Origin: a virus
Taxonomy: Duplodnaviria > Caudoviricetes
Strand: one strand, 5' to 3'
IMG/VR virus record: IMGVR_UViG_3300021256_000066
Span: 1-64,000 of that record
DNA length: 64,000 bases
In this document: positions 1-64,000 of the stretch, one piece after another
Layout: the number at the start of each line of letters is the position of its first letter
How positions within the stretch are numbered: the first letter of the stretch is position 1
Made by a program: the position numbers and the translations under genes
The notes under the pieces: model-generated
What the model saw: only the letters and a program-made list of their open reading frames with translations
Database searches by the model: none
What the model was told of the DNA's origin: nothing

Positions 1-154
1 CGTCGGCCACGGCTCCGTCAAGGCCGAGCACCGACGGCAGCGACGGCTGGGATGATGACCCGACAGCCCCCGGCGCAGGCGAATATCTTTGGAACTACGA
101 GAAAGTTACCTATACCGACGGCTCCGTCTTCCGCTCAGAAGTCCAACTCATCGG
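1..154 (+). repeat. Intragenic direct repeat, copy 1 (copy 2 at 889..1042)
   Basis: 152/154 nt identical to 889..1042, in frame (offset 888 nt). Both mismatches are synonymous. Confidence 0.95.
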
Positions 155-2072
155 ACATGTGGGCAAGGACGGGCAGAGCATCACGAAGAAGAGCGAGTCG
201 TATCGCTATGCGACGAACAACACCGGCACAAGGCCTGCGGCATCATCGTCGGACTGGAAGACCACGAAGCCGACGCTGCAGAAAGGCTACTGGCTCTACA
301 CCGAGACTACAATCACCTGGAGCGACAACTCGACCACCGTGCTCTACACCGACGAGCGCAACCCGAACGACGGTGTGGCCGGTCAGGATATCATCGTTGA
401 TGGCTCGACAGAGATGAAGTACTACGTGGGCGACTCGAACACGTCGCACCCTGCCGAGTCGAGCTCAGACTGGAAGGACCTGTCGCAGGTTACGCAGACG
501 CAGGGCAAGTGGCTCTGGTCGAAGGCCACCACCTACTACCGCAAGGCTTCGTCAGCAGCGGGCAGCAAGGATGCCGGTCATTCGGTGAACTACAACGTGA
601 GCTACATCTCGAAGGACGGTGCCGCAGGTCGTGCCGTAACAGGAATCACGGAATACTACAAGGCCACCAACAGCAACGCCGAGATGCCTGTGCCTACGAG
701 CGACAGCGGATGGAGTACCAACCCGAACGTGTCGAACTGGGGTGCCAATGCCAAGTACTTGTGGAACTATGAGAAGGTAACATACTCAAGCGGCACCACC
801 GTGGAGCGCACCAAGCCGCAGATCGTGGCCATCTGGACGAAGGACGGCAAGGGTATCGACTCCATCACCAACTACTATAAGATCACCTCGTCGGCCACGG
901 CTCCGTCAAGGCCGAGCACCGACGGCAGCGACGGCTGGGATGATGACCCGACAGCCCCCGGCGCAGGCGAATATCTTTGGAACTACGAGAAAGTTACCTA
1001 TACCGACGGCTCCGTATTCCGCTCAGAAGTGCAACTCATCGGCTACGTCGGAAAGAATGGTGCCAGCGGGAAGGACGGACGCGACGGTGTAGATGGCAAG
1101 GACGGCAAGGACGGATCCCCAGGCCATGTAGGCCGTTGGTACTACTTCGCTGGCGACTGGAATGCCACTACAGAGTATAAGTTTGAGGCAACGAAGGCTC
1201 CCTACGTGAAGCGCGGCAGCAACTACTATATGCTCGACTGCGCCGCATGGGCGAGCACCCAGCAGTCGTCGGCGACCTATATTGCAAAGGGCTCTGATAC
1301 AGATCCCGCCAGCCACAGCAGCGGCAACCCGTGGAGCCCGATGACAGCCGTGTTCAAGTACATCATCACCGAGGCTATCTTTTCTGGTTATGCACATCTC
1401 GGCTCGTTCATCATCAACGGTGACTGGATGATTTCGCAATGCGGCATGCTGAAATACTACACGAGTAGTGCACAGACGCTTATCGTCACTTCCGATAACT
1501 GTAATACCAAAGTCGGAAGTGGTGTTCCGTATTCCTACTTCAAGAACTCAGACCCGACGGGCAAAGATACTCCAATAACAGGTGCCGAATCGTCGTGGCG
1601 ATTTATACCATCATTCGCCGTGGACGGCAAGACGGGCAAGACGTATCAGAACGATGCGTATGTGAAGGGTACTATCAATGCGACGAGCGGCGTGATATCG
1701 GGTAATGTCGATGTAGGTACTACTGGCAATAAGATGCAGATATATGCAGACGAAACTGTGGGATTTTACAAGAGATCTGGCATAAAAGGCATGAGTGGCG
1801 GAACCACGATGCTGGACCTTGGGTTTGGTGACAACAACTATCCGACACTCAGTCTGAGCGCACCGACATGGGCTGGCTCGCCTGGGACAACGCTTTATCC
1901 TGGATTTGCCAGATATTTCTACGGTAACGGTTCTACAATAGAGATAGGAGCGAACCCAAACGGGAAAATACATATTTGGGCATCACCAAGCGATTGGCCG
2001 TCGCGTGACCAGGCAAGTATCGGTGAAGTCTTTGTCGGTGACGATGAAATCCTCCGTGTGAGGCTTAGCTAA
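1..2072 (+). CDS. Tail fibre / tail-tip protein, 5'-truncated (frame open from base 3)
   Basis: The frame of ORF 159..2072 is open back to the window edge. It has repeated YLWNYEKVTYTDG-type beta modules, a short collagen-like G-x-D run (GKDGRDGVDGKDGKDG) and lies before other tail-associated genes. Confidence 0.75.
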   Translation, partial: SATAPSRPSTDGSDGWDDDPTAPGAGEYLWNYEKVTYTDGSVFRSEVQLIGHVGKDGQSITKKSESYRYATNNTGTRPAASSSDWKTTKPTLQKGYWLYTETTITWSDNSTTVLYTDERNPNDGVAGQDIIVDGSTEMKYYVGDSNTSHPAESSSDWKDLSQVTQTQGKWLWSKATTYYRKASSAAGSKDAGHSVNYNVSYISKDGAAGRAVTGITEYYKATNSNAEMPVPTSDSGWSTNPNVSNWGANAKYLWNYEKVTYSSGTTVERTKPQIVAIWTKDGKGIDSITNYYKITSSATAPSRPSTDGSDGWDDDPTAPGAGEYLWNYEKVTYTDGSVFRSEVQLIGYVGKNGASGKDGRDGVDGKDGKDGSPGHVGRWYYFAGDWNATTEYKFEATKAPYVKRGSNYYMLDCAAWASTQQSSATYIAKGSDTDPASHSSGNPWSPMTAVFKYIITEAIFSGYAHLGSFIINGDWMISQCGMLKYYTSSAQTLIVTSDNCNTKVGSGVPYSYFKNSDPTGKDTPITGAESSWRFIPSFAVDGKTGKTYQNDAYVKGTINATSGVISGNVDVGTTGNKMQIYADETVGFYKRSGIKGMSGGTTMLDLGFGDNNYPTLSLSAPTWAGSPGTTLYPGFARYFYGNGSTIEIGANPNGKIHIWASPSDWPSRDQASIGEVFVGDDEILRVRLS
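889..1042 (+). repeat. Intragenic direct repeat, copy 2
   Basis: See 1..154. Confidence 0.95.
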
Positions 2073-2081
2073 CCCGGCGGT

Positions 2082-2115
2082 TGTCCTAAATTTTTTCGGA
2101 CAGAATTTAATTTTG
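2082..2115 (+). promoter_or_regulatory. Putative phage late promoter (GTCC-N20-TAATTTTG)
   Basis: Bacteroidota -7 box TAnnTTTG preceded by the recurrent GTCCC-like box. Confidence 0.55.
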
Positions 2116-2141
2116 TAGCACAGAAAACAAGAAACAAGACT

Positions 2142-3218
2142 ATGGCAGTAACAGAACAATTCCGCGAACAGTGGCTCGAATGCCAGGAAGAGTACGGTAA
2201 GAACATCGAGGCTGGCGATATGCCGGTGATCGGCTACGGCGAGGTGGACGAGACCATCTCGCTGCCAGCCGTGAAATTCACCGCGCCCTTCAACCCCGAC
2301 GGCACCAACGTGTTCGACAGCTATGCCCACGTGCCGATGAAGACCTTTAAGAAGCGCATCGACGACCTGGCCGGCGAGGTGAGCGAGGCCACCAGCGACC
2401 TGCAGAAGGTGAAGCAGGACGCCATTGCCGCCACCGACGATGCCATCGAGGCCACAGAGAATGCCGAGGCAGCCACGACGGCGGCAACGAACGTGAATGC
2501 CGACCTGACGGGCATGACCGTGACCATCACCAACCGTCAGGGCGTCTCGAAGTCGGTGAACATCGGCTTCGAGATCCTGCAGGAGCACGTCTATCCAAGC
2601 GTCGCGGCCATGAATGCCGATGCAGCCAACGTGCGGGCAGGACAGTTCTGTATGATTGCCACCACCGACCCCACCTCGCCCGACAACGCGCAGCTCTGGA
2701 GCCGTAACTCGTCGCCCGCATCGTCGGACAAGCCGTTCACCTTCCTCTCTGACCTCGACCAGGCATCCTCAGCCGCCTTTGCCGACTGGCTCAACAACTA
2801 CAAGCCCGTGATCGAGGCCGACCACACCCGTGCCGAGAATGACCACTCGACAGCCAGCAGCGACCATACGAAGGCTTCCACCGACCACCAGACGGCCACC
2901 ACCGACCACCAGACCGCCACCACCGACCACCGCATATCGGCACAGCAGCAGGCAACATTCGAGACCAACGAGGCCGCACGACAGCAGACGTTCGACACCG
3001 ACGAGGCCAACCGCCAGACGACCTTCGACACCAACGAGAAAGCTCGGCAGGACACCTTCGTGAACAACGAGCAGGAGCGCATATCGGCCATGACAGTCAC
3101 CCGCTGCTTCGTCGATCTAAAGACCATGCACCTGATGTTCGTCCAGCCCGAGAGCGACTCCACGCAGTACAAGGTGCGCCGAGGCAGACTGAAAATTATC
3201 ACCACTTACAACACATAA
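2142..3218 (+). CDS. Tail-associated coiled-coil protein with xDHxxAx heptad and 11-residue repeats
   Basis: 358-aa ORF with AT-rich leader; repeats TDHQTAT and ARQQTFDTDEA. Confidence 0.7.
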   Translation: MAVTEQFREQWLECQEEYGKNIEAGDMPVIGYGEVDETISLPAVKFTAPFNPDGTNVFDSYAHVPMKTFKKRIDDLAGEVSEATSDLQKVKQDAIAATDDAIEATENAEAATTAATNVNADLTGMTVTITNRQGVSKSVNIGFEILQEHVYPSVAAMNADAANVRAGQFCMIATTDPTSPDNAQLWSRNSSPASSDKPFTFLSDLDQASSAAFADWLNNYKPVIEADHTRAENDHSTASSDHTKASTDHQTATTDHQTATTDHRISAQQQATFETNEAARQQTFDTDEANRQTTFDTNEKARQDTFVNNEQERISAMTVTRCFVDLKTMHLMFVQPESDSTQYKVRRGRLKIITTYNT

Positions 3219-3230
3219 AAGCAACAGACT

Positions 3231-4046
3231 ATGGCAGTACAGACAAAGATTACAGACGTAGGACCTACAGGACTCATCCCGATGGGCGACTACAATCCAT
3301 CAGCCACCTACTCGCTGCTGATGACCGTCCTCTATAACCACGACTCATGGGTGTGCATCGCCATGACCCCAGAGGGCGACGCGAAGCAGATCACGGGTAT
3401 TGCCCCCGACGACCCCACACGAGGGGCGGAGAACTGGCAGGCACTCACCGACGGAGGCCGCGCAGCAGTGGCAGTGGCAGGGCAGGTGCGATCGGAGTTC
3501 AACGACTGGTTCGGAGCTACCGCCTCAGAGGGCATCCGCAGGACAGTCAGCGACTGGTTCGCCACCGTACAGAACGCATGGAGCACCTGGTTCTCGCAGA
3601 CCAAGACCGAGTGGACAAGCTGGCTGAACAATACGAAGACGGCATGGACAGACTGGTTCAACAGCGTGAAGAGCGCCTGGACATCGTGGTTCGGCGCCGA
3701 CGCCACCAGCGGCGTGCAGAAGCAGTGGGCTACGCTGAAGGCCGACTCGACCGCCGCCACCAGCCGCGCCAACACCGCAGCCGCCACCGCAGAGGCATGG
3801 AACCAGCACCCGCCCTACATCGGCGACGGCACGACGGGCGACCTGAACTACTGGTATCTCTACGATGTCACCACGCGGCAGTACATCAAAGGCCCCTACG
3901 CCAAGGGTAACGACCTGGACTACGACGACATGACCCCCGAGGAGAAGCAGCGGCTGATAGACAACATCAAGGCCGACCTCGTTTTCGCCTCAGACGCCGA
4001 CTGCGAGGCCGCCGCCGAGGAGATTATCTTCACCCCACAGGCATAG
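3231..4046 (+). CDS. Tail-associated protein with Trp-rich 11-residue repeats
   Basis: 271-aa ORF; WSTWFSQTKTE/WTSWLNNTKTA/WTDWFNSVKSA repeats; PYIG..WY..D short fibre motif. Confidence 0.7.
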   Translation: MAVQTKITDVGPTGLIPMGDYNPSATYSLLMTVLYNHDSWVCIAMTPEGDAKQITGIAPDDPTRGAENWQALTDGGRAAVAVAGQVRSEFNDWFGATASEGIRRTVSDWFATVQNAWSTWFSQTKTEWTSWLNNTKTAWTDWFNSVKSAWTSWFGADATSGVQKQWATLKADSTAATSRANTAAATAEAWNQHPPYIGDGTTGDLNYWYLYDVTTRQYIKGPYAKGNDLDYDDMTPEEKQRLIDNIKADLVFASDADCEAAAEEIIFTPQA

Positions 4047-4048
4047 TC

Positions 4049-4083
4049 TGTCCCAAAACGAAAACAAGGTTTTTATATCTTTG
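4049..4083 (+). promoter_or_regulatory. Putative phage late promoter (TGTCCC-N21-TATCTTTG)
   Basis: Motif recurs about 13 times in the window. Confidence 0.65.
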
Positions 4084-4107
4084 AACCAACAAAACAGACA
4101 AACGAAT

Positions 4108-4410
4108 ATGGCAACAAAGCAAGACTATCCAAGCTACCTGCCCGACGACTTCAAGGGGCTCGACTCTATTCAGGAGGGCAATCAGCGCTACTACTACAAG
4201 ACCGAGGACGGTCAGCACAAGCTCATCGGCTCTATCGTAGGCAAGCGCCACCTCGTCATCCGCTTCCCAGAGGGCTCGACCATCGACGTGGTGCCGCCCA
4301 ACTCTGTCGGCACCGAACAGCTGATCGACGGGGGCGTGAAGCATGCAGACCTCGACCCCGAAATCGAAGCGGGCGACGGCGACATCGACAGCATCTTCAA
4401 CCAACAGTAA
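4108..4410 (+). CDS. Small tail-associated protein
   Basis: ATG at 4108 after an A-rich leader; NSVGTEQLIDGGVKHADL fibre-type motif; C-terminal DIDSIF shared with 4720..5610. Confidence 0.65.
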   Translation: MATKQDYPSYLPDDFKGLDSIQEGNQRYYYKTEDGQHKLIGSIVGKRHLVIRFPEGSTIDVVPPNSVGTEQLIDGGVKHADLDPEIEAGDGDIDSIFNQQ

Positions 4411-4422
4411 GGCGATATATAT

Positions 4423-4665
4423 ATGAAACAGAAGGAAATCGAACTCTACCGACGCGACGACGGCTTCTATGCCGCCCGACAACTGAAGGATGGGTCATTG
4501 AGTGCCGATGCCCACAAGGTGACAGCCGAGGAAATCATGACGATGTTCACCGAGTTCTTCGGCGACTACTGCCGCGAGACGGGCGACCAGAAGCTGCTGA
4601 TGCAGGACGCCGAGGGCAGGCTGTTCGTCACCATGCGCGTAGAGCCCAAACCAACACAGAAATGA
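4423..4665 (+). CDS. Hypothetical protein
   Basis: 80-aa ORF in operon context. Confidence 0.6.
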   Translation: MKQKEIELYRRDDGFYAARQLKDGSLSADAHKVTAEEIMTMFTEFFGDYCRETGDQKLLMQDAEGRLFVTMRVEPKPTQK

Positions 4666-4719
4666 GACTGAATCTCAGCATAGTTCACTGATTTATTAAC
4701 ACAAAAATTTGTTTGCATC

Positions 4720-5610
4720 ATGGCAATTACAAATCCAACAAAGTACGTTAGCGTACAAAGACTGAGCCGCTTCGAGGTTAAGCTCGCTCAGAAGTATCAG
4801 ACCCAGGCCATCGCAGCCATCACAGGTCTTAGTGCAGAAACCGTAGAGGCAGCGCTCGCCGAGTTGCTCGGTAAGATTCAGGCCCTGCCAAGCGCCGTCG
4901 TCCCCAAGGGAACGAAGGCGTTCGCAGGACTGACACCAGCCACCGACCTCGCAGCCGCCAACGTCGGCTTCATGTGGAACATCAGCGACGCTTTCACCAC
5001 CACGGCTGACTTCGCCGAGGGCGCAGGCCATAGCATCCCCGCAGGAGCCAACGTCTATGTAGCCAACGTCGGCACCGCCGAGACACCTGACTACAAGTAC
5101 GACATCTTCCAGGGTATGTACGACCTCTCCGGCTATGCCCTGAAGAGCGAGATGAGCATCACCGACGGTACGGGTGCAGATGCCGACAAGACCACCATCC
5201 AGCTGAAGAGCGGTCTGTCGAAGCAGGTGCTCATCGCCCACCAGGACATCAGCGGCAAGGCCGACAAGGTGGACGGCGCTGTGGCTGGCAACTTCGCAGG
5301 TCTCGACGCCAACGGCAACCTCGTTGACTCTGGCAAGAAGGCCGCCGACTTCCAGGAGGCCGGTGACTACAAGACCACGCAGGCTCCTGTCAGCGATCCG
5401 ACAGCCGACGGCACTGGCATCGAGTTCATCGACAGCATTTCCCAGAATGCCAACGGTGAGATTACTCCTCACAAGAAGTCCGTGCAGACGGTCAGCGCAT
5501 CTACCGCTGGCGTGGGCGGTCAGGCCGGTCTGATGGCTGCTGCCGACAAGGAGAAGCTCGACCTGCTGCTGGAGTGCTCCGACGATGACATCGACAGCAT
5601 CTTCGCTTAA
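4720..5610 (+). CDS. Fibre/decoration-like virion protein
   Basis: 296 aa; HQDISGKADK, GNFAGLDANGNLVDSG and AGLMAAADKEKLD motifs typical of phage fibre proteins. Confidence 0.7.
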   Translation: MAITNPTKYVSVQRLSRFEVKLAQKYQTQAIAAITGLSAETVEAALAELLGKIQALPSAVVPKGTKAFAGLTPATDLAAANVGFMWNISDAFTTTADFAEGAGHSIPAGANVYVANVGTAETPDYKYDIFQGMYDLSGYALKSEMSITDGTGADADKTTIQLKSGLSKQVLIAHQDISGKADKVDGAVAGNFAGLDANGNLVDSGKKAADFQEAGDYKTTQAPVSDPTADGTGIEFIDSISQNANGEITPHKKSVQTVSASTAGVGGQAGLMAAADKEKLDLLLECSDDDIDSIFA

Positions 5611-5680
5611 TCTCTCTATCGGGTGCAGGGGGTTCGACTCCCCCTGCGCTTGCTAATCACCAACAAAACAAAGAAAGATT

Positions 5681-5836
5681 ATGGCAGTAACGAATCCAAA
5701 CAAGTATGTGACCGTGCGACGGCTCAATCGGTTCCGTCAGAAAATCAAGGCCGAGATGCCTTCGTCCACCGTCGCCAGCGAAGAACTCTGCGCAGCGGCA
5801 GCAGCCGAGATAGCATTCGTGCCGGAGCAAGAATAG
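5681..5836 (+). CDS. 51-aa protein missing from the ORF track (MAVTNPNKYVTVRRLNRFRQK...)
   Basis: AAAGATT-ATG leader. N-terminus is paralogous to 4720..5610 and C-terminus resembles that of 3231..4046. Confidence 0.7.
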   Translation: MAVTNPNKYVTVRRLNRFRQKIKAEMPSSTVASEELCAAAAAEIAFVPEQE

Positions 5837-5858
5837 TCAAATTTTAAAACATAAGAAT

Positions 5859-6188
5859 ATGCCACAGAACAGTATTACACCAGAACAGAAGGGACAGGCC
5901 GTCAACCTCGGCGGCATGATGGCCCACGTAGAGACGGTGATGCAGCGCTTCAACAGAGAGGTGACGCAGCCCGGACTACAAGGAAAGGTGGATGATGTCA
6001 CCTTCGACTCGTCCACTGGCGAGCTCCGCCGCACTAAGAACGGCACCAGTGCCAAGGTGTGCGACGTCGTGACCAGCGGATTCCGCATCACGCAGGACGA
6101 CGAGAACGGTATCGACGTCTTCACGGCGGTAGGCAGCGCCACCATCACCGATGACGATACGAACGGTATAGTCAATTTCAATTTCTAA
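5859..6188 (+). CDS. Hypothetical tail-associated protein
   Basis: 109-aa ORF in operon directly before the DGR target. Confidence 0.65.
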   Translation: MPQNSITPEQKGQAVNLGGMMAHVETVMQRFNREVTQPGLQGKVDDVTFDSSTGELRRTKNGTSAKVCDVVTSGFRITQDDENGIDVFTAVGSATITDDDTNGIVNFNF

Positions 6189-6203
6189 TAAACAGCAAAG
6201 ACT

Positions 6204-7271
6204 ATGGCAACAATCACAACAGACAAGAGAACCGAGCGCGTAGGAATCTCCATCAACGGCTCAACCAAAACATTAGCCGACGAGAAGGCGCGTGCAGAAA
6301 TCAACAAGATCTTCACCGACCTGGCCTATGCAGGGCAGGGCATCGGCACGTGCACGACGGCCGCCACCACGGCGGCCAAGACCGTGGCCATCTCCAACTT
6401 CCTGCTGCTTAAGAACAGCATCATCGCCGTGCGCTTCACGGCAGGCATACAGGTGGCGGCAGCCACGCTCAACGTGAACTCGCAGGGCGCCAAGCCCATC
6501 TACATCAGCGGCGAGCCCGTGCAGCCTGGCGACATCCGCGCAGGGCAGACGGCAATGATGGCCTACGACGGGTCTCACTGGAACATCACCTCCATCGTGG
6601 GCAATGAGTCGGGCGGCAGCGACCAGGACCTGTATGTTGATATGGGACTGCCCAGCGGACTGCTATGGGCGAAGAAGAACATAGACGCCACGCAGGCCGA
6701 CGGCTTCGCAGCATCGGAGTACCAGTATGAGAGCTCGTTCTTCTCATTTGGCAACGTGGAGCCGCACAACCCCACCAGCAACAGCTCGTTCGCGCCGTAC
6801 TCGTTCGGCTCGTCGAACGACGATGAGCCTTACAAGTCTTCTGCAGGCGCCAAGATAGGCTACCCAGGCAGTGCAGGTCCCAGCCACGACGCGGCACGCA
6901 CCGTGCTCGGTGGCCCCTGGCGTGATCCTGCAACGGAGGACTTCGCAGAGCTGTTCAACAGCAGCTATACAAAGTTCATTGATGCCGACGGCAACGACAT
7001 CGCATCCGACGTTACCAACAAGCTAATCACGATGAACTCCATCGTCGGTATTCGCCTGAAGTCGAAGGTGAACGGTAATATTATTTTCTTTCCTTGCTCA
7101 GGCAACGGCAATGGCTCGTCGTGGTACTATCGCGGCTCGAACGGCAACTACTGGTCTCGCTCGCTCTACTCCGCCGTATACGGTCGGTACTTGTTCTTCT
7201 ACTCTGGTGGTGTCTACCCGCAGAACAACTACAATCGGTTCCTCGGGTTCCCGGTTCGGCCGGTCCAGTAA
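6204..7271 (+). CDS. DGR target protein, putative receptor-binding adhesin with C-terminal C-type-lectin-like variable domain
   Basis: VDMGLPSGLLWAKKNI, G.YWS.S and terminal GFPVRPV motifs; VR occupies the 3' end. Confidence 0.9.
   Translation: MATITTDKRTERVGISINGSTKTLADEKARAEINKIFTDLAYAGQGIGTCTTAATTAAKTVAISNFLLLKNSIIAVRFTAGIQVAAATLNVNSQGAKPIYISGEPVQPGDIRAGQTAMMAYDGSHWNITSIVGNESGGSDQDLYVDMGLPSGLLWAKKNIDATQADGFAASEYQYESSFFSFGNVEPHNPTSNSSFAPYSFGSSNDDEPYKSSAGAKIGYPGSAGPSHDAARTVLGGPWRDPATEDFAELFNSSYTKFIDADGNDIASDVTNKLITMNSIVGIRLKSKVNGNIIFFPCSGNGNGSSWYYRGSNGNYWSRSLYSAVYGRYLFFYSGGVYPQNNYNRFLGFPVRPVQ
7084..7268 (+). repeat. DGR variable repeat (VR) ending in a GC-rich IMH-like segment
   Basis: Aligns ungapped to 8231..8415 (offset 1147) with 12 mismatches at TR adenines and 1 C>A. 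Confidence 0.95.
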
Positions 7272-7300
7272 TACTTCCGACCGAGAGAAAACCAACCAAT

Positions 7301-7371
7301 GTCATCCTGCGCGGCAGTGCTGCGCCGACGCGCCCCCAGCGCGTCACAGCGGCACTGCTGCACGGGATGAC
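7301..7371 (+). promoter_or_regulatory. Long imperfect hairpin downstream of VR (DGR cis element candidate)
   Basis: GTCATCC/GGATGAC, GCAGTGC/GCACTGC and GACGCGC/GCGCGTC pair around a CCCCA loop. Confidence 0.7.
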
Positions 7372-7406
7372 TTCCAACGGATATCATAATATATAAAGGA
7401 AAGAAT

Positions 7407-8042
7407 ATGTCACAGCAACAGCAACCAGAGGAGAAGAAAGGCTTCACCAATCCTGAGATCATGGCCATCGAGGCCGACCGTCAGGACGCTTCGTCGTGGA
7501 ACGTCATCCGCCTGCTGCGCGACGGCGACTACTGGCACGCGAATGAGTGGAGCGGCTGGCTGATGGGCGTGGTGGTGCATAACGAGATGAAGCGCCGCTA
7601 TCCCGACGTGGAGCGCGTGGCACCGAAACCCGTCAAGAAGTACGCCAAGAACATCAATGGCGAATATATCTTCGTGGGCTGTCAGGAGAAGTCGTTCGAC
7701 AAGTACATCCCCAAGGAGATACAGCTGGACTTCAAGCCCGTTGACAACCTGCGCATCGACATCCCCATCGAGCTGCCTGCCGAGATGGCCCCGCTGAGCT
7801 ACGAGCGCCTGCAGCAGATGTTCCTCGAATGGAAGCAGTCGGTGCCGCTGGCAAAGGATAAGAACGGCAGCAAGCAGAAGCCGACGGAAGACGACACACC
7901 TCCGTTTGCCATTACCGACGTTCCGCCAGGACTGATGGCCATTCTCACCAAACTGCTGTCGTTCCCGCTGGCCAGCCGCACACCGCTGCAGGCCCACGAG
8001 TTCGTCGGCGAGTTGCAGAAGGATATCCTCTCGCACCTTTAG
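7407..8042 (+). CDS. DGR accessory protein, MutS N-terminal-like (MSL-type)
   Basis: Lies between target and TR; IRLLRDGDYWHANEWSGWL resembles the MutS-I-like L..eG.Fw.AYe.SA.L signature. Confidence 0.6.
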   Translation: MSQQQQPEEKKGFTNPEIMAIEADRQDASSWNVIRLLRDGDYWHANEWSGWLMGVVVHNEMKRRYPDVERVAPKPVKKYAKNINGEYIFVGCQEKSFDKYIPKEIQLDFKPVDNLRIDIPIELPAEMAPLSYERLQQMFLEWKQSVPLAKDKNGSKQKPTEDDTPPFAITDVPPGLMAILTKLLSFPLASRTPLQAHEFVGELQKDILSHL

Positions 8043-8230
8043 TATATCCATGGCATGGTTGCCAAAACCTCAAATCTCAAACCTCAAACCATAAAGGATG
8101 GTCCGGAAGTATTTCATAGGTCGCCCGTCACTCGCCGTCAGCTCGGCGCGTGAAAAATCAAAGAGCCCGCACGGCCTTGCCCAGCGCAACTCCATGCCCG
8201 CATCGTACCAGGAGGCGACCGTATCCACGT

Positions 8231-8415
8231 TTTTCTTTCCTTGCTCAGGCAACGGCAATGGCTCGTCGTGGAACAATCGCGGCTCGAACGGCAACTACTG
8301 GTCTCGCTCGCTCAACTCCGCCGTCAACGGTCGGAACTTGAACTTCAACTCTGGTGGTGTCAACCCGCAGAACAACAACAATCGGTTCAACGGGTTCCCG
8401 GTTCGGCCGGTCCAG
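8231..8415 (+). ncRNA. DGR template repeat (TR)
   Basis: AAC-rich invariant copy of the VR directly upstream of the RT. Confidence 0.95.
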
Positions 8416-8456
8416 CAATCACTGCGACCATCCTTTCTCTTTTTAAACTCCATTCG

Positions 8457-9684
8457 ATGAAACTGACATTCAAGAATCTGCTCCGCGACCTCTATGTGGC
8501 ACTTGCCGACGCCCGCCGCCACAAGCGCAGGATGTCGTATGTCAGGAAGTTCCATCTGGCGCTGAAGACGAATATCATGCTGCTGTGCATGGCGCTATGG
8601 CTGCGCTCCTATGCGCCGCTGCCGTCGAAGTGCTTCATCGTGGACCGTCCGAAGAAGCGGGAGATCTACGCCGCGCAGTTTCCCGGACAGGATAGTGCAT
8701 CACCTCTACTACAACTACACGCACGAGCTCTACGAGGCGACGTTCATACGCGACTCGTACTCCTGCATCAAGAATCGCGGCACGCTCGACGGTGTGCTGC
8801 GCCTCTCGGAGCATATCCGCAAGGAGTCGCAGAACTGGACGCGGGAATGCTATGTGCTGAAACTCGACATACGAGGGTATTTTATGCACATCAACAGGCA
8901 GCGTCTGTTGGAGATATGTCTCGATACGCTGTCGAAGATGGCCACGCACAAGATGCCGAAGCACCTGCGGCACGGCAACGTGGTGACGTGGGAACAGGCG
9001 CTGGACATGGACTTCGTGAGGTGGCTCACGGAAGTCATCGTCATGCTCAACCCGCGCGACAACTGCATCATCTGCGGCAGCGAGGCGGACTGGATAGGAC
9101 TCGATCCGGCCAAGTCGATGCGGTGGCTGGAGGAAGGACTCGGACTGCCCATCGGCAACCTGACGAGCCAGCTGTTCTCGAACGTCTATCTCAACGTGCT
9201 CGACCAGTTCATGAAGCGGGTATTGAAATGCCGTCACTACGGCAGGTACGTGGACGACTTCTTCGTCGTGAGCTGCGACCGCGAGTGGCTGCTGTCGCTG
9301 GTGCCACGCATCAGACGGTTCCTGAAGGTGGAACTTGGTCTCGACCTGCACATGGGCAAGGTGCGCATCTGCCGTGCCAGTCAGGGCGTGGAGTTCCTAG
9401 GGGCCTACATCAAGCCATTCCGCATCTACACCTCGAACGCCACGAAGGAGCGGATACTGCAGAACCTGTCGGAGATGGACTTCACCGACCGCGAGGCGGT
9501 AGGCAGGACGGTCAACTCCTACCTGGGCATCATGTCGAAGACCGCCTCCTACAACCTGCGCCGGGAGTTGTTCTTCCGCAAGGAGTTCCTGCGCATAGGC
9601 TCGTTCGACGAGCGGATGACGAAGTTCACGCCGCACGGCCATCGTACCAGGCGGCTGCATAGACATCAACAACACCATTTATAA
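8457..9684 (+). CDS. DGR reverse transcriptase, split by a +1 frameshift at TTTCCC (8679..8684)
   Basis: N-part MKLTFKNLL..PKKREIYAAQF is in the frame of 8457. C-part PDRIVHH, LKLDIRGYF, GLPIGNLTSQLFSNVYL (DGR-type IGxxxSQ) and YVDD is in the frame of ORF 8611..9684. Confidence 0.92.
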
Positions 9685-9704
9685 ACAATTAAAACGTTTT
9701 GATT

Positions 9705-10268
9705 ATGAACAAGATTTATGGACAGAAGAGCGACTACGCGCCAGTGAAGCGCGAGGGTACGCAGATTATCGTAAGCTACGGCTACGAGGCAATCGACAAG
9801 AATGAAGGGACGTGGTATGAGGTATCGCTGCCTGCGGCAAAATACCCGCTGCTGTCTTTGCAAGACGTTAAAAATGCCATCTTAGATGACATCAATGCCA
9901 GAACCGATGAGAAGATTCTTTTCGGCTACGAGTGGACTGTGCTGCATGGAGACGATGCGGGAAAGACTGTGAAGGTATGGCTGTCGGCAGAGAATAAGGA
10001 GAACTACAAGGCCAAGTACGATACGGCCAAGGACGATCCTGAACTCATCACGTGGCCCTCTAAGTTCAAGGTGTCAGAGAACGACGACCTGACTCCCGTC
10101 TATGAGTATTTTGCCAACGTCGCCGAGCTGAAGGCATTCTACTACGGTGGTCTGAACTACATCGAGCAGACTGTGAATGCAGGTTGGGCAGAGAAGGATG
10201 CCATCGACTGGACGCCTTATGAGGCATTGTTCCCGCAGCAGGAACAGTCAAACGCTACCGAGCAATAG
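9705..10268 (+). CDS. Hypothetical protein, possibly a tail-fibre chaperone
   Basis: GATT-ATG start; follows the DGR in the tail module. Function inferred from position only. Confidence 0.65.
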   Translation: MNKIYGQKSDYAPVKREGTQIIVSYGYEAIDKNEGTWYEVSLPAAKYPLLSLQDVKNAILDDINARTDEKILFGYEWTVLHGDDAGKTVKVWLSAENKENYKAKYDTAKDDPELITWPSKFKVSENDDLTPVYEYFANVAELKAFYYGGLNYIEQTVNAGWAEKDAIDWTPYEALFPQQEQSNATEQ

Positions 10269-10271
10269 CCT

Positions 10272-10772
10272 ATGATAGCGATGACTATTCTTTCTATCCT
10301 CTTGGCGGTGGCCTTCGCGGGCGCCGCCATCTGGAGACTGAAGGCCCTGCCCGACAGCATCTCTGCGATGGTGTATGCGCTGCCCGAGGGCGGCTGGAGG
10401 TGGCTGTGGTCGGCATGGCTCGTCCTGGTGGGCATACTGACCTTTGCCCCCGTCGTGGAGATACTCGACGGGCGCGGGCTTGGCATCCTCGGCTTCCTGC
10501 CGATGGCGATGCTGATGTTCGTGGCTGTATGGCCTATCTTCGACCGTGAACACTACCGATGGCATAATATCCTCAGTACCGCGGTCGCCGTCATCAGCCA
10601 GGTAGATATATGGTTCATCTGCCCATACTGGCTCCTCTTGTGGCTGTTGATGGTGGCCGCTGTGTTCATGAAAGGCTTATGTCATACAGGAACTTACTTC
10701 GGCGGCAAGGGCATACTCATCGCCGAGGTTGTATGCTATGTCGTACTGATATTGGCAGCGTCATTCGGTTAG
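10272..10772 (+). CDS. Multi-pass membrane protein
   Basis: 166 aa with about 5 hydrophobic segments. Confidence 0.7.
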   Translation: MIAMTILSILLAVAFAGAAIWRLKALPDSISAMVYALPEGGWRWLWSAWLVLVGILTFAPVVEILDGRGLGILGFLPMAMLMFVAVWPIFDREHYRWHNILSTAVAVISQVDIWFICPYWLLLWLLMVAAVFMKGLCHTGTYFGGKGILIAEVVCYVVLILAASFG

Positions 10773-10893
10773 AAAAGAAAAAAAAGAAAGTCCCCGCCGG
10801 CCATTCATTATTTTTGGCGATTTAATGAATGTATTACCAGGCCGACGAGGGACTATAAATCCTTGTTGGTAATACATTATAATATAAATCGCC
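10773..10893 (-). ncRNA. Candidate structured small RNA
   Basis: Minus-strand TATTTTTG box at 10898..10905, nested long stems and a terminal U-rich tail. Confidence 0.4.
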
Positions 10894-10894
10894 G

Positions 10895-11176
10895 ATGCAA
10901 AAATACAACAAAAATAAAGAAAACAGTCCTCAAGATTGCGGATTAACTGTTTATTCTGCCCTAAAACTTAATATAAATCAAGTAAAAATGATGTCAGATT
11001 ATGACATCCCGCCACATTATTACAAGTACATCCCGCTTTTCGAGAATTACATTGATTTACGGGCTCACGGCTATAAGATGGCTTACATTTTAACCAAGCT
11101 CGTAGAGGACTACAACGTCAGCGAAAGTACCGTAAAGCGTGTAATAAAGGCACTTTCGCAAAGGGTCACGTTGTGA
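10895..11176 (+). CDS. Small helix-turn-helix protein (start uncertain, possibly 10988)
   Basis: C-terminal LVEDYNVSESTVKRVIK HTH pattern. Confidence 0.6.
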   Translation: MQKYNKNKENSPQDCGLTVYSALKLNINQVKMMSDYDIPPHYYKYIPLFENYIDLRAHGYKMAYILTKLVEDYNVSESTVKRVIKALSQRVTL

Positions 11177-11197
11177 ACCTTTGTTCGTGCTGAAATT

Positions 11198-11229
11198 TTT
11201 GGAGTCTAAGTTTTTTGTGGGTAAATTTG
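11198..11229 (+). promoter_or_regulatory. Host-type (sigmaA) promoter TTTG...TAAATTTG
   Basis: Matches the Bacteroidota -33/-7 consensus upstream of the 11.3-15 kb operon. Confidence 0.55.
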
Positions 11230-11299
11230 CGGTGGATATCCGAAAGGATTTCCGCTACAATTCACTTTATTTATTAACAACACAAAAAACATCAAGATT

Positions 11300-11869
11300 A
11301 TGGCATTAGAGATGAATGATTTGATGATGCTCCGTGGGATGGACTCCAAGGAAGGTCTGTCGCCCTATGAGCAGGTGAAGCTCGACCACATGACTGCACG
11401 CAACCACACCAGTGGTATCGGAGTTGCAGGACTTGTTCTCGGTACTGTTGGCACGGCAGTTGGCGTAGGCGCATGGCTGTTTGGTGGTATGTACGGCAAT
11501 GCCAAGGCCAACCAGGCCAAGGAGGTTGCTCTCGCCGCCAAGGAGATTGCAACCCTGCAGAACGGTGCAACGCAGCGCCAACTCGATCAGTTGACACAGC
11601 TGTTTGCCGCTGAGCGTCAGGAGCGCATCGCTGGCGACCAGACCATCACGCAGACTGTCACCGACACCGTAAGCGGTAGCCAGTCTGGTCAGTTGACCGC
11701 TCTCCAGCAGGCAGAGCTTGCCGCTTCGCAGGCTACGCAGCAGGTGATGACGCAAGCCTATAGCGACTTCGTCACTGGTCGCGCAAGCCTGAATCCGACT
11801 CCCGTCAGCCTGTACTCGGCTCCACAGCCTTGTGCTTGTCCTGCCAGCGGTTGCGGTTGCGGTGCGTAA
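11300..11869 (+). CDS. Hypothetical protein: Gly-rich hydrophobic segment, coiled coil, Cys-rich tail
   Basis: GIGVAGLVLGTVGTAVGVG; ends CACPASGCGCGA. Confidence 0.8.
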   Translation: MALEMNDLMMLRGMDSKEGLSPYEQVKLDHMTARNHTSGIGVAGLVLGTVGTAVGVGAWLFGGMYGNAKANQAKEVALAAKEIATLQNGATQRQLDQLTQLFAAERQERIAGDQTITQTVTDTVSGSQSGQLTALQQAELAASQATQQVMTQAYSDFVTGRASLNPTPVSLYSAPQPCACPASGCGCGA

Positions 11870-11878
11870 AGGTTTCTT

Positions 11879-11912
11879 GTAGGCGGCGGTTTTGCCGCTG
11901 CCTACTTCCTTT
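11879..11912 (+). terminator. Hairpin (terminator or processing site)
   Basis: GTAGGCGGCGG-TTTT-GCCGCTGCCTAC followed by a pyrimidine run. Confidence 0.45.
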
Positions 11913-11935
11913 CCCAAATTTCACGGCAATATGAT

Positions 11936-12301
11936 ATGTTTGGATATGGTAAACGAAAACGACGTATGCAGATGGTACAACAGGGATTAAGGGCGACGAG
12001 CAAGAGCAGTCTGAAACTGCAATGTCTCTTCTGTGCAAAGGGCGACCTGAAGGAGGCGAAGGAACTTTATGACTTCTTTGCAAGCGACATGCCCGACCTG
12101 CCCGACCAAGACCCCGTGCCGCCCACTTGGCAGCAGAACACGGCACAGACCATCAACGGTATCATGGACTGGGTGAAGGAGAACCAGGGGACGCTGGCGC
12201 AGGCTTACGACTTCATAGCGGGCATCGTCAGAAAGCGGGGCATACCGCCAACGGCTGCGCCCGAACCGCCTGCCGCACCGCTGCCGCCCATCAATCAGTA
12301 A
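11936..12301 (+). CDS. Hypothetical protein with Pro-rich C-terminus
   Basis: 121-aa ORF in operon. Confidence 0.7.
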   Translation: MFGYGKRKRRMQMVQQGLRATSKSSLKLQCLFCAKGDLKEAKELYDFFASDMPDLPDQDPVPPTWQQNTAQTINGIMDWVKENQGTLAQAYDFIAGIVRKRGIPPTAAPEPPAAPLPPINQ

Positions 12302-12319
12302 CAACTAATTCACGGCATT

Positions 12320-12562
12320 ATGAATGAACAGAATCAACAGCAGGGGCAGGAGACGCCGCTCGGCGTGTACCCCATCAGTTTTGAGATTTATGCGCACAGT
12401 CCGCAGGAGGCTGAGGACGCTCGTATGGCTATCATTGCTTTCATCGGCCTGCATGCCCGGCAGGGTCGGGCGGTCACGGGCGAGAAAATCGCCAAGGCCG
12501 TCGCCAACTGGGACAAGAACCCGATTGTAAGGTCAAAAGTTATCCGATACTTTGAAGAGTAG
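12320..12562 (+). CDS. Hypothetical protein
   Basis: 80-aa ORF, CATT-ATG start. Confidence 0.7.
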   Translation: MNEQNQQQGQETPLGVYPISFEIYAHSPQEAEDARMAIIAFIGLHARQGRAVTGEKIAKAVANWDKNPIVRSKVIRYFEE

Positions 12563-12629
12563 AAAGAATTGGAAAGTATTGGCAATATTTGCAAAGAATA
12601 GTAAGAATTATCAAGAAATAGCAAGGATT

Positions 12630-12956
12630 ATGGAACAGAATCAGAATCAGCAGAGCGGGCAGTTCAAGTGTCCAGGCAACTGTCTGCAGTGCCTGCCCGC
12701 ACAACGCCAGTATTGTGCTTCGCAGCACGCCTACTCGAACATGAAGGTGCTCGACAAAATCATGGAGACGCTGCTCGGCATGAAGAGTCAGATAGACGCG
12801 ATGCAGGGCACCGTCGGCGAACTATCGGCGAGGATCGAGGCTATCCAGAACGGCGAGGCTGCCGTGTTCGACCCCAATGGCGAGGGCGAGCTCTTCCCGA
12901 AGGAGTTTGCCGTATCGGAGCCAGCAACCGATGCACCTGCAGAGGCTGCGAAATAA
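12630..12956 (+). CDS. Hypothetical protein with CxxxCxxC...C cluster and coiled coil
   Basis: GATT-ATG at 12630; KCPGNCLQCLPAQRQYC. Confidence 0.7.
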   Translation: MEQNQNQQSGQFKCPGNCLQCLPAQRQYCASQHAYSNMKVLDKIMETLLGMKSQIDAMQGTVGELSARIEAIQNGEAAVFDPNGEGELFPKEFAVSEPATDAPAEAAK

Positions 12957-13075
12957 GCCCTGGGAAGTTGGTCTGTCAACTTACCTGGTGACGGTTTATC
13001 GACAAGATACAGCGCAATAAGGGTAGCGGCGCATCCAAAGGCTCCCAAGATAATCAACACAAAAACTAAAGTATT

Positions 13076-13549
13076 ATGGCAAACTGTAACTGCAAGAACG
13101 GACAGGACGTACTCGACTTCCTGACTTCCGTACCAGGCGGCACCGCTGCCAACGCAACGTATCAACTGGGACTGACCCACTACACCTGTGGAAACCGAAA
13201 GATGCTTGTGGCTGACCCGACGCATCCCGTCATCTCGCAGCTGACGGCCACGCCTGTAGGCTCGCCCATCGACCTGGGCAACGGGACCTTCTGCCAGGAG
13301 TGCCAGATTGCGGGCACCGTCACCTACAAGCCCTGCAACTCGTGCTCGCCTCAGACCGAGTATGTCAGCCAGCGCGTCTGCCTGCCGTGCTCGTCGGCCG
13401 TGTCGCCCACGCTCGCCATCGGCACGGTGGCCGCCTCGCCCAAGCCCATCACGTATTATCAGAACAACGGCTGCGGATGCTGCCAGGGTACTTACCCATG
13501 CACCAACCGCATCGCCATCACCACGTCGATTAACGTGACAACGGCATGA
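13076..13549 (+). CDS. Cysteine-rich beta-strand protein
   Basis: 157 aa; CNC, CQEC, CNSC, CLPC and GCGCC motifs. Confidence 0.8.
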   Translation: MANCNCKNGQDVLDFLTSVPGGTAANATYQLGLTHYTCGNRKMLVADPTHPVISQLTATPVGSPIDLGNGTFCQECQIAGTVTYKPCNSCSPQTEYVSQRVCLPCSSAVSPTLAIGTVAASPKPITYYQNNGCGCCQGTYPCTNRIAITTSINVTTA

Positions 13550-13917
13550 ACTGGCCCGACGTACTGATGATTGTCTTCTCTGCGACGGCCGCCAACCATC
13601 TCGGTCTGGTGGCTGCCGCAGAGAGCGTCGTCCGTCACCGTCTGCCAGTCCTGAACTGTCCCAAGTGCGCGGCGTTCTGGAGCGTGATAGTGTACGGAGT
13701 GGCGGTAGCAAATTTTTCACTGTTCACTCTTCACTTTTCACTCCAAATCCTCGCCGTCGCCTTTCTCTCCTCATGGTCAGCCGTCTGGCTCGACCTTCTT
13801 ATGGGAATTATCGACCAACTATACATAAAGCTCTATGACAAGATTTATCCAACAACAGATACCACCGACGCCGATGCGCTCGATACCGCAGACCCCGTGT
13901 CCGATGTGTCCGAGTAG
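13546..13917 (+). CDS. Membrane protein with CPxC..W motif (DUF1360-like)
   Basis: ATGA overlap with the upstream gene; LNCPKCAAFW followed by hydrophobic helices. Confidence 0.65.
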   Translation: MNWPDVLMIVFSATAANHLGLVAAAESVVRHRLPVLNCPKCAAFWSVIVYGVAVANFSLFTLHFSLQILAVAFLSSWSAVWLDLLMGIIDQLYIKLYDKIYPTTDTTDADALDTADPVSDVSE

Positions 13918-14008
13918 CGTCCAGTCTGCTGTGCCACAGCAGCCAAAATCCGAAACAATATCGGAAAAGGCACCGAAACCGATGCCTAAACGTCAAAATA
14001 AGAAATAA
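13835..14008 (+). CDS. Possible 57-aa Pro-rich peptide (MTRFIQQQ...CPMCP...)
   Basis: Open frame with a CxxC motif overlapping the low-complexity tail of the previous gene. Confidence 0.35.
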   Translation: MTRFIQQQIPPTPMRSIPQTPCPMCPSSVQSAVPQQPKSETISEKAPKPMPKRQNKK

Positions 14009-14044
14009 AAATCGCCGATTTTTGCTTATTTCGACGAAAACGTA

Positions 14045-14130
14045 AAAATAAGCAGGTTCTGGCGTGCTTAATGTATCACCAAATAAGAAAATAAGCAGGT
14101 TCTGGCGTGCTTAATGTATCACCAAATAAG
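14045..14130 (+). repeat. Perfect 43-bp tandem duplication
   Basis: AAAATAAGCAGGTTCTGGCGTGCTTAATGTATCACCAAATAAG twice (14045..14087, 14088..14130). Confidence 0.95.
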
Positions 14131-14138
14131 AAAATAAG

Positions 14139-14642
14139 ATGACAACACCACAAGAAATGAAGGAGCGTTATATGAGTCTGTACGACTACATGGCGCAGAG
14201 CCGCGACCCGAAGAATATGAAAGCCTTCGGTTGCGTGATGACAGAGATGATGGACTACCTCGTGGCCAACAAGCCAGACGTAGCCGAAGAGATGATCGAC
14301 AAATTGGAGGCAATCAAGTGGCACCAGTATCTCACCCCGAAGGAAGCGGAGAAGATTGTCGCCGGTATGGAACCGAAAGCACCGTGGAGTCGCGAGGTGT
14401 GGAAGAACGCTATGGAGTCGTTCGGACTGCCACTGGAGGAGATGCCAGCCTACAACCGCTGCGCCCTCTGGGTGGAGATGAACAAGATCTACTCCGACTT
14501 CGGCGAAGAGATTGCCGCCATGCTCGGCAAACCGCTGTCAGCATCCGACAAGGATATCATCTCAGCCTGCTACAAGATGGCGCTGAAGAACCTGAAGGAT
14601 AAGGACGGTATATACGACATCCGCAAGTACTTCCTTTGGTAG
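14139..14642 (+). CDS. Helical hypothetical phage protein
   Basis: 167-aa ORF with normal codon usage. Confidence 0.8.
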   Translation: MTTPQEMKERYMSLYDYMAQSRDPKNMKAFGCVMTEMMDYLVANKPDVAEEMIDKLEAIKWHQYLTPKEAEKIVAGMEPKAPWSREVWKNAMESFGLPLEEMPAYNRCALWVEMNKIYSDFGEEIAAMLGKPLSASDKDIISACYKMALKNLKDKDGIYDIRKYFLW

Positions 14643-14684
14643 GTCAAAGTAGGTCAGAGAAGGTCAAAGTAGGTTAAGTTTTGT

Positions 14685-14972
14685 ATGGACTATACCGCTG
14701 CTGCTGATGCACTGATGCGTCGTAAACTCCTGGAGGAAATGTACGACCGCATGACCGACGAGGAGAAGCGCATCTTCGCCATGATGACCATGCAGAACAA
14801 GAGCAACGACGAGATCCTGCGGGCTATTCAGCAGAACCAGCAGCATCTGCAGCGCCTCGTGGAGCACACAGACCGTGACCAGTGGTACAAAGCCTTCGGC
14901 TCCGACGTGGCCGCCAACGTGCTCACCACCTCTGCCTTCTGGCTCCTCGGCAAGCTCTTCGCCAAGCGATAA
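14685..14972 (+). CDS. Hypothetical protein with amphipathic C-terminus
   Basis: 95 aa; ends FGSDVAANVLTTSAFWLLGKLF. Confidence 0.75.
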   Translation: MDYTAAADALMRRKLLEEMYDRMTDEEKRIFAMMTMQNKSNDEILRAIQQNQQHLQRLVEHTDRDQWYKAFGSDVAANVLTTSAFWLLGKLFAKR

Positions 14973-15228
14973 AACTATCCATTCGATATCGCCGTGAATG
15001 GTCGGCGAAGACAGATGACCCGTAAAGGTTGTTTGTCTTCGCCTTTGTCGTTATAAAAACGAAAGTTAATCCGTCTCCTAAAAGAAGTTAAATATAGCGG
15101 TATTCGAAGCGCCCCTTGTGATAGCGAAAAAAATGCCCCCAAAAACAGCCTTTTTCTCATTATCTTTGCAGTGACAAAACAAGAGAATTGCTATCTTCAC
15201 ATACATTATAATATATAAGGAGCAAGAT

Positions 15229-15729
15229 ATGGAATGCAATGAAACGTTTCTCAATGAGGTGACGCACGTCGAGCTGGTTCCGGCTGCGGCGTGCGACCTG
15301 GCCGTACCTTTCAATGTCGGAGACCTGACCGAGACGGTGGGTACGAAACAAGTGAGTGGGCGCACCGTTGACCGCATCGGACAGGCGGTGATGGTGATTG
15401 ACGTGAACGAGGTGGCCGACTATGCGGGCGTGCTCGACTCGGCACCAACACTGAAGGTGACGGAGAAGCCGCAGGCGGCTGGTTATCTGCGTCAGCACGA
15501 CCTGACGATACCGACGCGCGGCGACTACGAGAAAGTGCGCCAGGCACGGGGCAGACTGGCGGGCGTGGATTTCCACGTAGTGCTGCGGACGCTGGCGGGC
15601 ACGCGGTTCCTGCTGTATTCGCTGCCGAACAGCTCTACGGTGAGCGTAGAGGATCAGTTCGGACAGGACTCGAAGCAGACGGTGAAAGTCAGTCTGCAGT
15701 CGATGTCGAGTATGATCCGTCTGACTTAA
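15229..15729 (+). CDS. Hypothetical virion-module protein
   Basis: 166 aa; preceded by TGCCCCC-N20-TATCTTTG (15134..15168). Confidence 0.7.
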   Translation: MECNETFLNEVTHVELVPAAACDLAVPFNVGDLTETVGTKQVSGRTVDRIGQAVMVIDVNEVADYAGVLDSAPTLKVTEKPQAAGYLRQHDLTIPTRGDYEKVRQARGRLAGVDFHVVLRTLAGTRFLLYSLPNSSTVSVEDQFGQDSKQTVKVSLQSMSSMIRLT

Positions 15730-15944
15730 AGAGCCGACGCAAGGGAGCTATACTAATGCGAGGGGATATTACAATTGACATACAATTCTTTTGAATAAAT
15801 CATTTTTTTGTAATTGAAACATTTCGGGTTTGGCCAGTCCGCGAGGATAGGCATCAAACAATCTTTTAAAGTCATAAGGTAATTAACAAAGTAGAATGGC
15901 AGCAGGGCTGGCGCGTGAGCGTCGGCCTTGTTTTGTTTATAGGC

Positions 15945-16039
15945 GCTCGCTTACTCGCGACTCTGACCTGCGGTCGAAATTGCTCACGCTCGGAAATGCT
16001 GATGCGAGCATCGCATTTTGCTCGCTTACTCGCAATTTT
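15945..16039 (-). repeat. GCGAG...CCGAG palindromic repeat element (copy 1 of 5)
   Basis: Same architecture at 43152, 53228, 58887 and 60806. Confidence 0.6.
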
Positions 16040-16071
16040 GCCCTAAAATCGGCTTTTGTGGGCGAAAAAGT

Positions 16072-16104
16072 TGTCCCGAAGAAAACACACGTACTATACC
16101 TTTG
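16072..16104 (+). promoter_or_regulatory. Putative phage late promoter (TGTCCC-N19-TACCTTTG)
   Basis: Recurrent motif. Confidence 0.6.
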
Positions 16105-16161
16105 CCGATGTGGACGCGACGAGCCACGACAGCAAAAATTAAAAATCGAAAAATCAGATTT

Positions 16162-17928
16162 ATGAACGGAACATTTGAAATCTTCACGAATAAGGAATGG
16201 ATGATATTGCCATTGTTTGTGCATGGCATCCTCCCTACCGTGATGAACAATGCCAACAACCACACGATGCTCGGCATCGACCGCGAGAAGAAGAACCCGA
16301 TGTGCATCAATGCCAGCGGCGATGACATCTTCCGCGAGTATGAGGTGACGGATGACGGACAGGTGCTCCCCGTTTACGATGGTTGGAACGGCATCGACTA
16401 TCTGCGCGACCTGAAGCAGCCGTTTGTGAACGTCATCCCCATCGACGGACCGATTACCCGCAATGGCGGTGCCTGCTCTTATGGTTCAAAGGATATCCGC
16501 GACTGGATGATGAAGGCCAGCGACAATCCATACTGCCAGTGTCACGTGCTGGTGATCAACACCCCTGGCGGCAGCGCTTGGGCTAAGAACGACTTCCAGC
16601 AGGCTATCGACTACGCCCACTCGAAGGGTCAGCGCGTCATCGCCTTCATCGACGGACTTTGCGCATCGGCTGGCATGTATCTCGCTTCGCTCTGCGACGA
16701 GGTGTATGTGATGAACCTGAAAGACCAGCTGGGCTGCGTAGGCGTGATGGCCTCGTTCTTCACGATGAAGAGCGGCGACAAGAACGAGTTCACGGGCGAG
16801 ACCTACCGCGAATACTACGCCACCAAGAGCATTAATAAGAATAAGGAGATACGCGACATCGCCGAGGACGACGACGCCACGCTGCTCATCGAAGAGCTCG
16901 ACCAGTTGGAGGCTGAGTTCCGTGCCGACATGAAGGCCGCGTTCCCCAATGCCAAGGACGAGCACCTTGACGGCAAGATGTTCGACGCCAAGGACGTGAT
17001 GGGCATCCTGTGCGACGGACAGATGATGCTCGGCGACGTGATTGCCCGTGGCTTCGCCCTCGCCGACGGAACGGCACAGCCCATCGCCCGCACCGCCAAT
17101 CGCAAGATAGCCAAGCGTCAGCAGACGGCAGGTCGCGGCACGACAGCAGCCAAGCAGACAATCGTCGGCAACGGTGCATCGGCTTCCGTCCGCATGACCG
17201 CCGCACAGGCCAAGGAGAATGTTTTATCACCAACAAATAACAGTATCAACATGAAAGAGAATTATCCCGCAGTGTTTGCGCTTCTCGGAGTCGAGGAGAT
17301 GCAACTTTCAGAGGAGGGCACTTTCTTCAACAAGGATCTGCTCGCCACGCTGAACAGCGCCATTGAGGCGAAGAACAAGGAGATGGCTGACGCGAAGGCT
17401 CTGGCCGATCAGCTGACCTCAGAGAAGAACGAGTTGACCGCTCAGATTGAGACGCTGAACGCCGACCACCAGAAGGCCATCGACGACCTAAAGGCTGAGC
17501 ACGCGACGGCCATCGAGGAGAAGGACAACCAGATTTCTGCCCTGGAGCAGGAGAAGGCCGACCTCGCAGCCGCCGCCACCACGAAGGACGAGGAAATCGC
17601 CACGCTGAAGGCCGACGCAGAGGGCAAGGCTTCACAGATTGAGCAGCTGACCACCGACCTGAACGGTGCGAAGGAGAGTCTGACCACCGCCGAGGGCACG
17701 ATTGCCGAGCGCGACCAGACCATCAGTGACCTGAACGCCCAGATTGCCGAACTGCAGCACGACCCAGGACAGGGCGCACAGGCAGGTGCAGCCCCGCAGA
17801 ACAACGGTGGCGGCGCGGAAGCCCCACAGGTAGTAGTGAATCGCTATGTTTATAACCGCGAGCTCTCAGCCGAAGAGAACTGGAAGCTGGAAGAGCAGTG
17901 GAACAAGGATCACGGCATTGAGAAGTAG
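16162..17928 (+). CDS. S49 (SppA/ClpP-like) prohead protease fused to a coiled-coil scaffold
   Basis: INTPGG, FIDGLCASAGMYLAS and GCVGV S49 motifs; long C-terminal coiled coil; directly upstream of the capsid gene. Confidence 0.88.
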   Translation: MNGTFEIFTNKEWMILPLFVHGILPTVMNNANNHTMLGIDREKKNPMCINASGDDIFREYEVTDDGQVLPVYDGWNGIDYLRDLKQPFVNVIPIDGPITRNGGACSYGSKDIRDWMMKASDNPYCQCHVLVINTPGGSAWAKNDFQQAIDYAHSKGQRVIAFIDGLCASAGMYLASLCDEVYVMNLKDQLGCVGVMASFFTMKSGDKNEFTGETYREYYATKSINKNKEIRDIAEDDDATLLIEELDQLEAEFRADMKAAFPNAKDEHLDGKMFDAKDVMGILCDGQMMLGDVIARGFALADGTAQPIARTANRKIAKRQQTAGRGTTAAKQTIVGNGASASVRMTAAQAKENVLSPTNNSINMKENYPAVFALLGVEEMQLSEEGTFFNKDLLATLNSAIEAKNKEMADAKALADQLTSEKNELTAQIETLNADHQKAIDDLKAEHATAIEEKDNQISALEQEKADLAAAATTKDEEIATLKADAEGKASQIEQLTTDLNGAKESLTTAEGTIAERDQTISDLNAQIAELQHDPGQGAQAGAAPQNNGGGAEAPQVVVNRYVYNRELSAEENWKLEEQWNKDHGIEK

Positions 17929-17993
17929 CAGTCCCCAGCCAACACAGAAAACTCATAAATAACATTAATTATTCACCAACACATTTAAGAACT

Positions 17994-19250
17994 ATGGCAG
18001 AATTAAAGTTCATCGGTATCGACAATGTGGTAAACATTGCCAACCAGTTGGAGCCCAACATCATCATGGGTCCCGCGTACTACAAGAAGAGTGACCTGGA
18101 GCGCTTTGGCATCAAGGTGCTGACAGGCGTACAGTTCAAGAAGACCGCTATGGTGCTCAGCCGCAAGGGTGGTACCAGCCGTCGCAAGAAGGTGGGCGTT
18201 CATCAGGAGTCCAAGCTCGGATATTTGATGGAGCGTGAGCTTGTCGCTCATCAGGTCTGGAATCGCTTCAAGCATAATGAGGACGAGTTTCAGGAGAAAC
18301 CCATCGCCATCGAGGGTAGCGCGAAGTTCCATTATCCCCTCGCCGAGGAGTTCATCACCGAAATTGGTAAGGAGTTCTCTGACGACGTTTATGCTTGCAT
18401 GTTCCACGGTGACGACGAGAGCGATGACGTGCAGCTGAACCTCTACAGCGGCTACCACACGCTTATCAACCGCGACATGGCCAAGGGTCTTATCTCAGAG
18501 GCCAACGGCAACCTGATCCCCTGCGCAGTGCTCGACGCTCCGCAGAGCGAGGGCGACAGCCAGGCTTGGGACGAGTTCGTGAAGTGGCACGACAAGTGGC
18601 CTTCAGTGCTGCAGGATGCAGACAAGGTGCTCGTGTATTGCTCCGTAGAGTACGGTAACAACATCAGCGATGCCTACGAGCAGAAGCACCGCTCGCTGAA
18701 GTCGGCAAAGTACCTCGACAACGGCAACTTCGTGATTGACCGCTACAAGAACATCGAGTTCGTTCCCTCTGCACGCTGGGGTAATGGCACCCGCATGGTG
18801 GCCACTCTGCCTCAGAACTTCGAGTTCGGCGTGAACAGCGAGGGCCAGGAGTCGTTCGTAGCAGTCCAGCATGGCAGCGACGACGATGTAAAAGATATCA
18901 TTTTCCAGATCCAGGGTATCTACGGATGCCGTATCAAGGACGTCCTGAAGCGTGCGTTTGTCACCAACGGCGGAACCATCGAGGGAACCTTCGAGCGCGG
19001 CGACTACGAGAAGGATGCCGTCATCGCCATCCCTAACGACAAGGAGCTCGGCACAGTGACCATCAAGAACGGTGAGACACCCGTAGAGAGCGGCACTGAG
19101 GTGGCCAAGGGCGTGACCCTGACGCTGACCGCTACGCCGAAGACCGGCAAGAAGTTCGTGAAGTGGAGCAACGGCTCGACCGCCAACCCGACCAGCATCG
19201 TGACCACGGGCGATCCTATCGCCATCGTCGGTATCTTCTCGGGGGAATAA
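17994..19250 (+). CDS. Major capsid protein with C-terminal small beta (InlB-B/Ig-like) domain
   Basis: Follows the protease/scaffold gene; strongly biased codons; LTATP..G..FVKWS.G tail domain. Confidence 0.75.
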   Translation: MAELKFIGIDNVVNIANQLEPNIIMGPAYYKKSDLERFGIKVLTGVQFKKTAMVLSRKGGTSRRKKVGVHQESKLGYLMERELVAHQVWNRFKHNEDEFQEKPIAIEGSAKFHYPLAEEFITEIGKEFSDDVYACMFHGDDESDDVQLNLYSGYHTLINRDMAKGLISEANGNLIPCAVLDAPQSEGDSQAWDEFVKWHDKWPSVLQDADKVLVYCSVEYGNNISDAYEQKHRSLKSAKYLDNGNFVIDRYKNIEFVPSARWGNGTRMVATLPQNFEFGVNSEGQESFVAVQHGSDDDVKDIIFQIQGIYGCRIKDVLKRAFVTNGGTIEGTFERGDYEKDAVIAIPNDKELGTVTIKNGETPVESGTEVAKGVTLTLTATPKTGKKFVKWSNGSTANPTSIVTTGDPIAIVGIFSGE

Positions 19251-19594
19251 CCGCCGGAGGCGACCCGGCTAACCAAACGCCTGCACCGGAGCCCGAGCCA
19301 CAGCAGCCCGAGCCGCAGGTTCCCGAGAAAGTAAGTTACAACTTCACTTCGTACAGCGCTGACGGCGAGACCGAGTACGGCAACGGAACGGTCGAGACGA
19401 CAGGCGAGAAGAAGACCTTCAACGGTGTCGAGTACACCGAGGCCGAGGTGAAGACGAACACTGAGCCCGAGTGGGTAGGACGCAAGTTCTACATCATCTC
19501 AACCGCGACCGCAGACGGAACGGCCAAGTACCCGCTCTACGACGCCGAGGGCCAGGAGGCCGGAGTTCTGGTAACTATCACGCCGACAGCGTAA
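19241..19594 (+). CDS. -1 frameshift extension of the capsid protein
   Basis: G GGG GAA TAA at the capsid stop, a downstream GCCGG/CCGGC hairpin, and a -1 frame encoding a PEPEP linker plus beta-rich domain with no in-frame ATG. Confidence 0.7.
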   Translation, partial: GGITAGGDPANQTPAPEPEPQQPEPQVPEKVSYNFTSYSADGETEYGNGTVETTGEKKTFNGVEYTEAEVKTNTEPEWVGRKFYIISTATADGTAKYPLYDAEGQEAGVLVTITPTA

Positions 19595-19705
19595 ATCTCT
19601 CAAAGGGGGTACGGGAGCCCCGAGGCGCTTCATATCGCCCGCCGACAGGGCTCCCTCCCTTTCTTATAAAGAAACGTAAGTAACCAACGCAAAAATTTAT
19701 AGAAT

Positions 19706-20245
19706 ATGGCAGTACAATGTCCAACTATGATGAATATTCTCAAAGCCGACGAGTGCTTGGAGAATCTGGCTGGCATCAGCGCCGACGTCTATGTCGGTAT
19801 CAAGTCTGACCTGGCCGAACCCCTGACCGCCGAGGAGAACGTCTATTCGACGCCTTCCTTCGCCAGCGGCAAGGGCCTGTATAAGATTCAGGGAAAAAAC
19901 GAGGCGCAGAAGATCCACTTCTCAAGCCTTGGTCCCCGCAAGGGCTACGACCTTGACATCACCGTCGTCATCGAGTCGCTCAACAAGACGTTCTCGAAGG
20001 CTGGCCGTGCGCTGAACAACCTCGACCTGTTCTTCATCGTGAAAGATGGTGACGATTCGCTGATTATGTACGACCCCAACCGTCGCTGCGAGGCTGACTC
20101 AGGCGGCATCGAGGGCGACACGGGCGACACAGCCGACAGCGACCGCCAGGCTAATTGTGTCTTCCACCTGAAGCCTGTAAAGTATCCTCTGCTATACGTC
20201 ACTGAGCCCGCTTCTGGCGGCTGGGACGGCCTGATGGTACAGTAA
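19706..20245 (+). CDS. Putative major tail (tube) protein
   Basis: 179 aa after the capsid gene; C.ENLAGI...Y N-terminus of the type seen in Bacteroidota phage tube proteins. Confidence 0.6.
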   Translation: MAVQCPTMMNILKADECLENLAGISADVYVGIKSDLAEPLTAEENVYSTPSFASGKGLYKIQGKNEAQKIHFSSLGPRKGYDLDITVVIESLNKTFSKAGRALNNLDLFFIVKDGDDSLIMYDPNRRCEADSGGIEGDTGDTADSDRQANCVFHLKPVKYPLLYVTEPASGGWDGLMVQ

Positions 20246-20309
20246 CTCTCTCACCAACGAATCATCGGAATGGTTTCATAAGTAAATACTTGATTGAAGG
20301 TTAGTTGCA

Positions 20310-20344
20310 CCCGCGTCACGAGTTGGCGCGGGGTTTCTTTTTTG
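20310..20344 (+). terminator. Rho-independent terminator
   Basis: CCCGCGTCA..TGGCGCGGG followed by TTTCTTTTT. Confidence 0.6.
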
Positions 20345-20369
20345 TGTCGTTCGCCCGTCGAGGGCGCAA

Positions 20370-21011
20370 TCAAGCCTCGGTGTCGGGCTGAGCGTCGGCG
20401 GTGTCAGTCGTTTCGTCGATGGGCTGTGCGTCGGCGTCAGCGTCGATGGGCTGCGCATCCGAAGCCTTCTTCCTTGCCTTGCGCTTCTGTACCCGCAGTA
20501 GGGCTCGGATGTTCTCGACCAGTGAGCCAACGTCGCCGTCGGCAGCCAGCATGCGGCTGTTGGGGCCGACCGATGCCGAGTAGGCCGTCATCACCGCCTC
20601 GGTGCGCGGCTGGAGCAGCATCTCGCCCTGAGCGACCATCGACTCGCTTTCGCCGACAACGATGAATGCCTCCAGCGAGAGTCCCTCGCGCCAGCCGTAG
20701 TCGCAGAGCGCCATCTGCTCTTCGCCCAGTTCCTCGGCCACCAGCTCGCGCTGGTCGGTGGCTGTCAGCAGGTGGAGCTGGCGGATCCACCCCCGCTGCA
20801 TCCAGTGGCGCAGGAATCGCATCAGCACCACATCGACCGCCTTCACCGCAATCCAATACTCGCCGAAGCCGCTGTTTGCCATACAGCACGCGGCCTGCAT
20901 CAGCTTCTCAATCGTCACGTCGCCGTTCGTCTGGAACAGTGCGTGGCCCTTAGAATTTCTCAACAGCTGCGGGAGTTGACTTGCCACGCAGCAAGGCTCT
21001 ATAAATGCCAT
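20370..21011 (-). CDS. Hypothetical protein
   Basis: 213 aa with its own minus-strand GTCCC-N21-TAACTTTG promoter (21043..21077). Confidence 0.75.
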   Translation of the reverse strand: MAFIEPCCVASQLPQLLRNSKGHALFQTNGDVTIEKLMQAACCMANSGFGEYWIAVKAVDVVLMRFLRHWMQRGWIRQLHLLTATDQRELVAEELGEEQMALCDYGWREGLSLEAFIVVGESESMVAQGEMLLQPRTEAVMTAYSASVGPNSRMLAADGDVGSLVENIRALLRVQKRKARKKASDAQPIDADADAQPIDETTDTADAQPDTEA

Positions 21012-21042
21012 AGTCTTAATTATTAAATGATTACTACGCCGA

Positions 21043-21119
21043 CAAAGTTACGTCCGAATACCGCAAGTTTTGGGACTGAAAAGTTGTCCCAATATATAAT
21101 TATAAAGGTAATATCTTTG
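21043..21119. promoter_or_regulatory. Divergent pair of GTCCC-N21-TAnnTTTG promoters
   Basis: Minus 21043..21077, plus 21085..21119. Confidence 0.65.
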
Positions 21120-21148
21120 CAACCAGACGAACTTATGAAACAAAGGAT

Positions 21149-21388
21149 ATGACACAGACAATCATTCTAACCATCATTGTTTGCATCACGGTCATCACCG
21201 TGTTTGCCATCTGCGTCTTTGCACCGAGCAAGGACAAACAGTCGCAGCGTCTGGAGGACATCCGCAAGATGATTGACGTATTCGAGGGAGAACACATCGT
21301 CTTCGACCACAAGGAAGGCAAGTATATCATCAACGCATCGTCGGAGCAAATCCGCACGCTGCTCAAACAAATCGTGAGGATATCATGA
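21149..21388 (+). CDS. Small protein with N-terminal TM helix
   Basis: 79 aa. Confidence 0.65.
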   Translation: MTQTIILTIIVCITVITVFAICVFAPSKDKQSQRLEDIRKMIDVFEGEHIVFDHKEGKYIINASSEQIRTLLKQIVRIS

Positions 21389-21693
21389 GCAACAAGAAAG
21401 AAACCATGCGCGAGATACCGGCGGAGCTGTATGAGCGGCTCGACAGGCTGGGGATGCTGCCAAACGACGTGCGCGACCACAACCAGGGCGCAAGCGACTA
21501 CTCGCAGCGCCTGATACAGCCGTGGACCATCTGGCTGGAATACCAGCTCAACCCGTGGGACGCCGACATCGTGAAGCGCGTGCTGCGCCACAAGGCCACC
21601 GACCCGCGACGGCTCGATTACGAGAAGATCATCCACATCTGCCAGGAGCGCATCCGGCAGATAGACCACGGCGCGGACCTGATTCAGCCGTGA
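21385..21693 (+). CDS. DUF3310-like helical protein
   Basis: G.SDY...IQPW.....LNPWDADIVKRVLR.K...DYEK pattern resembles DUF3310/SaV-like proteins. Confidence 0.55.
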   Translation: MSNKKETMREIPAELYERLDRLGMLPNDVRDHNQGASDYSQRLIQPWTIWLEYQLNPWDADIVKRVLRHKATDPRRLDYEKIIHICQERIRQIDHGADLIQP

Positions 21694-21738
21694 GGCGGTT
21701 TTTTCTTAGGCACGGATTGACACGGATTTTTTGGCGAT

Positions 21739-22754
21739 ATGGATTTACGAATAGGCTTAGTTGACGTTGACGGACACGCAAAGAAGAAAAAGTGGGGCGC
21801 GACGGTTTACCCGAACCTCGCACTGACCAAGATTGCCAGATACCACAAGGAGCATGGTGACGATGTGGAGTGGGCATGGCCGCTGAAGCACTACGACAAG
21901 GTGTATATATCGAAGGTGTTCAACTTCTCGCCAGATGACCTCATGGCCTACGATGCCGACGAGATCGTCAGGGGCGGCACGGGTTACGACATCAGTAGCC
22001 GACTGCCTGACGAGATAGACCGACTGCAGCCCGACTACTCGATTTATCCCGCACTTCCGAAAGATACGGCCTACGGATTCCTGACACGCGGCTGTCCGAA
22101 CAAGTGCCCTTGGTGCGTCGTTCCACGCAAGGAAGGCAAGATACGTCCTTATATGGATATCGACGAGATAGCCATTGAGGGCAGAAAGAACATAGTGCTG
22201 ATGGATAACAACATCCTCGCTGCGGGCGACTATGCCGTAGAGCAGCTGGAGAAGATTGTCGAGCGTGGCTATCGTGTCGATTTCAACCAAGCCCTTGATG
22301 CCCGGCTTGTCAACGACGAGTATGCACGCCTGTTGGCAAAGATAAAATTCATCGGCCATCGTGTCCGCTTCGGCTGCGACACCCCTGCGCAGATCAAGGA
22401 GGTGGAACGTGCCGTCGAACTGATGACGGGCTACGGCTTCAAAGGCGAGATATTCCTTTATACGATGATAGGCGGCAAGTCGGACTTCATGGAGTCGTAC
22501 AGCCGCGTCCACTACTGGTGGGTTCGCAATCACGAGATACGCAGTCGGCACGTCGGCTATGGCATCTATCCGTATGCACAGCCCTATCGTGATCCCGACA
22601 ACCCTAAGTTTACCCCCCCCCCCAATGGCAAAAGGATATGGCGCAATGGGTCAACAAGCACCAGCTGTTTGAAGCCATCGACTTCCCCGACTTCTCGCCT
22701 CGCAAGGGCTTCAAGTGTGGAGCATATCTGGAGCAGTACGGCATAAAGTTCTGA
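21739..22754 (+). CDS. Radical SAM protein, frameshifted at a C11 run (22613..22623)
   Basis: TRGCPNKCPWC (CxxxCxxC), DNNIL and DFNQALDAR motifs. The -1 frame continues QWQKDMAQWVNK...PRKGFKC to TGA 22754. Confidence 0.85.
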
Positions 22755-22804
22755 TTCTTCACTTCCCAACCTCCATGTCCAACCCCCCAAAAAACAAGAG
22801 CGAT

Positions 22805-23580
22805 ATGATAGAACTTGACAAGATATATAATGAGGACTGCCTCGAAGGCATGAAGCGCATCGATGACGGTGCAATGGACTGCATCATTACCGATTTGCCG
22901 TATGGCGTGCTCAACAAGCAGAGTGAGGGCGGTTCGTGGGACAGCATTATCCCGCTGGAGCCGATGTGGGAGCAGTTCAAGCGAGTGACCAAGCCCAATG
23001 CGCCCATCGCACTATTCTGCCAAGGCATGTTCACGGCAAAGCTGATGATGTCGCAGCCGAAGATGTGGCGATATAATCTGATATGGGATAAAGGCCGAAC
23101 GAGCGCGTTCCTTAATGCAAACAGGATGCCGTTACGCCGCCACGAGGACATTGCCGTGTTCTATCAAGAGCTTCCAACGTACAATCCGCAAATGGAGAAA
23201 GTTGCACCACATCGCCGTAATCACACGAGGGGCGATATGAAAGGGCAGTTGAAGAATCGTTGCTATGGTGGCTTTGTTGCAACACCGACAATCATCAGTG
23301 ACGAGAAATATCCGACCAGTATCATCTACATTCAGCGAGAGCACGATGTAAAGCAGTTCTACCACCCCACCCAGAAGCCCGTCGATCTGCTGCGCTACCT
23401 GATACTGACCTACACCAATGTGGGGGGGTAGTTCTCGATGCAACGATTGGCTCGGGCACAACGGCTGTGGCGGCGCTGATGGAGAAACGCCACTTTATCG
23501 GCTTCGAGACCAACAAAGAGTATTTCGACATCGCACAAGGTCGTATCGACAATATCAGGCGACAGCCGACGCTATTCTAA
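22805..23580 (+). CDS. Beta-class N6A/N4C DNA methyltransferase, frameshifted at G7 (23422..23428)
   Basis: TDLPYG (motif IV) and HPTQKP in frame 0. The SAM-binding motif VVLDATIGSGTT...FIGFE lies in the -1 frame, ending 23580. Confidence 0.88.
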
Positions 23581-23608
23581 AATCATCAACACTCCAAACG
23601 AAGGCGAT

Positions 23609-24351
23609 ATGATTGAACTCGACAAGATATACAATGAGGACTGCTTGCAGGGCATGAAGCGCATCGGCACGGCATCGGTGGACTGCATCATCTGTGACCC
23701 GCCTTACCTGTTGGAGAATCAGGGCGGCGGCTTTTGGTCGAAGAACGAAGACCCGACGGTGAACCACTACAATGCCCGTGGCACTCGCAAGGGTATGGAC
23801 CGACTTGGCAGTATCAAGGACGGCTTTGATGATGAAGTGCTCGACGAGATGTGCCGCGTGATGAAGCGAGTGAACATCTACCTCTTCTGCTCGCAAAAGC
23901 AGATACAGAGATATCTCGATTACTTTGTCAGCGGCAAGGGCTGCAACTGGAACCTGCTGACGTGGCACAAGGCGAACCCGATACCCGCCTGCGGCAACAA
24001 GTATCTGAACGACACGGAGTACATCATGTTCTTCCGTGAAAAGGGCGTGAAGATTTACGGCTCGTATGAGACCAAGCGGACGTTCTACACCACGCTGCGC
24101 AATCAGGAGGACAACCTGCGCTACAAGCATCCGACGGTGAAGCCACTCCAGATAGTGCGCAACCTCGTGGTGAACAGCACCGAACTGGGGGGGGGGTAGT
24201 TCTTGATCCCTTCATCGGCAGCGGCACAACGGCTGTCGCCTGCGCCAAGGAACATCGCCACTATATCGGTTTCGAGATCGACAATGGGCACTATCAGACG
24301 GCCATCGGTCGCATCCGTGACGAAATGGCTCAGCCCTCGCTCTTTGGCTGA
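23609..24351 (+). CDS. Beta-class N6A/N4C DNA methyltransferase, frameshifted at G10 (24187..24196)
   Basis: CDPPY and HPTVKP in frame 0. [12 protein letters not shown]...YIGFE lies in the -1 frame, ending 24351. Confidence 0.9.
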
Positions 24352-24398
24352 AAAGGAAATTCTGAAACGACAATATATATATTAAAAAGGAAAGGAAT

Positions 24399-25862
24399 AT
24401 GGAACAGAGACGACTTTACCCCGACATGACGGCTGAGGAGCAGCTGCAGTGGGTGACAGACTTCGAGGCGCTGATGCAGGACGGCGGCGGGCGCATCATC
24501 GACATGGCCCGCAGGCGACAGCCGCAGTGGCAGCCGCAGGACGCGCTGACCGTGAGACGGCTGGTGGGGATGCTCGCCGCCTGGCCGTTCGCACAGGACT
24601 TCGCCGAGAAGGCACAGCGCTACGGCGACTACATGGCGAGGGCGACGCGACTGCCCGTGTATGTCGATAAGGTGATGGAGCGGTTGGCCGACGGGCTGAC
24701 GATGACGGACAAGGACGGGCGGACGGTGGTCTACGTGTCGCCATCGGCACCGCTGCGCCGACGCGGCAGGCCCAGCCGTGAGGAACTGGCAGCACGCCAG
24801 CGGGGCGAACAGCCGCAGGGAGCGGAGCCCGACGATGCCGAGGCACGCAAGCGCCGCACGGTGGCAAGGATGCTGGGACTCGACGTGATAGTGAGCGGCT
24901 CTGCGCCCCGCGAGAAGAACAATGCCGAGCTGAAGGCCGAGCGCGACCGCCGCCGTGCCGAGTACGAAAGGCAGAACCCAAGCCTGTTTGGAGAGACCCC
25001 CTCTCAATCTCCCCGAGGGGAGAAGACGGAGACGGAGACAGTTAGTGAAGCCGCTAACGCACAGACACCTCCCCTCGGGGAGGACGGGAGGGGGTTGTCT
25101 TCCTGTGCCCAGCTGATGTCGGATTCCTACGAGATGCGGATGGCACAGGACAGGCTCCACCTCGACCAGCTCGCGTGGCTGCTGTCGAAGCCGTTGCAGG
25201 AGCGCGTCCGACAGGTGCAGAGCCAGCGCACGGCCTCGGAGGCAGCCAGCGAACGGGCGAAGCTGCTGGCCGAGATTGGCGGCAAGCAGGAGGAGATAGC
25301 CGAGTATGCCGAGCAGGCGAAGGTCTCCACAGAGGCTTACCTGGCGACGTATGCCGCCGTCGATGAGGAACTGGCTACCGTGTTCTATCGCTTGCAAAAC
25401 GACGAACCTTTCCGCGAGAACTTCGTGCGCCGCTTCAAGGGTGTCGATCTCATAAAGGTGGCACACATCTGCCGACCCTATTACGAGAAGGTGAAGTCGC
25501 CCGAGCTCGACCTGCGCATCAAGACCATCATCGAGCAGGAGAACCCCGAGTATGCCGCCCGCATGAAGGCCGAGGAGGCGAAGAAGGAGGAGGTGGCCGA
25601 CATACTGCGCTACCTGAAGCGCAAGGACAAGGACGCTTCGGACACACGGTTGAAGACCGCCAAGGAGGTGAAATTCCCCCGACTGGTGGAACTTATCGGC
25701 GAGAAGGAAGCCGCTGACTACCTGCCGCTCATCGCCTATATCGAGGAGGAAAACCGCAAGTGGCGGGAGGCGAAGGGCGCAAAGGGGACTGACCCTGGTG
25801 ATTCGCCCGCTCCGAAAGAGCGGAAGAAACCCGCCAAGGCACCGAAACCAAAGACCAAATGA
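24399..25862 (+). CDS. Hypothetical helical protein with AT-hook-like RRRGRP
   Basis: 487-aa ORF with good codon usage. Confidence 0.8.
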   Translation: MEQRRLYPDMTAEEQLQWVTDFEALMQDGGGRIIDMARRRQPQWQPQDALTVRRLVGMLAAWPFAQDFAEKAQRYGDYMARATRLPVYVDKVMERLADGLTMTDKDGRTVVYVSPSAPLRRRGRPSREELAARQRGEQPQGAEPDDAEARKRRTVARMLGLDVIVSGSAPREKNNAELKAERDRRRAEYERQNPSLFGETPSQSPRGEKTETETVSEAANAQTPPLGEDGRGLSSCAQLMSDSYEMRMAQDRLHLDQLAWLLSKPLQERVRQVQSQRTASEAASERAKLLAEIGGKQEEIAEYAEQAKVSTEAYLATYAAVDEELATVFYRLQNDEPFRENFVRRFKGVDLIKVAHICRPYYEKVKSPELDLRIKTIIEQENPEYAARMKAEEAKKEEVADILRYLKRKDKDASDTRLKTAKEVKFPRLVELIGEKEAADYLPLIAYIEEENRKWREAKGAKGTDPGDSPAPKERKKPAKAPKPKTK

Positions 25863-26060
25863 TAAATTGTTTTTGTGTAAAGAAAGCCTCCTGCGAAGGA
25901 CGCACACCTTGTAACTGTAATGTTTAGTCAGGCGAAAAGGTTTATGACTGCTGCCGCCCGCGAGTCTTGGCGAAGACCTCCGCAGGGCGGCTTTTCCGTG
26001 CGCCGCATCGCCGACTGACCGCCACTTTTCCGTCGCCTGCACCGCCACCCGCCGCCGCTT

Positions 26061-26094
26061 TGTCCCAATCCCACGACAAAGAGCCGTACCTTTG
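26061..26094 (+). promoter_or_regulatory. Putative phage late promoter (TGTCCC-N20-TACCTTTG)
   Basis: Recurrent motif. Confidence 0.65.
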
Positions 26095-26117
26095 TGCAAA
26101 ACAAAAACAAGACAGAC

Positions 26118-26480
26118 ATGACAACATTCATCACAGACATCCAGCCCATCATGCTGACTGCGCTCGTGGGCATCATCATCGCCTATGCCCGCTACGTGAA
26201 CGCCCTGAAAACCCGCGTGGCGGTGCTCGAACGGACTATCGAAGACCTGCTGAAGACCATCGAAAGCATGCAGAAGCGGCTCGACTCGCACTCGAAGAAG
26301 CAGGACGAGATTCACGACACGCTCAACGACGTGAAGGGCGACATGAAGGATATGAAGGTGGAAATCGTGAAGGAGATGGGGCAGATGGCCTCCAACCTCA
26401 GTTCGCTGGCTTCCGACCTGAAAGGACTCAACAACCTGCTCGCGATTTCCGACTACGGCATCCGTGCCAATAAACCCTGA
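26118..26480 (+). CDS. TM-anchored coiled-coil protein (lysis-associated candidate)
   Basis: One N-terminal TM helix followed by a heptad coiled coil. Confidence 0.65.
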   Translation: MTTFITDIQPIMLTALVGIIIAYARYVNALKTRVAVLERTIEDLLKTIESMQKRLDSHSKKQDEIHDTLNDVKGDMKDMKVEIVKEMGQMASNLSSLASDLKGLNNLLAISDYGIRANKP

Positions 26481-26487
26481 TAAGCCT

Positions 26488-26886
26488 ATGAAGACGATGA
26501 AAGATTTCTGGAAGGAACTGCGCCAGCGCTGGCAGAATGCCATGCCGCAGTTCTTCAAGCGCATGATGTGGATCTGCGGACTCGTCAGCGGTACGGCCCT
26601 CGCAGCCAACGAGGCGATGGCAGTTGCGGGGATTGAGCCCCACCAGTGGTGGATTGACATCCGGCCTTACCTTATCGCCGTACCCGCAGGAGCCATGTTC
26701 GCCTGCAAGTTCACGCAGAATTATGACCGCGACGGCAATCCCGTGTCGAAGCCGCTGCCCGAGGCCACGCAGCCACAGGCCGTGAACAACTCCGACATTG
26801 AGACCGTCAGCGCCACGCAGCACCCCGACACAACGAATGCCGGCAGACCAGCGCCCGCCGACATCGACCCCTATAACGAGGATTGA
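26488..26886 (+). CDS. Holin-like membrane protein
   Basis: Basic N-terminus, two hydrophobic helices, acidic tail. Confidence 0.5.
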   Translation: MKTMKDFWKELRQRWQNAMPQFFKRMMWICGLVSGTALAANEAMAVAGIEPHQWWIDIRPYLIAVPAGAMFACKFTQNYDRDGNPVSKPLPEATQPQAVNNSDIETVSATQHPDTTNAGRPAPADIDPYNED

Positions 26887-28884
26887 TCAGTGCCCGCCCG
26901 GCGTCACTAACAGGCTCGTGCGGAATCGGAACAGCTTCACACCGATGTAGAGCGAGTCGAAAGCGTCGGTGATATCAGTACGGGTAGCCATCGGGTTGTC
27001 CTCGGTCTCGGCCTTCTTCTCCTGCGACTTATCCTTCTTGATGGTCTTCGTCGTGCCCGTGTAGCTCACCTTGATTTCGGCTTGCTCCATTGCCAGGATA
27101 AGTGCCTCGTTGTTGATGCGGTTGATGCGGATGCCGGGATAGGCGAAGCCGCCCAGTGCCTCGTTGATGATTTTCCATTTCTCGGTGTGGAACATCGGGT
27201 GTCCCATGTCGATGCCGATCACGTCCCACTGATACTTCTGTAGCTGTCCGATGATGGTGTCCTTGAAGTCGAGGTTCTTCTCGATGGCATAGCCCTTGAA
27301 CTTGGCCGTCGAGTCGTAGTAGTAATAGACGGTGCGGTTGTGGTTCTTGTGCGGCCCGTAGTAGCGGTTCCAGTCCTCCAGCAGCGCGTAGAGCTTGCGC
27401 TCGTACTGCACGTACATCGAACCGAGCACGCAGAGGCACTCCACCCCGTCGCGGCGATACACCTGTCCCGTGACGATGCAGTTCATCTTGTCGTTGTAGT
27501 CGAAGGCGATGTGCAGCGGCAGCACGTCAACCACGTCGCCGTCCTGCGTGCAGTCATCGACGCGGGCCAGCCGGTCGAAGTCGTAAGCCTCGTACTGCTC
27601 CGTGTATTTCGCCCCGCTCTTGATCTGCGTGGCGGTCTGCAGCGTCACGCTCTTGTCGATGCACGGCGCGTCGTCGGGGATGTAGCCATGCACGTTCTCG
27701 ATGTCGAGGTTGGTGTAGAATCCGTCGTTGGCCTTGCGCTTGCGAAGATTGAGGATCGACGTGCCGAACACGCCGCTGGGCAACTCGCGATACATCTGGG
27801 CGATATACTCAAACGTCACGATGTCGGCATTATCCAAGGTGGATGCCCGCCAGCAGTAGAACGCACTCGCCCTGAGCTGCTGGATGCGCTTCAGGTAGGC
27901 GTTGTTGGGGATGTTCAGTTTCATCAGTTCAAACTGGTCCTCCTTCGTGATGAGATACTTGTGGTTGTAGAGCAGTTCGGCATCGTCCTGCGATATCAGC
28001 TTATACGACACGAGCATGTTCACGCAGCCCTTCGAGTCGGCGGCATACTGTTTCGGGATAATCCTGTAAGGCCCATCGCGCTTGCTGACCGCCTCGAAGA
28101 GCGCCTCTATCGCCTTCTTCTTCTCGGGCTTCACCTCCATCGGCTGCCGACCCTCCTTCTTGGCATAGTAGAAGAAGTCGTTCCACTTGATGACATCCCG
28201 TGCAAATGCCTCCAGCTCCGCCTGAATCTGTCGGTATGTCATGTCGGTAAACGGCCCCAGCATCGGTTTCTCTTCGAGTTTCTCTTCTTCCTGTTCGAGC
28301 CATGCGCCCTTCAGTGTCAGCGAGGCGTCGCTCATAAACGATGTGCCGCAGTAGAGCGGGTTCTCACGCGAGAAGCCTGGATCGCCGAAGGGATGCGTCT
28401 GTCCGCTGATGGCTGGCACCAGCTCCTCGTAGATTTTCTGTTTCTTGGCAAATCGGCACTCGTCGAACAGCGCGTGGTTGAAGGTGTAGGAGTTGGCACT
28501 GGCTATCTGGGCCATCGAAATCATCTGCCATATAAAACCGTTGGCAAACCAGATGGAGTCCGAGTAGTTGCGCAGTTCGGCTATCGGCTTCGGCACCCAC
28601 GACGGCGGTTTGCCAGGACCGTAGTGTACGCCCGGTGTCAGTCCGTAGAATCGGGCCATTGCCGCCAGCGCACTGGGGATGAGCTTGCACATCAGCTGTG
28701 CCCGCGAGATGCCGCCCCACGCACCCATGCCCTGCGGCATCGACTTGGCCACCACAAAAGCACGGTCGCCGATGTGCTCCGTCTTTCCGACACGGCGCGA
28801 TGCCACGCCCCGCTCGTCGTGCGCCTGGATGATGTGGCTCATCCTTTGCGGCTTGTTCATGTATATATCTACCGAATCAGCCAT
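26887..28884 (-). CDS. terL: Terminase large subunit
   Basis: Walker A ASRRVGKT, Walker B HALFDE, RNase H-like LHIAFDYN and C-terminal TDAFDSL. Confidence 0.82.
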   Translation of the reverse strand: MADSVDIYMNKPQRMSHIIQAHDERGVASRRVGKTEHIGDRAFVVAKSMPQGMGAWGGISRAQLMCKLIPSALAAMARFYGLTPGVHYGPGKPPSWVPKPIAELRNYSDSIWFANGFIWQMISMAQIASANSYTFNHALFDECRFAKKQKIYEELVPAISGQTHPFGDPGFSRENPLYCGTSFMSDASLTLKGAWLEQEEEKLEEKPMLGPFTDMTYRQIQAELEAFARDVIKWNDFFYYAKKEGRQPMEVKPEKKKAIEALFEAVSKRDGPYRIIPKQYAADSKGCVNMLVSYKLISQDDAELLYNHKYLITKEDQFELMKLNIPNNAYLKRIQQLRASAFYCWRASTLDNADIVTFEYIAQMYRELPSGVFGTSILNLRKRKANDGFYTNLDIENVHGYIPDDAPCIDKSVTLQTATQIKSGAKYTEQYEAYDFDRLARVDDCTQDGDVVDVLPLHIAFDYNDKMNCIVTGQVYRRDGVECLCVLGSMYVQYERKLYALLEDWNRYYGPHKNHNRTVYYYYDSTAKFKGYAIEKNLDFKDTIIGQLQKYQWDVIGIDMGHPMFHTEKWKIINEALGGFAYPGIRINRINNEALILAMEQAEIKVSYTGTTKTIKKDKSQEKKAETEDNPMATRTDITDAFDSLYIGVKLFRFRTSLLVTPGGH

Positions 28885-28902
28885 AGTCCAATTTTTACAT
28901 TT

Positions 28903-29238
28903 TTACATCTTTCGTCGGGCGAAGATGCACGGCTCGCCCGTGGCCATCGAACAGGCCATCTGGAAGCCCGCCATCTGCAAGTCCTCGACATAGAGCGCCA
29001 GCGGGTCGCCCAGCGAACACACGTAAGCCTTGAACACCTCGCGCAGCCTTGCGTCGTCGAACTGCTCATAGCCGTCGTCGCCCTCGCGGCACGGCGCATA
29101 GCCGTTCACGAAGGCCGTCACCTTTGCCGGCACGATAAAGTCGCGCAGACTGACCTTCGCCACCTCCACCTCGGGCATCAGTTCCTGCCCCACCGGGTCA
29201 TCGTCCCAGTCCATCGTCTGTTTCTTCCTTCTGCTCAT
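28903..29238 (-). CDS. Hypothetical protein
   Basis: 111 aa, co-oriented with terL. Confidence 0.7.
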   Translation of the reverse strand: MSRRKKQTMDWDDDPVGQELMPEVEVAKVSLRDFIVPAKVTAFVNGYAPCREGDDGYEQFDDARLREVFKAYVCSLGDPLALYVEDLQMAGFQMACSMATGEPCIFARRKM

Positions 29239-29244
29239 AGTCGT

Positions 29245-30030
29245 TTATCTTGCAAATGGGTCATACGTGTCAGGCTCGTCGGTCTGTTCGGGCTCGTAGG
29301 TCTGCTCCTGCTCTTCTTCGTTGTCGTCCTCTTCCGAGTCGGCAGGCACCATCATACCGTCCTGCCCCTCCACGAACTCCTGCACGTCCTCGAACTTCGC
29401 CCCGATCTTCTTCGCAAACTGGCGCAGCTCGTCGTCGGTATAGTTCGTGCGGTCGGGCTTGATAATCGAGATGTCGCCCGTGATATTCCGCTCTGCACCA
29501 GGTTTCAGTGCGTCGGCAGGGTTGGCATCCTCCTTGAAGTCATTGTTAAGTTTCTCCAGGTTCCTTTGCGCCTCGCGGATGGCCGACACGTTGCCCGTCT
29601 GCTGACCGAACTTCGACAGCCACCGCGTGTTAGCCTGGTACAGCAGCTTGTCCAAGTGGTTCTGACTGACGTTCAGTCTGCCTACCAGCGCGTTGACGCA
29701 ATAAATGTCGTTGGCAATCTCCGTATCTCGTCTGGCCGACACCGCCCCCGTCTGAGGGTCGCGACGGATGCCGAGCACCTGCATCAGCTCCACGTCCTCG
29801 GCGATACCCATCTCCGCGTTTGCCACGATCAGCGCATAGTCCCTCGCGGCGAGGTTCTGCACCACCTTGCGTGGCTGGGCCGTCGGGTTCTCAATCATCA
29901 GTCGGTAGGCGTTCATCACCAGCAGTGCCCTGAATCGCTGGTCGGGTCGCAGGTTCATGCGGCTCAGTTCCACGCCGCCCTGCGCCCATCTCGTAATCTT
30001 GTCGATGTAGTTCTGTGAGGGTTGACTCAT
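29245..30030 (-). CDS. Hypothetical protein, terminase small subunit candidate
   Basis: Helical protein heading the terL operon. Function inferred from position only. Confidence 0.55.
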   Translation of the reverse strand: MSQPSQNYIDKITRWAQGGVELSRMNLRPDQRFRALLVMNAYRLMIENPTAQPRKVVQNLAARDYALIVANAEMGIAEDVELMQVLGIRRDPQTGAVSARRDTEIANDIYCVNALVGRLNVSQNHLDKLLYQANTRWLSKFGQQTGNVSAIREAQRNLEKLNNDFKEDANPADALKPGAERNITGDISIIKPDRTNYTDDELRQFAKKIGAKFEDVQEFVEGQDGMMVPADSEEDDNEEEQEQTYEPEQTDEPDTYDPFAR

Positions 30031-30060
30031 ATCTTCCTTTCGTTTTCTTTGTTCTACCGA

Positions 30061-30144
30061 CAAATTTACAATACACGCTCTTGCGAAATGGGACTATATC
30101 GCCCTCTTTTATCCCATTTCGACGGTGGCGCGGACGTATCTTTG
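30061..30144. promoter_or_regulatory. Divergent pair of (G/A)TCCC-N21-TAnnTTTG promoters
   Basis: Minus 30061..30095, plus 30110..30144. Confidence 0.65.
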
Positions 30145-30168
30145 AACCAGGATTTAAAGAAACGGATT

Positions 30169-30741
30169 ATGTTTGAATTTGATAACGTACTCGAATACTG
30201 GGCGACGAAGTACAAGCGCATCAAGCACGACCCCGCCGCCAAGTCGAAGGACAAGCGCTTCTTCCGCATCCAGGAGATCGACCTGCAGTCGGAGTGGAGC
30301 CGAAATATGAACCTGATTGACAAGCCCTGCCTACTGTTCAGAATGGCAGAAGATGGGCAGGTGAACGCCGACAACGTGAACCGCCTCGACCGCTTCTGGG
30401 GCATCTACCTCGCCGTGAAGCAGAAGGGAGCGCCCAACAACGTGGTCGATGAACTCGGGGCCGCCAACTGCAAGCGCGAACTGATGAAGATGACTGCCGC
30501 CCTTATCGCCTGGCTGGTGCGCCTCCAGTCGTGGGCCAACAACGGGCGCACCGATGTCAGCAACCCCTTCTTCTCGCTCACCGACCGCGAGACTCGCGAG
30601 GGACTGCGCGGACTGCGGCTGCAGAAGACCGCCTTCTGGACCACCCCCGTCCACCTCAACGGCTGGTGGCTCATGGGCATCGAGTTCTACGGCATCGACC
30701 CCCGCCCCCTCTGCGTCAACGATGCCGACTACGACGAATAA
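30169..30741 (+). CDS. Hypothetical protein, tail terminator/completion candidate
   Basis: GATT-ATG start, 190 aa, structural-module context. Confidence 0.6.
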   Translation: MFEFDNVLEYWATKYKRIKHDPAAKSKDKRFFRIQEIDLQSEWSRNMNLIDKPCLLFRMAEDGQVNADNVNRLDRFWGIYLAVKQKGAPNNVVDELGAANCKRELMKMTAALIAWLVRLQSWANNGRTDVSNPFFSLTDRETREGLRGLRLQKTAFWTTPVHLNGWWLMGIEFYGIDPRPLCVNDADYDE

Positions 30742-30855
30742 CCACACAAGTGTATTTTTTGACATAGGCAAGTGTGCGACCGACCGCGAAGCCCGCCGCA
30801 CACGATTTTTCTGCGCCCTATATCATATATATAAAGGTATAATATATCATATATA

Positions 30856-30891
30856 AAAAGGAGAGACCCTGCGACGGAGCCTCTCCTTTTT
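30856..30891. terminator. Bidirectional terminator between convergent genes
   Basis: AAAAAGGAGAG...CTCTCCTTTTT. Confidence 0.6.
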
Positions 30892-30910
30892 CGTATATAG
30901 TAACCAATGC

Positions 30911-31441
30911 TTACATGTTTCCGAGGTCAACGTTCAAGCCATCAAACGAGTTGAGTATATCGACCGTACCTTCCGCGCCCCAGAAGTCAACGAGATAGTC
31001 GCGCAGGCGAGTCTGCAAGTGACGAAGCTCTGCCATGATGGCCGGACGGTGTGACGAACCTTGCGCACGATTCCATGAACCGATGTAGCGACTGCGGAAG
31101 CGTACATTCCTGCCACGCTCTACGCCCGATGCTTTCGTACCGCTACCTACTCCAATGTCAACGTACTGAAGATAGTCATTGAATCGGTATTCCAGAGTAA
31201 CCGCTTTCTCGCTTGCGTTGACAATAGAACCGTCGATCGAACGGAAGCCCTCGCCAGTTGAATACCACTCTTCGCGCTTCTTGCGGATTTCATTGATCTG
31301 ACGATAACCTGGATAGACTTCATACGGCCAGATTCTCTGTGTGGCAAAGTTAGCCTGAATTTGCGCGAGCGTCTGTTTGTGAAAGTCGCTGACGACCATC
31401 CGTGCCGGGAATATCGGGTTCTGGATTCTTTTTGCTGCCAT
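30911..31441 (-). CDS. Putative neck/tail-completion protein
   Basis: STG...RSI and YLQYVDIGVG.G motifs resemble HK97 gp10-like proteins. Confidence 0.55.
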   Translation of the reverse strand: MAAKRIQNPIFPARMVVSDFHKQTLAQIQANFATQRIWPYEVYPGYRQINEIRKKREEWYSTGEGFRSIDGSIVNASEKAVTLEYRFNDYLQYVDIGVGSGTKASGVERGRNVRFRSRYIGSWNRAQGSSHRPAIMAELRHLQTRLRDYLVDFWGAEGTVDILNSFDGLNVDLGNM

Positions 31442-31509
31442 AATCGTTTCTTTTTGTTGCTACAAGGACGGTGCAAGCCCGTACTCGCGATGAATTACTT
31501 TATTCATCG

Positions 31510-31592
31510 CAAAGATAGTGTCTTTTGTGCACGAATTGGGACAAGCGAATTTGCCTATGTCCCAACTTAGCACGATTGCGGTATTAACTTTG
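31510..31592. promoter_or_regulatory. Divergent pair of TGTCCC-N20/21-TAnnTTTG promoters
   Basis: Minus 31510..31543, plus 31558..31592. Confidence 0.7.
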
Positions 31593-31625
31593 ACGAAAAA
31601 TAGAAACCAACACAGGAGTTAGAAT

Positions 31626-34600
31626 ATGGCACAAGCAAGAAAAGCTCAGGTAATCATCACTGCCAACGCCTCAGTGGCCGAGAAAGTGATGCAGGAGTTG
31701 GAAGGCGCAGCTACCCGTGCGTCCAACCGCATGAAGGCACTCGCCGACGCAGGAGCGCAGATCAAAGAACGTATGCGCCAGCTGGCGGCAGCCAACAAGC
31801 AGAACACCGACGAATACAAGCAACTCGACGCCCAGTTGAAGCAGAACAACAAAGACTTCAAGGCCGCCGAGAAGGAGTTTCAGGCGTTCAACAGCCGAAT
31901 GCGTGAGAACGTGAAAGACACGAAGCGCGTGGAGCAGGTGATGAAAGACCTTGCCAACACGGCTACCCGTGATTTGCGCCGTGCCCTGCAAGCCGCCAAG
32001 CGCGAACTCGACAAGATGTCGGCCAACGACCCTCGCCGCACCAAGATGATTAGCGACATGCGCAAATTGCAGGCGCAGATTGATGCCAACACGGGCTCCC
32101 TCAAGAAACAGCAGTCTGCCTGGGGCTCTCTTGGCACTACAATGAAGAATCTGTTTGCATACGCAGGTGTCTTCGCGGGTTTCAACAAGATCAAGTCGCT
32201 CATCGAGGACGTGTTCCAGTCGAACCTCAAACTCAGCGACTCGCTCGCCGATATCCGCAAGGTCAGCGGACTGGCCATGACCGACATCAACCGACTGTAT
32301 CGTAACATCACGCAGATAGACACTCGCAACACCATCGAGGCGCTCAACCAACTGGCCTACACTGGCGCCAAGCTCGGTATCGGCCAGAACTACGGCGTGG
32401 AGGGACTGACGGGCTTCGTCAAGGCCGCAGAGCAGGTGCAGATGGCCCTCGGCGAGGATATGGGCGAGAAAGCACTGCCCGAACTGGCCAAGATGACCGA
32501 GGTGATGGGACTGATAGACAAGTACGGCGTAGAGCAGGCCATGCAGAAAGCCGCTTCGGCCATCTTCCAGCTCGGCGCAACCTCTACCGCCACAGGTACT
32601 AACATTGTGGAGTTCTCAAAGCGACTCTACGGTCTGGCCAACGTCACCCGCGTATCGACCGACGACCTGCTGGCACTCGGCTCGGCTGCCGACGCAATGG
32701 GACTGATGCCCGAAGTAGCCGCCACGGCCTTCAACAAACTGTTTACTTCGGTTCAGAAGAACCACAACATGATTGAAAAGACGTTGGGATTGCAGCAAGG
32801 TCTTATCAAGAGCTATTACGACCAGGGCCGCACGATGGAGGCTATCGTAGCCATCTTCGAGAAGATGAACCAGACTGGCAACCTCAACCTGCTCGGCGGC
32901 GTGTTCAAAGACCTCGGTAGCGACGGTGCCCGACTGGTGAACGTCATGGCAACGATGGCCGACCGCGTGGATATTCTGAAGAAACACCTCGAAACCTCGC
33001 GCACGGCATTCAAGGAGGGCGAGGCAGTCATTGGCGAGTACATGATTCAGAACCAGACCGCCGCCGCTATGGTGGAGCGTGCCTCCAACCTCTGGGCCAA
33101 GGCGTTCACCAACCCAGAGGGCGTGACGATGGTGCAGACACTGGCAAAGGAGTGGTACGACCTGTCGAAGGAGATGACCAGCAGCCAGTCAACGATGCTC
33201 TCGCTGAAGTCCGCAATCGAGGGCGTGGCTTTGGCACTGCGCACTATCATTAGCCTCGCACCGTTCCTGATCAAGGCTTTCGCCTGGGGAGGCATACTGG
33301 CCATGATCCGTGGCGTAGGCTTCGGCTTATACGGTCTGATTACGCAGTTGCGTGCCGCCACGGGAGCCGCCATGACGCTGCAGGTGGCACTGAAGAGCAA
33401 CTGGGTGCTGGCAGGCGTCAGTGCCGTGGCGGCAGCCATGACCATGCTCTACGAGAAGTCGCAGGCAGCCGCACAGGCCGCAGAAGCCGCCCGTGAGCGG
33501 CAGGCAGAACTCGACAAGGCGTTCGCGTCGTCGAAGGAGGCTGTGCAGAACGTTGTCAAGCCGTTGGAAACCTACAAGCGCGTGCTCGACGATGCCAACC
33601 TCTCCGAGAAGCAGAAGATGGACTTGGTGAAGGACTTCAACAGCACCTACAGCGAGTATCTCGACTTCCTCGGCATCGAGGTCAAGTCTGTCGATGACCT
33701 CCGCGATGCCTATGCCCGCGTGGTAGAGGTGATGCGCATCAAGAAAGCCTACGAGGAGCGGGAGTCATACCGCACGCAGGTCAACGGCACCAACCGCATG
33801 GACCGCATCGGCGCACAGGCACAGGCCGAGAGCGAGGCACGCTCGCTGGGCGTAGAGGGCATCAACAAAGAATACCTGGAGGGCACGCAGAACATCCACC
33901 GCAACGGCCACGTAGTGCGTCAGGGCTCCGACAAAGTGGTGCTCGACATCCTGAGAAAGCGGTACGGCAACAACGTCGGCATGTCGGCCAGCGGACAGGT
34001 GTACCGCATCGAGACCATCGACAAGAGCCAGCCCGTATCGGCCAACAACCAGCGGGTGGTCAATATCGACGTCGATGTGAGCGGACTGCGCTCTGCCGTC
34101 AGCAAGTACGTCAGCAGCTATCGCACAGAGAAACAGACCGACCAAGAGGTTGATCAGAAGTTCGACAGCGAGTTCTCGTGGACCGACGGCACGGGCAGGA
34201 AGCGCAGCCTCTCGGAGTTCAACATCGACGAGTACAACCAGAAGGTGATGGAGGGCCGTTACAAGCGCAAAGGCTCGCTCGACCGTGAGGCCCCCGACAA
34301 AGCCGCCATTCGTGCCGCCAAGAAGGCCGAGGCGGATCACAAGCAGGCGATTCGCAAGGAGCTGCAGGATGCAAAGCAGGAGTCGGATGCCATCATCGCG
34401 AAGATTGAGGAGTGGTACCGGCTGCAGGAGACGGTGGTGACAGGATTCGCCGCCGACGGGAAGTGGACGCAGCAGCAGGCGGAGATGGTGAACCGCGAAC
34501 TGGAGGCGGCGAAGAACGAGGCGCTGGCCAATGCCCGACTGGCCATCAGCGGGCGCGACACCCAGACGTGGGAGCAGACCAAGGAGAGCCTGCGCGTGAT

Positions 34601-36782
34601 GATGTTCGACACGGGCGAGTGGTCGCAAGAGCTCTTCAAGCAGATATTGGACGTTTCGATGTCCGCCATCAGCAACAAACTCGCAAAGATCGACGCAGCT
34701 GGCGGCAAGTACGGCATCACCACCTCGTCGCTGAAGGACGGACTCGACAAGAACGCCGCCGGCAACCGCCGCAAGGTGCAGGAACTGCGCAACAAGACCG
34801 CCAAGGAGGTGGAGAAGATGCTCAAGCAGTACGACTTCTTGCAGCAGGCGATGGACGCTTTCGACAACCGCCTCGCCCAGTTGGGGCTGCTTACTGACAG
34901 TGCCGTGGCCGCTGCCAACCGTATCCGTCAGGCTGCGGAGAACCCGGACGAGGCACTGAAGGCTGGCTATCAGGCACCGCCAACCGCAGAGCAGGTACAG
35001 CAGCAGCGCCGACAGGGACTGGAGACCGCCGCCACCAGGTTTATCGCCGGAGGCGGCAAGTCAATGGCTGTGAACTACAACGACAGCAAGGAACTCAACG
35101 ACTGGCTGCGCGAACTGACCAATGCCACCGTCAGCATGGGTGCCAACGGTATGGAGTTTAAGTTTGAATCGTGGGCAGATGCCTTCAAAGAGGATTTCGA
35201 CAAGTGGTTGCACAACACTGAGAAATACAAGTCGGAGATTCAGGCATTCTATCTCTCGCTCGTTCAGGCCAGCGACGACTACACCGAGGCCACGAAGAAA
35301 GCCTACGAGCGCGAAAAGAAACTGCAAGACCAGCGATTCCAGTTGGCTGGCTACCGTGATCAGGAAGAGCAGACCGACAAGTCGTTGGAGCGTCAAGGTA
35401 TCTTAAAGGATGCGGGTATCGGGCAGACTATTCCTGAACAACTCGGACTTGATAAGATTGCCGACGATCCTGAAATCCTGCGCATACAAAACCGCATCCA
35501 TTGGCGAAAGGTGGAATACGATGATGCCAAACGTAATCTCGAAGCACAGATGGAACTCGACCGTCTGCGCATAGAGGAAATGCAGCGCAACGGAGCCACT
35601 GAGCAGGAGATAGAAGATGCCAAGATGACGCTGAAGCAACAGCGGTCAGGACTGGAGGAACTGATGAAAGAGCGCGAGACGGCGCTTATCAACGAGACCT
35701 ACAATCTGACATCTCAGGTAGCCCAGCAGATGCAGAAGCGCGTAGATTCCATCAAGAACTTCGTCAAGCCCGTCACCGACTTCACGCAGGCCGCAGGTCG
35801 CAAGATTGGCGACATGATATTCAACATGAAGAGTGAAGAAGCCACTTGGGAAGAGTTGTGGAAGAATATGGCTCTGGCCGTTGGACAGGCCGTCATTGAG
35901 ATGGGAGCGCAGTATATGCAGAACTTTATCATGCAACAGTCTATCAACCGTGCCAGCGAGAGCGAGGCCGTCAGCGACGCAACGGTGAAGACCACGGCAG
36001 GTATCGCAGCCGGTTCGGCCAAGACCATCGGTGAACTCGGATGGTGGGGCATTCCGCTCGTAGCCGTTATCTCTGCCTTGCTGATGGGATTGTTGCAGGC
36101 TGCCCTTTCCACCAACCGCGATAGTGGCAGTAACGCCAATGCTGCCAAGCCGAAGATTAAGCTCGCACAGGGGATGCTGACGTATGATTCCGGCAACCTG
36201 CAAGAGGTTGCCGGTGAAGGACGCTCGACCTCTGGTCGCTTGCTACCAACGGGACGCAAGAACGTGCAGACCGTCGTGGGCGATGACGGACGGGTGTATC
36301 GGGCTCGCGAGCAGCAGTCGTTGCCGGATGGTGTGTCGATGGTGACGGAGCCGATTGCCACCCGCGTGAACGGTCAGCAGGCGCTCGTCGGTGAGCGCGG
36401 ACCTGAGATTGTCATCGGGCGACGCACGACAAGGGCGATCCAGATGAACCGTCCCGACCTGTTGCGCGACCTGGCGATGATCGACCGTGGCATCACGACG
36501 CGCAAAGTCAGAACCTTCGATGAAGGTAATATCAGCGACATGGCGAGTGCCTTCGCAGGGCAGCTGCCTGCCACGCAGCAGGGGCAGCAGGGTGGCGGCG
36601 ACGCCCAGCGTGAGCGCGACCAGGCGATGTTGGCGACGCTCGGTACGCTGTCGCAGACCATCGGTCAGTTGCAGCAGCAGCTTGCGGCTGGCATCCATGC
36701 CGAGATGAATATGTACGGTGACAACGGGGCTTACAAGAAGTTCCAGCAGGCTGATAAGTACTATAAAAAGTATGGCGGTTAG
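31626..36782 (+). CDS. Tail tape measure protein
   Basis: 1718 aa, Ala-rich helical; TP901-like core (LSDSLADIRKVSGL..IDTR), hydrophobic segments and C-terminal LVGERGPE. Confidence 0.9.
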   Translation: MAQARKAQVIITANASVAEKVMQELEGAATRASNRMKALADAGAQIKERMRQLAAANKQNTDEYKQLDAQLKQNNKDFKAAEKEFQAFNSRMRENVKDTKRVEQVMKDLANTATRDLRRALQAAKRELDKMSANDPRRTKMISDMRKLQAQIDANTGSLKKQQSAWGSLGTTMKNLFAYAGVFAGFNKIKSLIEDVFQSNLKLSDSLADIRKVSGLAMTDINRLYRNITQIDTRNTIEALNQLAYTGAKLGIGQNYGVEGLTGFVKAAEQVQMALGEDMGEKALPELAKMTEVMGLIDKYGVEQAMQKAASAIFQLGATSTATGTNIVEFSKRLYGLANVTRVSTDDLLALGSAADAMGLMPEVAATAFNKLFTSVQKNHNMIEKTLGLQQGLIKSYYDQGRTMEAIVAIFEKMNQTGNLNLLGGVFKDLGSDGARLVNVMATMADRVDILKKHLETSRTAFKEGEAVIGEYMIQNQTAAAMVERASNLWAKAFTNPEGVTMVQTLAKEWYDLSKEMTSSQSTMLSLKSAIEGVALALRTIISLAPFLIKAFAWGGILAMIRGVGFGLYGLITQLRAATGAAMTLQVALKSNWVLAGVSAVAAAMTMLYEKSQAAAQAAEAARERQAELDKAFASSKEAVQNVVKPLETYKRVLDDANLSEKQKMDLVKDFNSTYSEYLDFLGIEVKSVDDLRDAYARVVEVMRIKKAYEERESYRTQVNGTNRMDRIGAQAQAESEARSLGVEGINKEYLEGTQNIHRNGHVVRQGSDKVVLDILRKRYGNNVGMSASGQVYRIETIDKSQPVSANNQRVVNIDVDVSGLRSAVSKYVSSYRTEKQTDQEVDQKFDSEFSWTDGTGRKRSLSEFNIDEYNQKVMEGRYKRKGSLDREAPDKAAIRAAKKAEADHKQAIRKELQDAKQESDAIIAKIEEWYRLQETVVTGFAADGKWTQQQAEMVNRELEAAKNEALANARLAISGRDTQTWEQTKESLRVMMFDTGEWSQELFKQILDVSMSAISNKLAKIDAAGGKYGITTSSLKDGLDKNAAGNRRKVQELRNKTAKEVEKMLKQYDFLQQAMDAFDNRLAQLGLLTDSAVAAANRIRQAAENPDEALKAGYQAPPTAEQVQQQRRQGLETAATRFIAGGGKSMAVNYNDSKELNDWLRELTNATVSMGANGMEFKFESWADAFKEDFDKWLHNTEKYKSEIQAFYLSLVQASDDYTEATKKAYEREKKLQDQRFQLAGYRDQEEQTDKSLERQGILKDAGIGQTIPEQLGLDKIADDPEILRIQNRIHWRKVEYDDAKRNLEAQMELDRLRIEEMQRNGATEQEIEDAKMTLKQQRSGLEELMKERETALINETYNLTSQVAQQMQKRVDSIKNFVKPVTDFTQAAGRKIGDMIFNMKSEEATWEELWKNMALAVGQAVIEMGAQYMQNFIMQQSINRASESEAVSDATVKTTAGIAAGSAKTIGELGWWGIPLVAVISALLMGLLQAALSTNRDSGSNANAAKPKIKLAQGMLTYDSGNLQEVAGEGRSTSGRLLPTGRKNVQTVVGDDGRVYRAREQQSLPDGVSMVTEPIATRVNGQQALVGERGPEIVIGRRTTRAIQMNRPDLLRDLAMIDRGITTRKVRTFDEGNISDMASAFAGQLPATQQGQQGGGDAQRERDQAMLATLGTLSQTIGQLQQQLAAGIHAEMNMYGDNGAYKKFQQADKYYKKYGG

Positions 36783-36807
36783 CGAGATTTCCCTACCTAC
36801 CTTTTTT

Positions 36808-36825
36808 GTAGGGCGCGTGCCCTAC
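36808..36825. repeat. REP-like palindrome
   Basis: GTAGGGC-GCGT-GCCCTAC. Confidence 0.5.
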
Positions 36826-36834
36826 GGTTCCCCG

Positions 36835-36914
36835 TTCATTTTCTCGCTCGCTCCGAGAAAACGAACCAAAAGAGGGGCGCTACCCCCAAGGCCCCCTTCA
36901 AAGGGGGATGCAAC
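36835..36914 (+). repeat. TTCATT-hairpin-AACGAACCAAA repeat (inverted copies at 37178..37224 and 41509..41590)
   Basis: Conserved linkers with hairpins of different sequence in each copy. Confidence 0.6.
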
Positions 36915-37227
36915 ACGAAAAGTCGCAGAGACCGCCGACTTTTCTCCGTTTTGGTATCGCGGGACACGCGATAATCTTTTTTTGTTTTATAAATTCTCGA
37001 AAACATTCCGCACGAAGAGGTCTTTAGAGGATGTACTATTATCGGAATCTTCTTCGATTCTTGTGTCGCATAAGCGAGACAAGCAAATCGACATGAGATG
37101 CTGTCTGAGCGAAGCGAGTTCATCGAATGATTACGATAATCGGACAGCCGGCCTCTGAGACAGGACGTTTTCGCGCTCTTTCTTTTGATTCGGTTTTCTT
37201 TCTGGCGACAGAAAGAAAATGAATGCT

Positions 37228-37262
37228 TGTCCCATTTTCCAATGGTCGCGACATTAATTTTG
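37228..37262 (+). promoter_or_regulatory. Putative phage late promoter (TGTCCC-N21-TAATTTTG)
   Basis: Recurrent motif. Confidence 0.65.
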
Positions 37263-37298
37263 GAGCAATGATACAAATAAATAAAAAGGTATAACGAT

Positions 37299-39215
37299 AT
37301 GAGAAAGAAGAAAAAAGACCACCCCAACGTGACGGTGGTGACGAGCCGCGAGGAGTTTGAGCGCGAGGCGCAGCGGCTGCGCGAGAGCGGATTTACGGAA
37401 GTGCCGGGTGCGCTCGGCGGCGGCAGCGGCGGCGGCATCAGCCCCGACTATGCCGACTACCTCGAAGCGAAGTTGTCGTGCGAGGCGAAGACCGGCAGCG
37501 GCAAGACCTCTCTGCCCCTGCTCCACGTGAGCAGCGGCTGTGCCCAGCCCGTGACGGCGGCCAACGGCCACAAGGGAAGCTACATCACCTGGGGCGCGGG
37601 CAACCGCATCCCGAACGTCATCTCACTGCTCTGTTCGCTGCTGCCCTACACGGCGGCTGCGCTGAAGTTCAACATCGACCTCTGTTGCGGGATGGGGCCA
37701 CGCCCGATGTACGCCTACACGCAGTATATTGGAGGTAACGTCTCGCAGAAGTCGATACCATACGACCAGGCCGACAAGCTCATCCTCGGACAGATACGCG
37801 ACCTGCAGCTGCAACTGGTGAAGCTGGAGGCAGAACATCCGGAGTTGACTGAGGATGACGGCGCAGCAGGCATAGCGCTTGTTCAGACCACCCCACCTGT
37901 CGGCACCCCTCCTAACTCAGGAGGGGAAACAGATACCTCGAAGCCTCGCAAGTCTGCCGCCGAGGAGATGCGCGACGAACTGCGGGAGCAGATAGAGAGC
38001 CTGCGCAAGGACCTCGCCACGTGGCAGCTGACGATGAAGCAGCTCTACGGCGACCCCGACGCGACGGAGGCCGAAGACCGCATCGGATTCCTCGGGCGCA
38101 ACAACCTGCTGCAGACCTTCCAGCAGCTCTACGCCGACATGCTGCAGTACAACATCTGCTTCCCCGAGTTCGAGTTGCAGAAGTCGTACCTCGTGCCCTC
38201 GCAGCAGACCGACCCCGCGACCGGCAAGACGGTGATGAAGGACGTGCCCGCCTCGCAGTGGTCGCCCAAGGTGGTCGGACTGAAATGGCGCAACGCCAAG
38301 ACCATGCGCCTCGAAATGATGTCGAACCAAAACCGTATAGAACATGTTTACATCTCAAACCAGTGGCTTTCATCGCCCGAACAGACCATCCCAACGCAGG
38401 ATAGTGATTTCAAGATCGACGCTCTTCCGGCACTCTCCTATCAACAGCCAGCCCAAGACCTGGAACGGCTTGCGCGAGACGCCCGAACCGCTCGAACTGG
38501 CAAAGCTGCCAGACCCACTCATGTAGTGATGCCCGTCACGTACAACGAGTACGGCCACCCTTATTACCCCGTGCCGGCGTGGTACTCCGTCTTCAGCGGC
38601 GATGTCTATACCTACGCCTCGCTGCTCATCTCCGACCGCAAGAAGCGCCGCGACAATGCCAATGTGATAGGCAGGATTCTGTATGTTTCGGACGAATACA
38701 TACAACGAATGTATATCCAAAGGCATCTCGACACGCCCGAACAGCGCCGCGAGTTCTTCCAGAAGGAGATTGTGGAGCCCATCAACAACTTCCTGAAGAA
38801 CCGCGACCACATGGGAGAGCCGATGCTCGCCTACACGTTCAAGGATGCCGACGGCAAGGTGTATAAGTCGTGGGAGATCGTCGAGGTGCAGGAGAACAAC
38901 GCCCAGCAGGCCGAGGCCAACAAGGAGGAGCTGGCCGAGATTTCGAGCATCATCCTCTTTGCGTGGGGCGTCGATTCGCAACTGATCGGCAACACCCCCG
39001 GCACGACCACCCGCAGCGGTGGAACCGATTTGCGCGAGCGATACCTGCTGAAACAGGTGAACATGGCGCTGATGCAGCAGCTGGTGCTCAACACGCTCCA
39101 GGTCGTCAACGTCCGCAACCAGTGGGACCCGCACCTCCAGTGGCAGATCAAGAAAGAAGTGCTCACCACGCTCGACAACTCGAAGACCGGCATCACCGAG
39201 GCCGAGAGCGCGTAA
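37299..39215 (+). CDS. Portal protein
   Basis: WG..N.IP, YYPVP.W.S, GGTDLRE and LTTLD motifs of the Bacteroidota phage portal type; 638 aa. Confidence 0.7.
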   Translation: MRKKKKDHPNVTVVTSREEFEREAQRLRESGFTEVPGALGGGSGGGISPDYADYLEAKLSCEAKTGSGKTSLPLLHVSSGCAQPVTAANGHKGSYITWGAGNRIPNVISLLCSLLPYTAAALKFNIDLCCGMGPRPMYAYTQYIGGNVSQKSIPYDQADKLILGQIRDLQLQLVKLEAEHPELTEDDGAAGIALVQTTPPVGTPPNSGGETDTSKPRKSAAEEMRDELREQIESLRKDLATWQLTMKQLYGDPDATEAEDRIGFLGRNNLLQTFQQLYADMLQYNICFPEFELQKSYLVPSQQTDPATGKTVMKDVPASQWSPKVVGLKWRNAKTMRLEMMSNQNRIEHVYISNQWLSSPEQTIPTQDSDFKIDALPALSYQQPAQDLERLARDARTARTGKAARPTHVVMPVTYNEYGHPYYPVPAWYSVFSGDVYTYASLLISDRKKRRDNANVIGRILYVSDEYIQRMYIQRHLDTPEQRREFFQKEIVEPINNFLKNRDHMGEPMLAYTFKDADGKVYKSWEIVEVQENNAQQAEANKEELAEISSIILFAWGVDSQLIGNTPGTTTRSGGTDLRERYLLKQVNMALMQQLVLNTLQVVNVRNQWDPHLQWQIKKEVLTTLDNSKTGITEAESA

Positions 39216-39249
39216 AAGAAAAAAAGTAAAAAGGTAAAACGATACAATT

Positions 39250-40425
39250 ATGTTAATTACAACAATCGAGGAATTAAGACTGTGCTTCCCCAGCCACGCC
39301 ATCGACCACATCGACGCATTTGTCGGCTATATCGACAACTCCGAGCACGAGTTTCTGCTCCAGCCCCTCGGACAGCCGCTGTATGACAAACTCTGCGACT
39401 GGTACGACCAGAACAAACCCGTGATGACCACCATCGACGACAAGCAGGCAGGCTATTACAACAAACTCCTGCTCATCGCCCAGCGCTGCGTCGCCTTCGA
39501 CGCCATGTCGAGAGCCATCGACCAGCAGGCCATCTCGATCAACGGCTCCGGCATCAACTTTGCCAGTGCCGACGACTACAAGCCTGCCGACCGCGACGCC
39601 ATCAACGCCGCCAAGCTCTCCTATCAGAAGGAAGCCCACTCAGCCCTCAACCGCCTGCTCTACACGCTGGAGCTGTGGACTTGCCAAGGGTCTGACGACA
39701 CCGAGCGCACGGAGATCACCGCCCTCTGGCGCCAGTCGCGCTACTTCTACCTCGTCGCCCAGCTGCTCATCCCCTCAGCCGTCGTGCTGCAGGAATACCT
39801 GAATATCTACGACAGCCGCGAGAAGTATATCCAGATGCTTCCCGACCTCCACTTCATCCAGGAAGAACAGATTGCCCCCGCCATCGGTGAGGACTTCTGC
39901 GACAGGCTCGTGGCGCTGCAACTCCGTGGCGGCACCCGTCGCGACCTCACCGCAGCCACCGCCGCACAGCCGAAGACCGCCGAGGACGACACGCTGCCAG
40001 CCACCGTCCGCCGACTGCTCCACAAGCTGCGCAAGATAGAGGCCACCCTGCTCGAAGGCCGCACGAAGGTGCTCCGCGTCGAGAAAGACCGCCGCATCGC
40101 CGCCCGCGACGAGGGTATGCGACTGCTCAGCGACTGGCTCGCGTGGTGCCAGCAGCATCAGCAGGCCATCCTGCACGACCTCGACACGCTTGCCGGACTG
40201 CCCGCCACCGCCGCCGCCCTGCTCTCGCCCGACGATCAGAAGAAGCTCGACCCCGCACAGCTCGCCGCCCTGCTCGAAGCCGAGCGCCCCTTCACCGACA
40301 GCCCCATGTTCCTCGCCCCCGTCTGGGAGCAGCCGCAGTCATCGGGCACAGCCCCAGATGCCTGTCCCCACGACACCCACGACTGCGAAATCGACGGCAT
40401 GCTGGTGACAGCTCCGCTTCTCTGA
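39250..40425 (+). CDS. Putative head-tail adaptor (DUF6712-like)
   Basis: Directly follows the portal; MLITTIEELR..P and L.P.LG..LY motifs. Confidence 0.6.
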   Translation: MLITTIEELRLCFPSHAIDHIDAFVGYIDNSEHEFLLQPLGQPLYDKLCDWYDQNKPVMTTIDDKQAGYYNKLLLIAQRCVAFDAMSRAIDQQAISINGSGINFASADDYKPADRDAINAAKLSYQKEAHSALNRLLYTLELWTCQGSDDTERTEITALWRQSRYFYLVAQLLIPSAVVLQEYLNIYDSREKYIQMLPDLHFIQEEQIAPAIGEDFCDRLVALQLRGGTRRDLTAATAAQPKTAEDDTLPATVRRLLHKLRKIEATLLEGRTKVLRVEKDRRIAARDEGMRLLSDWLAWCQQHQQAILHDLDTLAGLPATAAALLSPDDQKKLDPAQLAALLEAERPFTDSPMFLAPVWEQPQSSGTAPDACPHDTHDCEIDGMLVTAPLL

Positions 40426-40446
40426 CCCCCCCAAAAAAAAGGCGAT

Positions 40447-41427
40447 ATGAAACCGACAACATTAGATTTGAAAGTGCCTCGCGGATGGCAGCAGTGCTCC
40501 ACCCGTGAGCTTGAGATGATAGCCGAGGAGATGATCCGCTCGCAGATGATAGCATCGCTCTCCCGATTCCATCCCTTCGACTGGACCGAAATCAAGACCC
40601 GCCTCTTCTTCCGCTTCTCGGGAGTGGAGGTGACGGACATGGTGGAAGACGAATACGAAAACGACGTCTTTATCTGCCGACACCCGTCGCTCGGCAAGGA
40701 GACGTTCGAGTTGCAGACCTGGCAGGTGTATTCGTTCCTCGAACAGCTGAAGTGGCTCGACGCCACCGACGCGAAAGGCCGACCCCTGCCGATGCCGAAG
40801 ATGATGTGGCCCTACCCCGAACGGCTGTGGCGACTCCGATGGAAACGCTGGAAGCCCGAGAAAGATTACTACCGACCTGGCGAACTGCTCGACGGTCTCT
40901 CGTGGGCGCAGTACCGACTGGCGAACGACTGGATGGAGGTATATACCAATGCGGCGAACGGGCTCATCGCTGAACAAGAGAAGCACGCCAAGGCCAATCC
41001 AGAGCGCATCCGCAGCCTCGCAGAGCAGCAGGAGAACGCCCGACTGGAGGTGCTGGCGCAACTGTTCTACGTGAGCGACCCCGCAGAGCCGTCGAAGGTG
41101 AAGTCAGCCCCGCGCCGACTGCTGCGCAAGATTACCGAGGTCGAATGGCAGGTCATCATGTTCTGGTGGTCGTCGATGATGCAGTACCTGAAAGAACAAT
41201 ATCCGAAGTGCTTCAAGTCGTCGGCCAAGAATCCGAGGTCGCGCTCGAAGCAACAGCCGCTGCCGATTGAGTTATATACCCGCTCGATGGCCACGCTGCA
41301 GAAGTACCTCGGCGGCCTCACGGAAGATGAAATCAACGCCCAGACCGCCCACGCCATCCTGCGCCACCTGAACGACATGGCCGTAGAAGCCGAGGAAATG
41401 GAGAAACTCCGCCGCAAGCACAAATAA
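40447..41427 (+). CDS. Hypothetical virion-module protein
   Basis: 326 aa in the portal operon. Confidence 0.75.
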   Translation: MKPTTLDLKVPRGWQQCSTRELEMIAEEMIRSQMIASLSRFHPFDWTEIKTRLFFRFSGVEVTDMVEDEYENDVFICRHPSLGKETFELQTWQVYSFLEQLKWLDATDAKGRPLPMPKMMWPYPERLWRLRWKRWKPEKDYYRPGELLDGLSWAQYRLANDWMEVYTNAANGLIAEQEKHAKANPERIRSLAEQQENARLEVLAQLFYVSDPAEPSKVKSAPRRLLRKITEVEWQVIMFWWSSMMQYLKEQYPKCFKSSAKNPRSRSKQQPLPIELYTRSMATLQKYLGGLTEDEINAQTAHAILRHLNDMAVEAEEMEKLRRKHK

Positions 41428-41623
41428 CTATGCGCCAGCCGACAAAAAACCAAGCCGACCCTTTGATGGGTCGAGCTTACCTTAATGAATGAGCGACGAG
41501 TAGGAGCGGTTGCATCCTTCCCTTGGGGGAAGGCCTTGGTTGGGGGAATGCTTTCTTTGGTTCGTTTCTTTCGCGCCGAAAGAAATGAATAAACAGAATT
41601 ATAAATTTTAAAATACATAAATT

Positions 41624-42193
41624 ATGAGTTTTCTAAGCTATTTTTCAAAACAGCGCCGCGAGCAAAGGCGCAAGTTAAAAGAGTTGAAGGCCTTCGCCGA
41701 CAAGTTCTCGACCCTCGACCGCCTCGAACAGTCGGGACTCCTCGTCTGGGACCAGAATCAACGGCGCCTGTTCATCGCCCAGTCGCTCGCCCTACTGATG
41801 ATGAAGTCGGCAGAGTCGTGGACGGCCTTCGTGCAGAACGTCTATCTCTGGCTGGCTTATCAGCAGGCGCAGGAGGCTTGGAACGCCCACTTCTTGCGCT
41901 GCGAACTCGATGCCGTGCGCCGCGCCTCGGTCGGTGAGAACCACGAGACCGTCCGGCTCTCCCGCGCCGACGTCGAGCGCATCCGTCTCGCAGCCCGTCA
42001 GCAGGTCGCTGAATCAGACATCGAACCGCCGAAGGTCGAACCCTTCGAGATGTTCATCGTCGAAGATACCGTCGATGCGAAACCGAAGATTATCGCCGTC
42101 GGCTACTTCGACCCCGAGACCAACGCCCAGGAACTCGCCCCGTGGAGCGAAATCAGCGGTTTTGTAAGATCATCATCAGACGAGAAGCCATGA
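41624..42193 (+). CDS. Hypothetical protein
   Basis: 189 aa, ATT-ATG start. Confidence 0.75.
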   Translation: MSFLSYFSKQRREQRRKLKELKAFADKFSTLDRLEQSGLLVWDQNQRRLFIAQSLALLMMKSAESWTAFVQNVYLWLAYQQAQEAWNAHFLRCELDAVRRASVGENHETVRLSRADVERIRLAARQQVAESDIEPPKVEPFEMFIVEDTVDAKPKIIAVGYFDPETNAQELAPWSEISGFVRSSSDEKP

Positions 42194-42441
42194 CCGACGA
42201 CAAGAAGACGCTCCAGATACAGCTGATGATGCTCGACATCGACGAGGTACTGACCCGCCACGGGGCCACGACCGAACAGCTGCTGACCGCCGCCCAGGCC
42301 ATCGCCACCGCCGCCATCGGCGACCTCGTGAACCGTGGCACCGACCCCGACGCACTTCACAAAGCCGCCGACGCCATCGCCGAGCAGATCCGCACCGCCC
42401 TGCATAAGCGCATAGAGGAAGGGAAGCTACCTGAATGGTAA
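42190..42441 (+). CDS. Hypothetical protein
   Basis: ATGA overlap with the upstream gene. Confidence 0.65.
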   Translation: MTDDKKTLQIQLMMLDIDEVLTRHGATTEQLLTAAQAIATAAIGDLVNRGTDPDALHKAADAIAEQIRTALHKRIEEGKLPEW

Positions 42442-42454
42442 TGTTAACAAACCT

Positions 42455-42535
42455 TCATCCGCATCAAGCGGGGTGCGTGATGCGCATCAAAGGGGGTGCG
42501 TGATGCGCATCAACCACCCCGTGCGATGCGCATCA
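42455..42535. repeat. Four TGATGCGCATCA-type palindromes at 23-bp period
   Basis: Copies start at 42455 (degenerate), 42478, 42501 and 42524. Confidence 0.85.
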
Positions 42536-42604
42536 TCCTAAAAAATGGTCATTCAGATGACACATAGTTAATATATTTATTCACCAATTAAAAGCATTAT
42601 CATT

Positions 42605-43147
42605 ATGATTAATGTAATCAAGAAAAAGGGTGCAAACCCTATCACCAAGCAGGAGCTCCACTTTATCCAGTGGACGCGAGTATCAACCGTCTTAGAGACC
42701 GCACTCGCCAAGAAGATGGCACGCGGCGGCACCTACTCAGTCGGTGAAGCCTCGGGCGTCATGCTCGACTTCCCGCAGTTTATCATCGACGAGCTGCTCA
42801 ACGGCAACGCCGTGAAGGTCTCAGGACTGGGCACGTTCAAAATCAAGGTGAGCGGCAAGGCCGACCCCGATCCAGAGAAGGTCACGACACGTGGTGCCAA
42901 GGCCAGCGTGGTGTTTGAGGTAGATGCCGAACTCGCCTCACGCATTGAGAACGAGGCTGAGTTCAAGCTCGTCACCACCCCTACACCCGAAGGACAGAAA
43001 GACGCCGACAGCGCCGAGACTCCAACGGGCAATGAGGGCGAGGGTGCCGGTGGCAACACCCAGACTGACGACTCTTCGACAGGCTCAGAGACCGCGGGCG
43101 CGGATCCGCAGAATCCCGGTGATGGGGATGGGCTTGACCAGGATTAA
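42605..43147 (+). CDS. HU/IHF-like DNA-binding protein (Bacteroidota HU-HIG type)
   Basis: ELLNGNAVKVSGLGTFKI motif; acidic Gly-rich tail. Confidence 0.8.
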   Translation: MINVIKKKGANPITKQELHFIQWTRVSTVLETALAKKMARGGTYSVGEASGVMLDFPQFIIDELLNGNAVKVSGLGTFKIKVSGKADPDPEKVTTRGAKASVVFEVDAELASRIENEAEFKLVTTPTPEGQKDADSAETPTGNEGEGAGGNTQTDDSSTGSETAGADPQNPGDGDGLDQD

Positions 43148-43151
43148 TACC

Positions 43152-43245
43152 TCAAGGCTAATGCAAGTCGAGAGCAATGCCAAATCGCATTTGAGCATTG
43201 CCGAGGCGCAGCCTAAGCTCGACGCGCAAGCGTCAAGGCTAATGC
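43152..43245 (+). repeat. GCGAG...CCGAG element flanked by 13-bp direct repeat TCAAGGCTAATGC
   Basis: Direct repeats at 43152..43164 and 43233..43245. Confidence 0.6.
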
Positions 43246-43264
43246 CCGACAGGGCAACCTAATC

Positions 43265-43307
43265 AAGAGCCCCCGATGGAAGCGATATCCACCGGGGGCT
43301 CTTCTTC
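43265..43307. terminator. Terminator between convergent genes
   Basis: AAGAGCCCCCG...CGGGGGCTCTT. Confidence 0.65.
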
Positions 43308-43354
43308 ATTAAATCGCCAAATCTAATGATTGGAAGGTAAGAGAGTTTATACTG

Positions 43355-43861
43355 TCAGTTGCTCGGCTGGAAGCCGTGCTCATAGTCCACGTCCATCCAC
43401 GCCACCTTCGGGAAATACTGCCCGATGTTGTCGCGGGTGATGATGATGGTGTCGCTCGGCGAGCGGTCCATGTAGTCGATGTAGATCTCACGAGGGAATG
43501 CCGTCAACTTCATCGGATAGATGAACGACCCCGACGCCCAGCGCCCGTACTTCTTGCCCGGCTCAAAGGGGCCTACCACGTGGAAGAAGTAGTTCTTCGT
43601 GTGCTTCACGTTCGCGTTCACCGCCCCCACGATGTCGGAGCACACCGCGTCGCCCACCTGATCGACACCGCTGTAGAGCACGTTTATCGACTTGATGGCC
43701 TTGTCGCCAGTTACCTTGAACTTAGTGTCCGTCATCTTCCGTCCCGGGCAGCAGCCGAATGGTCTGTCCTGCTTGAACACGAACTTCGAGAACACCACCT
43801 GTGCCTCTGCCGCCGTCGCCACCATCAGCGCCATTGCGGCCAATACCAATATCTTTCTCAT
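43355..43861 (-). CDS. Secreted/periplasmic protein
   Basis: Signal peptide MRKILVLAAMALMVATAAEA-Q. Confidence 0.75.
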   Translation of the reverse strand: MRKILVLAAMALMVATAAEAQVVFSKFVFKQDRPFGCCPGRKMTDTKFKVTGDKAIKSINVLYSGVDQVGDAVCSDIVGAVNANVKHTKNYFFHVVGPFEPGKKYGRWASGSFIYPMKLTAFPREIYIDYMDRSPSDTIIITRDNIGQYFPKVAWMDVDYEHGFQPSN

Positions 43862-43909
43862 ATCGCCAAAAAATTATAGGGTTAAACAATAGCCATACCT
43901 TTATATATA

Positions 43910-44332
43910 TTACTCCTCTGCAAAGAGCCTGATAGCCCTGCCGCACTGCGGACAGCGCACCAGCCCCACCAGCGTAGTGCCCTGCGGCTGCTGCTCCTGC
44001 GCTGGCTGCTTATCGAAGGGCAACTCTTCCTGCTCTGACTGCTGACCGTCGGTCTGAGCCGATGCCGCCTGCTGCTGCCCAGCCGATGCCGATTCAGCGG
44101 CAGGCTGCTGTGCGGACTGCGACGGCTTCTGGGCGGTCTTGCCCTCGTTCTCATACCAGTCGCCGAAGAACTCGGCGGGCGAACAGCCGATGACCAGAGC
44201 GATCTCGATAAGTTTCTTCACGTTGGGCGAGCCGTTGATGGTGGCGCTGAGCGAACCTTTGGTGATGCCGAGCGCGTTGGCCACATCCTCCAGCCTGAAT
44301 CCGTGCTTTTTGATAACTGCTAATATCTGCAT
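43910..44332 (-). CDS. XRE-family HTH regulator with C-terminal CPxCG zinc ribbon
   Basis: LEDVANALGITKGSLS..N.SP...L.EIA..IG HTH; CPQCG. Confidence 0.8.
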   Translation of the reverse strand: MQILAVIKKHGFRLEDVANALGITKGSLSATINGSPNVKKLIEIALVIGCSPAEFFGDWYENEGKTAQKPSQSAQQPAAESASAGQQQAASAQTDGQQSEQEELPFDKQPAQEQQPQGTTLVGLVRCPQCGRAIRLFAEE

Positions 44333-44371
44333 AGTTTTAATATTTTTACTCGTTTTGTTGTAATTCTGCTG

Positions 44372-44562
44372 CAAAATTACAACTTTTCTCCAAATATCCA
44401 AACCTTTTTCTCTAAAAAGTTTGGCTGTTTTAAGATTTTTAATACTTTTGGTTTGGAAGTTTGAAAATATACTCTTAACTTTGCCGTGTTAAACATTAAC
44501 ACTTGAATTGTTAAATATCAAATCTGCTTTAACTTAACATATTAACACATGAAATGTTAAAT
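44372..44562. promoter_or_regulatory. Divergent host-type promoters and operator-like repeats
   Basis: Minus TTTG..TAATTTTG (about 44372..44402); plus TTTG..TAACTTTG (44452..44483); ATTAACAC(T/A)TGAA(T/A)TGTTAAAT at 44495 and 44541. Confidence 0.55.
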
Positions 44563-44759
44563 CGGAGGTCTAAACCCTGTTAAAACGTCGTTTTAGTTGC
44601 GTATCTTTAATTAATGTAGTCAGATTGGCAATTTTTGGTATACCAATGATAATTGCTAATTTGCTGATAATCATATAGTCCTGTTTCTGGCGGAAAACCC
44701 GAAGCCTTCCAAACAGACGCGAGACCGCCGCCACACTGCCGCGCCTCGCCGGCACCCCA

Positions 44760-45240
44760 TTGTCTGGAATGGGGTGTAATATGCGGGTGAGGGTGCGCGG
44801 TGTGGTGATCATCTCACTTTGCGGTGTGGTGCGGGTTTCTCTCTGTGTGGGTTTCGGTGTGGTGTGGTGGTGGTGTGATCCTCTCACCTCATCAGAGAGT
44901 GAGAGAGTGAGAGAGAGAAACCCCAAACAGATTGCACCCTCATTTCTTTGTGTGTGTGTTCAGGTGGTGGTGTGTGTTCCGGTGGTGGTGTGGGTTTCTC
45001 TCTGTGTGGGTTTCGGTGTGGTGAGGGTGCAATCTGATTGCAGCCATACCACCACCACCAAACCACCACCACACCACACCACAAAATGAGGTGTGAGAGA
45101 TCACCACACCACCACACCACCAAATGAGAGAGAAAACGAAACCAAATACCACCAAAAGCAACAAACAGAGAGAAACCAAAACCCAATACCACCAGAAACC
45201 CAAACAGAGAGAAACCGCAAAAAATCGGCACACCTTATTA
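44760..45240. other. Strand-skewed non-coding region (GT-rich then CA-rich); origin or genome-end candidate
   Basis: 32-bp direct repeat at 44833 and 44992; inverted ACAGAGAGAAACC at 45165 and 45204; central palindrome at 45028..45042. Confidence 0.5.
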
Positions 45241-45329
45241 TATATATAGGGGCAAAAACGCAAAAGTTTGAATATTTTGTAACTTTTTCGGAAAAAGTTT
45301 GGTTATTTTGAAAAATTTTCGCTCAAAAG

Positions 45330-45361
45330 TTTGGAATATTCAAAACTTATTCTTACCTTTG
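45330..45361 (+). promoter_or_regulatory. Host-type early promoter TTTG...TACCTTTG
   Basis: Consensus -33/-7 boxes heading the small-gene array. Confidence 0.7.
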
Positions 45362-45395
45362 CAGCGTAAAATTAAAACTTTAAGCAAAATATTAA

Positions 45396-45434
45396 AACCG
45401 AAACCCCAATGGCATATAATAGGGGATTAAGACA
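45396..45434 (+). promoter_or_regulatory. Covarying leader hairpin AACCGAAA-CCNC-loop-GNGG-N9-ATG (also 46427, 47997, 48353, 48914, 52452; degenerate 49692)
   Basis: Compensatory CCCC/GGGG, CCAC/GTGG and CCGC/GCGG stems. Confidence 0.75.
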
Positions 45435-45851
45435 ATGACACATTTTAATTTTAATGGTACAGAGGTAAAAGTTAGTGCATCTTTCAAAGGTGAGGTTTCA
45501 AATGTTTGGGGTGATGGTATGCAGCATTTTAAGTTCATCATTACCATTACAGCCAATGACAAAAAAACATCTTTCACTTATTATGATTCATTTGCTAATT
45601 GGCAAAAGAACAAACAGAACTTAGATTCTGACGATCTCAAATCTGCATTGGACTGTTTTTTCTCTGATGCATCATGTTATGAGAGTGCAACAGATTTGGC
45701 GGATTTTCTTTGTGAGTTTGGGTACAATGAGGACACAGAATCTTTGCGCAAAGGTATGAAAGCGTTTGACGGATGCAAACGTCATTATCAAAGTGCGGTT
45801 AGAGTGTTCGGATCTGATTGGTACGACATCGCAAACGCTATTAATGAATAG
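45435..45851 (+). CDS. Hypothetical early protein
   Basis: 138 aa; first gene after the early promoter. Confidence 0.75.
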   Translation: MTHFNFNGTEVKVSASFKGEVSNVWGDGMQHFKFIITITANDKKTSFTYYDSFANWQKNKQNLDSDDLKSALDCFFSDASCYESATDLADFLCEFGYNEDTESLRKGMKAFDGCKRHYQSAVRVFGSDWYDIANAINE

Positions 45852-45920
45852 TTACTAATTAATCCCTATTACAGAGAATCAGATAAAAAGAGTACAGAAC
45901 CATATAAAAAACATTGAGTT

Positions 45921-46148
45921 ATGACTACAAAAGATAAATATTCGTATGAGGTGAGAAAACAGGTCAAAAATGGTGTGGATTTCTCAAAGAATGTATTTGA
46001 AACCCCTATTATATTACGCATTGATTTAGCAGAGATCGCACGAAAATACCATTATAAGAAAACTAATCCTAACCACTCTTTGGGTGTGTGTTTCTATCTG
46101 CTATTGCAAAGAGTATATAACCAGTTAAGAAATGAGGGTGCAATCTGA
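45921..46148 (+). CDS. Hypothetical early protein
   Basis: 75 aa. Confidence 0.65.
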   Translation: MTTKDKYSYEVRKQVKNGVDFSKNVFETPIILRIDLAEIARKYHYKKTNPNHSLGVCFYLLLQRVYNQLRNEGAI

Positions 46149-46204
46149 TTGCACCCCATACAGAGAGAGAAAAAAGAGTTATAAACAATTTAATCCGGTA
46201 AGTT

Positions 46205-46345
46205 ATGAATAAGTTATTTTTAGTGATCCTTTGTGTTGGTGGTGTGGGTATGTCGCAAATCTACTCATATAGCCCTACACAGTTACTTTGTGATTTAGTG
46301 AGAAGTGGCGAGACCATAAGCAATGTAACAATAAAGAGCGCATAA
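46205..46345 (+). CDS. 46-aa peptide missing from the ORF track (MNKLFLVILCVGG...)
   Basis: Preceded by the AAACAATTTAAT..GTAAGTT-ATG leader shared with other early genes. Confidence 0.5.
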   Translation: MNKLFLVILCVGGVGMSQIYSYSPTQLLCDLVRSGETISNVTIKSA

Positions 46346-46465
46346 AATCGGATTAGGGGCAAATATTGAACTTTGTGCGGATCGTAACCGTGTACCCCTA
46401 CAATTATAGAGTAATAGACAATTTAAAACCGAAACCCCAATGGCATATAATAGGGGATTAAGAAC

Positions 46466-46744
46466 ATGAAATATAATACATTTTATTCCCACAAACTGAA
46501 ATGTGAGGTTAGGCAAATAAATGTAAGAACCGCAAAGAAACTCTTTGAGAATGGGAAAGGTATTTTCTTTCAATCCTCAAATATGACATTTGACAATGTA
46601 TGGCACACACCATTCTTTTTTAATGCAGAGTGCGCAAATGGTCAAAGTTTCGAAACTCTTTGTAACTCATACAGATATTATAATTGCGACAATTACAGAG
46701 GGAAATATATCAATTACTTTATGAGGGTTTCGGATTTCTCATAA
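46466..46744 (+). CDS. Hypothetical early protein
   Basis: 92 aa, hairpin leader. Confidence 0.7.
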   Translation: MKYNTFYSHKLKCEVRQINVRTAKKLFENGKGIFFQSSNMTFDNVWHTPFFFNAECANGQSFETLCNSYRYYNCDNYRGKYINYFMRVSDFS

Positions 46745-46799
46745 TACCCCATACCCCTACATTATAGGCAATTTATAGAATCCCTAAAATATTGCAGAT

Positions 46800-47063
46800 A
46801 TGAAAAAAATGGCATACATCAAAGTTAATGGTACGACATTTGGCTACATTTGGCAATGTACCAAAAACAAAGAGTATTTTGTTAATTGGTGTGGGTGTAA
46901 TGGTGGTGAGTTTGCGCAATGGTGCAAACAGATTGCAGAGATACCAAACGCAATAAACTCAATCTTTGGTGTGAGGGTTTCTTTAAAACCTTTGAAATGG
47001 TGTGCAAATTCTTTCGACCAGATTGCAGCAGATCACCCCACAATTATAGAGAATATTATCTAA
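46800..47063 (+). CDS. Hypothetical early protein
   Basis: 87 aa. Confidence 0.7.
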   Translation: MKKMAYIKVNGTTFGYIWQCTKNKEYFVNWCGCNGGEFAQWCKQIAEIPNAINSIFGVRVSLKPLKWCANSFDQIAADHPTIIENII

Positions 47064-47109
47064 TCCCTACATTATAGACATATTATAGAATCACTTAAAT
47101 ATTATAGAT

Positions 47110-47559
47110 ATGGCAAAGATTGATATTTCAAAAGAGAGTTTAGAGAGTTTTAGCCACAATAAAAATGTGTGTGGTATCTCTCAAAGTGAGGTGATCACAA
47201 AGAGAATGATTGCACCCATTGATGAGAAAAACGTTACATCCGATTGGATAGAGCAAATATTTGACGGATATAATTGTACCTATACAGAGGTAAAACGCAC
47301 ACACAAATATTGCGGTTTCGTTGGTGGTGAATTGGTGATGTGTTCTTACACCTTTGGCACAAATACCCTGCAATGGTGGATTGTTATACCCTCTTATGAT
47401 AGTGAAACCGCATACCATTACAATGAGAGATTGCAGAGAGTAAACTCTATCTTATTAGAGAGATTGCAAAAATTTGAGAATGATGAGAGTGATCTGTTTT
47501 CCTACATTGATAACAAAGGTTATTTGATTTATCAGGATTTCTATTTCAAAGGTGAGTAA
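47110..47559 (+). CDS. Hypothetical early protein
   Basis: 149 aa. Confidence 0.7.
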   Translation: MAKIDISKESLESFSHNKNVCGISQSEVITKRMIAPIDEKNVTSDWIEQIFDGYNCTYTEVKRTHKYCGFVGGELVMCSYTFGTNTLQWWIVIPSYDSETAYHYNERLQRVNSILLERLQKFENDESDLFSYIDNKGYLIYQDFYFKGE

Positions 47560-47604
47560 TCCCACATTATAGGCATATTATAGAATCACTTAAAAATTAC
47601 AGAT

Positions 47605-47955
47605 ATGGCAAAGTTTACGATAGATTTAGACTATTTCGACATTAAGAGTAAATCTTTGGTTGGTGATATGTGTTTCTTCTTTGAAACCTCATTGGAAAAC
47701 TCTATTTGGTGTGAATCTGCAAAAGAGATGCAACAGAGTTTTGAGGATGGTTTCAATGGTGGTGATATTGGCAATGAGATCGAAAACCCAGAAATCCACA
47801 ATGTATGTGAGGTGGTAGATGAGTTTGGTATGATTGGGTATCCTAAAATCTCTAATATAGTTCTGCTGCAAAATCAGAGAGATTTAGAGAATCATATCCG
47901 GAAAATGGTTTCACAGAAATACCCACAATCGGAAATCAAAGTTTGGTATAAGTGA
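47605..47955 (+). CDS. Hypothetical acidic early protein
   Basis: 116 aa. Confidence 0.7.
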   Translation: MAKFTIDLDYFDIKSKSLVGDMCFFFETSLENSIWCESAKEMQQSFEDGFNGGDIGNEIENPEIHNVCEVVDEFGMIGYPKISNIVLLQNQRDLENHIRKMVSQKYPQSEIKVWYK

Positions 47956-48033
47956 TACCCATTATAGAGAGTTTATAGAATCACAGATAAATTTAGAACC
48001 GAAACCCCAATGTGATAACAGGGGATTACGACA

Positions 48034-48303
48034 ATGAGTAAAACAGAGATTTTAAAGAATGCTTACAACCGCATAAAGAATGGCGAAACATTGGTATGTA
48101 ATGGGTGTGTAATGTGGAAATATTATGATCCGTTTGCAGGGCATAATGTAATAGAATGGCGCAATTTCGGACAAAGTGCAAACCGCATGAATTTCGACAA
48201 TTTCAAATGGATTGTAGAGGTGATCGCAAAGAGTATAGATTACATCTTTGAAACCCCACAAGAGTATGCACAAAGAAAGAACATACCATTGTATTTGGTT
48301 TAA
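48034..48303 (+). CDS. Hypothetical early protein
   Basis: 89 aa, hairpin leader. Confidence 0.7.
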   Translation: MSKTEILKNAYNRIKNGETLVCNGCVMWKYYDPFAGHNVIEWRNFGQSANRMNFDNFKWIVEVIAKSIDYIFETPQEYAQRKNIPLYLV

Positions 48304-48389
48304 TATCTCTTTATAGGTATATAGAGAGTTTATAGAATCAGAGAATTATTAGAACCGAAACCACAATGTGATAATAGTGGATTACAAAG

Positions 48390-48851
48390 ATGGCAAAGAA
48401 TTTAGAGTTTATCAATGTATTAGAGGATTCTTACCCATTGTATGAGTATTGCAAAGAGAATGGTTTTACCGATTGTGAGGATTACGATGAGTGGTTTGAC
48501 AATGGTGGTGAGTTGAGTTTCTTTGAGGGTGATCCCGACATTATCAAAGTGAATGGTGAGATAGGTTATTTCTGCAAATGTGGTGATGTGGTTTTCTACT
48601 ACTTTGATGATTGTTTCACACATGATGCAGAACAGATACTCAAAGGTTTCTTTGCAGCATTCAATGTGGGTACTACCATTGGCGGTGAGAGTTGGATGAG
48701 TGGTGAGTTACCAAAGGGTGTGAGTGATGCAGCAGAGATACAGAATTGGGATGTGTGGGAAAAGATTAGATGCGGTATTGCATACAGAGGTGGTGCCGGA
48801 TATACCTACACTATACAGAGTTGGGGTAACTATTTGAGGTATGCAGCATAA
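48390..48851 (+). CDS. Hypothetical acidic early protein
   Basis: 153 aa, hairpin leader. Confidence 0.7.
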   Translation: MAKNLEFINVLEDSYPLYEYCKENGFTDCEDYDEWFDNGGELSFFEGDPDIIKVNGEIGYFCKCGDVVFYYFDDCFTHDAEQILKGFFAAFNVGTTIGGESWMSGELPKGVSDAAEIQNWDVWEKIRCGIAYRGGAGYTYTIQSWGNYLRYAA

Positions 48852-48950
48852 CCCCATATTATAGACATTATAGGAAATCAGAGATATTACAGATAAACAA
48901 TTTAATTCATAAGAACCGAAACCACAATGTGATAATAGTGGATTACAGAG

Positions 48951-49637
48951 ATGAAGAACTATAAAGTAAAGTTATTCCATTTTGATGAGTTATCAGAGGA
49001 TGCAAAAGCAAAGGTGTGCGATAAGGAGAGAGAGAGTGATTATAACTTTGGCTATCTCTCACAAGAAACAGATGCAGAGGAAAGAATCGCCACATTGGAT
49101 AAGTTCTGTGAGGTATTTGGCATTAAGTATAATATAGATTACGATCATAATCACAGATTCATCGAATGGCATTTCCTGGATGTGGATATGAATGGGTATG
49201 ATTGGTGTGATGAGGATATAGAGGGTAAGTATCTGTTGAGATTTCTCAATCGCTACTACTTTGATATTCTCTCAAAGAAATACTACTCATGCAATCAGCA
49301 TTACGATGAGAATGGCAAATTCCATTACGCACACAGATATTCACGTTTTCAGTATGAGAGAGGTAATTGTCCTTTTACCGGAATGTGTTACGATTGCGAC
49401 ATATTGGATAAGATTTTTGAGTGGTATGACAAACCTAATTGGAAAATCTCTTTGCATGATCTCTTTGAGGATGTTTTCTCTCACTATATGAGTTTGTGGG
49501 AAAGTGAGGATGATTACCGCATGAGTGATGAACACATTTCCGACATGATTTCTGCTAATTGGGGTGATAAACTCTACTTTGAGGATGGTAGAGAGTTTAA
49601 CGGCAATGAGGATGATTTAGAACCGATTGCAGCATAA
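48951..49637 (+). CDS. Acidic early protein of the F.ELS..AK...SDE.I...I.AN..F.EDG type
   Basis: Terminal motifs recalled from mobile-element proteins often labelled antitoxin-like; function unverified. Confidence 0.7.
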   Translation: MKNYKVKLFHFDELSEDAKAKVCDKERESDYNFGYLSQETDAEERIATLDKFCEVFGIKYNIDYDHNHRFIEWHFLDVDMNGYDWCDEDIEGKYLLRFLNRYYFDILSKKYYSCNQHYDENGKFHYAHRYSRFQYERGNCPFTGMCYDCDILDKIFEWYDKPNWKISLHDLFEDVFSHYMSLWESEDDYRMSDEHISDMISANWGDKLYFEDGREFNGNEDDLEPIAA

Positions 49638-49732
49638 TTATAGGGTAAGTGAGAAATTAAGCGATTACAAACGATTATAGATAGGAATTAGAACCGATCC
49701 CCGAATGTGTATATAAGAGTGGGTTTATAAAG

Positions 49733-50005
49733 ATGAAGAAAAACGATATTTACAGAGAGTTTCAAAGGATTGCAGCAGAGGTAGTGGGTGACAACCGCAA
49801 AGCTCAAAAGTATTATGTGATGCAGATGTGCGAACAGTTGGGTAAGGTGAACCACAAGAACCCATTTGTGATGTGGTGCAGCAGGAAAAGATGTATGGTG
49901 TATCAGAGTGGTATGGTAGAGAAACCTACACCAAAAAACTCACAGAATGGTGCATACTACCTTTTCCGCAATAACTCACAGAGTGCAGAGAGAGTATCTT
50001 TTTAA
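49733..50005 (+). CDS. Hypothetical early protein
   Basis: 90 aa. Confidence 0.65.
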   Translation: MKKNDIYREFQRIAAEVVGDNRKAQKYYVMQMCEQLGKVNHKNPFVMWCSRKRCMVYQSGMVEKPTPKNSQNGAYYLFRNNSQSAERVSF

Positions 50006-50063
50006 GTGAAGAGTGAATAGTGAAGAATTACATATTATAGAACCGGTAAAATATCACAGAATT

Positions 50064-50609
50064 ATGAACAATGATGTATATATGGTGGAATACAAAGGTA
50101 AGAAATTCCCCACAAGAGAGATTGAGATTGAACACTACATTAAGGGTATGGGTGTAGTAACTATTGCCGATTGGGAATTGTGGAAAACAATAGAGGATGA
50201 TTGCCGAAATGGGGATAGCAGAGCAACCGCAATCGACAATGGCATATTCTACTACTGCAATTCGGGAATGATAGCAAGCAATCCGTCTGATACAGAACTT
50301 ATCTACTCTGTATTGAGGGGTATGCACAATGAGGATGATTTTACGGATGAGTGGTGGTACAATCTAATGCGCAATGCAACCTTTGAGATTGCACAGATGC
50401 ACGAAAGAGGTGAGATCAACTGCAATGTAGAGGGTTATGAGTGTGGTGGTTATTATTCGGTGTATGGTTATAGTGATGGTGTGAATCACTCTCTTTATGA
50501 GGGTAAGAGTGCAAAGATGGCTGCAATGGCTGCAATGAGTGCAATCACCACCATCCGGCTGATGAACTATCCGTATTGGAGTATCACAGAGGGTGTAAGT
50601 ACATTATAG
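50064..50609 (+). CDS. Hypothetical early protein
   Basis: ATT-ATG at 50064. Confidence 0.7.
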   Translation: MNNDVYMVEYKGKKFPTREIEIEHYIKGMGVVTIADWELWKTIEDDCRNGDSRATAIDNGIFYYCNSGMIASNPSDTELIYSVLRGMHNEDDFTDEWWYNLMRNATFEIAQMHERGEINCNVEGYECGGYYSVYGYSDGVNHSLYEGKSAKMAAMAAMSAITTIRLMNYPYWSITEGVSTL

Positions 50610-50660
50610 AGTTTATAGGATATTAGAGATATTACAAACAATTTAATTCAGAATAAGATT

Positions 50661-51245
50661 ATGGCACAGAAATATTCGTTTAAGACAATGTGGATTGATG
50701 ATAAGGAAATGTTTTCAGTTTCATTGTTATGCAATGGTGAGGTGGTAGAAACTCACACATTCAAAGGACACCAGGATATGATGATGTGGATTTCGGACAC
50801 AATGGCAGGGTTGCAACTCTGTGGCGATGATTGGGAATTTGTATGCAAAGAGAGAACCTATATTGAGAAACCCAAAGACAATAACCTTGATGCGCTATTC
50901 AATAGTGTGGTGGAAAAGAGACAATCAGATTACGATAAGCGCAGAGCAGAGGGTAAGGCAAAGGAAAGAGAGTGGATGCAGAGAACACAAGAGTTTTTCG
51001 CAAAGATCGAGTTCTTAAATCAGTATGGTTTCGGTTTCCACATTTCAGAGGAAAAGGAAACTGGTTGCACCTCTTATCCCGATGAACATAGAATATATAT
51101 CCGTCCTTCAAAAACTCATGGGCGTATCAATGTAATGCCGAATGGTGACATACATTGCTCTTGCTATGTAGGCACTTACGACAAGACATTCAAGAGTGTA
51201 GAGGAATTTGTGAAAGCAATGGCAGAGTGTATCAGAATGAAGTAA
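50661..51245 (+). CDS. Hypothetical early protein
   Basis: 194 aa. Confidence 0.7.
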   Translation: MAQKYSFKTMWIDDKEMFSVSLLCNGEVVETHTFKGHQDMMMWISDTMAGLQLCGDDWEFVCKERTYIEKPKDNNLDALFNSVVEKRQSDYDKRRAEGKAKEREWMQRTQEFFAKIEFLNQYGFGFHISEEKETGCTSYPDEHRIYIRPSKTHGRINVMPNGDIHCSCYVGTYDKTFKSVEEFVKAMAECIRMK

Positions 51246-51275
51246 CATTATATAACCGATTAAAATTCACAGACT

Positions 51276-51476
51276 ATGGCACAGAACAATATGCAATCAG
51301 ACGAGTTGGTAATCACTATCCGCATTACATTTGAGCATGACGGAAGAATGGGTGATCGGGATGAACGTAATGAGTATGTGGCTGCAAAGGTGATTGGCGA
51401 TGCGCTATCGCACACCCACACCATTGAGAACGGCATACAGATACACGACATCGAGAATTGTGGTGAGAATTGGTAA
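51276..51476 (+). CDS. Hypothetical early protein
   Basis: 66 aa. Confidence 0.6.
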   Translation: MAQNNMQSDELVITIRITFEHDGRMGDRDERNEYVAAKVIGDALSHTHTIENGIQIHDIENCGENW

Positions 51477-51537
51477 CATTATAGACATTATAGGAAATCA
51501 GAGTAATTAACGAATTAAACAATAGGAGAATTAAGTT

Positions 51538-52410
51538 ATGGCAAAAGAGATTAGTGTTTGTAAGGTAGATATGGGTAGAAACATTGAAAAACCCACAAAG
51601 GTGAATAGGTTTAAGAATTTCTGTACCTACTGCAAAGTACCCACAATAGGTTGGGGCAAGCCATTCTATGCAATCATGCAGGGTAAGTTGAGGGCAGTAA
51701 AGTTCATTCGTATTGAATACTACACCTACAATACCTTTAACAACACAGATAGTTTGGAGTGTAAGTTTGCAGTAATCTATCTTGATGTGGCAGGAATTGG
51801 TGAGGTGAAAGTTTCAGCACACTATTGGTACGACATTCCATTCTCTATCTTTGAGAGTGTAGAGGATTTCAGAAACAATGTGGAGTACGATGTTAGTCAC
51901 GATGCAGGTGAGGTACACCTTTTAGATATGCTGCATGATGTTGCAAATGGTAGGCAGATGTTTAAGCATATTAGTGCAGGAGAGAATGATACCCTATTGC
52001 AGTTTGTGTGGGATGCAGCAAAGTGTGAGGTGAGAACCGCTTACACAGAGATACCCTCATGTATCAGTTACACAGAGAGAGAGGGTTTCTATACCAAAGA
52101 GAAATGGGTATTAGGCAATGGCAGATTTGCCACAAGAGAGGATTGTGAGAATGCCAACAATGTAGAGGTGGTGGAGTTTGAGGACGATCCTACTCACATT
52201 GAAAAGGATTTGCGCAAGCAGATTCGTACTGAAGTAATGCGTACCTTTGCTGATTGGCTAACTGCATCCGACATTGAGAATATGGCAGAGAGTATCATTG
52301 ATGATTGTGTTGAGGATGTTAAGGTATGCAGCGACTACCCACACTACAATGATGATGATGTGCGTATTGCCATTCAGAGGGTAATTCTTAACAGAGTGGT
52401 TGGTGAGTAA
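51538..52410 (+). CDS. Hypothetical early protein
   Basis: 290 aa. Confidence 0.75.
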   Translation: MAKEISVCKVDMGRNIEKPTKVNRFKNFCTYCKVPTIGWGKPFYAIMQGKLRAVKFIRIEYYTYNTFNNTDSLECKFAVIYLDVAGIGEVKVSAHYWYDIPFSIFESVEDFRNNVEYDVSHDAGEVHLLDMLHDVANGRQMFKHISAGENDTLLQFVWDAAKCEVRTAYTEIPSCISYTEREGFYTKEKWVLGNGRFATREDCENANNVEVVEFEDDPTHIEKDLRKQIRTEVMRTFADWLTASDIENMAESIIDDCVEDVKVCSDYPHYNDDDVRIAIQRVILNRVVGE

Positions 52411-52488
52411 TCTTATTATAGAGTTTATAGGATATTAGAGATACAATTCAGAACCGAAACCGCAATGCGATAATGGCGGAGTAAGACA

Positions 52489-53190
52489 ATGAAAGAGAAT
52501 ATTGCAGTATTGTTGGCAGAGAGGAACGATTTGGTGGAGAAGTTCAACAAGCGTAAGGACTATGCAGTCCAGGGTACGCAGGACAGAATGGATGAGATTT
52601 GCCGGCAGATAGACAGTCTGATGACAGAGGACAACTCCATTGAGGTGACTTTTTTAGAGTATGGTGTGGTGAGGTACACACAATCACAGATTGATGAGTT
52701 GAAAGCAAAGGGAGTGGATTTATTTCGCTATACGAAGAAAGCAGACGGGATGTACGATCATACGGAGAAGATACTCAAGCAGGGCAGGGTGATACTCTCT
52801 GATAATGACGAGAAGAATCGGTTTTTTCTCTTCTGCATTGGCTACCACAAGTATTTGGATGAGTACACTCCATTCTACCATATCCATGATCACTATCCCT
52901 GCTATCCCCACAAGATACAAAACTCTCTTGACATCTATGAGGGTACATACAAGAATCAGTTTGTGGATGATTTTGTCTATACGACTGCAAACGGAGAGTT
53001 GGCAATCAAGTATGGCAATAAGAGAGTGGATAGTTGGAATACCGCATACAACTGCGTATTGACTACCTCTATTCATGCCAACCTATTCAGCATTAGTCCT
53101 GCATTGATAAGCAAGAACCGCAAAGAGGTGCAGCGTTATGAGGGCAACCGATGGTATCACACTAACCGCATGATTGGGAGTTATCAGTAA
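52489..53190 (+). CDS. Hypothetical early protein
   Basis: 233 aa, hairpin leader. Confidence 0.75.
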   Translation: MKENIAVLLAERNDLVEKFNKRKDYAVQGTQDRMDEICRQIDSLMTEDNSIEVTFLEYGVVRYTQSQIDELKAKGVDLFRYTKKADGMYDHTEKILKQGRVILSDNDEKNRFFLFCIGYHKYLDEYTPFYHIHDHYPCYPHKIQNSLDIYEGTYKNQFVDDFVYTTANGELAIKYGNKRVDSWNTAYNCVLTTSIHANLFSISPALISKNRKEVQRYEGNRWYHTNRMIGSYQ

Positions 53191-53227
53191 ACATATTATA
53201 GACATTATAGGAAATCAGAGTAATAAC

Positions 53228-53300
53228 AACTTTTCGATTAAGCGAGTAAAATCAAATGTATTTGAATTGTCGAGCGTGAGAAAAGTCAAACGAAGTTTAA
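53228..53300 (+). repeat. GCGAG...CGAGCGTGAG element inserted in a conserved leader
   Basis: Interrupts the AACAA|TTTAATTCAG leader seen intact at 55805. Confidence 0.65.
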
Positions 53301-53319
53301 TTTAATTCAGAATAAGATT

Positions 53320-54051
53320 ATGGTACAGATTGAAAAGATAGACGGAATGTATAAGTGGGATTTGAACCGCATGGTGGATGATTGCTCAAAGAGGATTGGC
53401 GATAATGGCTACTTTGGCAGTTGGCACAAGATTCAGATAGACGGAAAGCAGACGATGGTGTATTGCGATGATAGGGATGCACTCTGCTTTACTGCAATCA
53501 ATGAGTGGTTTGACGAGGTGGTAGTGTTGGAATGGAGTGGTGACTATCGTTGGAATAGCGACAAACCCGCAATCGTAAGGAATGGCGATAAGTTCAATAT
53601 AGTGGAATGTCCCAAAGGTGGAATGTATAATAGCAGCAAGAAAATGCGCTTGCTCTGTGATGTGTGGTTTGAGTTAGTGGGTGATCCCAAATGGAAGTTT
53701 GACGATGAGCTGCATACCTACTGCATCATGGCAAAGATAGATGGCAATGTGGTGAAGATTACCAAAGAGGGTAGCATTGTAGAGGGAAACCCTCAAGAAC
53801 TGATGGCAGAGGTTAGCCATTATAGCATGGATGAGATATTAGAGAAGTGGATTCGTGCAGGCAAACGCTGCATCTATCGTGAGGGATGGGCATACAGAGG
53901 TGCAAAGTCAAAGGTTATCAGCAATGAGGATGCAGAGAGAATGTTACCTCAATACCATTTCGGCAAAGGATTCTATGAGTTGCGTTGGACGATGGATGAT
54001 GGCAAGGTAGCATTGGAGTTCAATGAACTATCAGTATTGGATATGGAGTAA
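53320..54051 (+). CDS. Hypothetical early protein
   Basis: 243 aa. Confidence 0.75.
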   Translation: MVQIEKIDGMYKWDLNRMVDDCSKRIGDNGYFGSWHKIQIDGKQTMVYCDDRDALCFTAINEWFDEVVVLEWSGDYRWNSDKPAIVRNGDKFNIVECPKGGMYNSSKKMRLLCDVWFELVGDPKWKFDDELHTYCIMAKIDGNVVKITKEGSIVEGNPQELMAEVSHYSMDEILEKWIRAGKRCIYREGWAYRGAKSKVISNEDAERMLPQYHFGKGFYELRWTMDDGKVALEFNELSVLDME

Positions 54052-54112
54052 CCCTTTATAGCGAGTGTAAGAAATCAGAGTAGAAACAATTAAAGTATAG
54101 GAGAAACAAGTT

Positions 54113-54880
54113 ATGATTATCAATATTGAGTTTACAACCGCAAGAGGTTACAAGTATGAGACGATGCGCACAGAGTTTGACCGCAACTATCGGGATGAGG
54201 AACAGGCATTGATCTTCGTGGAGAGCGAGGAGGATGATTTCAATGGCTACTTTGAGGTGAACATCCGCAAGGACAAGCAGGGCAAGGCTATCAGCGAGGG
54301 TTATGTGTGCGAGTATGCAAGCACAGAGGATAGCGACCCACAGACTATCTATGAGGATGCGAAGATTGAGGTCAAGCTGCATGACTTTGACGATGTGTTG
54401 GAGTTGGCTAATGCGGAACTGTGGCAGGATGATTTGCAGATTGTGTTGGAGTACGATGGTGAGTGTTATTGGGCTATCGGCACAGAGATTAAGGCTACAA
54501 AGGAAATTAAGTGGTATGTATCGGCAGACTTTGAGAACGAGGTGCGAGGGCATATCTATGAGTGTTGGGCACACGCAAGGGCTATGGCAAAGGAATTGGC
54601 AAAGACTGACGATAAACCGAAGATGTGGTGTGTGACTTATGTGGGTTTGTCGGATTCGGAGTACAAGGCTAATGGCTATTCAGAGGTTGCTCTGTATGCC
54701 ACAAAGGATGCAGCGAAAGCGAAACTGAAAGCATGGCGAGACAACGAGATTGCGGAACTGAAAGAGCAGGAACGTGACTATGAGATATTGGAAGATGAGG
54801 ACGATGAGTGCCGTATCAGTTGGTGCGGACATGGTGAGCAAATCCGCATTGAGGTACACGAAGTGGAGTTGAATAAGTAA
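54113..54880 (+). CDS. Highly acidic hypothetical protein
   Basis: 255 aa, D/E-rich. Confidence 0.75.
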   Translation: MIINIEFTTARGYKYETMRTEFDRNYRDEEQALIFVESEEDDFNGYFEVNIRKDKQGKAISEGYVCEYASTEDSDPQTIYEDAKIEVKLHDFDDVLELANAELWQDDLQIVLEYDGECYWAIGTEIKATKEIKWYVSADFENEVRGHIYECWAHARAMAKELAKTDDKPKMWCVTYVGLSDSEYKANGYSEVALYATKDAAKAKLKAWRDNEIAELKEQERDYEILEDEDDECRISWCGHGEQIRIEVHEVELNK

Positions 54881-54946
54881 ACCCCTACATATTATATACA
54901 TTATAGAATATTACAGAAATCAGCAACAATTTAATTCAGAAAGATT

Positions 54947-55495
54947 ATGAAGAAAGAGATTATTTTGGCAGTAGCCAATCAGATACAGAACATGATGTAT
55001 AACGACATTACTTGTGAGTATGGAGTGGAGAGTTTTGAGAGTTGGTGCAACGATGGTGAGGTGTTTGAGAACGAGGGTATGGATGCAGCCGATGTGAAAG
55101 AGTGTATGCAGTTGGTTAAGGTGGTTGCTCCATTGGTGGATAACTTGGTGATGAACAACCTCAATATCGACAATCCCGAAGTGGCGGTTGCGAAGAAAGA
55201 GTATGTGGTGCGGTCTATCTCATGGGATGATAAGTTGAATGCTATTATAGAGGCTGCGAGAAATGAGGGATTTGCCGAAGAGGTGGAGGATATAGACTTG
55301 CTCTCATATATCAAGGTGAACGACAAAGGAGAGAAAGAAACCTTTGAGGAACGTTTCGACTATATCGACACTACCACCATTCCGATATCTGTTCACTTTA
55401 TCTGTGGCACCGGCTATGAGAACTATTCCGTACCTATCGGATGGCTGACAGACGAGAGTATTGATAAACTCTATGAGTGCGTGATAAACAAGTAA
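54947..55495 (+). CDS. Acidic hypothetical protein
   Basis: 182 aa. Confidence 0.7.
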   Translation: MKKEIILAVANQIQNMMYNDITCEYGVESFESWCNDGEVFENEGMDAADVKECMQLVKVVAPLVDNLVMNNLNIDNPEVAVAKKEYVVRSISWDDKLNAIIEAARNEGFAEEVEDIDLLSYIKVNDKGEKETFEERFDYIDTTTIPISVHFICGTGYENYSVPIGWLTDESIDKLYECVINK

Positions 55496-55563
55496 TCACC
55501 TTTTATATATTATAGTGAGATTATAGGATTTAGTGAGAAATTAAAAGTATAGGAGATAAGATT

Positions 55564-55788
55564 ATGGGATGGATTAAAACACCAACGAAATCGAGCGAGG
55601 AAATCTTCAGCGAGATTGTCAAAGACAGACCGACTTGGAACGGACGGATTGGCGATAGCACAACACCATACGAATATTGGAGTGACTGGCTGCGTGATAA
55701 CTATGACCTCACAATAAAGCAAGCTGACGAGGTTTGCAGAGGACTTAAAGAGTATTACCATATAGAGCATTTCTATTATGGAGAGTGA
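55564..55788 (+). CDS. Hypothetical protein
   Basis: 74 aa. Confidence 0.65.
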   Translation: MGWIKTPTKSSEEIFSEIVKDRPTWNGRIGDSTTPYEYWSDWLRDNYDLTIKQADEVCRGLKEYYHIEHFYYGE

Positions 55789-55826
55789 GAAAAATCAGAG
55801 AAATAACAATTTAATTCAGTAAGATT

Positions 55827-56396
55827 ATGGATAAGACGAATAATACGATGTATTCAAAGGGTATGGTTGATAACATGATTGTGAGCGGTACTGCGGAGAA
55901 CCGCAAAGTGTTGAACGGCACAAACTATCAGTTTGACGAGATGGGCGAGTGCGAGATAGAGATGCGTTTCTTTGACGGATTGGCGGTGGCTACTGACGAT
56001 AGCGGAGTGGTGGTGCGCTATCCTAAGTTGAGCGAGGTGCAGGGGTCTGTAAAGATGCAGCAGGCTATCTACCGACATACGGGATTGAACTGCGCGAGTC
56101 AGTTTGATGTGGCTCTGACCTTTGGCAAGGCTGACCGCTATAAGATGGTGGCTGACTACGACATTTGGCGGTTGCAGGGCGACAACGAGGACTTGGATAT
56201 TACCGCTATACATTCTGCTGACGGAAAGTTTCTGTTTGATGTGTTGGAGGATGACTATGAGGAAATGATGAATGCTGACATCGTGGAGGATGGCTATCTG
56301 TGTGGGCAGCCTACTGACGAGCAGATCAAAGAGTGGCAGGCTAAGTATGGCATTCTGTGGACGGAGAACTTTACTAAGGAGTTGGTGGGTGCTTAA
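55827..56396 (+). CDS. Hypothetical protein
   Basis: 189 aa. Confidence 0.7.
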   Translation: MDKTNNTMYSKGMVDNMIVSGTAENRKVLNGTNYQFDEMGECEIEMRFFDGLAVATDDSGVVVRYPKLSEVQGSVKMQQAIYRHTGLNCASQFDVALTFGKADRYKMVADYDIWRLQGDNEDLDITAIHSADGKFLFDVLEDDYEEMMNADIVEDGYLCGQPTDEQIKEWQAKYGILWTENFTKELVGA

Positions 56397-56426
56397 CATT
56401 ATAAACTATATAGGAGATTAAGGACT

Positions 56427-56648
56427 ATGGTACATTTGGAGAGGAAGAATCCCGAAGTGAGGGAACATCTGACTGACGAGGGAGTGCAGATCGTGATGGA
56501 CGCTCTGTTGCACGAAATGGAGCGATACAACAAGGCAATGGACTTGGTGACGTACGGGAACGCACGTCATGCTATCGACTATGCGAAGAAAAAGGTTTAT
56601 CGGGTTTATCAAGTGATGAACAACCTTATGCCCGAAGATAAGGGGTGA
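56427..56648 (+). CDS. Hypothetical protein
   Basis: 73 aa. Confidence 0.65.
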   Translation: MVHLERKNPEVREHLTDEGVQIVMDALLHEMERYNKAMDLVTYGNARHAIDYAKKKVYRVYQVMNNLMPEDKG

Positions 56649-56705
56649 CACCACATTATAGACAATCGGAAATATCACAGAAGTTTAATTTAATTCAGTA
56701 AGATT

Positions 56706-57332
56706 ATGAGTACAAGAGCAACGATTAAGATCAAGCAGAGTTTCTATAACACAGACGAGGATTACGACAAGGGCATACTGACACCTTACGAAATCGAGTT
56801 GTATCACCATTCAGACGGATATCCCAAAGGCATTGGGGCGGACATCGTGGAGTTCCTACGCAACAGAAACGATGGCTACGACACCGACAAACCGATATGG
56901 GAAGCTGAACGCATAGCAACGGACATGGTGAGGGGTGAGGTGCTGACGAGCAAGTCGTTGAGCGAGCCAAAGGATGTGCATCGGGATATGGGCTACGATG
57001 TGGCTATCTGTCAGCATGGCGACTGCGTGTATGGCTATCTGATAGACTGCGATGAGCGCAAGGTGACGTGCTACGATATAGAGCCAGGGCAAGAGGATTG
57101 GACGGATGACTGCATTGTGGAGATACCCGACACTTGGGCGCAGTTTGGCGGTCTGCATCTCCCCGAAGAGACGGACGGACTGAAGAAGTTTAGCGAGGCT
57201 ACCGCAGTACAGAAAGCGGAGTGGCTGCTTGAGGTGGCAGAGGAGTGCAAGGTGAAACATCCCGATCTGGAGTGGGACGACATCATCAGCCGTGCCAAAG
57301 AGCGACTGGCAGAGGCAAAGGGAGAGAAATAG
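56706..57332 (+). CDS. Phage protein with MSTR...YxHxDGYPxGxG motif
   Basis: MSTRATI and LYHHSDGYPKGIG; function unknown. Confidence 0.75.
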   Translation: MSTRATIKIKQSFYNTDEDYDKGILTPYEIELYHHSDGYPKGIGADIVEFLRNRNDGYDTDKPIWEAERIATDMVRGEVLTSKSLSEPKDVHRDMGYDVAICQHGDCVYGYLIDCDERKVTCYDIEPGQEDWTDDCIVEIPDTWAQFGGLHLPEETDGLKKFSEATAVQKAEWLLEVAEECKVKHPDLEWDDIISRAKERLAEAKGEK

Positions 57333-57366
57333 GCATATTATAGGACATCGGAAATATCACAGCATT

Positions 57367-57528
57367 ATGAGACAAGTATCAGAATCAGACGAGATCAGAA
57401 TGATTGTGCCGTTCGCAGCGTGGCTTGACCGCCACCCGGCAATCGCCAACATCATCATCGGGATTATGGCACTGGCACTCGCCTATGCCGTGTTCTCCTA
57501 CGAGTTCACCATCCCCGCCTATCAGTAG
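57367..57528 (+). CDS. Small membrane protein
   Basis: 53 aa, one TM helix, CATT-ATG start. Confidence 0.55.
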   Translation: MRQVSESDEIRMIVPFAAWLDRHPAIANIIIGIMALALAYAVFSYEFTIPAYQ

Positions 57529-57603
57529 CCCCCACACCTTTATATATATTATACACGTTAGAGAACATCACAGAAATCACAAACAATTTAATTCGGAAAG
57601 ATT

Positions 57604-58128
57604 ATGAACACAAAGAACAATATCACGCTCAACACGCTTTGCACCGACAGCAAGTCCGTTAGCCAGGCAAAGGAGAATATCACGAAGAACTGGTGTGACA
57701 TCAACTTCGACGAGCGCACAGACAACTTCATGTTTGAAGAGCGCGACCTGCGCCACTACGATGACGGCGCAATAGAGTTTGATTACTGCTACGTTATACG
57801 CGGCTATGAATATTGGGACTGCGGACACGACGGCTGCGAGTTCTGCTACGAGCTGGCACTGGTGCCTGCATGGGACAGTCTGAGCCGTGACAATCAGGAG
57901 GCCGTGCGCCGAGCCATCGGCGACTCCGACGTTACCGAGGGCTACGCCTACGACATCGCGGAATATGGCATCGAAATCGTCATCGGCACGATCCGCACGC
58001 TCAACGAGTGGCCAGACATCGACATCGTGGCACTGGCTGCTACAGCCATCAACCATCAGGAGCAGACGCTGAAAAGCGATATCCCGCATGACTACTACCG
58101 TCTGTACGACTGGCTGAAGGCCGCGTAA
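57604..58128 (+). CDS. Acidic hypothetical protein
   Basis: 174 aa. Confidence 0.7.
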   Translation: MNTKNNITLNTLCTDSKSVSQAKENITKNWCDINFDERTDNFMFEERDLRHYDDGAIEFDYCYVIRGYEYWDCGHDGCEFCYELALVPAWDSLSRDNQEAVRRAIGDSDVTEGYAYDIAEYGIEIVIGTIRTLNEWPDIDIVALAATAINHQEQTLKSDIPHDYYRLYDWLKAA

Positions 58129-58183
58129 CACCATTTATATATTATACACCCATATTATAATCACTTTCTAAAATCAGAGCATT

Positions 58184-58978
58184 ATGAATACTTTACAGAA
58201 CAAAATAGACTGGAACAACGAAGTGAAGAACAACCCCACGCGCTTTGACGCTCGTTATTATGCGGAGTCGATTGTGGCCCCGTGGTATCAGGACACAGAC
58301 CCGCGACTCTTCGAGTTTGGCGACGTGGTGGTGAAGGCTTACAAGTGCTGCCCCGCCAACGGATTCACGGAGAAGACTGCGGGATGGCTTGTGGACTTCC
58401 AGCAGGACGTGGACGGACACACCCAGGCGCACACCGAGCGCATGACTACGGAGGTACTGGCTATGCGGCTGGCCGAGTTGTACCGCTTGAAGGCCGACGA
58501 GCAGACACCCCGCGAGGACATCAGCGAGGGTATGACGGTCTATCCTGACGACTGCCTGGCTGAGTGGCACGGACGCGCCGCAAAGGTTGTGCGCCGATGG
58601 CTGGCCGATTGGGGTACGTGGTGTCTGGAACTGGAGTTCAGCGACGGCACGCGCTACGAATACGCCGAGAAATACGTCCTGACACATCAGCCCTGGAGCG
58701 TGGTGGGCGCAACGTGTCACCACCGATGGGCAGACAACGACGTGGTCCTGAAGGTTACAGCCGTAGGCCAGTATTACGGCATCAAGGCCGAGAGCGAGGA
58801 CGGCAAGGTGAAGTGGACGGGACTTGCCCGCGACTTTGTGCCCTGCACACCTGACGGACGCGATCTGCTGCCGGAGCCGCCCGCAGAAGTCACGGAGCAG
58901 CGAGAGCAAAACGATGCTTGCTTCAGTTCTGCCGAGTCGCGACGTGATAAGGCCGAAGGCCAAGTCACCATCGACTAA
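58184..58978 (+). CDS. Hypothetical protein; C-terminus encoded by an inserted palindromic element
   Basis: 264 aa; element at 58887..58968 flanked by AAGTCAC direct repeats. Confidence 0.7.
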   Translation: MNTLQNKIDWNNEVKNNPTRFDARYYAESIVAPWYQDTDPRLFEFGDVVVKAYKCCPANGFTEKTAGWLVDFQQDVDGHTQAHTERMTTEVLAMRLAELYRLKADEQTPREDISEGMTVYPDDCLAEWHGRAAKVVRRWLADWGTWCLELEFSDGTRYEYAEKYVLTHQPWSVVGATCHHRWADNDVVLKVTAVGQYYGIKAESEDGKVKWTGLARDFVPCTPDGRDLLPEPPAEVTEQREQNDACFSSAESRRDKAEGQVTID

Positions 58979-59042
58979 TCACCCCCTTTACATTATACAC
59001 CCTTTATACAATCACTTTTTAATCACAGAAAGGAAACGAGTT

Positions 59043-59264
59043 ATGACAAAGAAGAGTAATTATAAGTTCTACATGTGCTACACCCACACCATTGATGGGA
59101 GAGTGGGAGAGGCAAAGATAATATCAGCCGACACCGACATCGTGGCACGTGTGAAGGCTGGCGGAGAGTTTGACCGCTGCGAGAACGCACGCATCGGAAT
59201 ACTCGTAAAGACTGAGGGACGTAGTGAAACCGTCGTAAGCTCGTTTGAGCGCAAAGTGATATAA
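59043..59264 (+). CDS. Hypothetical protein
   Basis: GTT-ATG at 59043. Confidence 0.6.
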   Translation: MTKKSNYKFYMCYTHTIDGRVGEAKIISADTDIVARVKAGGEFDRCENARIGILVKTEGRSETVVSSFERKVI

Positions 59265-59332
59265 TTTTTGAAACCAATTTTTGTATAATTTCTGCGCGAC
59301 AGCGCATCAAAAAAAAATAGGAGAAACGAATT

Positions 59333-59647
59333 ATGACATCGAACAATACGAATAGCGGCCTGGAGCCGAGAATCATCAAGGGACACAAGTTTATGTGCAA
59401 GAAGTCCGTTCAGATGTATGTTATCAGGGATAACGGAACAAGGAAAGCAACAGGCATGGAAGCCTATACCAAGGGCAAGGTGTACGAGTGTGAAGTTGAA
59501 ACGCCATATCCGGGCACAAGGTACTCCGGCGGTTGCATCACCGACAACCAGGGCGACAAAGGGCATGGATGGTCATACGACCCGGCACACCACCCATGGG
59601 CAGGCGAAAGATGGACGGACTTCTTCGAGGACTTGGGCGAGGCATGA
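59333..59647 (+). CDS. Hypothetical protein
   Basis: 104 aa. Confidence 0.7.
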   Translation: MTSNNTNSGLEPRIIKGHKFMCKKSVQMYVIRDNGTRKATGMEAYTKGKVYECEVETPYPGTRYSGGCITDNQGDKGHGWSYDPAHHPWAGERWTDFFEDLGEA

Positions 59648-59729
59648 GCCGCACGGAGAGTTGGATCTAATCACCTTTATATATATATTATACACATACG
59701 TTACAATCACTTTTAAAAATTATAAGATT

Positions 59730-60260
59730 ATGAATACAGTAAACACAAACAATATCGAGACATTGATGGGCGCGACGCTGACTTGGCAGGGCGCAAGTAA
59801 CTTGCAGAGTGAGTATCTGCTGGAGTCGTACACCAGAGCCTCCAGGGGCAAGGTGGAGGTGTGGCTGCGCGACAAGGCTAACGGGCATATCATCACAATG
59901 GACCTGAGCCGCCGCACGCTGGGCGACCTGCAGCAGAAGGGCGAACGACGCACGGACGCAGGCACCACGATAAGGGTGAGGCAGGACGCGGAACGCCCGT
60001 TGTGGATCACGATAAACAACGGCGTGGCAGGCGACATCTTCAAGAACTGGGGCATGGCCGTGAGCGACCTGCAACGCCACGTATATAACACTTTGCAGGA
60101 CTGCTGCGGGTGCGAGATACACCGCGAGAGCGCAACACGCTATCAAGCATACTTCGAGGACGATGACAAGTGGGAGGTGTCGGAGGTTGTGCCCTTCGAC
60201 CCCGCCAAGCCCGACCACCGCGAGGCTTACGAGGCGCAACGCGACCGCCTGGCTTTATAG
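59730..60260 (+). CDS. Hypothetical protein
   Basis: GATT-ATG at 59730. Confidence 0.7.
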   Translation: MNTVNTNNIETLMGATLTWQGASNLQSEYLLESYTRASRGKVEVWLRDKANGHIITMDLSRRTLGDLQQKGERRTDAGTTIRVRQDAERPLWITINNGVAGDIFKNWGMAVSDLQRHVYNTLQDCCGCEIHRESATRYQAYFEDDDKWEVSEVVPFDPAKPDHREAYEAQRDRLAL

Positions 60261-60359
60261 CGTCGTTACAGGAGGTCTGGGAGATTTGGCTCTTCTATGA
60301 GGTTCGACACCTCGCCAGGCCACAAGTTATATATCTTAAAGGATTAAATTGTTTTTTCG

Positions 60360-60398
60360 GGCTGCTGGGCTGTGAAGTTCGGCAGCTCTTTTTTGTTT
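60360..60398 (+). terminator. Terminator closing the small-gene array
   Basis: GCTGCTGGGCT-GTGA-AGTTCGGCAGC followed by a T-run. Confidence 0.65.
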
Positions 60399-60433
60399 AG
60401 TCCCAATTTTGCGGCTGACCATCGGTAATTTAG
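60399..60433 (+). promoter_or_regulatory. Putative phage late promoter (AGTCCC-N21-TAATTTAG) for the endolysin unit
   Basis: Recurrent motif with a variant -7 box. Confidence 0.55.
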
Positions 60434-60455
60434 CACCAGGAAACAAGCGATATTT

Positions 60456-60797
60456 ATGCCGAAGATGATACCGACACGGAGTTGGAATGAGGTTAGGAAC
60501 ATGACCGAGAAGTTTGAGTGGCGCGATCCTCGCACGGGGATTGTGACGCGAGGGTATAATCCCCCTGGCGGGAAGGACGGACGTGGAGTTAAGCGCGTGC
60601 CCTTCCACATCCGCTACATCACGGGTAAGGGCTGCGTGGAGGAGGGCTTTTGCATCTGTCTGAAGGTTTATCCAGAGCTGCGGCAGCGGATGATTCAGTT
60701 TGTAGGTCCTGACGGCACGGGCGGTTCGCGCCAGATTCGCCGCGTGAGGGATTATCTCATCATCGAGATCGACGGCATCCGCATCGTGACGCACTGA
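60456..60797 (+). CDS. Hypothetical basic protein
   Basis: 113 aa. Confidence 0.7.
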   Translation: MPKMIPTRSWNEVRNMTEKFEWRDPRTGIVTRGYNPPGGKDGRGVKRVPFHIRYITGKGCVEEGFCICLKVYPELRQRMIQFVGPDGTGGSRQIRRVRDYLIIEIDGIRIVTH

Positions 60798-60805
60798 TTT
60801 AAGGG

Positions 60806-60902
60806 AATAGTGAATAGTGAACTTTCCGATTAAGCGAGAGCCATGATGCTTGCATCAATGGCCGAGCGTGAGGAAAGTCAAACGAATTTAATAGTGAATA
60901 GT
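60806..60902 (+). repeat. GCGAG...CCGAGCGTGAG element flanked by AATAGTGAATAGT
   Basis: Closely similar to 53228..53300. Confidence 0.65.
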
Positions 60903-60917
60903 TAAAAAATAAAGACT

Positions 60918-61670
60918 ATGGGAATGATGACTTATCGCGAGGGATCACGCGGGCCGGTTGTGGCAATGATCCAGAAGGCCGTCGGATGTTACCCCGATTC
61001 TATATGGGGTAAACTCACGACGGAGGCTCTGAAGGCATGGCAGCGGGCTCACGGGCTGACGGCTGACGGCATCGCGGGGCCGAGGACGCTGGCGGCTATG
61101 GGTATCGAGGCAATGACTCCGAAGGGCGACGGCCTGCATATAGGTCCTGACTCGGTGGTGAGCAGCTATGGCGGCAAGGCTGTCAGGCTGAAGCGGTCGC
61201 GGCGCAGGATTGACTATATCGCGGTGCATTGCACGGCGACGCCGGAGGGCAGGGACATGACCGTGGAGCAGATCCGAAAGCAGCACAAGGCGCAGGGCTG
61301 GTCAGACGTGGGCTATCATTATTTAATATATAGGGACGGCACGGTGCATCTGGGGCGTGACGTGGATATCAGCGGGGCGCACGTCTCTGGCTACAACGCA
61401 AACTCTATCGGCATCGCGTATGTCGGCGGCTTGGAGAACCGTCCAGGCGTGGCGTATAATAAGCTGAAGGCGAAGGACACGCGGACGGAGGCACAGAAGG
61501 CCTCGCTCATGGCGCTGCTGGCAGACTTGCGCAAGCTATACCCGAAGGCCGTGATTCAGGGGCACCGCGACTTCTCGCCCGACAAAAACCACGACGGCGT
61601 AATCTCGCCCGACGAGTGGGTGAAGGACTGTCCGTCGTTCGCAGCTAAATCCGAATATCGCAATATCTGA
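60918..61670 (+). CDS. Endolysin: peptidoglycan-binding domain plus N-acetylmuramoyl-L-alanine amidase (Amidase_2, T7-lysozyme-like)
   Basis: WQRAHGLTADGIAGPRT; IAVHCTAT, GYHYLI, GAHVSGYN, GHRD and CPSF motifs. Confidence 0.92.
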   Translation: MGMMTYREGSRGPVVAMIQKAVGCYPDSIWGKLTTEALKAWQRAHGLTADGIAGPRTLAAMGIEAMTPKGDGLHIGPDSVVSSYGGKAVRLKRSRRRIDYIAVHCTATPEGRDMTVEQIRKQHKAQGWSDVGYHYLIYRDGTVHLGRDVDISGAHVSGYNANSIGIAYVGGLENRPGVAYNKLKAKDTRTEAQKASLMALLADLRKLYPKAVIQGHRDFSPDKNHDGVISPDEWVKDCPSFAAKSEYRNI

Positions 61671-61790
61671 AATATATCGCAATCTTTGAATTACATTTGA
61701 ACTTTTTCTTCATGCCGAGCGCGGCGAGATTTGTTTAGTAGTAGTTTTTTCATATTAGTTTAAAGTTTTAGTTATTGGTAATTTTTTCTC

Positions 61791-61825
61791 CGGACTGCCG
61801 CCTGTGAAGGCCGCAGTCTTTTTTG
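61791..61825 (+). terminator. Rho-independent terminator
   Basis: GACTGC..GCAGTC followed by a T-run. Confidence 0.6.
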
Positions 61826-61991
61826 TTTGTTGCTATCATTAATTGTGAATGAACGTGAAGGAATCGTGCCGTTTTGTTGCTATCACCTAAAAGATGTTAA
61901 GCGCAAGCAACTTTTCTTATTAAATGCTTGCAACAAATAGATATTTTTCGTACCTTTGCCGATGAAAATATTAATAATTAAAATTTAGTTT

Positions 61992-62468
61992 ATGGAGATT
62001 GATGTGACATACACGGCGAAGGACGGGCGGAGATTCAGCGACCCGTATGAGTGCGAGGAGTATGAGAAGCGGCTGGGTACTAAGGCGGGCACGGTTGGAC
62101 GGGCACGCATCGACCTGAAGGAACTGGGCGAGGACAGATACGTGTTCGGAATGCTGAAGGTGAGGCATGATGACTGCAACCACTACCGTACCTATGTGAC
62201 ACGGTGCGTGGACGACAAGCTGGAGGACTACGTGAACGTGAACAGTCTGGACGTGGACAAGCGGTGGATTAGGAACACTGTCGCCGACGTGCTGCGCGAC
62301 ATTGAGCAGTTCGGTGACGATGATCTCTGCGAGTATGAGTTCATCTTCTGCGATCACTGGGAGTTCGGCGGTGAGCATGCGTTCGGCTGCTGTCGCACGC
62401 ACAACCAGGAACTGTGGGACGAAATGGAGAAAGCCGCCAAGGCTGATGCTGAAAATACAAAGAAATAA
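61992..62468 (+). CDS. Hypothetical protein (Y.A.DG..F....C..YE N-terminus)
   Basis: 158 aa after a host-type TACCTTTG box at 61951. Confidence 0.75.
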   Translation: MEIDVTYTAKDGRRFSDPYECEEYEKRLGTKAGTVGRARIDLKELGEDRYVFGMLKVRHDDCNHYRTYVTRCVDDKLEDYVNVNSLDVDKRWIRNTVADVLRDIEQFGDDDLCEYEFIFCDHWEFGGEHAFGCCRTHNQELWDEMEKAAKADAENTKK

Positions 62469-62478
62469 TAGAAAGAAT

Positions 62479-62628
62479 ATGGAAGAGAAGAGAAGACGGG
62501 GGCGGCCTGTGACGCCCTACAAGGTGGGCGTGATGGTTCGCGTGACACCGGAGGCTGCGGAAATCCTGAAACGGCAGCCGAACCAGAGCGAGTTTATCGA
62601 CGAGCTGATCAAAAAGTCTGGAAAGTAA
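62479..62628 (+). CDS. Small ribbon-helix-helix-like DNA-binding protein
   Basis: RRRGRP..VMVRVTPEAAEILKRQPNQSEFIDELI. Confidence 0.55.
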   Translation: MEEKRRRGRPVTPYKVGVMVRVTPEAAEILKRQPNQSEFIDELIKKSGK

Positions 62629-62657
62629 TTCATCTGTTAATTTAAAATTTTGGCGAT

Positions 62658-63098
62658 ATGAAAAAGAATTTGTTTTTTGTGTGTATGATGGTGGCCATGA
62701 TGGCCGCAAGTGTAGGACTGGGCGGCTGCTCGAAGAGTGACAGCGACAATGTAATCCCAGGCGGATATGTGGGAACATGGACGTGTGACGAATATTGTCC
62801 ATCCGACAACATGAACCTGGAGGTGGCAATGTATGAGGAGGACGGTTGGCCCCCGACTACGGTGACAATCAACGGTGACGGATCATGCAGCGGCAGCGGA
62901 CTGGTAATCAACGGCAACGGCACGTGCTCCATCAAAACTGGGAACAAATGGGAGGACGGCTATTGGGCGATTATTACCTTCTACCAGAACGGCAAGATGG
63001 TGAGCACGGCGACGGTGAAAACCTATACAAACGACCACAGAACTGGCTATGTGGCACTGCAGGGATATCCGGACAAGTTATTCATCTTTACCAAATGA
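62658..63098 (+). CDS. Lipoprotein
   Basis: Signal peptide with LGG-C lipobox followed by SKSDSD (Bacteroidota surface-export-like signal). Confidence 0.8.
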   Translation: MKKNLFFVCMMVAMMAASVGLGGCSKSDSDNVIPGGYVGTWTCDEYCPSDNMNLEVAMYEEDGWPPTTVTINGDGSCSGSGLVINGNGTCSIKTGNKWEDGYWAIITFYQNGKMVSTATVKTYTNDHRTGYVALQGYPDKLFIFTK

Positions 63099-63112
63099 TT
63101 GTTTGCAGAATT

Positions 63113-63150
63113 AAAAGAGAGCGGGGCTATTGAGGGCCTCGCTCTTTTTT
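63113..63150. terminator. Terminator between convergent genes
   Basis: AAAAGAGAGCGGGGC...GCCTCGCTCTTTTTT. Confidence 0.6.
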
Positions 63151-63284
63151 GAGAGTCTTGCCGACGGTTGGTATCATCGTCGGAATGGTTCCATGAGTTA
63201 GCTTGCGCTGACTCAAAAGTTCACTTGATTTTATTAACACGTCGCATCACTGCGATTTGGGGTTAGTCGGATGACCATTGATAT

Positions 63285-63842
63285 TTATGGTATCATAATG
63301 ACTATTGATTTATGACAATTCGGACATTCGTACATGGGATTTTTCTCTCCACTTCTTCCGTCAGGAATCCCTTTTTCTTTATCACAATAATGTATAACCG
63401 CACCTAATTTAACAGGAAAGCGTTGACCACAATTAGGGCATGATATATTGTGAGTTCTTCCCCATACAACTCTCCCGTAATTAGCCATCTCTCCTCTAAA
63501 TATATTTTCCGTGTCTTTTCTTGAGTTTAATGTAGGATTAAGATCTTTGATAAAACGAGATTCAGACCTTCTTAAAAACTCATTGTTTGGATGATCAAGA
63601 GCATACACATCAAAACTTTTGTTCTTATTAAATGCTTCTTGAATTTTTTTAGCTTTATATTTGCCGTTTCTTAGAGCGGAAACATATTGGCTGAACCTTC
63701 TGTGTATGTTTTTTGCAGACCCGACGTATGAATCATCTCCAATCATTATCAAATAAACAATATTGAGCGACCGCGACAAAGACCATTTTATTTCTCCGTC
63801 ACGGAACTCACCAATCTTTTCGTACTTGCTGACATCTATCAT
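63285..63842 (-). CDS. GIY-YIG-family endonuclease with C-terminal zinc ribbon
   Basis: IVYLI...YVGSA..I..RF, E..FI..L.P.LN; CPNCG and CPNC motifs. Confidence 0.75.
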   Translation of the reverse strand: MIDVSKYEKIGEFRDGEIKWSLSRSLNIVYLIMIGDDSYVGSAKNIHRRFSQYVSALRNGKYKAKKIQEAFNKNKSFDVYALDHPNNEFLRRSESRFIKDLNPTLNSRKDTENIFRGEMANYGRVVWGRTHNISCPNCGQRFPVKLGAVIHYCDKEKGIPDGRSGEKNPMYECPNCHKSIVIMIP

Positions 63843-64000
63843 TGCTCTACCTTTATCTTAATGGTATTGCCACACTTATCACACTTAATAGTCAGTTCAT
63901 CCTTGGGCAGTGTTTCTTCTTGAATATAGCCAATACCTTCTGGAGCAAACAGCTGCCAGAACTCTACGTCAAGTGCTTCGGCAATACGCTCAAAAACAGC
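63839..64000 (-). CDS. XRE-family HTH protein with CxxCG ribbon, 5'-truncated
   Basis: Manual translation: AVFERIAEALDVEFWQLF...KCDKCGNTIKIKVEQ*; ATGA overlap with the GIY-YIG gene. Confidence 0.7.
   Translation of the reverse strand, partial: AVFERIAEALDVEFWQLFAPEGIGYIQEETLPKDELTIKCDKCGNTIKIKVEQ

Follow-up and report, generated by a model that had tools for sequence, protein, structure and literature searches.

A ten-gene operon, common to many rumen and gut Bacteroidota phages, lies in this phage genome between the tail and head modules, and it is a self-contained transcription unit with its own host-type promoter and a strong terminator (15004-15043). It consists of an HTH gene (A) followed by nine co-oriented genes (B-J), which encode small membrane proteins and cysteine-rich products (Table 1). 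Our leading reading, which we hold tentatively, is that B-J, with A as their likely regulator, would form an exchangeable accessory module acting at the host envelope, most probably in or on the lysis pathway.

Anatomy, transcription signals and distribution of the operon

The window, i.e. the whole 64,000-nucleotide stretch of DNA analysed here, carries the block between DGR/tail-fibre genes (RT at 8611-9684) on one side and protease-scaffold and major capsid genes (16018-19250) on the other. This is where the first-pass annotation had seen it, and all the genes it listed were found at the same positions, with nine following A rather than "8-9". Conserved cysteine clusters occur in five of the ten products (B, E, F, G and H).

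Table 1. Features of the operon and the endolysin candidate (positions in the window)
Feature	Position	Strand	Evidence
A: small HTH protein, 93 aa	10895..11176	+	phrog_17790 8.5e-12
Host-type Bacteroidetes promoter, -33 TTTG, -7 TAAATTTG, A-rich leader after	11198..11229	+	exact consensus match
B: predicted bitopic membrane protein	11300..11869	+	hydropathy, 20-sequence alignment
GC-rich hairpin after B, possible attenuator	11879..11905	+	12-bp stem, 8 GC pairs, T/C-rich tail
C: soluble 121-aa protein	11936..12301	+	orthologues in 19/19 loci
D: soluble 80-aa protein	12320..12562	+	tblastn match in 19/19 loci
E: 108-aa Cys4 protein	12630..12956	+	19-sequence alignment
F: 157-aa all-beta protein, 13 Cys	13076..13549	+	alignment, AF2 model
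G: 123-aa membrane protein, ~3 TM segments	13546..13917	+	alignment, hydropathy
H: 57-aa cationic peptide	13835..14008	+	equivalent ORF in 19/19 loci
Perfect 43-nt tandem duplication, 2.2 copies, directly 5' of I	14045..14138	+	TRF score 188, 100% matches
I: 167-aa all-alpha DUF7841 protein	14139..14642	+	PF25223 match
J: 95-aa helical protein	14685..14972	+	orthologues in 17/19 loci
Intrinsic-terminator-like hairpin at operon end	15004..15052	+	17-bp stem, then TTTGTCGTT
PG-binding + Amidase_2 endolysin candidate	60918..61670	+	PF01510 9.4e-19

The suggestion that the block uses a TTTG/-7 promoter instead of the GTCCC type was borne out. The window holds 8 copies of the full TTTG-N20-TAAATTTG consensus, one of them upstream of B, where 0.7 would be expected, and most related loci keep a -7 box, placed about 65-100 nt 5' of B, plus the leader TTATTAACAACACAAAAAC. 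For the late motif, GTCCC(A)-N-TAnnTTTG, there are 10 copies in the window (0.17 expected), ahead of structural genes; none lies within B-J, and the block contains no GTCCCA-type late promoter. The copy of the late motif at 10790, 5' of A, has an atypically short spacer.

The first-pass annotation had made its candidate system depend on the co-occurrence of these genes elsewhere, and they do co-occur: B-J are strictly collinear in 19 distinct IMG/VR viral contigs (35-98% identity), and the same holds for contigs of rumen MAGs, for the cultured Bacteroides phage BS162P1 and for an 82-kb contig from Prevotella sp. tc2-28. This collinearity is far beyond chance. Even so, 7 near-complete relatives lack the block, L054 and L055 do not have it at the syntenic site, and the capsid genes that it accompanies are 23% to 87% identical; its position and orientation relative to them vary. 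The promoter, the terminator and the patchy presence among relatives agree with its earlier description as a moron, but the coat, inclusion or redox role attached to that description found no evidence. Phage morons, for instance HK97 gp15, are units within the late region that have a promoter and a terminator to themselves. The block is likewise autonomous, patchily distributed and inserted between structural modules. It differs from them in having ten genes whose strict order survives deep divergence, and in that lysogenic conversion is unlikely, the phage having no integrase.

The same features would suit an early-expressed accessory module of the moron type, active at the envelope and unrelated to lysis (superinfection exclusion, DNA-entry block, host takeover, defence or counter-defence), whose proximity to lysis genes would reflect accessory genes collecting there. 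We consider this rather unlikely, although the autonomous promoter and terminator, the varied capsid partners, the shifting position and orientation, the absences just described and the three membrane proteins among the products all speak for it. An integrase was searched for in the phage genome and not found, which also fits this explanation, since it makes early expression in the lytic cycle plausible. However, nine genes whose order stays fixed even at about 30% identity go far beyond the needs of known exclusion systems, counter-defence genes usually turn over fast whereas the block is collinear in every locus, and in several lineages DUF7841 lies between, or directly after, a holin and an endolysin-type gene.

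The location between the tail-fibre/DGR and capsid genes could also point to virion or morphogenesis proteins, e.g. Cys-rich decoration, internal or assembly proteins. Such a role would accommodate the confidently predicted beta-sandwich of F and the label "putative tail protein" given to the gp61 family in crAssphage records. We find it improbable, as the block has no late promoter, three of its members are membrane proteins, complete relatives with homologous head genes are devoid of it, and the gp61 label is an unconfirmed annotation, given to a TM protein whose helical domain is long. Furthermore, family searches of Pfam and PHROG matched B-J to no structural (virion) family, and mapping to known virion proteins was precisely what the first-pass annotation had named as its refutation.

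Membrane and cysteine-rich products

The Gly-rich hydrophobic protein noticed earlier is B, and it has the ending reported for it (CACPASGCGCGA). Hydropathy indicates a single hydrophobic Gly-zipper segment (residues 40-58), which is preceded by a conserved 38-aa N-terminus and followed by a long helical region, read by eye as a coiled coil; the charges flanking the TM segment are ambiguous. The C-terminal motif is NPxPV..Y..PCxCPxxGCGC, and P166, V169, C180, C185 and C187 are invariant among the 20 sequences aligned. Homologues of B form 106 clusters at 50% identity among 1.84 billion proteins, all of about 150-200 aa.

G is indeed a CPxC..W membrane protein, with about three hydrophobic segments (peaks near residues 6-24, 42-64 and 64-86), the sequence CPKCAAFW and an acidic C-terminal tail. 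N17, H18, C38-x2-C41 and W45 are invariant in the alignment, and metagenomes hold 1,611 or more clusters at the 90% identity level. Its size and topology are those expected of a holin (about 60-150 aa, at least one TM segment, charged hydrophilic C-terminus), although neither G nor any other block protein matched the holin families of Pfam and PHROG, and G is not adjacent to the amidase as a holin should be. J ends in a conserved hydrophobic/amphipathic helix that stays under the strict TM threshold in hydropathy analysis and is a possible tail anchor.

Of the remaining products, A shows weak HTH_11/DeoR/GntR matches at its C-terminus, and in 12 of the 19 IMG/VR loci, as well as in L030 and L038, B is directly preceded by a homologue of A; A is likely to be the regulator heading the cassette. 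C, which has a basic N-terminus and a conserved C-terminal LPPIN(E/Q), and D both have counterparts in BS162P1, and neither matched the family databases. E starts at 12630, not 12552, and carries CPGNCLQC...C; C14, C18, C21 and C29 of its cluster, C-x3-C-x2-C-x7..14-C, are invariant in 19 sequences. The CxxxCxxC pattern previously assigned to this protein therefore holds, while its coiled coil is a by-eye reading of the helical region. F contains exactly 13 cysteines where about 13 had been counted, 7 of them invariant and 2 near-invariant in the alignment. Its AF2 model is all-beta (pLDDT 89, pTM 0.81), but the Foldseek comparison that had been advised returned no known fold, and the best VIA match (Z = 5.3), to CS/alpha-crystallin sandwiches, is not decisive. 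The CPMCP peptide is H, which lies over the 3' end of G in a different frame and combines a net charge of about +7 with a CPxC and a poly-Lys tail. Its equivalents in all 19 loci show either this arrangement or a Lys-rich N-terminus followed by ...RCPGC.

A hydropathy scan and direct reading revealed no hydrophobic, signal-like N-terminal segment in the soluble members. We therefore take their Cys clusters as probable metal sites in the cytoplasm and not as disulfide cross-links. This bears on the initial idea of a disulfide- or metal-cross-linked coat or inclusion, similar to a spore coat, or of a metal/redox buffer. The conserved Cys clusters in half of the products speak for it, and ESM-atlas feature neighbours of F do include Bacillota CryBP1 and SipL/DUF3794 clusters, at only 0.88. 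We nevertheless judge it very improbable. Export is unlikely for proteins devoid of a signal-like N-terminus, and cytoplasmic disulfides are unlikely in strictly anaerobic hosts; moreover, the 13 cysteines of F belong to a defined fold of 157 aa, unlike a metallothionein-type buffer. The link with sporulation is weak as well. DUF1360 (PF07098), a weak lead for G, is matched by only 2 of 20 G homologues (best E about 1) and its gathering threshold is not reached by G, one atlas cluster at 0.89 having 14% DUF1360 members. The 20 F homologues have no Pfam match to spore-coat families, and none matches DUF3794/SipL at E up to 10; all fold matches of F stay at Z ≤5.3 and include no DUF3794/SipL chain, although solved structures of that family may be lacking.

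Genomic association with lysis genes

I is the sole block member with a family, DUF7841 (PF25223; 42.9 bits for a gathering cut-off of 25.2, E 6.7e-11, and 5.6e-12 in the genome search). Its AF2 model is all-alpha (pLDDT 90.5) and has no fold match, but it is related to the crAssphage gp58 family (hhalign probability 95%, E 2e-8). We favour a role in lysis or at the envelope firstly because this member, the only one with relatives outside the block, sits in the lysis cassettes of independent lineages. In Suoliviridae crAss-like phages, DUF7841 comes third, after Phage_holin_4_1 (E-values 6e-11, 3.6e-10 and 1.4e-4) and a "lysis regulatory" protein resembling crAss001 gp27, and a Flavobacteriales prophage remnant has the order holin, DUF5675, DUF7841. 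At the end of an Alistipes prophage, an endolysin (phrog_315, 8e-42) is followed several genes later by B-like, F-like and DUF7841 proteins, the distant F homologue adjoining DUF7841. In p-crAssphage and cr106_1, gp61-gp58 occupy the slot of the crAss001 lysis genes gp27-gp30.

The block itself is also found beside lysis genes, which further supports this reading; the first-pass annotation had not noticed this recurring link. In L020, a complete 63-kb relative, J is directly followed by Phage_holin_4_1, a PG-binding/Amidase_2 endolysin and a gp27-like protein, and L005 and L006 have a holin homologue 1.3 kb 5' of A. Likewise in its favour, Phage_holin_4_1 is present in all 7 near-complete relatives without the block, and of 10 genomes that carry the block and reach 85% completeness or more, 8 are without this gene, the present genome among them. 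This anticorrelation may go back to no more than one or two evolutionary events. Finally, the present genome has an amidase, 51% identical to the one that follows the block and holin in L020, and Phage_holin_4_1 is absent from it, as are, outside the amidase, the other holin and endolysin families searched. This amidase, the only endolysin candidate among those families, is a possible functional partner of the block. A lipoprotein (LGGC) was noticed at 62658, the only one noticed in the window.

Other observations argue against the lysis reading. The endolysin candidate is 46 kb from the block, and the likeness of B to gp61 and gp28 is confined to the TM segment. Since L020 has a holin, an endolysin and a gp27-like protein beside the block, the latter is not simply the canonical lysis trio. 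Read by eye for a signal peptide followed by a lipobox, the block ORFs contain none, and hence no o-spanin partner. Unrelated accessory genes also typically adjoin lysis genes, and we know of no precedent in lysis for Cys-rich cytoplasmic beta proteins. Lastly, the host-type promoter would be an unusual one for lysis genes; those of crAss-like phages are part of the late unit (PMC10136315).

Possible mechanism and comparison with known systems

If the block does act in lysis, host RNA polymerase would transcribe it from its own promoter, and B, G (holin-like in size and topology) and J (possibly tail-anchored) could build an inner-membrane complex on which cytoplasmic C, D, E, F, H and I would dock. 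The Cys pairs and quartets of B, E, F, G and H, as predicted metal (probably zinc) sites, might clasp the subunits or serve as a thiol switch. Such a complex could time or aid the disruption of the membrane or envelope and let the Amidase_2 endolysin act. Where no holin is recognisable, as in the present phage, the hole itself may be formed by G or J, and the cationic H could act on the outer membrane. A bolder proposal, which we regard as unlikely, is that of an undescribed multi-subunit inner-membrane machine of Bacteroidota, clasped by Cys/metal sites and working as a thiol- or metal-gated lysis or envelope switch, a reduced form of which would exist in crAssphage and Alistipes prophages. 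The clasp sites would here be the CxxC half-sites of G and H, the Cys4 of E and the Cys clusters of B and F, and the reduced form would comprise the B-like, F-like and DUF7841 proteins.

Lysis by Bacteroides and Prevotella phages, including the very abundant crAss-like phages, is poorly understood, and most of their holins and spanin-type proteins owe their assignment to annotation alone. The cassette is widespread, it holds two confident orphan folds (F and I), and DUF7841 ties it to crAssphage-type lysis regions. If it does control or execute envelope disruption, it would provide new lysis proteins for a major gut phylum and functions for the conserved crAssphage "hypothetical" and "tail" genes gp58-gp61. 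The existence of the cultured BS162P1 and of the Prevotella isolate, which carries the phage on its own contig, makes this directly testable.

The crAss-like lysis modules (crAss001 gp27-gp30; Suoliviridae) lie, like the block, between the genes for tail fibres and capsid, share a DUF7841 protein with it and contain, in crAss001 gp28 and crAssphage gp61, small TM proteins with a long helical domain, built like B; this architecture, with the terminal Cys of B, and the holin-like G also weigh in favour of lysis. The block differs from these modules by the lack of a Pfam holin, a DUF5675 endolysin and a gp27-like protein, by its additional Cys-cluster proteins (B, E, F, G and H) and by a host-type instead of a late promoter. 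We rejected the assignment of B to the crAssphage gp61 family: the hhalign E-value of about 1e-4 is carried by the TM segment, an HMM search with B in the 1.84 billion proteins gave no gp61-sized matches, and only the architecture and a C-terminal N..P.V..Y..PCxCP pattern are alike.

Class I holins of the lambda S105 type and the antiholin systems (T4 RI/RIII, P1 LydB, P2 LysA) offer another comparison. Like the former, G is small, has about three TM segments and ends in a charged tail, but it falls outside their sequence families and does not lie beside an endolysin here; to our knowledge, its invariant NH...CxxC..W signature is found in no described holin. Like antiholin and other lysis-timing systems, the block includes several small membrane proteins and cytoplasmic partners.

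For B, the comparison is with two-component spanins such as lambda Rz/Rz1 (PMC6139136). B resembles the i-spanins in its N-terminal TM segment, in an extended helical stretch that reads as a coiled coil and in its C-terminal cysteines. Rz uses intermolecular disulfides. On reading by eye, no o-spanin lipoprotein gene lies in, overlaps or is next to B, and B also differs from spanins by the conserved segment that precedes its TM.

Gene content and transcription signals of the block

The genome that carries the block measures 129,506 bp, of which the window is the first 64 kb, and is 100% complete according to CheckV, and no tyrosine integrase was found in it. The ten genes at 10895-14972 (A to J, see table) are all co-oriented. 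The first-pass annotation had described an HTH gene followed by co-oriented Cys-rich genes under a host-type promoter, and this is borne out in every detail, as both the gene anatomy and the transcription signals match. In B, the Gly-zipper segment is followed by a long helical region, which we read as a coiled coil, and by a conserved C-terminus with four Cys. The invariant residues of G are N17, H18, C38-x2-C41 and W45. H is a real gene: 19/19 related loci have a counterpart ORF where G and I meet, in one of two arrangements that both retain CPxC and a run very rich in Lys.

Table. Positions of the block genes, transcription signals, endolysin candidate and a lipoprotein gene in the window
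Feature	Position	Strand	Description
A	10895-11176	+	small HTH protein; phrog_17790 at 8.5e-12, weak HTH matches
Bacteroidetes promoter	11198-11229	+	exact consensus TTTG-N20-TAAATTTG, 70 nt before B
B	11300-11869	+	conserved 38-aa N-terminus; one Gly-zipper hydrophobic segment, residues 40-58
Hairpin	directly after B		GC-rich, 12-bp stem
C	11936-12301	+	small soluble protein
D	12320-12562	+	small soluble protein
E	12630-12956	+	invariant C-x3-C-x2-C...C cluster, then helical region
F	13076-13549	+	exactly 13 Cys, 7 invariant and 2 nearly so
G	13546-13917	+	about 3 hydrophobic segments; acidic tail
H	13835-14008	+	other frame, overlaps 3' end of G
I	14139-14642	+	DUF7841 protein, 6.7e-11, above Pfam cut-off
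J	14685-14972	+	helical, hydrophobic C-terminal helix
Closing hairpin	15004-15052	+	terminator-like, 17-bp stem, T-rich tail
GTCCC(A) sites	4050-37262 (n = 10)		e.g. 16073-16104, 31559-31592, 37229-37262
Endolysin candidate	60918-61670	+	PG-binding/Amidase_2; far from structural genes
Lipoprotein gene	62658-63098		signal peptide ending LGGC

The TTTG-N20-TAAATTTG consensus occurs 8 times in the window against 0.7 expected, the remaining sites clustering around 44-46 kb, in the low-GC early region, and the -7 box and A-rich leader upstream of B are kept in most relatives. The structural genes are preceded by another promoter class, GTCCC(A)-N20-21-TAnnTTTG (10 sites, 0.17 expected). A motif scan of the window found no site of this class inside B-J, and the GTCCC(A)-type copy at 10790, upstream of A, has an atypically short spacer. 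Since this class retains the host -7 box and carries GTCCCA in place of the -33 TTTG, it suggests a phage factor that redirects the host RNA polymerase late in infection.

Two repeats lie within the block: a perfect 43-nt tandem duplication (14045-14138, 2.2 copies) directly before the start codon of I, and a GTAGGTCAAA array (14639-14674, 3.6 copies) just 5' of J. Both could be internal regulatory sites or the result of recent slippage. Just upstream of the cassette, 10272-10772 encodes a 166-aa polytopic membrane protein of no family, with 5-6 hydrophobic segments, whose homologues are found near the block in several relatives at no fixed distance.

Searches of Pfam, PHROGs and NCBIfam with all ten proteins gave matches for A (phrog_17790) and I (DUF7841) alone. 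A structural role has little support and seems quite improbable. The models of F (an all-beta sandwich, pLDDT 89, pTM 0.81) and I (all-alpha, pLDDT 90.5) are confident, but no decisive fold match emerged from Foldseek searches of the PDB (F, I), BFVD (F only) and VIA wide (F, I). The best hits of F, to CS/alpha-crystallin (CS/sHSP) sandwiches, reach Z 5.3, which is in the noise range, and for I helical hairpins alone were matched. Searching PDB sequences with profiles of F and of I gave nothing useful, and the ESM atlas returned viral 'hypothetical' clusters only.

The first-pass annotation had also proposed a spore-coat-like, inclusion or metal/redox module. The sporulation link proved weak: 2 of 20 G homologues matched DUF1360, at E ~1, together with one atlas cluster at 0.89, and none of 20 F homologues matched DUF3794/SipL. 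Neither a hydropathy scan nor reading of the sequences revealed a hydrophobic, signal-like N-terminal segment in C, D, E, F, H or I, and the positively charged loop before the CxxC of G suggests that this motif faces the cytoplasm. The Cys clusters are therefore more likely to be metal sites than disulfides, if the predicted cytoplasmic location holds. We find little support for the coat or redox idea, which appears very improbable.

Conservation and exchange of the block

The order B-C-D-E-F-G-(H)-I-J is strictly collinear in 19 distinct IMG/VR contigs, at 35-98% identity. Rumen MAG contigs (from Prevotellaceae, Bacteroidaceae and Bacteroidales bins) keep this order too, as do a contig from the Prevotella sp. 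tc2-28 isolate and the cultured Bacteroides phage BS162P1, in which gene sizes and motifs also match and all the genes are annotated 'hypothetical'. The co-occurrence of these genes elsewhere, on which the original proposal depended, is thus established. The head module lies downstream of the block, upstream of it or inverted, and the accompanying major capsid proteins are 23% to 87% identical to that of the window; the block travels as a unit.

The distribution of the block is patchy, as of a mobile unit. Seven relatives (91-100% complete, capsid proteins about 40% identical) carry neither I nor B nor any DUF7841, in searches whose positive controls gave matches, either alongside or at identical settings. 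We thus rejected a strict core-gene reading, B, I and PF25223 being missing from these near-complete genomes. In two related loci (L054, L055), two unrelated genes fill the site of the block, with the DGR-linked gene on one side and the head genes on the other.

In metagenomes, G forms at least 1,611 clusters at 90% identity and B 106 clusters at 50% identity. Among the matches listed for G were 120 close, unnamed relatives, of no help with remote homology. No match was obtained by blastn of the block against cultured phages or by tblastn of B, and neither BS162P1 nor DUF7841 was mentioned in the literature searched.

DUF7841 in crAss-like phages and prophages

A divergent DUF7841 from a Flavobacteriales MAG (G396), where the gene order is holin, DUF5675, DUF7841, matched 47 cultured or assembled phage records by tblastn, mostly crAss-like and including p-crAssphage gp58; the families of I and gp58 align by hhalign with a probability of 95% (E 2e-8). 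The gene surroundings of DUF7841 recur. In the Suoliviridae cr1_1, cr10_1 and cr6_1, a Phage_holin_4_1 gene (6e-11, 3.6e-10 and 1.4e-4) is followed by a homologue of crAss001 gp27 ('lysis regulatory protein') and then by DUF7841. A few genes further, cr1_1 and cr10_1 carry a 'transpeptidase catalytic domain protein' that we read as a DUF5675-type endolysin. The end of an Alistipes prophage runs from tail genes through an endolysin (phrog_315, 8e-42), a protease and HicAB to B-like, 152-aa and F-like proteins (the F-like one aligning with F at 85% probability, E 6.4e-6, by hhalign) and DUF7841, after which comes the host miaA. The last four phage genes amount to a reduced version of the block (L120, 15532-18374, Alistipes MAG), placed between the HicAB pair and miaA, 2.6 kb downstream of the prophage endolysin.

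In p-crAssphage, cr106_1, cr3_1 and BF1-TP2, a gp61-type protein, two small proteins and DUF7841 occupy the slot between the tail fibres and the capsid gene; the same slot in crAss001 holds gp27, gp28 (holin/lysis regulator), gp29 and gp30 (DUF5675). According to a review (PMC10136315), the structural and lysis genes of crAss-like phages form one late unit that includes spanin and holin families. Like B, the gp61-type proteins combine a Gly-zipper TM, preceded by an N-terminal segment, with a long helical region and an N..P.V..Y..PCxCP pattern at the C-terminus. The likeness of B to crAssphage gp61 and crAss001 gp28 concerns architecture alone: the hhalign scores derive from the TM segment, and no gp61-sized matches came out of a full HMM search with B. 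When every block family was aligned by hhalign with crAss gp57, gp59, gp60 and gp61, crAss001 gp27-29 and the Suoliviridae holins, matches were confined to the TM segment, except for that of I to gp58.

Several annotations of these loci deserve comment. KP06_gp61 of p-crAssphage (L043, 3030-3803) and its homologues (L045-L048, L051) are annotated 'putative tail protein'. Given its Gly-zipper TM segment, long helical region and Cys-containing C-terminus, and the adjoining DUF7841 gene, this label is probably wrong. The 'hypothetical' gp29 of crAss001 (L052, 26039-26407) matches Pfam Head_fiber_dimeric at 3.6e-33, and the lysis cluster of this phage is thus interrupted by a structural gene. A 4,767-bp contig of the Chitinophaga silvisoli isolate assembly (L112, NZ_QTJV01000036.1) encodes proteins near-identical to p-crAssphage gp61-gp54 and has the look of a sequencing contaminant rather than of genuine Chitinophaga genes.

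Lysis genes and the possible role of the block

In L020, a complete 63-kb block-bearing genome (100%, with direct terminal repeats), J is directly followed by Phage_holin_4_1, then by a PG-binding/Amidase_2 endolysin that shares 51% identity with the one at 60918-61670 in the window, and then by a gp27-like protein whose N-terminus bears a TM segment. Two other related loci (L005, L006) carry a holin homologue (5e-19) 1.3 kb upstream of A. No holin gene was recognised near the endolysin of the window, and family searches of its genome found no Phage_holin_4_1, DUF5675, Phage_lysozyme or Peptidase_M15_4.

Phage_holin_4_1 is present in 7/7 block-less near-complete relatives and missing from 8/10 block-bearing genomes at least 85% complete (one-sided exact probability ~0.002 by our own arithmetic, genomes being counted regardless of shared ancestry). 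Because shared ancestry is ignored, this anticorrelation may reflect very few evolutionary events. A clean model in which the block replaces the holin was rejected, as L020 and a second genome, G424, have both, adjacent to each other in L020.

The best-supported reading, which we hold tentatively and at somewhat short of even confidence, is that the block is an exchangeable accessory module whose site of action is the envelope and which works within the lysis pathway or upon it. It is not simply a canonical holin, endolysin and spanin set, since L020 carries that set as well. The block could time or assist lysis. We speculate that G or J might form the hole in phages that lack a recognisable holin, this one included, and that the cationic peptide H might act on the outer membrane. 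Against a lysis function stand the host-type, non-late promoter, the distance of 46 kb to the endolysin, the lack of a lipoprotein partner for B, and the fact that accessory genes often adjoin lysis genes anyway; Cys-rich cytoplasmic proteins, moreover, are not known from other lysis systems. In the main rival reading, which we consider unlikely, the module is expressed early and acts at the envelope in superinfection exclusion or host takeover.

The Prevotella sp. tc2-28 phage fills an entire 82,463-bp contig of the cultured isolate assembly (L038/L017, NZ_FNRE01000014.1), which suggests that it is carried or episomal in culture and could serve as a ready experimental system.

Follow-up and report, generated by a model that had tools for sequence, protein, structure and literature searches.

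Three adjoining genes of a 129-kb rumen phage genome carry homopolymer runs of C11, G7, and G10, each of which interrupts one gene that is intact apart from the run, and we consider it likely that all three are simple-sequence-repeat contingency loci in accessory genes of the phage. The hallmarks of such loci are found here: C11, G7, and G10 are repeats of slippage-prone length inside an ORF; a change in length toggles between full-length and truncated products, with the remainder of the gene intact; and run length varies between near-identical genomes that differ by 0-4 substitutions in 8.9 kb. The genes lie on the + strand of the window (the whole 64-kb stretch of DNA that was analyzed) and comprise a radical-SAM gene of phage family phrog_9298 (21739..22754; about 337 aa when in frame); MTase-1, a beta-class N6A/N4C DNA methyltransferase of family PF01555 (22805..23580; 258 aa when in frame); and MTase-2, another beta-class PF01555 DNA methyltransferase (23609..24351; 246-247 aa when in frame). 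The C11 run (22613-22623, +) encodes T-P-P-P in the radical-SAM gene and is in frame at C9 or C12; the G7 run of MTase-1 (23422-23428, +) encodes V-G-G before motif I and is in frame at G8; and the G10 run of MTase-2 (24187-24196, +) encodes L-G-G-G before motif I and is in frame at G8 or G11. All three are OFF here. These lengths, positions, and frames bear out a preliminary description of the same DNA. That description also spoke of three DNA-modification genes, which holds for the two methyltransferases on the strength of PF01555 but is unproven for the radical-SAM gene.

The two methyltransferases are paralogs, about 33% identical, with a divergent middle part. MTase-1 opens with an ATG at 22805, its N-terminal part covering 22805-23428 and its motif I part 23428-23577, before a stop at 23578-23580; the corresponding landmarks of MTase-2 are an ATG at 23609, an N-terminal part at 23609-24196, a motif I part at 24196-24348, and a stop at 24349-24351. 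PF01555 matches both halves of each methyltransferase, split at profile positions 182/184 of 221, with scores of 54.6 and 43.4 bits for MTase-1 and 41.6 and 48.6 bits for MTase-2 (gathering cut-off, 26.7 bits). Motif IV lies near the N-terminus, as DLPY in MTase-1 and DPPY in MTase-2, and GSGTT follows the run in both. Motif IV precedes motif I in both enzymes, the order of beta-class PF01555 methyltransferases, and the nearest solved structures are the beta-class enzymes DpnA, CcrM, and M.MboIIA. As had been proposed, the two runs occupy equivalent positions, stop the frame instantly, and cut off motif I: a TAG stands directly 3' of the run in MTase-1 (23429-23431) and in MTase-2 (24197-24199), and the TAGTTCT that directly follows both runs supplies V-V-L codons just before D-x-x-x-G-S-G-T-T.

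In the radical-SAM gene, the run lies 45 codons ahead of the gene end. The N-terminal part, in frame 0, spans 21739-22623 and runs through C11 (frame 0 itself is open to 22746), while the last 43 codons lie one base back, at 22623-22751, and end in a stop at 22752-22754. Because the conserved C-terminus (QWQKDMAQWVN...) resumes one base back from 22623, C9 or C12 is the in-frame length; in about 50 homologs, both parts are found in a single frame. The gene matches phrog_9298 (E 1e-85), and its protein matches PF04055 at 26 bits, just below the cut-off of 29.5; a CxxxCxxC motif, CPNKCPWC, is read from the sequence and places it in the radical SAM superfamily. The model of a 77%-identical homolog (pLDDT 91) has a two-domain fold like that of MiaB/RimO and the B12 radical-SAM methylases (TM about 0.55), and its fold matches—MiaB/RimO, TsrM, MgmA—are those of a generic two-domain radical-SAM protein. 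As modeled, the resemblance to MiaB/RimO is one of fold only. Assignment as a methylthiotransferase (MiaB/RimO/MtaB) was rejected, with no cysteine present in the N-terminal domain (residues 1-110), where three are needed to hold a second Fe-S cluster. Searches of Pfam, NCBIfam, and PDB sequences returned nothing informative on function, and a protein atlas returned only virus clusters without assigned function. Synteny is weak, the gene adjoining such methylases in 10 of 71 homolog loci. Its run varies: relatives carry C8 (three) or C9 (one) at this site, and proteins of the 90% cluster include C8, C9 (in frame), C10, and C11 forms. Elsewhere in the gene, G7-G10 runs occur in 14 of the 71 homolog loci, nine of which are broken there.

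The concentration of runs in this cassette is judged to be more than chance, since a first-order Markov model of the whole genome (129.5 kb in this calculation) predicts about 0.09 G/C runs of at least 10 bases and two are observed, both in the cassette. Three of the four G/C runs of at least 7 bases in the 64-kb window fall within the cassette's 2.6 kb. A/T runs of up to A9 (59309) also occur inside open frames, and none breaks its frame. GGG is the rarest glycine codon of the phage (11%), and these runs account for three of the four GGG-GGG pairs present in 101 long ORFs. Neither Pfam nor PHROG gave a match for the ORFs that flank the cassette (17994-21693 and 24399-25862), and no restriction partner or regulator was recognized there. 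A C5-methylase cluster of the same genome, at 70.0-73.5 kb and outside the window, has G7/G8 runs followed by TA or CA; these are mostly in frame, with ON and OFF states mixed.

Exact-protein look-ups recovered four further short-read assemblies of the phage, 99.93-100% identical to the window and differing from it almost only at the runs, which measure C10 or C11, G7 wherever covered, and G9 or G10. The ENA contig NODE_196 (129,586 bp) has no mismatch over 8.9 kb and differs solely in having C10 for C11, sharing G10; the ENA SHIW14 scaffold combines four mismatches with C10 and G9; Logan SRR1267595 has C10; and Logan SRR873596 has C11 and G7. The C run is therefore C10 in three of the further assemblies and C11 in one, and all indel differences are confined to the two longest runs. 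A look-up with the downstream 487-aa protein found only the NODE_196 contig again. Exact-flank pattern scans found no near-identical copies in IMG/VR or JGI metagenomes, the scanned IMG/VR set being one that may omit close records of the window. The comparison was made on assembly consensus rather than on reads, between sister assemblies that may share one sheep-rumen study and so are not fully independent. Uniform in-frame lengths had been named beforehand as the pattern that would speak against switching; by the proxy of these assemblies, that pattern is absent, with 0 of 5 in frame at any of the three genes. It can also be observed that all three genes are OFF in this strain and that its C10-11 and G9-10 runs are longer than the shortest lengths that would restore the frame, a picture that drift following inactivation would equally produce.

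Run-length variation extends well beyond this phage. A survey of homologs for G runs before motif I, suggested in the preliminary description, does find them in relatives, and the proposal of phage-borne ON/OFF switching by simple repeats gains support from run-length differences both within the phage and among these relatives. IMG/VR alleles with a run at the methyltransferase site are in frame in 19 of 37 assessable cases (18 with G8, one with G9) and out of frame in the other 18 (seven with G7, two with G8, four with G9, five with G10). Each of the 18 OFF alleles keeps an open N-domain (186-268 codons) as well as an open motif I part (46-62 codons). Within groups that share identical flanks, G7, G8, and G9 alleles all occur and run length is the sole difference, and relatives of the radical-SAM gene differ likewise by C8 versus C9. 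Among the 129 closest classifiable protein homologs, 0 of 32 without a run are broken, versus 46 of 97 with one; the homologs are 90% protein cluster representatives, which over-count truncated forms and make this OFF fraction a rough one.

Close relatives of each gene illustrate the same pattern, with in-frame versions in the same sequence context found at 95-98% protein identity for all three genes. An intact relative of MTase-1, P0161, has 258 aa, is 96% identical, and shares the TNVGG-VVLD context; the MTase-1 site is G8 and in frame in L036, L039, L066, and L153, and G9 and out of frame in L067. Intact relatives of MTase-2 (P0125, P0126, P0130, and P0133) are 98% identical, with a TELGG-VVLD context, and its site is G8 and in frame in L019 and L006, G10 and out of frame in L005, and G12 in L153/L154, where a different preceding base brings it into frame. 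Between them, the relatives take up each of the three frame states, and both halves of the protein stay intact. On the tree, ON/OFF changes number at least 28, compared with 33 for shuffled labels; states are nearly random with respect to phylogeny, and switching therefore far outpaces sequence divergence. The presence or absence of a run changes at least 16 times on the tree.

Non-adaptive decay is an alternative that we consider unlikely: the runs would be mutational hot spots in dispensable genes, and the three genes would be dead or dying, with lengths drifting unselected. The two methyltransferases are indeed dispensable, since both are missing in relatives L211 and L213, and a protein 98% identical to MTase-2 exists without any run (P0001); moreover, no assembly of this strain has any of the three genes ON, and the runs are longer than the shortest in-frame lengths (C9, G8). 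However, neither half of any of the three genes carries a second lesion, nor does any of the 18 OFF IMG/VR alleles, and in-frame alleles with the same context persist at 95-98% identity. On the tree, OFF lineages alternate with ON ones instead of forming dead ends, and G runs built from the rarest glycine codon recur at the same site in methyltransferases just 33% identical. Additionally, in 12 of 14 distinct alleles the triplet after the run halts the one-short frame at once; these alleles are not independent, and the count is suggestive only.

It is highly improbable that the pattern reflects a sequencing or assembly artifact in which true runs of C12, G8, and G11 were each under-called by one base, the main alternative raised beforehand. 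One added base would indeed mend all three runs in this assembly; the earlier claim that the three genes need the same -1 correction holds to that extent, but it fails in the sister assemblies, which are off in the opposite direction (C10, G9), and the coincidence carries no significance. Runs of 10-11 bases are prone to consensus-call errors, and noisy reads could partly account for the C10/C11 and G9/G10 differences, whereas the G7 of MTase-1 is reproduced in all four assemblies that cover it, which come from different assemblers. At none of the three genes does any of the five assemblies have an in-frame length, and in the present assembly the A9 run and many G7/G8 runs elsewhere are in frame. 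Because the out-of-frame IMG/VR alleles split into 11 one-short versus 10 one-long, no bias toward under-calling is apparent; and one rumen allele of a relative appears with G7 on at least 15 contigs and with G9 on at least 16, from different ENA assemblies, a pair of states that errors of +/-1 about one true length could not easily yield at consensus level.

Some slippage of polymerases and ribosomes on long homopolymers is known to occur, and leaky expression of OFF alleles is likely at some level. As a full account, programmed recoding is scarcely credible, whether by -1 ribosomal frameshifting at GGG-GGG-stop or by transcriptional slippage that keeps expression low but steady. All three genes of this assembly need the same -1 shift, and in both methyltransferases a stop follows the run where the P-site Gly-tRNA could re-pair one base back, but the shared need for one more base is seen in this assembly alone and speaks against a programmed shift, since C10 and G9 in other assemblies of the phage call for the opposite correction, and about half of the related alleles are plainly in frame. 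No X-XXY-YYZ heptamer is present at the runs, and downstream RNA folding is inconsistent across the three (z-scores of -2.4, -0.7, and +1.1). The runs were accordingly rejected as programmed -1 frameshift or transcriptional slippage sites, and the earlier suggestion of slippage-based expression is not supported, for want of a conserved frameshift requirement and a consistent downstream structure.

If the three genes are contingency loci, polymerase slippage on a G/C run during phage DNA replication would change its length by one base and shift the frame. In the methyltransferases, the run encodes the Gly-Gly(-Gly) loop that immediately precedes strand 1 and motif I (VVLDxxxGSGTT), where AdoMet binds. 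In frame (at G8, and for MTase-2 also at G11), a full enzyme of 246-258 aa would be made; one base short, the immediate TAG would leave a protein of 196-208 aa without motif I, presumably inactive; and one base long, the product would end in a short out-of-frame tail. The radical-SAM gene has an analogous C run near its end. With every available assembly of this strain OFF at all three genes, the phage DNA probably goes without the marks that these enzymes would write. In-frame variants are present among very close relatives and would arise at low frequency in each burst. A likely selective reason is a trade-off in which methylation shields DNA from classical restriction enzymes and exposes it to modification-dependent nucleases; bet-hedging against restriction is plausible, with a precedent. 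We infer the switching rate, its reversibility, and the targets of methylation, and the same holds for the loss of activity on truncation and for the reason why switching would be selected.

A wider reading, possible but somewhat short of probable, would be that one and the same switch arose repeatedly within a large clade of rumen and gut phages: a G8-type run of the rarest glycine codon, followed by GTA-R or GTG-A, set exactly before the beta-class motif I, so that the one-short form stops instantly. Runs of a similar kind lie in radical-SAM and PAPS-reductase-like genes and in the specificity cassettes of C5-methylases. A single phage, with three switches here and about 12 at 70-73 kb, could then produce a combinatorial methylome library in each burst, as a general counter-strategy to mixed restriction and modification-dependent defenses.

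Phase-variable methyltransferases are a classic subject in the study of bacterial pathogens; phage contingency loci have been recognized only recently, in receptor-binding genes in 2021 and in T2 agt in 2025. This cassette and its relatives suggest that whole sets of phage DNA-modification genes carry switches in nature, with roughly half of the sampled alleles OFF. Phage methylomes, and hence host range across restriction and anti-modification defenses, may vary within one burst. Annotation pipelines will miscall such genes as pseudogenes or split genes, and the pre-motif I site offers a simple handle for engineering locked-ON and locked-OFF phages.

Among known enzymes, DpnA, CcrM, M.MboIIA, and M.RsrI share with the two methyltransferases the PF01555 domain family, the DPPY-before-FxGSG order, and size; sequence similarity to them is low, target and base specificity are not readable from it, and MTase-1 has DLPY for DPPY. 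The phasevarions of bacteria rest on simple repeats within Type III mod, Type I hsd, and Type IIG genes, as in Haemophilus, Neisseria, Helicobacter, and Campylobacter (e.g., PMC4889913). As in those phase-variable methyltransferases, where toggling changes the methylation of one target motif, the repeat here lies inside a methyltransferase ORF, slippage would toggle the frame, and ON and OFF forms occur naturally. Unlike them, these are orphan beta-class enzymes without a recognized restriction partner in a lytic-type phage genome. The likely benefit here is the protection or exposure of phage DNA, whereas the control of a host regulon, as by a phasevarion, is not expected. The cassette is not classed as a phasevarion: a phasevarion methyltransferase belongs to a cellular restriction-modification system, and these are phage-borne orphans. 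The C5-methyltransferase cassettes of the same genome (70.0-73.5 kb) resemble it in run type (G7-G8), functional class, and mixed ON/OFF states, but they switch small recognition modules of one enzyme, while the present cassette would switch whole enzymes through the cofactor motif.

A functional parallel is the agt (alpha-glucosyltransferase) contingency locus of T2/T4, a homopolymer with reversible frameshifts, for which experiment showed that the OFF state escapes a modification-dependent nuclease and the ON state shields from McrBC-type restriction (bioRxiv 10.1101/2025.10.21.683753). The present runs likewise sit in phage DNA-modification genes, and the same trade-off is proposed; T2 agt is a poly-A tract in a glucosyltransferase gene with rates measured in culture, whereas the present G/C runs of 7-11 bases, of which one genome has several, affect methyltransferases and a radical-SAM gene and are known from metagenomes only. 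Hypermutable polyG runs are reported in receptor-binding genes of Fletchervirus, a Campylobacter phage (Sorensen et al. 2021); these too are polyG runs of 7-11 in phage genes, and they create mixed progeny, but they act on host recognition rather than on DNA modification. According to bioRxiv 10.1101/2025.10.21.683753, Liu et al. (2004) noted polyG in the methylase of Bordetella phage BPP-1, which thus shares the feature of a polyG run in a phage methylase; that was a single case and was not followed up. Here, by contrast, the run occupies one conserved pre-motif I site in a large phage clade, and population data speak for switching.

Three genes in the same orientation lie at 21739-24351 of the source IMG/VR virus record (129,506 bp, rated complete by CheckV), whose first 64 kb make up the window. 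The first encodes a radical-SAM protein (phrog_9298, a phage-only family, E 1e-85; PF04055 falls slightly under the cut-off), and the second and third encode paralogous beta-class DNA methyltransferases, MTase-1 and MTase-2, PF01555 matching both halves of each. A plus-strand homopolymer interrupts each of the three: C11 at 22613-22623 in the radical-SAM gene, G7 at 23422-23428 in MTase-1, and G10 at 24187-24196 in MTase-2. Recheck of the sequence upheld the frames assigned to these runs in the preliminary description, and in this strain all three genes are OFF. The methylase runs encode a Gly-Gly(-Gly) loop immediately N-terminal of V-V-L-D-x-x-x-G-S-G-T-T (motif I); because TAG follows the run directly in the current frame, the product lacks this AdoMet-binding motif. 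Intact relatives of MTase-1 and MTase-2 share 33% identity, with conserved ends and divergent middle parts that presumably serve target recognition; the two genes begin with the same 13 residues and are ~85% identical in nucleotides across their first 84 bases. In the related phage loci L211 and L213 (87% nucleotide identity in the radical-SAM gene), that gene directly precedes the homolog of the gene at 24399, and both methylases (within window positions 22755-24398) are missing; the pair is therefore an inserted, dispensable module.

Surveyed homologs have G-runs at exactly the same site before motif I, in and out of frame. By protein-similarity search, relatives' methylases carry in-frame G8 (L019, L006, L036, L039, L066, L153), in-frame G12 (L153/L154), and out-of-frame G9 (L067) or G10 (L005); some have a run-free N-E-G-D, taken as ancestral. 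An IMG/VR pattern scan for G7 or longer followed by motif I codons returned 43 loci, with 37 assessable alleles: 19 in frame (18 at G8) and 18 out of frame (G7 in seven, G8 in two, G9 in four, G10 in five), both protein halves being open in the OFF alleles. Out-of-frame direction was balanced, 11 one base short against 10 one base long. Within allele groups with identical flanks, run length was the only difference, and one rumen allele has G7 on 15 or more contigs and G9 on 16 or more, from different ENA assemblies. Of the closest MTase-2 homologs, 129 could be classified: none of the 32 run-free proteins is broken, versus 46 of the 97 run-bearing ones. The tree of N-terminal parts implies at least 28 ON/OFF changes, versus 33 under shuffled labels, and at least 16 changes in run presence. 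In-frame alleles exist in the same local context at 96% (MTase-1; P0161) and 98% (MTase-2; P0125 and others) protein identity. Counting only loci not chosen by sequence 3' of the run, a stop triplet stands directly in the one-short frame of 12 of 14 distinct alleles, and GTA makes up only 15.5% of Val codons; this hints at what may be a designed, clean OFF state, although those alleles are not independent of each other. A related 107-kb phage, L066 (IMGVR_UViG_3300037454_000334), has seven G7-G10 runs within 4.6 kb (2600-7200), in two PF01555 methylases, a PAPS-reductase-domain gene (three runs, including a G10) and a radical-SAM homolog, all open in that assembly. Another methylase lineage (L047:4299, L048:1250) has G8 within motif I itself, ATT-GGGGGGGG-TACA, read as I-G-G-G-T.

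For the radical-SAM gene, ~50 IMG/VR homologs are run-free at this site, in one frame, and L088 (K-F-Q-P-P-Q-W) identifies the ancestral length, which is in frame, as C9. Closer relatives recovered by a scan of JGI metagenomes do carry the run: C8 twice (87% nucleotide identity), and in one allele pair C8 versus C9. C8, C9, C10 and C11 forms all occur in the 90% protein cluster, and in-frame alleles share the local context at 95-96% protein identity (P0144, P0148). G7-G10 runs lie elsewhere in the gene at 14 of 71 homolog loci, nine of them broken there. A G7-G9 run recurs at ~codon 40, in H-G-D-D of the N-domain (L105, L111, L113, L114, L116-L119, L130); the G8 run keeps the frame in L105 and L130, and alleles with G7 or G9, like the G8 of L111, are broken there. 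This is a second, independent putative switch site in the family. A confident structure model (pLDDT 91), for a homolog 77% identical, combines an N-terminal Rossmann-like domain with a radical-SAM core and is closest in fold to MiaB/MtaB/RimO and B12-dependent radical-SAM methylases (TM ~0.55). A methylthiotransferase is ruled out, the N-domain having no cysteines. Given this likeness in fold only, and a beta-class methylase within 3 kb at only 10 of 71 loci, the earlier label of DNA-modification gene is a guess.

Under a first-order Markov model of the whole genome, 0.09 G/C runs of at least 10 are expected; two were found, both inside the cassette. Of 18 runs of at least 7, three are in the cassette and 12 in a 3.5-kb block at 70.0-73.5 kb, beyond the window. 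GGG is this phage's rarest Gly codon (11%), and 101 long ORFs contain four GGG-GGG pairs, three of them formed by these runs. The block's twelve G7/G8 runs (one is C8; genome 70039-73519, L002:6039-9519) lie in mini-ORF cassettes round a circularly permuted C5-methyltransferase, with ON and OFF states mixed in this assembly; this shows the phenomenon to extend across the genome's modification genes. A G9 run (C9 in the sense strand; genome 85291-85299, L003:5291-5299) lies 12 codons from the end of a 313-aa minus-strand ORF, which has no Pfam match and might be continued by a 71-aa ORF overlapping it in a different frame; the run may be a further switch. C7A8 at 40426-40440 lies in the 21-base gap between a stop at 40425 and an ATG at 40447, and resembles C6A6 at 22783-22794, 10 bases upstream of the MTase-1 ATG and unchanged across sister assemblies. 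Each is followed by (g)gcgatATG, and both may be leader-region repeats acting on expression.

The proposal of simple-repeat ON/OFF switching in phage modification genes is backed by the clade-wide run polymorphism with intact halves. Slipped-strand mutation is the probable source of heritable, probably reversible states: runs would slip during replication, the length would change, and the gene would turn ON or OFF. We infer that the selective logic is likely shelter from classical restriction versus exposure to modification-dependent nucleases. For this strain, non-adaptive decay of dispensable genes is an unlikely alternative; the phages without either methylase fit it, but a second lesion is seen nowhere.

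Exact-protein look-ups yielded the decisive evidence against a sequencing artefact, four further assemblies of the same phage. Their contig names suggest short-read assembly with SPAdes, MEGAHIT and Logan; the samples may share one study, which limits their independence. ENA NODE_196 (129,586 bp) has no mismatches over 8.9 kb and differs solely by C10 for C11, an ENA sheep-rumen scaffold has four mismatches plus C10 and G9, and of two Logan contigs one has C10 and the other C11 with G7. The MTase-1 G7 is constant in all four assemblies covering the site, all indels fall in the two longest runs, and no assembly of this phage has an in-frame copy of any of the three genes. Homopolymer under-calling, previously the main alternative, would explain the broken frames; yet run lengths outside the two longest runs agree between assemblies, and A/T runs up to A9 lie in frame within open frames of this assembly, as do most G7/G8 runs of the C5 cluster, which makes an artefact very improbable. 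The sister assemblies' C10 and G9 also show that the "same -1 correction" for all three genes was an accident of this assembly; three OFF genes share a direction by chance one time in four. Programmed recoding, whether frameshifting or slippage giving low-level expression, is likewise very improbable, given that the shared one-base need is thus accidental and that downstream RNA folds are inconsistent.

The slipped-strand switching favored here has the same mechanism as bacterial phase-variable methyltransferases and recently described phage contingency loci. For the contingency locus in the alpha-glucosyltransferase gene agt of phage T2, the trade-off between protection and nuclease exposure was demonstrated experimentally (bioRxiv 10.1101/2025.10.21.683753); the same source mentions one earlier polyG run in a phage methylase, that of Bordetella phage BPP-1. 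In the literature searched, phase-variable methylases were not described for any rumen or gut phage. To these systems the cassette adds strong evidence from natural populations, together with a conserved switch site that recurs just before motif I.

Follow-up and report, generated by a model that had tools for sequence, protein, structure and literature searches.

What has removed a handful of four-letter words from the first few kilobases of early genes in a tailed phage whose remaining genome uses them freely? The window analysed here comprises 64,000 nt, positions 1 to 64,000 of IMGVR_UViG_3300021256_000066, and genome-wide counts cover 129.5 kb. An earlier note, made by eye, had reported that positions 44760-48950 contain no GGAG or CTCC, a single GAAG (46302) and a single CTTC (47676); our recount gave exactly these figures. 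Its description of CAAG, CGAG, GGCC, AGCT and CTAG as scarce, and of AGAG and TGAG as abundant, also holds in this interval, with one CAAG, no CTTG, one CGAG, no CTCG, none of GGCC, AGCT and CTAG, 69 AGAG and 44 TGAG. Hereafter, SRAG/CTYS denotes eight tetranucleotides, namely GGAG, GAAG, CAAG, CGAG and their reverse complements. Genome-wide, SRAG density is 39.6 sites per kb, and the eight longest SRAG-free gaps all fall within 44745-52478, the longest outside being 240 bp. GC content is 36.9% in 44760-48950 versus 52.6% for the window and rises toward 58 kb, as had been noticed.

The note had proposed a codon-preserving shuffle as a check. When synonymous codons were permuted so that proteins and local codon usage were retained, 4 observed SRAG+CTYS sites stood against 50.3 ± 5.6 expected (minimum 34 in 1000); under bulk-genome codon usage, the expectation for 44760-48950 is 123. 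The codon shuffle of this interval revealed no strand-specific depletion, the reverse complements being just as depleted (1 observed versus 16.8 expected). In 1,329 non-coding nt, SRAG/CTYS sites are absent, with 24.5 ± 4.8 expected. In an unbiased scan the four SRAG/CTYS classes occupied the top four places among all 136 tetranucleotide classes, and no 4-letter IUPAC motif scored better than SRAG/CTYS (4 observed versus 57 expected, log10 P = -19). Since the depletion affects both strands, coding and non-coding DNA alike, and survives control for amino acids and codons, it reflects selection on double-stranded DNA words. Nor is the loss due to AT drift, because GAG still makes up 74% of Glu codons while GTC makes up 2% of Val codons, and GCGC, CCGG, GTAC, CATG and TGCA remain at expectation. 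More generally, the G/C-ending codons GAG, TTG and GTG remain preferred, whereas GTC, GCC and TCG vanish. GC3 falls from 0.70 to 0.38 because G/C-rich words are purged and A/T is forced before every GAG/AAG codon. The purge is thus real and word-specific, and about twenty short words are nearly absent from the first 4-13 kb of early genes, which selection has rewritten.

This purge is wider than the note had described; it affects about 20 word classes, and its two nested tiers extend to 57.65 kb:

44746..48946, unstranded: tier 1a, SRAG/CTYS near-absent, 1.0 per kb versus 39.6 per kb genome-wide
48946..52446, unstranded: tier 1b, partial recovery of SRAG/CTYS to 8.9 per kb (change-point fit, per-kb counts and orthologue map)
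44746..57650, unstranded: tier 2, the whole low-GC island (12.9 kb)

About 20 further tetranucleotide classes are also scarce in tier 1a. The words had been said to return from about 48950. They do reappear at 48953 (change point 48946), but SRAG recovery is partial until 52,446, beyond which the density is ~33/kb; GGCC, moreover, does not return there and is first encountered again at 57,900. The scarcity of CTAG is not regional, with 3 sites in all 129.5 kb. The scarcity of SRAG/CTYS, AGTC, CAGT and words like them is confined to the first 4-8 kb, whereas that of GGCC, CGCG, CTNAG, GASTC, ACNGT and CCAG extends over the whole early unit, to ~57.65 kb. Throughout tier 2, GGCC, GGNCC, CGCG, CTNAG, GASTC, ACNGT, AGCT, CCAG/CTGG and CGGC are near-absent, and GCGC, CCGG, GTAC, CATG, TGCA, GCNGC and TCNGA occur as expected. 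GC3 rises in steps across the tiers and into the bulk genome (0.38, 0.48, 0.61, 0.70). All island genes lie on one strand, and the inner boundary near 57.65 kb coincides with a change of gene strand.

The same purge was found in two related phage genomes (G001 and G003) and in several metagenome fragments. Change-point analysis delimits SRAG zones of 6.2 kb in the window phage, 8.6 kb in G001 and 5.7 kb in G003, and the second tier spans 12.9, 13.0 and 10.3 kb, respectively. Island gene content is mosaic between relatives, and their non-homologous genes follow the same word rules; homologous genes of equal GC in other lineages do not. One island gene has orthologues that provide a natural control:

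48951..49637, + strand: 228-aa acidic protein (phrog_10310)

Its orthologues (55-68% identity, GC 0.36-0.43) carry 0-4 SRAG sites in purged lineages versus 14-29 in unpurged ones, the regional SRAG densities being 1.2-5.3/kb and 23-41/kb, respectively. The purge is kept in some lineages only.

The outer border and the genes on either side of it are organized as follows:

43910..44332, - strand: gene for an HTH (Cro/CI-type) regulator, reading away from the island (Pfam HTH_3, E = 5e-07)
44402..44483, both strands: divergent pair of host-type promoter matches, - toward the HTH gene and + at 44420/44452
44716..44738, + strand: conserved 23-nt GC-rich border motif (GACGCGAGACCGCCGCCACACTG), identical in G003
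44780..45235, unstranded: non-coding imperfect inverted-repeat block, GT-rich/CA-rich, separating the border from the first promoter
45262..45360, + strand: three tandem 31-nt AAAAGTTTG repeats ending in a strict Bacteroidota-type promoter match
45435..45851, + strand: first early gene, 138 aa, pI 4.9, conserved in G001 and G003
45921..48851, + strand: eight more small early ORFs of 46-153 aa, without family match
54113..54880, + strand: 255-aa very acidic protein, first gene with bulk SRAG density

The onset of the purge is sharp, at 44,746; the final preceding SRAG/CTYS site, at 44745, comes just after the 23-nt motif, the 18-nt core of which recurs in the same context in G001, in G002 and in contigs from rumen Prevotella MAG bins. 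The cumulative G-C curve has its whole-genome minimum at 44,758, from which 117 of 140 genes read rightwards. The inverted-repeat block is the sole large one and sits at the sharp outer border; relatives carry other repeat arrays at the equivalent position. The promoter match that ends the 31-nt repeats, TTTG-N20-TACCTTTG at 45330, lies ~0.58 kb inside the border, and in G001 tandem repeats and promoter are arranged in the same way. Four of the genome's seven strict Bacteroidota promoter matches fall within 44402-45330, the one at 44452 being upstream of the border. These promoter matches and the Prevotella-binned contigs hint that this is probably a rumen Bacteroidota phage. The G000 contig continues straight across the border, and its own ends fall in a repeated gene. 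G001 starts and ends inside the border motif, with a 32-nt overlap containing one mismatch, and this break could be an assembly bubble instead of a terminus. No terminase was identified in the genome.

The 138-aa first protein has no Pfam or PHROG match; its confidently predicted fold matches uncharacterised viral proteins only (best PDB Z 4.7). Upstream of the eight small ORFs lie recurring leader hairpins and intergenic repeats of the TATAGAATCA type. The gene for the 255-aa protein is also the first at bulk SRAG density in G001, where the protein is 93% identical. Island proteins are indeed acidic, as the note had claimed (median pI 4.9 versus 6.7 for the rest), and family and fold searches of the early proteins recognised no anti-restriction or anti-defence family or fold.

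Apart from the island purge, the phage avoids restriction sites strongly. Of the 64 possible 6-bp palindromes, around 30 are depleted at least 3-fold genome-wide, CGTACG, CTCGAG, GCGCGC, GTCGAC and TGTACA do not occur in the bulk genome, and CTAG is reduced genome-wide to 3 observed versus 71 expected. The phage also encodes a C5 methyltransferase (Pfam, E = 1e-37).

Such a pattern is what one would expect of DNA exposed to nucleases at a stage when the phage has no protection yet. In our judgement, it is somewhat probable that the island (44,746 to ~57,650) is an immediate-early block read by the host polymerase and, most likely, the first-entering end of the linear genome, purged of nuclease targets. 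The short words that selection has removed would be those readable by nucleases, presumably of the host, before phage counter-measures work, and this regional purge is superimposed on the genome-wide loss of CTAG and 6-bp palindromes. Candidate counter-measures are the acidic early proteins. The two tiers may correspond to separate threats neutralised at separate times as DNA enters and early proteins accumulate, and we propose staged entry of the T7 or T5 type as a model for their timing. GATC and CCGG run against this explanation: in the bulk genome both fall 2.5-fold short of expectation, in the island they do not, and a simple model fails to predict this. The border may also mark something other than an entering end, since one promoter match, at 44452, is upstream of it and the skew minimum and repeat block would suit a replication origin too. 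As for what reads the words, the RAG-ending six-base Type IIG/BREX targets invoked in the note are not a sufficient cause, any one hexamer being expected 1-2 times in 4.2 kb. Loss of all eight SRAG/CTYS tetranucleotides requires 4-bp-level recognition or very many enzymes, and we know of no enzyme with a degenerate 4-bp SRAG site. Tentatively, and with rather less confidence than in the island's role, we consider that the purge might record the activity of a hitherto undescribed host- or phage-encoded nuclease reading degenerate 4-bp SRAG/CTYS, perhaps 3-bp GAC/GTC, together with the order and timing of DNA entry, a tier boundary marking a threat neutralised. Published work shows restriction to depend mainly on sites in first-entering DNA: RM and CRISPR act on T5-like phages (T5/BF23) only via sites in first-step-transfer (FST) DNA (PMC10644984), and in Murciavirus the motifs of the leading region, or their absence from first-injected DNA, decide sensitivity to Type I systems (PMC12455610).

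Among known systems, the FST of T5/BF23 (Tequintavirus), which the T5 record annotates as entering first, offers several parallels. Both are terminal segments (putatively so here) of ~8-10% of a ~120-130 kb genome with a long tape-measure protein, both are crowded with small genes of unknown function and have a repeat-rich non-coding block, and in both, as our test found for the island, restriction-type sites are missing from the segment and present in the rest of the genome. By contrast, island genes all point one way while those of T5 form two divergent units, and the repeat block is at the outer border, whereas the T5 iss (injection-stop) is at the inner boundary. The 4-mer purge is also far stronger in the island (19 classes at p<1e-3 versus 4 in an equal-length T5 FST) and has two nested tiers. 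No T5 FST protein, A1, A2 and dmp included, had a tblastn match at E <= 0.01 in G000 or in the G001 island. The leading end of T7 has short repeats and then host promoters ~0.5 kb inward. As in T7-like phages (Autographiviridae), the map here would run rightwards from the border through early, replication and structural genes; ~0.5 kb inward of the putative end, host-type promoter(s) come after short repeats, and the first gene product is small and acidic. That first protein (pI 4.9), however, has no clear match to Ocr or to any solved fold, and the much larger genome and tape-measure protein show that the window phage is not a podovirus. The cases published for T7-like phages and Murciavirus each involve a single motif, Type I or 6-bp, in contrast to the ~20 tetranucleotides purged in tiers here. 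Palindrome avoidance of the kind common in phages is strong in the bulk genome; the island purge differs from it in being regional, polar and tiered, and in hitting non-palindromic and 4-5-bp words that are normal in the other 90%.

The reader of the words might instead be the phage itself: an early phage nuclease would degrade host DNA at very short words (SRAG), so that co-resident phage DNA must lack them, the remaining genome entering or being protected later. The same staged-entry logic would account for border and tiers, a degenerate 4-bp target suits bulk chromosome destruction better than a classical RM system does, and the lineage-specific purge and mosaic gene content fit as well; the very same idea was proposed for T5 A1 and its site-free FST DNA (10.1101/866236). 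We nevertheless regard it as unlikely, as searches of the island ORFs of the window phage and G001 revealed no nuclease family or fold, homologues of T5 A1, A2 and dmp are absent, the second tier of classical Type II-like palindromes points to host enzymes, and the genome-wide palindrome purge marks host restriction as a major pressure. We give a similarly low probability to the view that modification enzymes encoded by the phage, such as the C5 methyltransferase, target the purged words, and that the early unit is kept clear of these words so that the host polymerase can read it or so that Type IV nucleases find no target before they are inhibited. The tier-2 words GGCC, AGCT/RGCY, CGCG, GGNCC and CTNAG are typical C5-methylase targets and are common in the bulk genome, which is what protection there would lead one to expect. 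However, SRAG has no obvious tie to C5 methylation, several purged words (GASTC, ACNGT, TCGA) are adenine-methylase-type sites, two tiers are not predicted, and evasion of Type IV nucleases still needs staged entry, making this partly a version of the main explanation.

Two further alternatives appear very improbable. According to one, the border marks an origin of replication or a switch in transcription polarity, and the island is a mosaic of horizontally exchanged cassettes whose composition stems from foreign origin or mutation bias. The skew minimum at 44,758 and the 450-bp inverted-repeat block there would also fit an origin, gene content is mosaic between relatives, and the GC gradient could resemble amelioration. 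A compositional cause is, however, largely refuted by the shuffles holding composition, codon usage and proteins, by the selective loss of codons, by the word rules shared among relatives' non-homologous genes and by the orthologue control. Less probable still is avoidance at the RNA level, in which early messengers would shun words cut by an endoribonuclease. The T4 endoribonuclease RegB cuts at GGAG, and the purge includes GGAG and GAAG in a set of genes all on one strand. Yet the reverse complements, absent from mRNA, are equally depleted, untranscribed-looking repeat DNA upstream of the promoter also lacks the words, and the second tier consists of palindromic sites.

Published examples of site avoidance in leading regions come from cultured coliphage-like systems and involve one 6-bp or Type I motif at a time. 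What is new here is the scale, with 13 kb rewritten in an uncultured, probably rumen Bacteroidota phage to the extent that GC3 is almost halved and whole tetranucleotides are gone, and the structure, with two nested tiers that recur in relatives. Reading the island as a purged, first-entering immediate-early block predicts the genome end, the first-entering DNA, the words read by host or phage nucleases, and small acidic anti-defence candidates. A sharp border followed by tiered recovery is a possible signature of leading ends in metagenomic phage contigs. If the purge is indeed a record of nucleases and of DNA entry, then leading ends, entry kinetics and defence specificities would be readable from metagenomic contigs of uncultured phage-host pairs.

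Outside one island at 44.75-57.65 kb the genome has a GC content of ~55%, and the island opens with a stretch from which the words GGAG, GAAG, CAAG, CGAG and their reverse complements (collectively SRAG/CTYS) are nearly absent. Word counts read by eye from 44760-48950 in the earlier note, with no GGAG or CTCC and a single GAAG and CTTC, proved exact on recount. To evaluate the depletion we used three null models, each preserving protein sequences. When synonymous codons were permuted within the nine ORFs, 50.3 ± 5.6 SRAG/CTYS sites were expected (minimum 34 in 1000 permutations) and 4 were observed, so that the depletion stands under the codon-preserving shuffle which the earlier note had proposed as a check. 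The expectation rises to 91.5 if codons are drawn from genes of the 52-57 kb region and to 122.9 with bulk-genome codons. Reverse-complement forms alone number 1 versus 16.8 expected; therefore, both orientations are purged. Non-coding DNA (1,329 bases) likewise has 0 sites versus 24.5 ± 4.8 expected. An unbiased ranking of all 136 tetranucleotide classes by depletion puts exactly CTCC/GGAG, CTTC/GAAG, CAAG/CTTG and CGAG/CTCG at the top, and the best four-letter IUPAC descriptor overall was SRAG/CTYS (4 versus 57, log10 P = -19). The whole genome holds 5,123 such sites (39.6 per kb), and its eight longest SRAG-free gaps all lie in 44745-52478, the next longest genome-wide being 240 bp.

The left edge of the purge is sharp: sites of the SRAG type are found at normal density immediately upstream, the last of them at 44745. 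According to a change-point fit, the density is 1.0/kb until 48,946, 8.9/kb until 52,446 and 33/kb beyond, the first change point matching the end of near-total avoidance previously placed at about 48950. A second set of words (GGCC, CGCG, CTNAG, GASTC, ACNGT, AGCT and TCGA) follows a longer course, staying at 2.7/kb up to ~57,650 and then rising abruptly to 20-22/kb. Expectations for this second tier were obtained by block-wise synonymous shuffling across the whole island.

Second-tier words in the whole island, observed and expected counts
CTNAG: 4 observed, 29.2 expected
GASTC: 1 observed, 11.7 expected
AGCT: 5 observed, 22.7 expected
CGCG: 2 observed, 15.8 expected
GGCC: 0 observed, 8.4 expected
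ACNGT: 6 observed, 26.2 expected

In the same whole-island shuffle GCGC, CCGG, GTAC, CATG, TGCA, GCNGC and TCNGA were at expectation, showing no depletion. The two tiers come apart between 52.4 and 57.65 kb, where GGAG, CAAG, AGTC and CAGT have recovered to 0.9-1.07 of their bulk density and GGCC, CGCG, CGGC and CCAG are still at or below 0.16. The 3-bp word GTC/GAC is also strongly avoided over the entire 44746-57650.

The purge is word-specific and is not AT drift. GC in the island drops to 35% and then rises again, the GC profile bearing out the gradual climb towards ~58 kb described earlier; the G>C skew is +0.25 to +0.32. Third-position GC increases across the successive tiers and then the bulk (0.38, 0.48, 0.61 and 0.70). 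Among Glu codons of the island GAG still accounts for 74-80%, and TTG and GTG also remain common. By contrast, GTC makes up 1-2% of Val codons all through the island versus 29% in the bulk, and GCC 4-12% of Ala codons versus 41%. SRAG avoidance bars G or C ahead of each GAG or AAG codon, which in acidic proteins is enough to move neighbouring third positions towards A/T. The island proteins are indeed acidic, as had been noted from the sequence, with a median pI of 4.9 versus 6.7 and 57% versus 19% of proteins below pI 5. We infer that much of the low GC of the island is plausibly a by-product of the purge in acidic proteins.

The purge border coincides with several other features. The cumulative G-C minimum of the whole 129.5-kb genome falls at 44,758, a few bases from the border. 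At 44716-44738 lies a GC-rich motif of 23 nt, which one related contig carries without a mismatch although its flanks otherwise differ. Four virus contigs, and contigs assigned to rumen Prevotella MAG bins, contain the 18-nt core of the motif with its extended context preserved.

Copies of the conserved GC-rich border motif in other contigs
111643-111660 of G001:C1 (purged relative)
1537-1554, minus strand, of G002:C1 (other contig)
36989-37006 of G003:C1 (purged relative)
contigs L158 and L160

Two of the contigs carrying the motif are binned as rumen Prevotella MAGs. Several phage contigs that otherwise diverge from one another, not all of them purged of SRAG, have the motif at the start of their early region. 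It may serve as a signal for packaging or the terminus, may be a protein site, or may belong to a transcript that starts from the promoter at 44452. Inward from the motif follow a 450-bp inverted-repeat block (GT-rich/CA-rich), three tandem 31-nt repeats, leader hairpins and genes. The tandem repeats terminate in a strict match to the Bacteroidota promoter at 45330. The strict consensus (TTTG-N18-21-TANNTTTG) has 7 matches in the genome, 4 of which lie at 44,402-45,330, the left edge of the island; further matches are at 11198, ahead of an operon at ~11.3 kb, and at genome position 110323.

Copies of the repeated leader element, which contains a hairpin, upstream of early genes
45391-45435
46422-46466
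47992-48036
48348-48392
48909-48953

The stem of this hairpin covaries (CCCC/GGGG versus CCAC/GTGG), and a second repeat family (CATTATAG..TATAGAATCA) is located after stop codons. Rfam gave no above-threshold match in 43.8-49.5 kb, and searching IMG/VR with the leader-hairpin pattern recovered, amid chance matches, only an already known relative.

As judged by CheckV, the 129,506-bp virus record, of which the window represents the first 64 kb, is 100% complete. Both contig ends (genome 1-459 and 129222-129506) fall within modules that are repeated in a tail-fibre-like gene (285 bp, 96.8% identity). The assembly is probably circular or terminally redundant, with its break at a repeat. Of 140 genes encoding 100 aa or more, 117 point rightwards. 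Read from the border, a linear map would accordingly begin with early genes, continue with modification and replication genes and end with structural genes. The phage is tailed, encoding a tape-measure-like protein of 1,718 aa and a head-maturation protease, and it also encodes a C5 methyltransferase. A 401-aa protein (8457-9662) weakly matches a reverse-transcriptase family in PHROG (E = 3.5e-06, over 65 residues only). No terminase was detected among ten large ORFs using PHROG, or with the Terminase_6N and TerL_ATPase profiles. Neither megablast with 20 kb nor tblastn with the putative capsid protein matched any GenBank phage, indicating that there is no close relative there.

Two relatives, G001 (111,678 bp, 100% complete) and the 53.8-kb fragment G003, resemble the window phage in having the border motif, a repeat block and the promoter, and their early regions are colinear with its own but mosaic. 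Both are tiered: in G001 SRAG density is 6.7/kb over 8.6 kb and the second tier extends to 13.0 kb, while in G003 the respective values are 5.7/kb over 5.75 kb and 10.3 kb; beyond the SRAG zone both reach 34-35/kb. In the window phage and G001 the first gene at bulk SRAG density is orthologous (54113-54880 in the window). The G001 contig breaks inside the border motif, with a 32-nt overlap containing one mismatch; the break may reflect a bubble in the assembly. The purge is equally strong in six metagenome fragments, one of them encoding a copy of the 228-aa protein (48951-49637) that is only 55% identical to that of the window phage; the word rule has been upheld across substantial divergence. 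Conversely, five other relatives with the same protein family at a GC of 0.36-0.43 are unpurged. Regional SRAG density is 23-41/kb in unpurged relatives versus 1.2-5.3/kb in purged ones, and inside the gene for the 228-aa protein there are 14-29 versus 0-4 SRAG and 21-27 versus 2-4 GAC/GTC sites. Between the two groups, ~20 tetranucleotide classes differ, being down 4- to 16-fold in the purged one. Since the same family at similar GC is purged in some lineages only, the rule is tied to lineage and genome position, not to the proteins. In one unpurged relative, L129, CTNAG reaches 52 per kb in a 1.2-kb stretch (4700-5900) just upstream of the early region; a decoy array was considered and rejected, the stretch being a low-complexity Ala/Lys/Glu-rich coding repeat.

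The island is a series of small ORFs, all in the same orientation and without Pfam or PHROG match except 48951-49637 (phrog_10310, uninformative on function). For ~20 island and 10 G001 ORFs, these databases yielded, besides phrog_10310, only weak peptidase matches and one ddrB-ParB match. The 228-aa protein has a middling predicted model (pLDDT 67), matches uncharacterised phage proteins only and has no relative in the bacterial genomes searched. The product of the first early gene (45435-45851) has a confident predicted model, whose best match to a solved structure has Z of 4.7, and its fold is apparently phage-specific. An Atlas feature search with the 255-aa boundary protein (54113-54880) returned only matches below 0.8.

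The best-supported reading of these observations is that the island is a leading, early-exposed segment purged of nuclease targets. Entry of the DNA from the border rightwards would fit the sharp left edge and the graded or stepped right edge. Repeats followed by host promoters ~0.5 kb inside the border, and a temporal gene order, resemble what is generally known of T7, while in comprising ~10% of the genome the island resembles T5. RM, CRISPR and related systems hit T5-like phages solely via sites in the first-step-transfer (FST) DNA (PMC10644984), and in Murciavirus genomes Type I motifs count only if they lie in the part that is injected first (PMC12455610). The targets suggested earlier, six-base sites of Type IIG/BREX systems with RAG at their end, cannot account for a loss that extends to every SRAG tetranucleotide across 4.2 kb; such a loss requires either the reading of 4-bp words or a very large enzyme family sharing that core. 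Alternatively, the purged words could be read by an early nuclease of the phage itself, as already proposed for T5 A1 (10.1101/866236), but no early ORF was recognised as a nuclease and no homologues of T5 A1, A2 and dmp were found in this phage. Another possibility is that sites modified by the phage itself are kept out of the island. Readings based on composition, foreign origin and RNA-level cleavage are contradicted by the shuffles, the both-strand depletion, the codon pattern and the unpurged relatives. PAM avoidance was rejected because the WRAG words AGAG, TGAG and AAAG are abundant or enriched. A mutation bias of the cytosine-deaminase type was dismissed as well, as no simple rule on the -1/+1 positions separates the C contexts kept from those lost, and the codons GAG, GTG and TTG continue to be preferred.

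In the bulk genome, words of the SRAG family, like most others purged from the island, stand at 0.8-1.16 of expectation, and avoidance concerns other sites. CGTACG, CTCGAG, GCGCGC, GTCGAC, TACGTA and TGTACA are each absent genome-wide versus 9-56 expected, a depletion of at least 3-fold affects ~30 of the 64 hexamer palindromes, and CTAG occurs 3 times in 129.5 kb versus 71 expected. GATC and CCGG behave in reverse of the other words, being ~2.5-fold depleted in the bulk (observed/expected 0.43 and 0.40) and at or near expectation inside the island, a pattern which purging of the leading segment does not explain. The palindrome loss together with the island purge fits layered protection, with hexamer sites cleared everywhere and shorter words, which coding DNA of 129 kb could not do without, cleared only where this would be most important.

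T5 FST DNA (GenBank record) has 4 tetranucleotide classes depleted at p<1e-3, with ratios near 0.6, whereas at equal lengths the islands of the window phage and of G001 have 19 each; a bulk stretch of the window phage genome has 4 in the same comparison. Therefore, the principle of site-cleared leading DNA is already known, and what is new in these phages is how far the clearing goes, its division into two tiers, the degenerate word of 4 bp and the setting.
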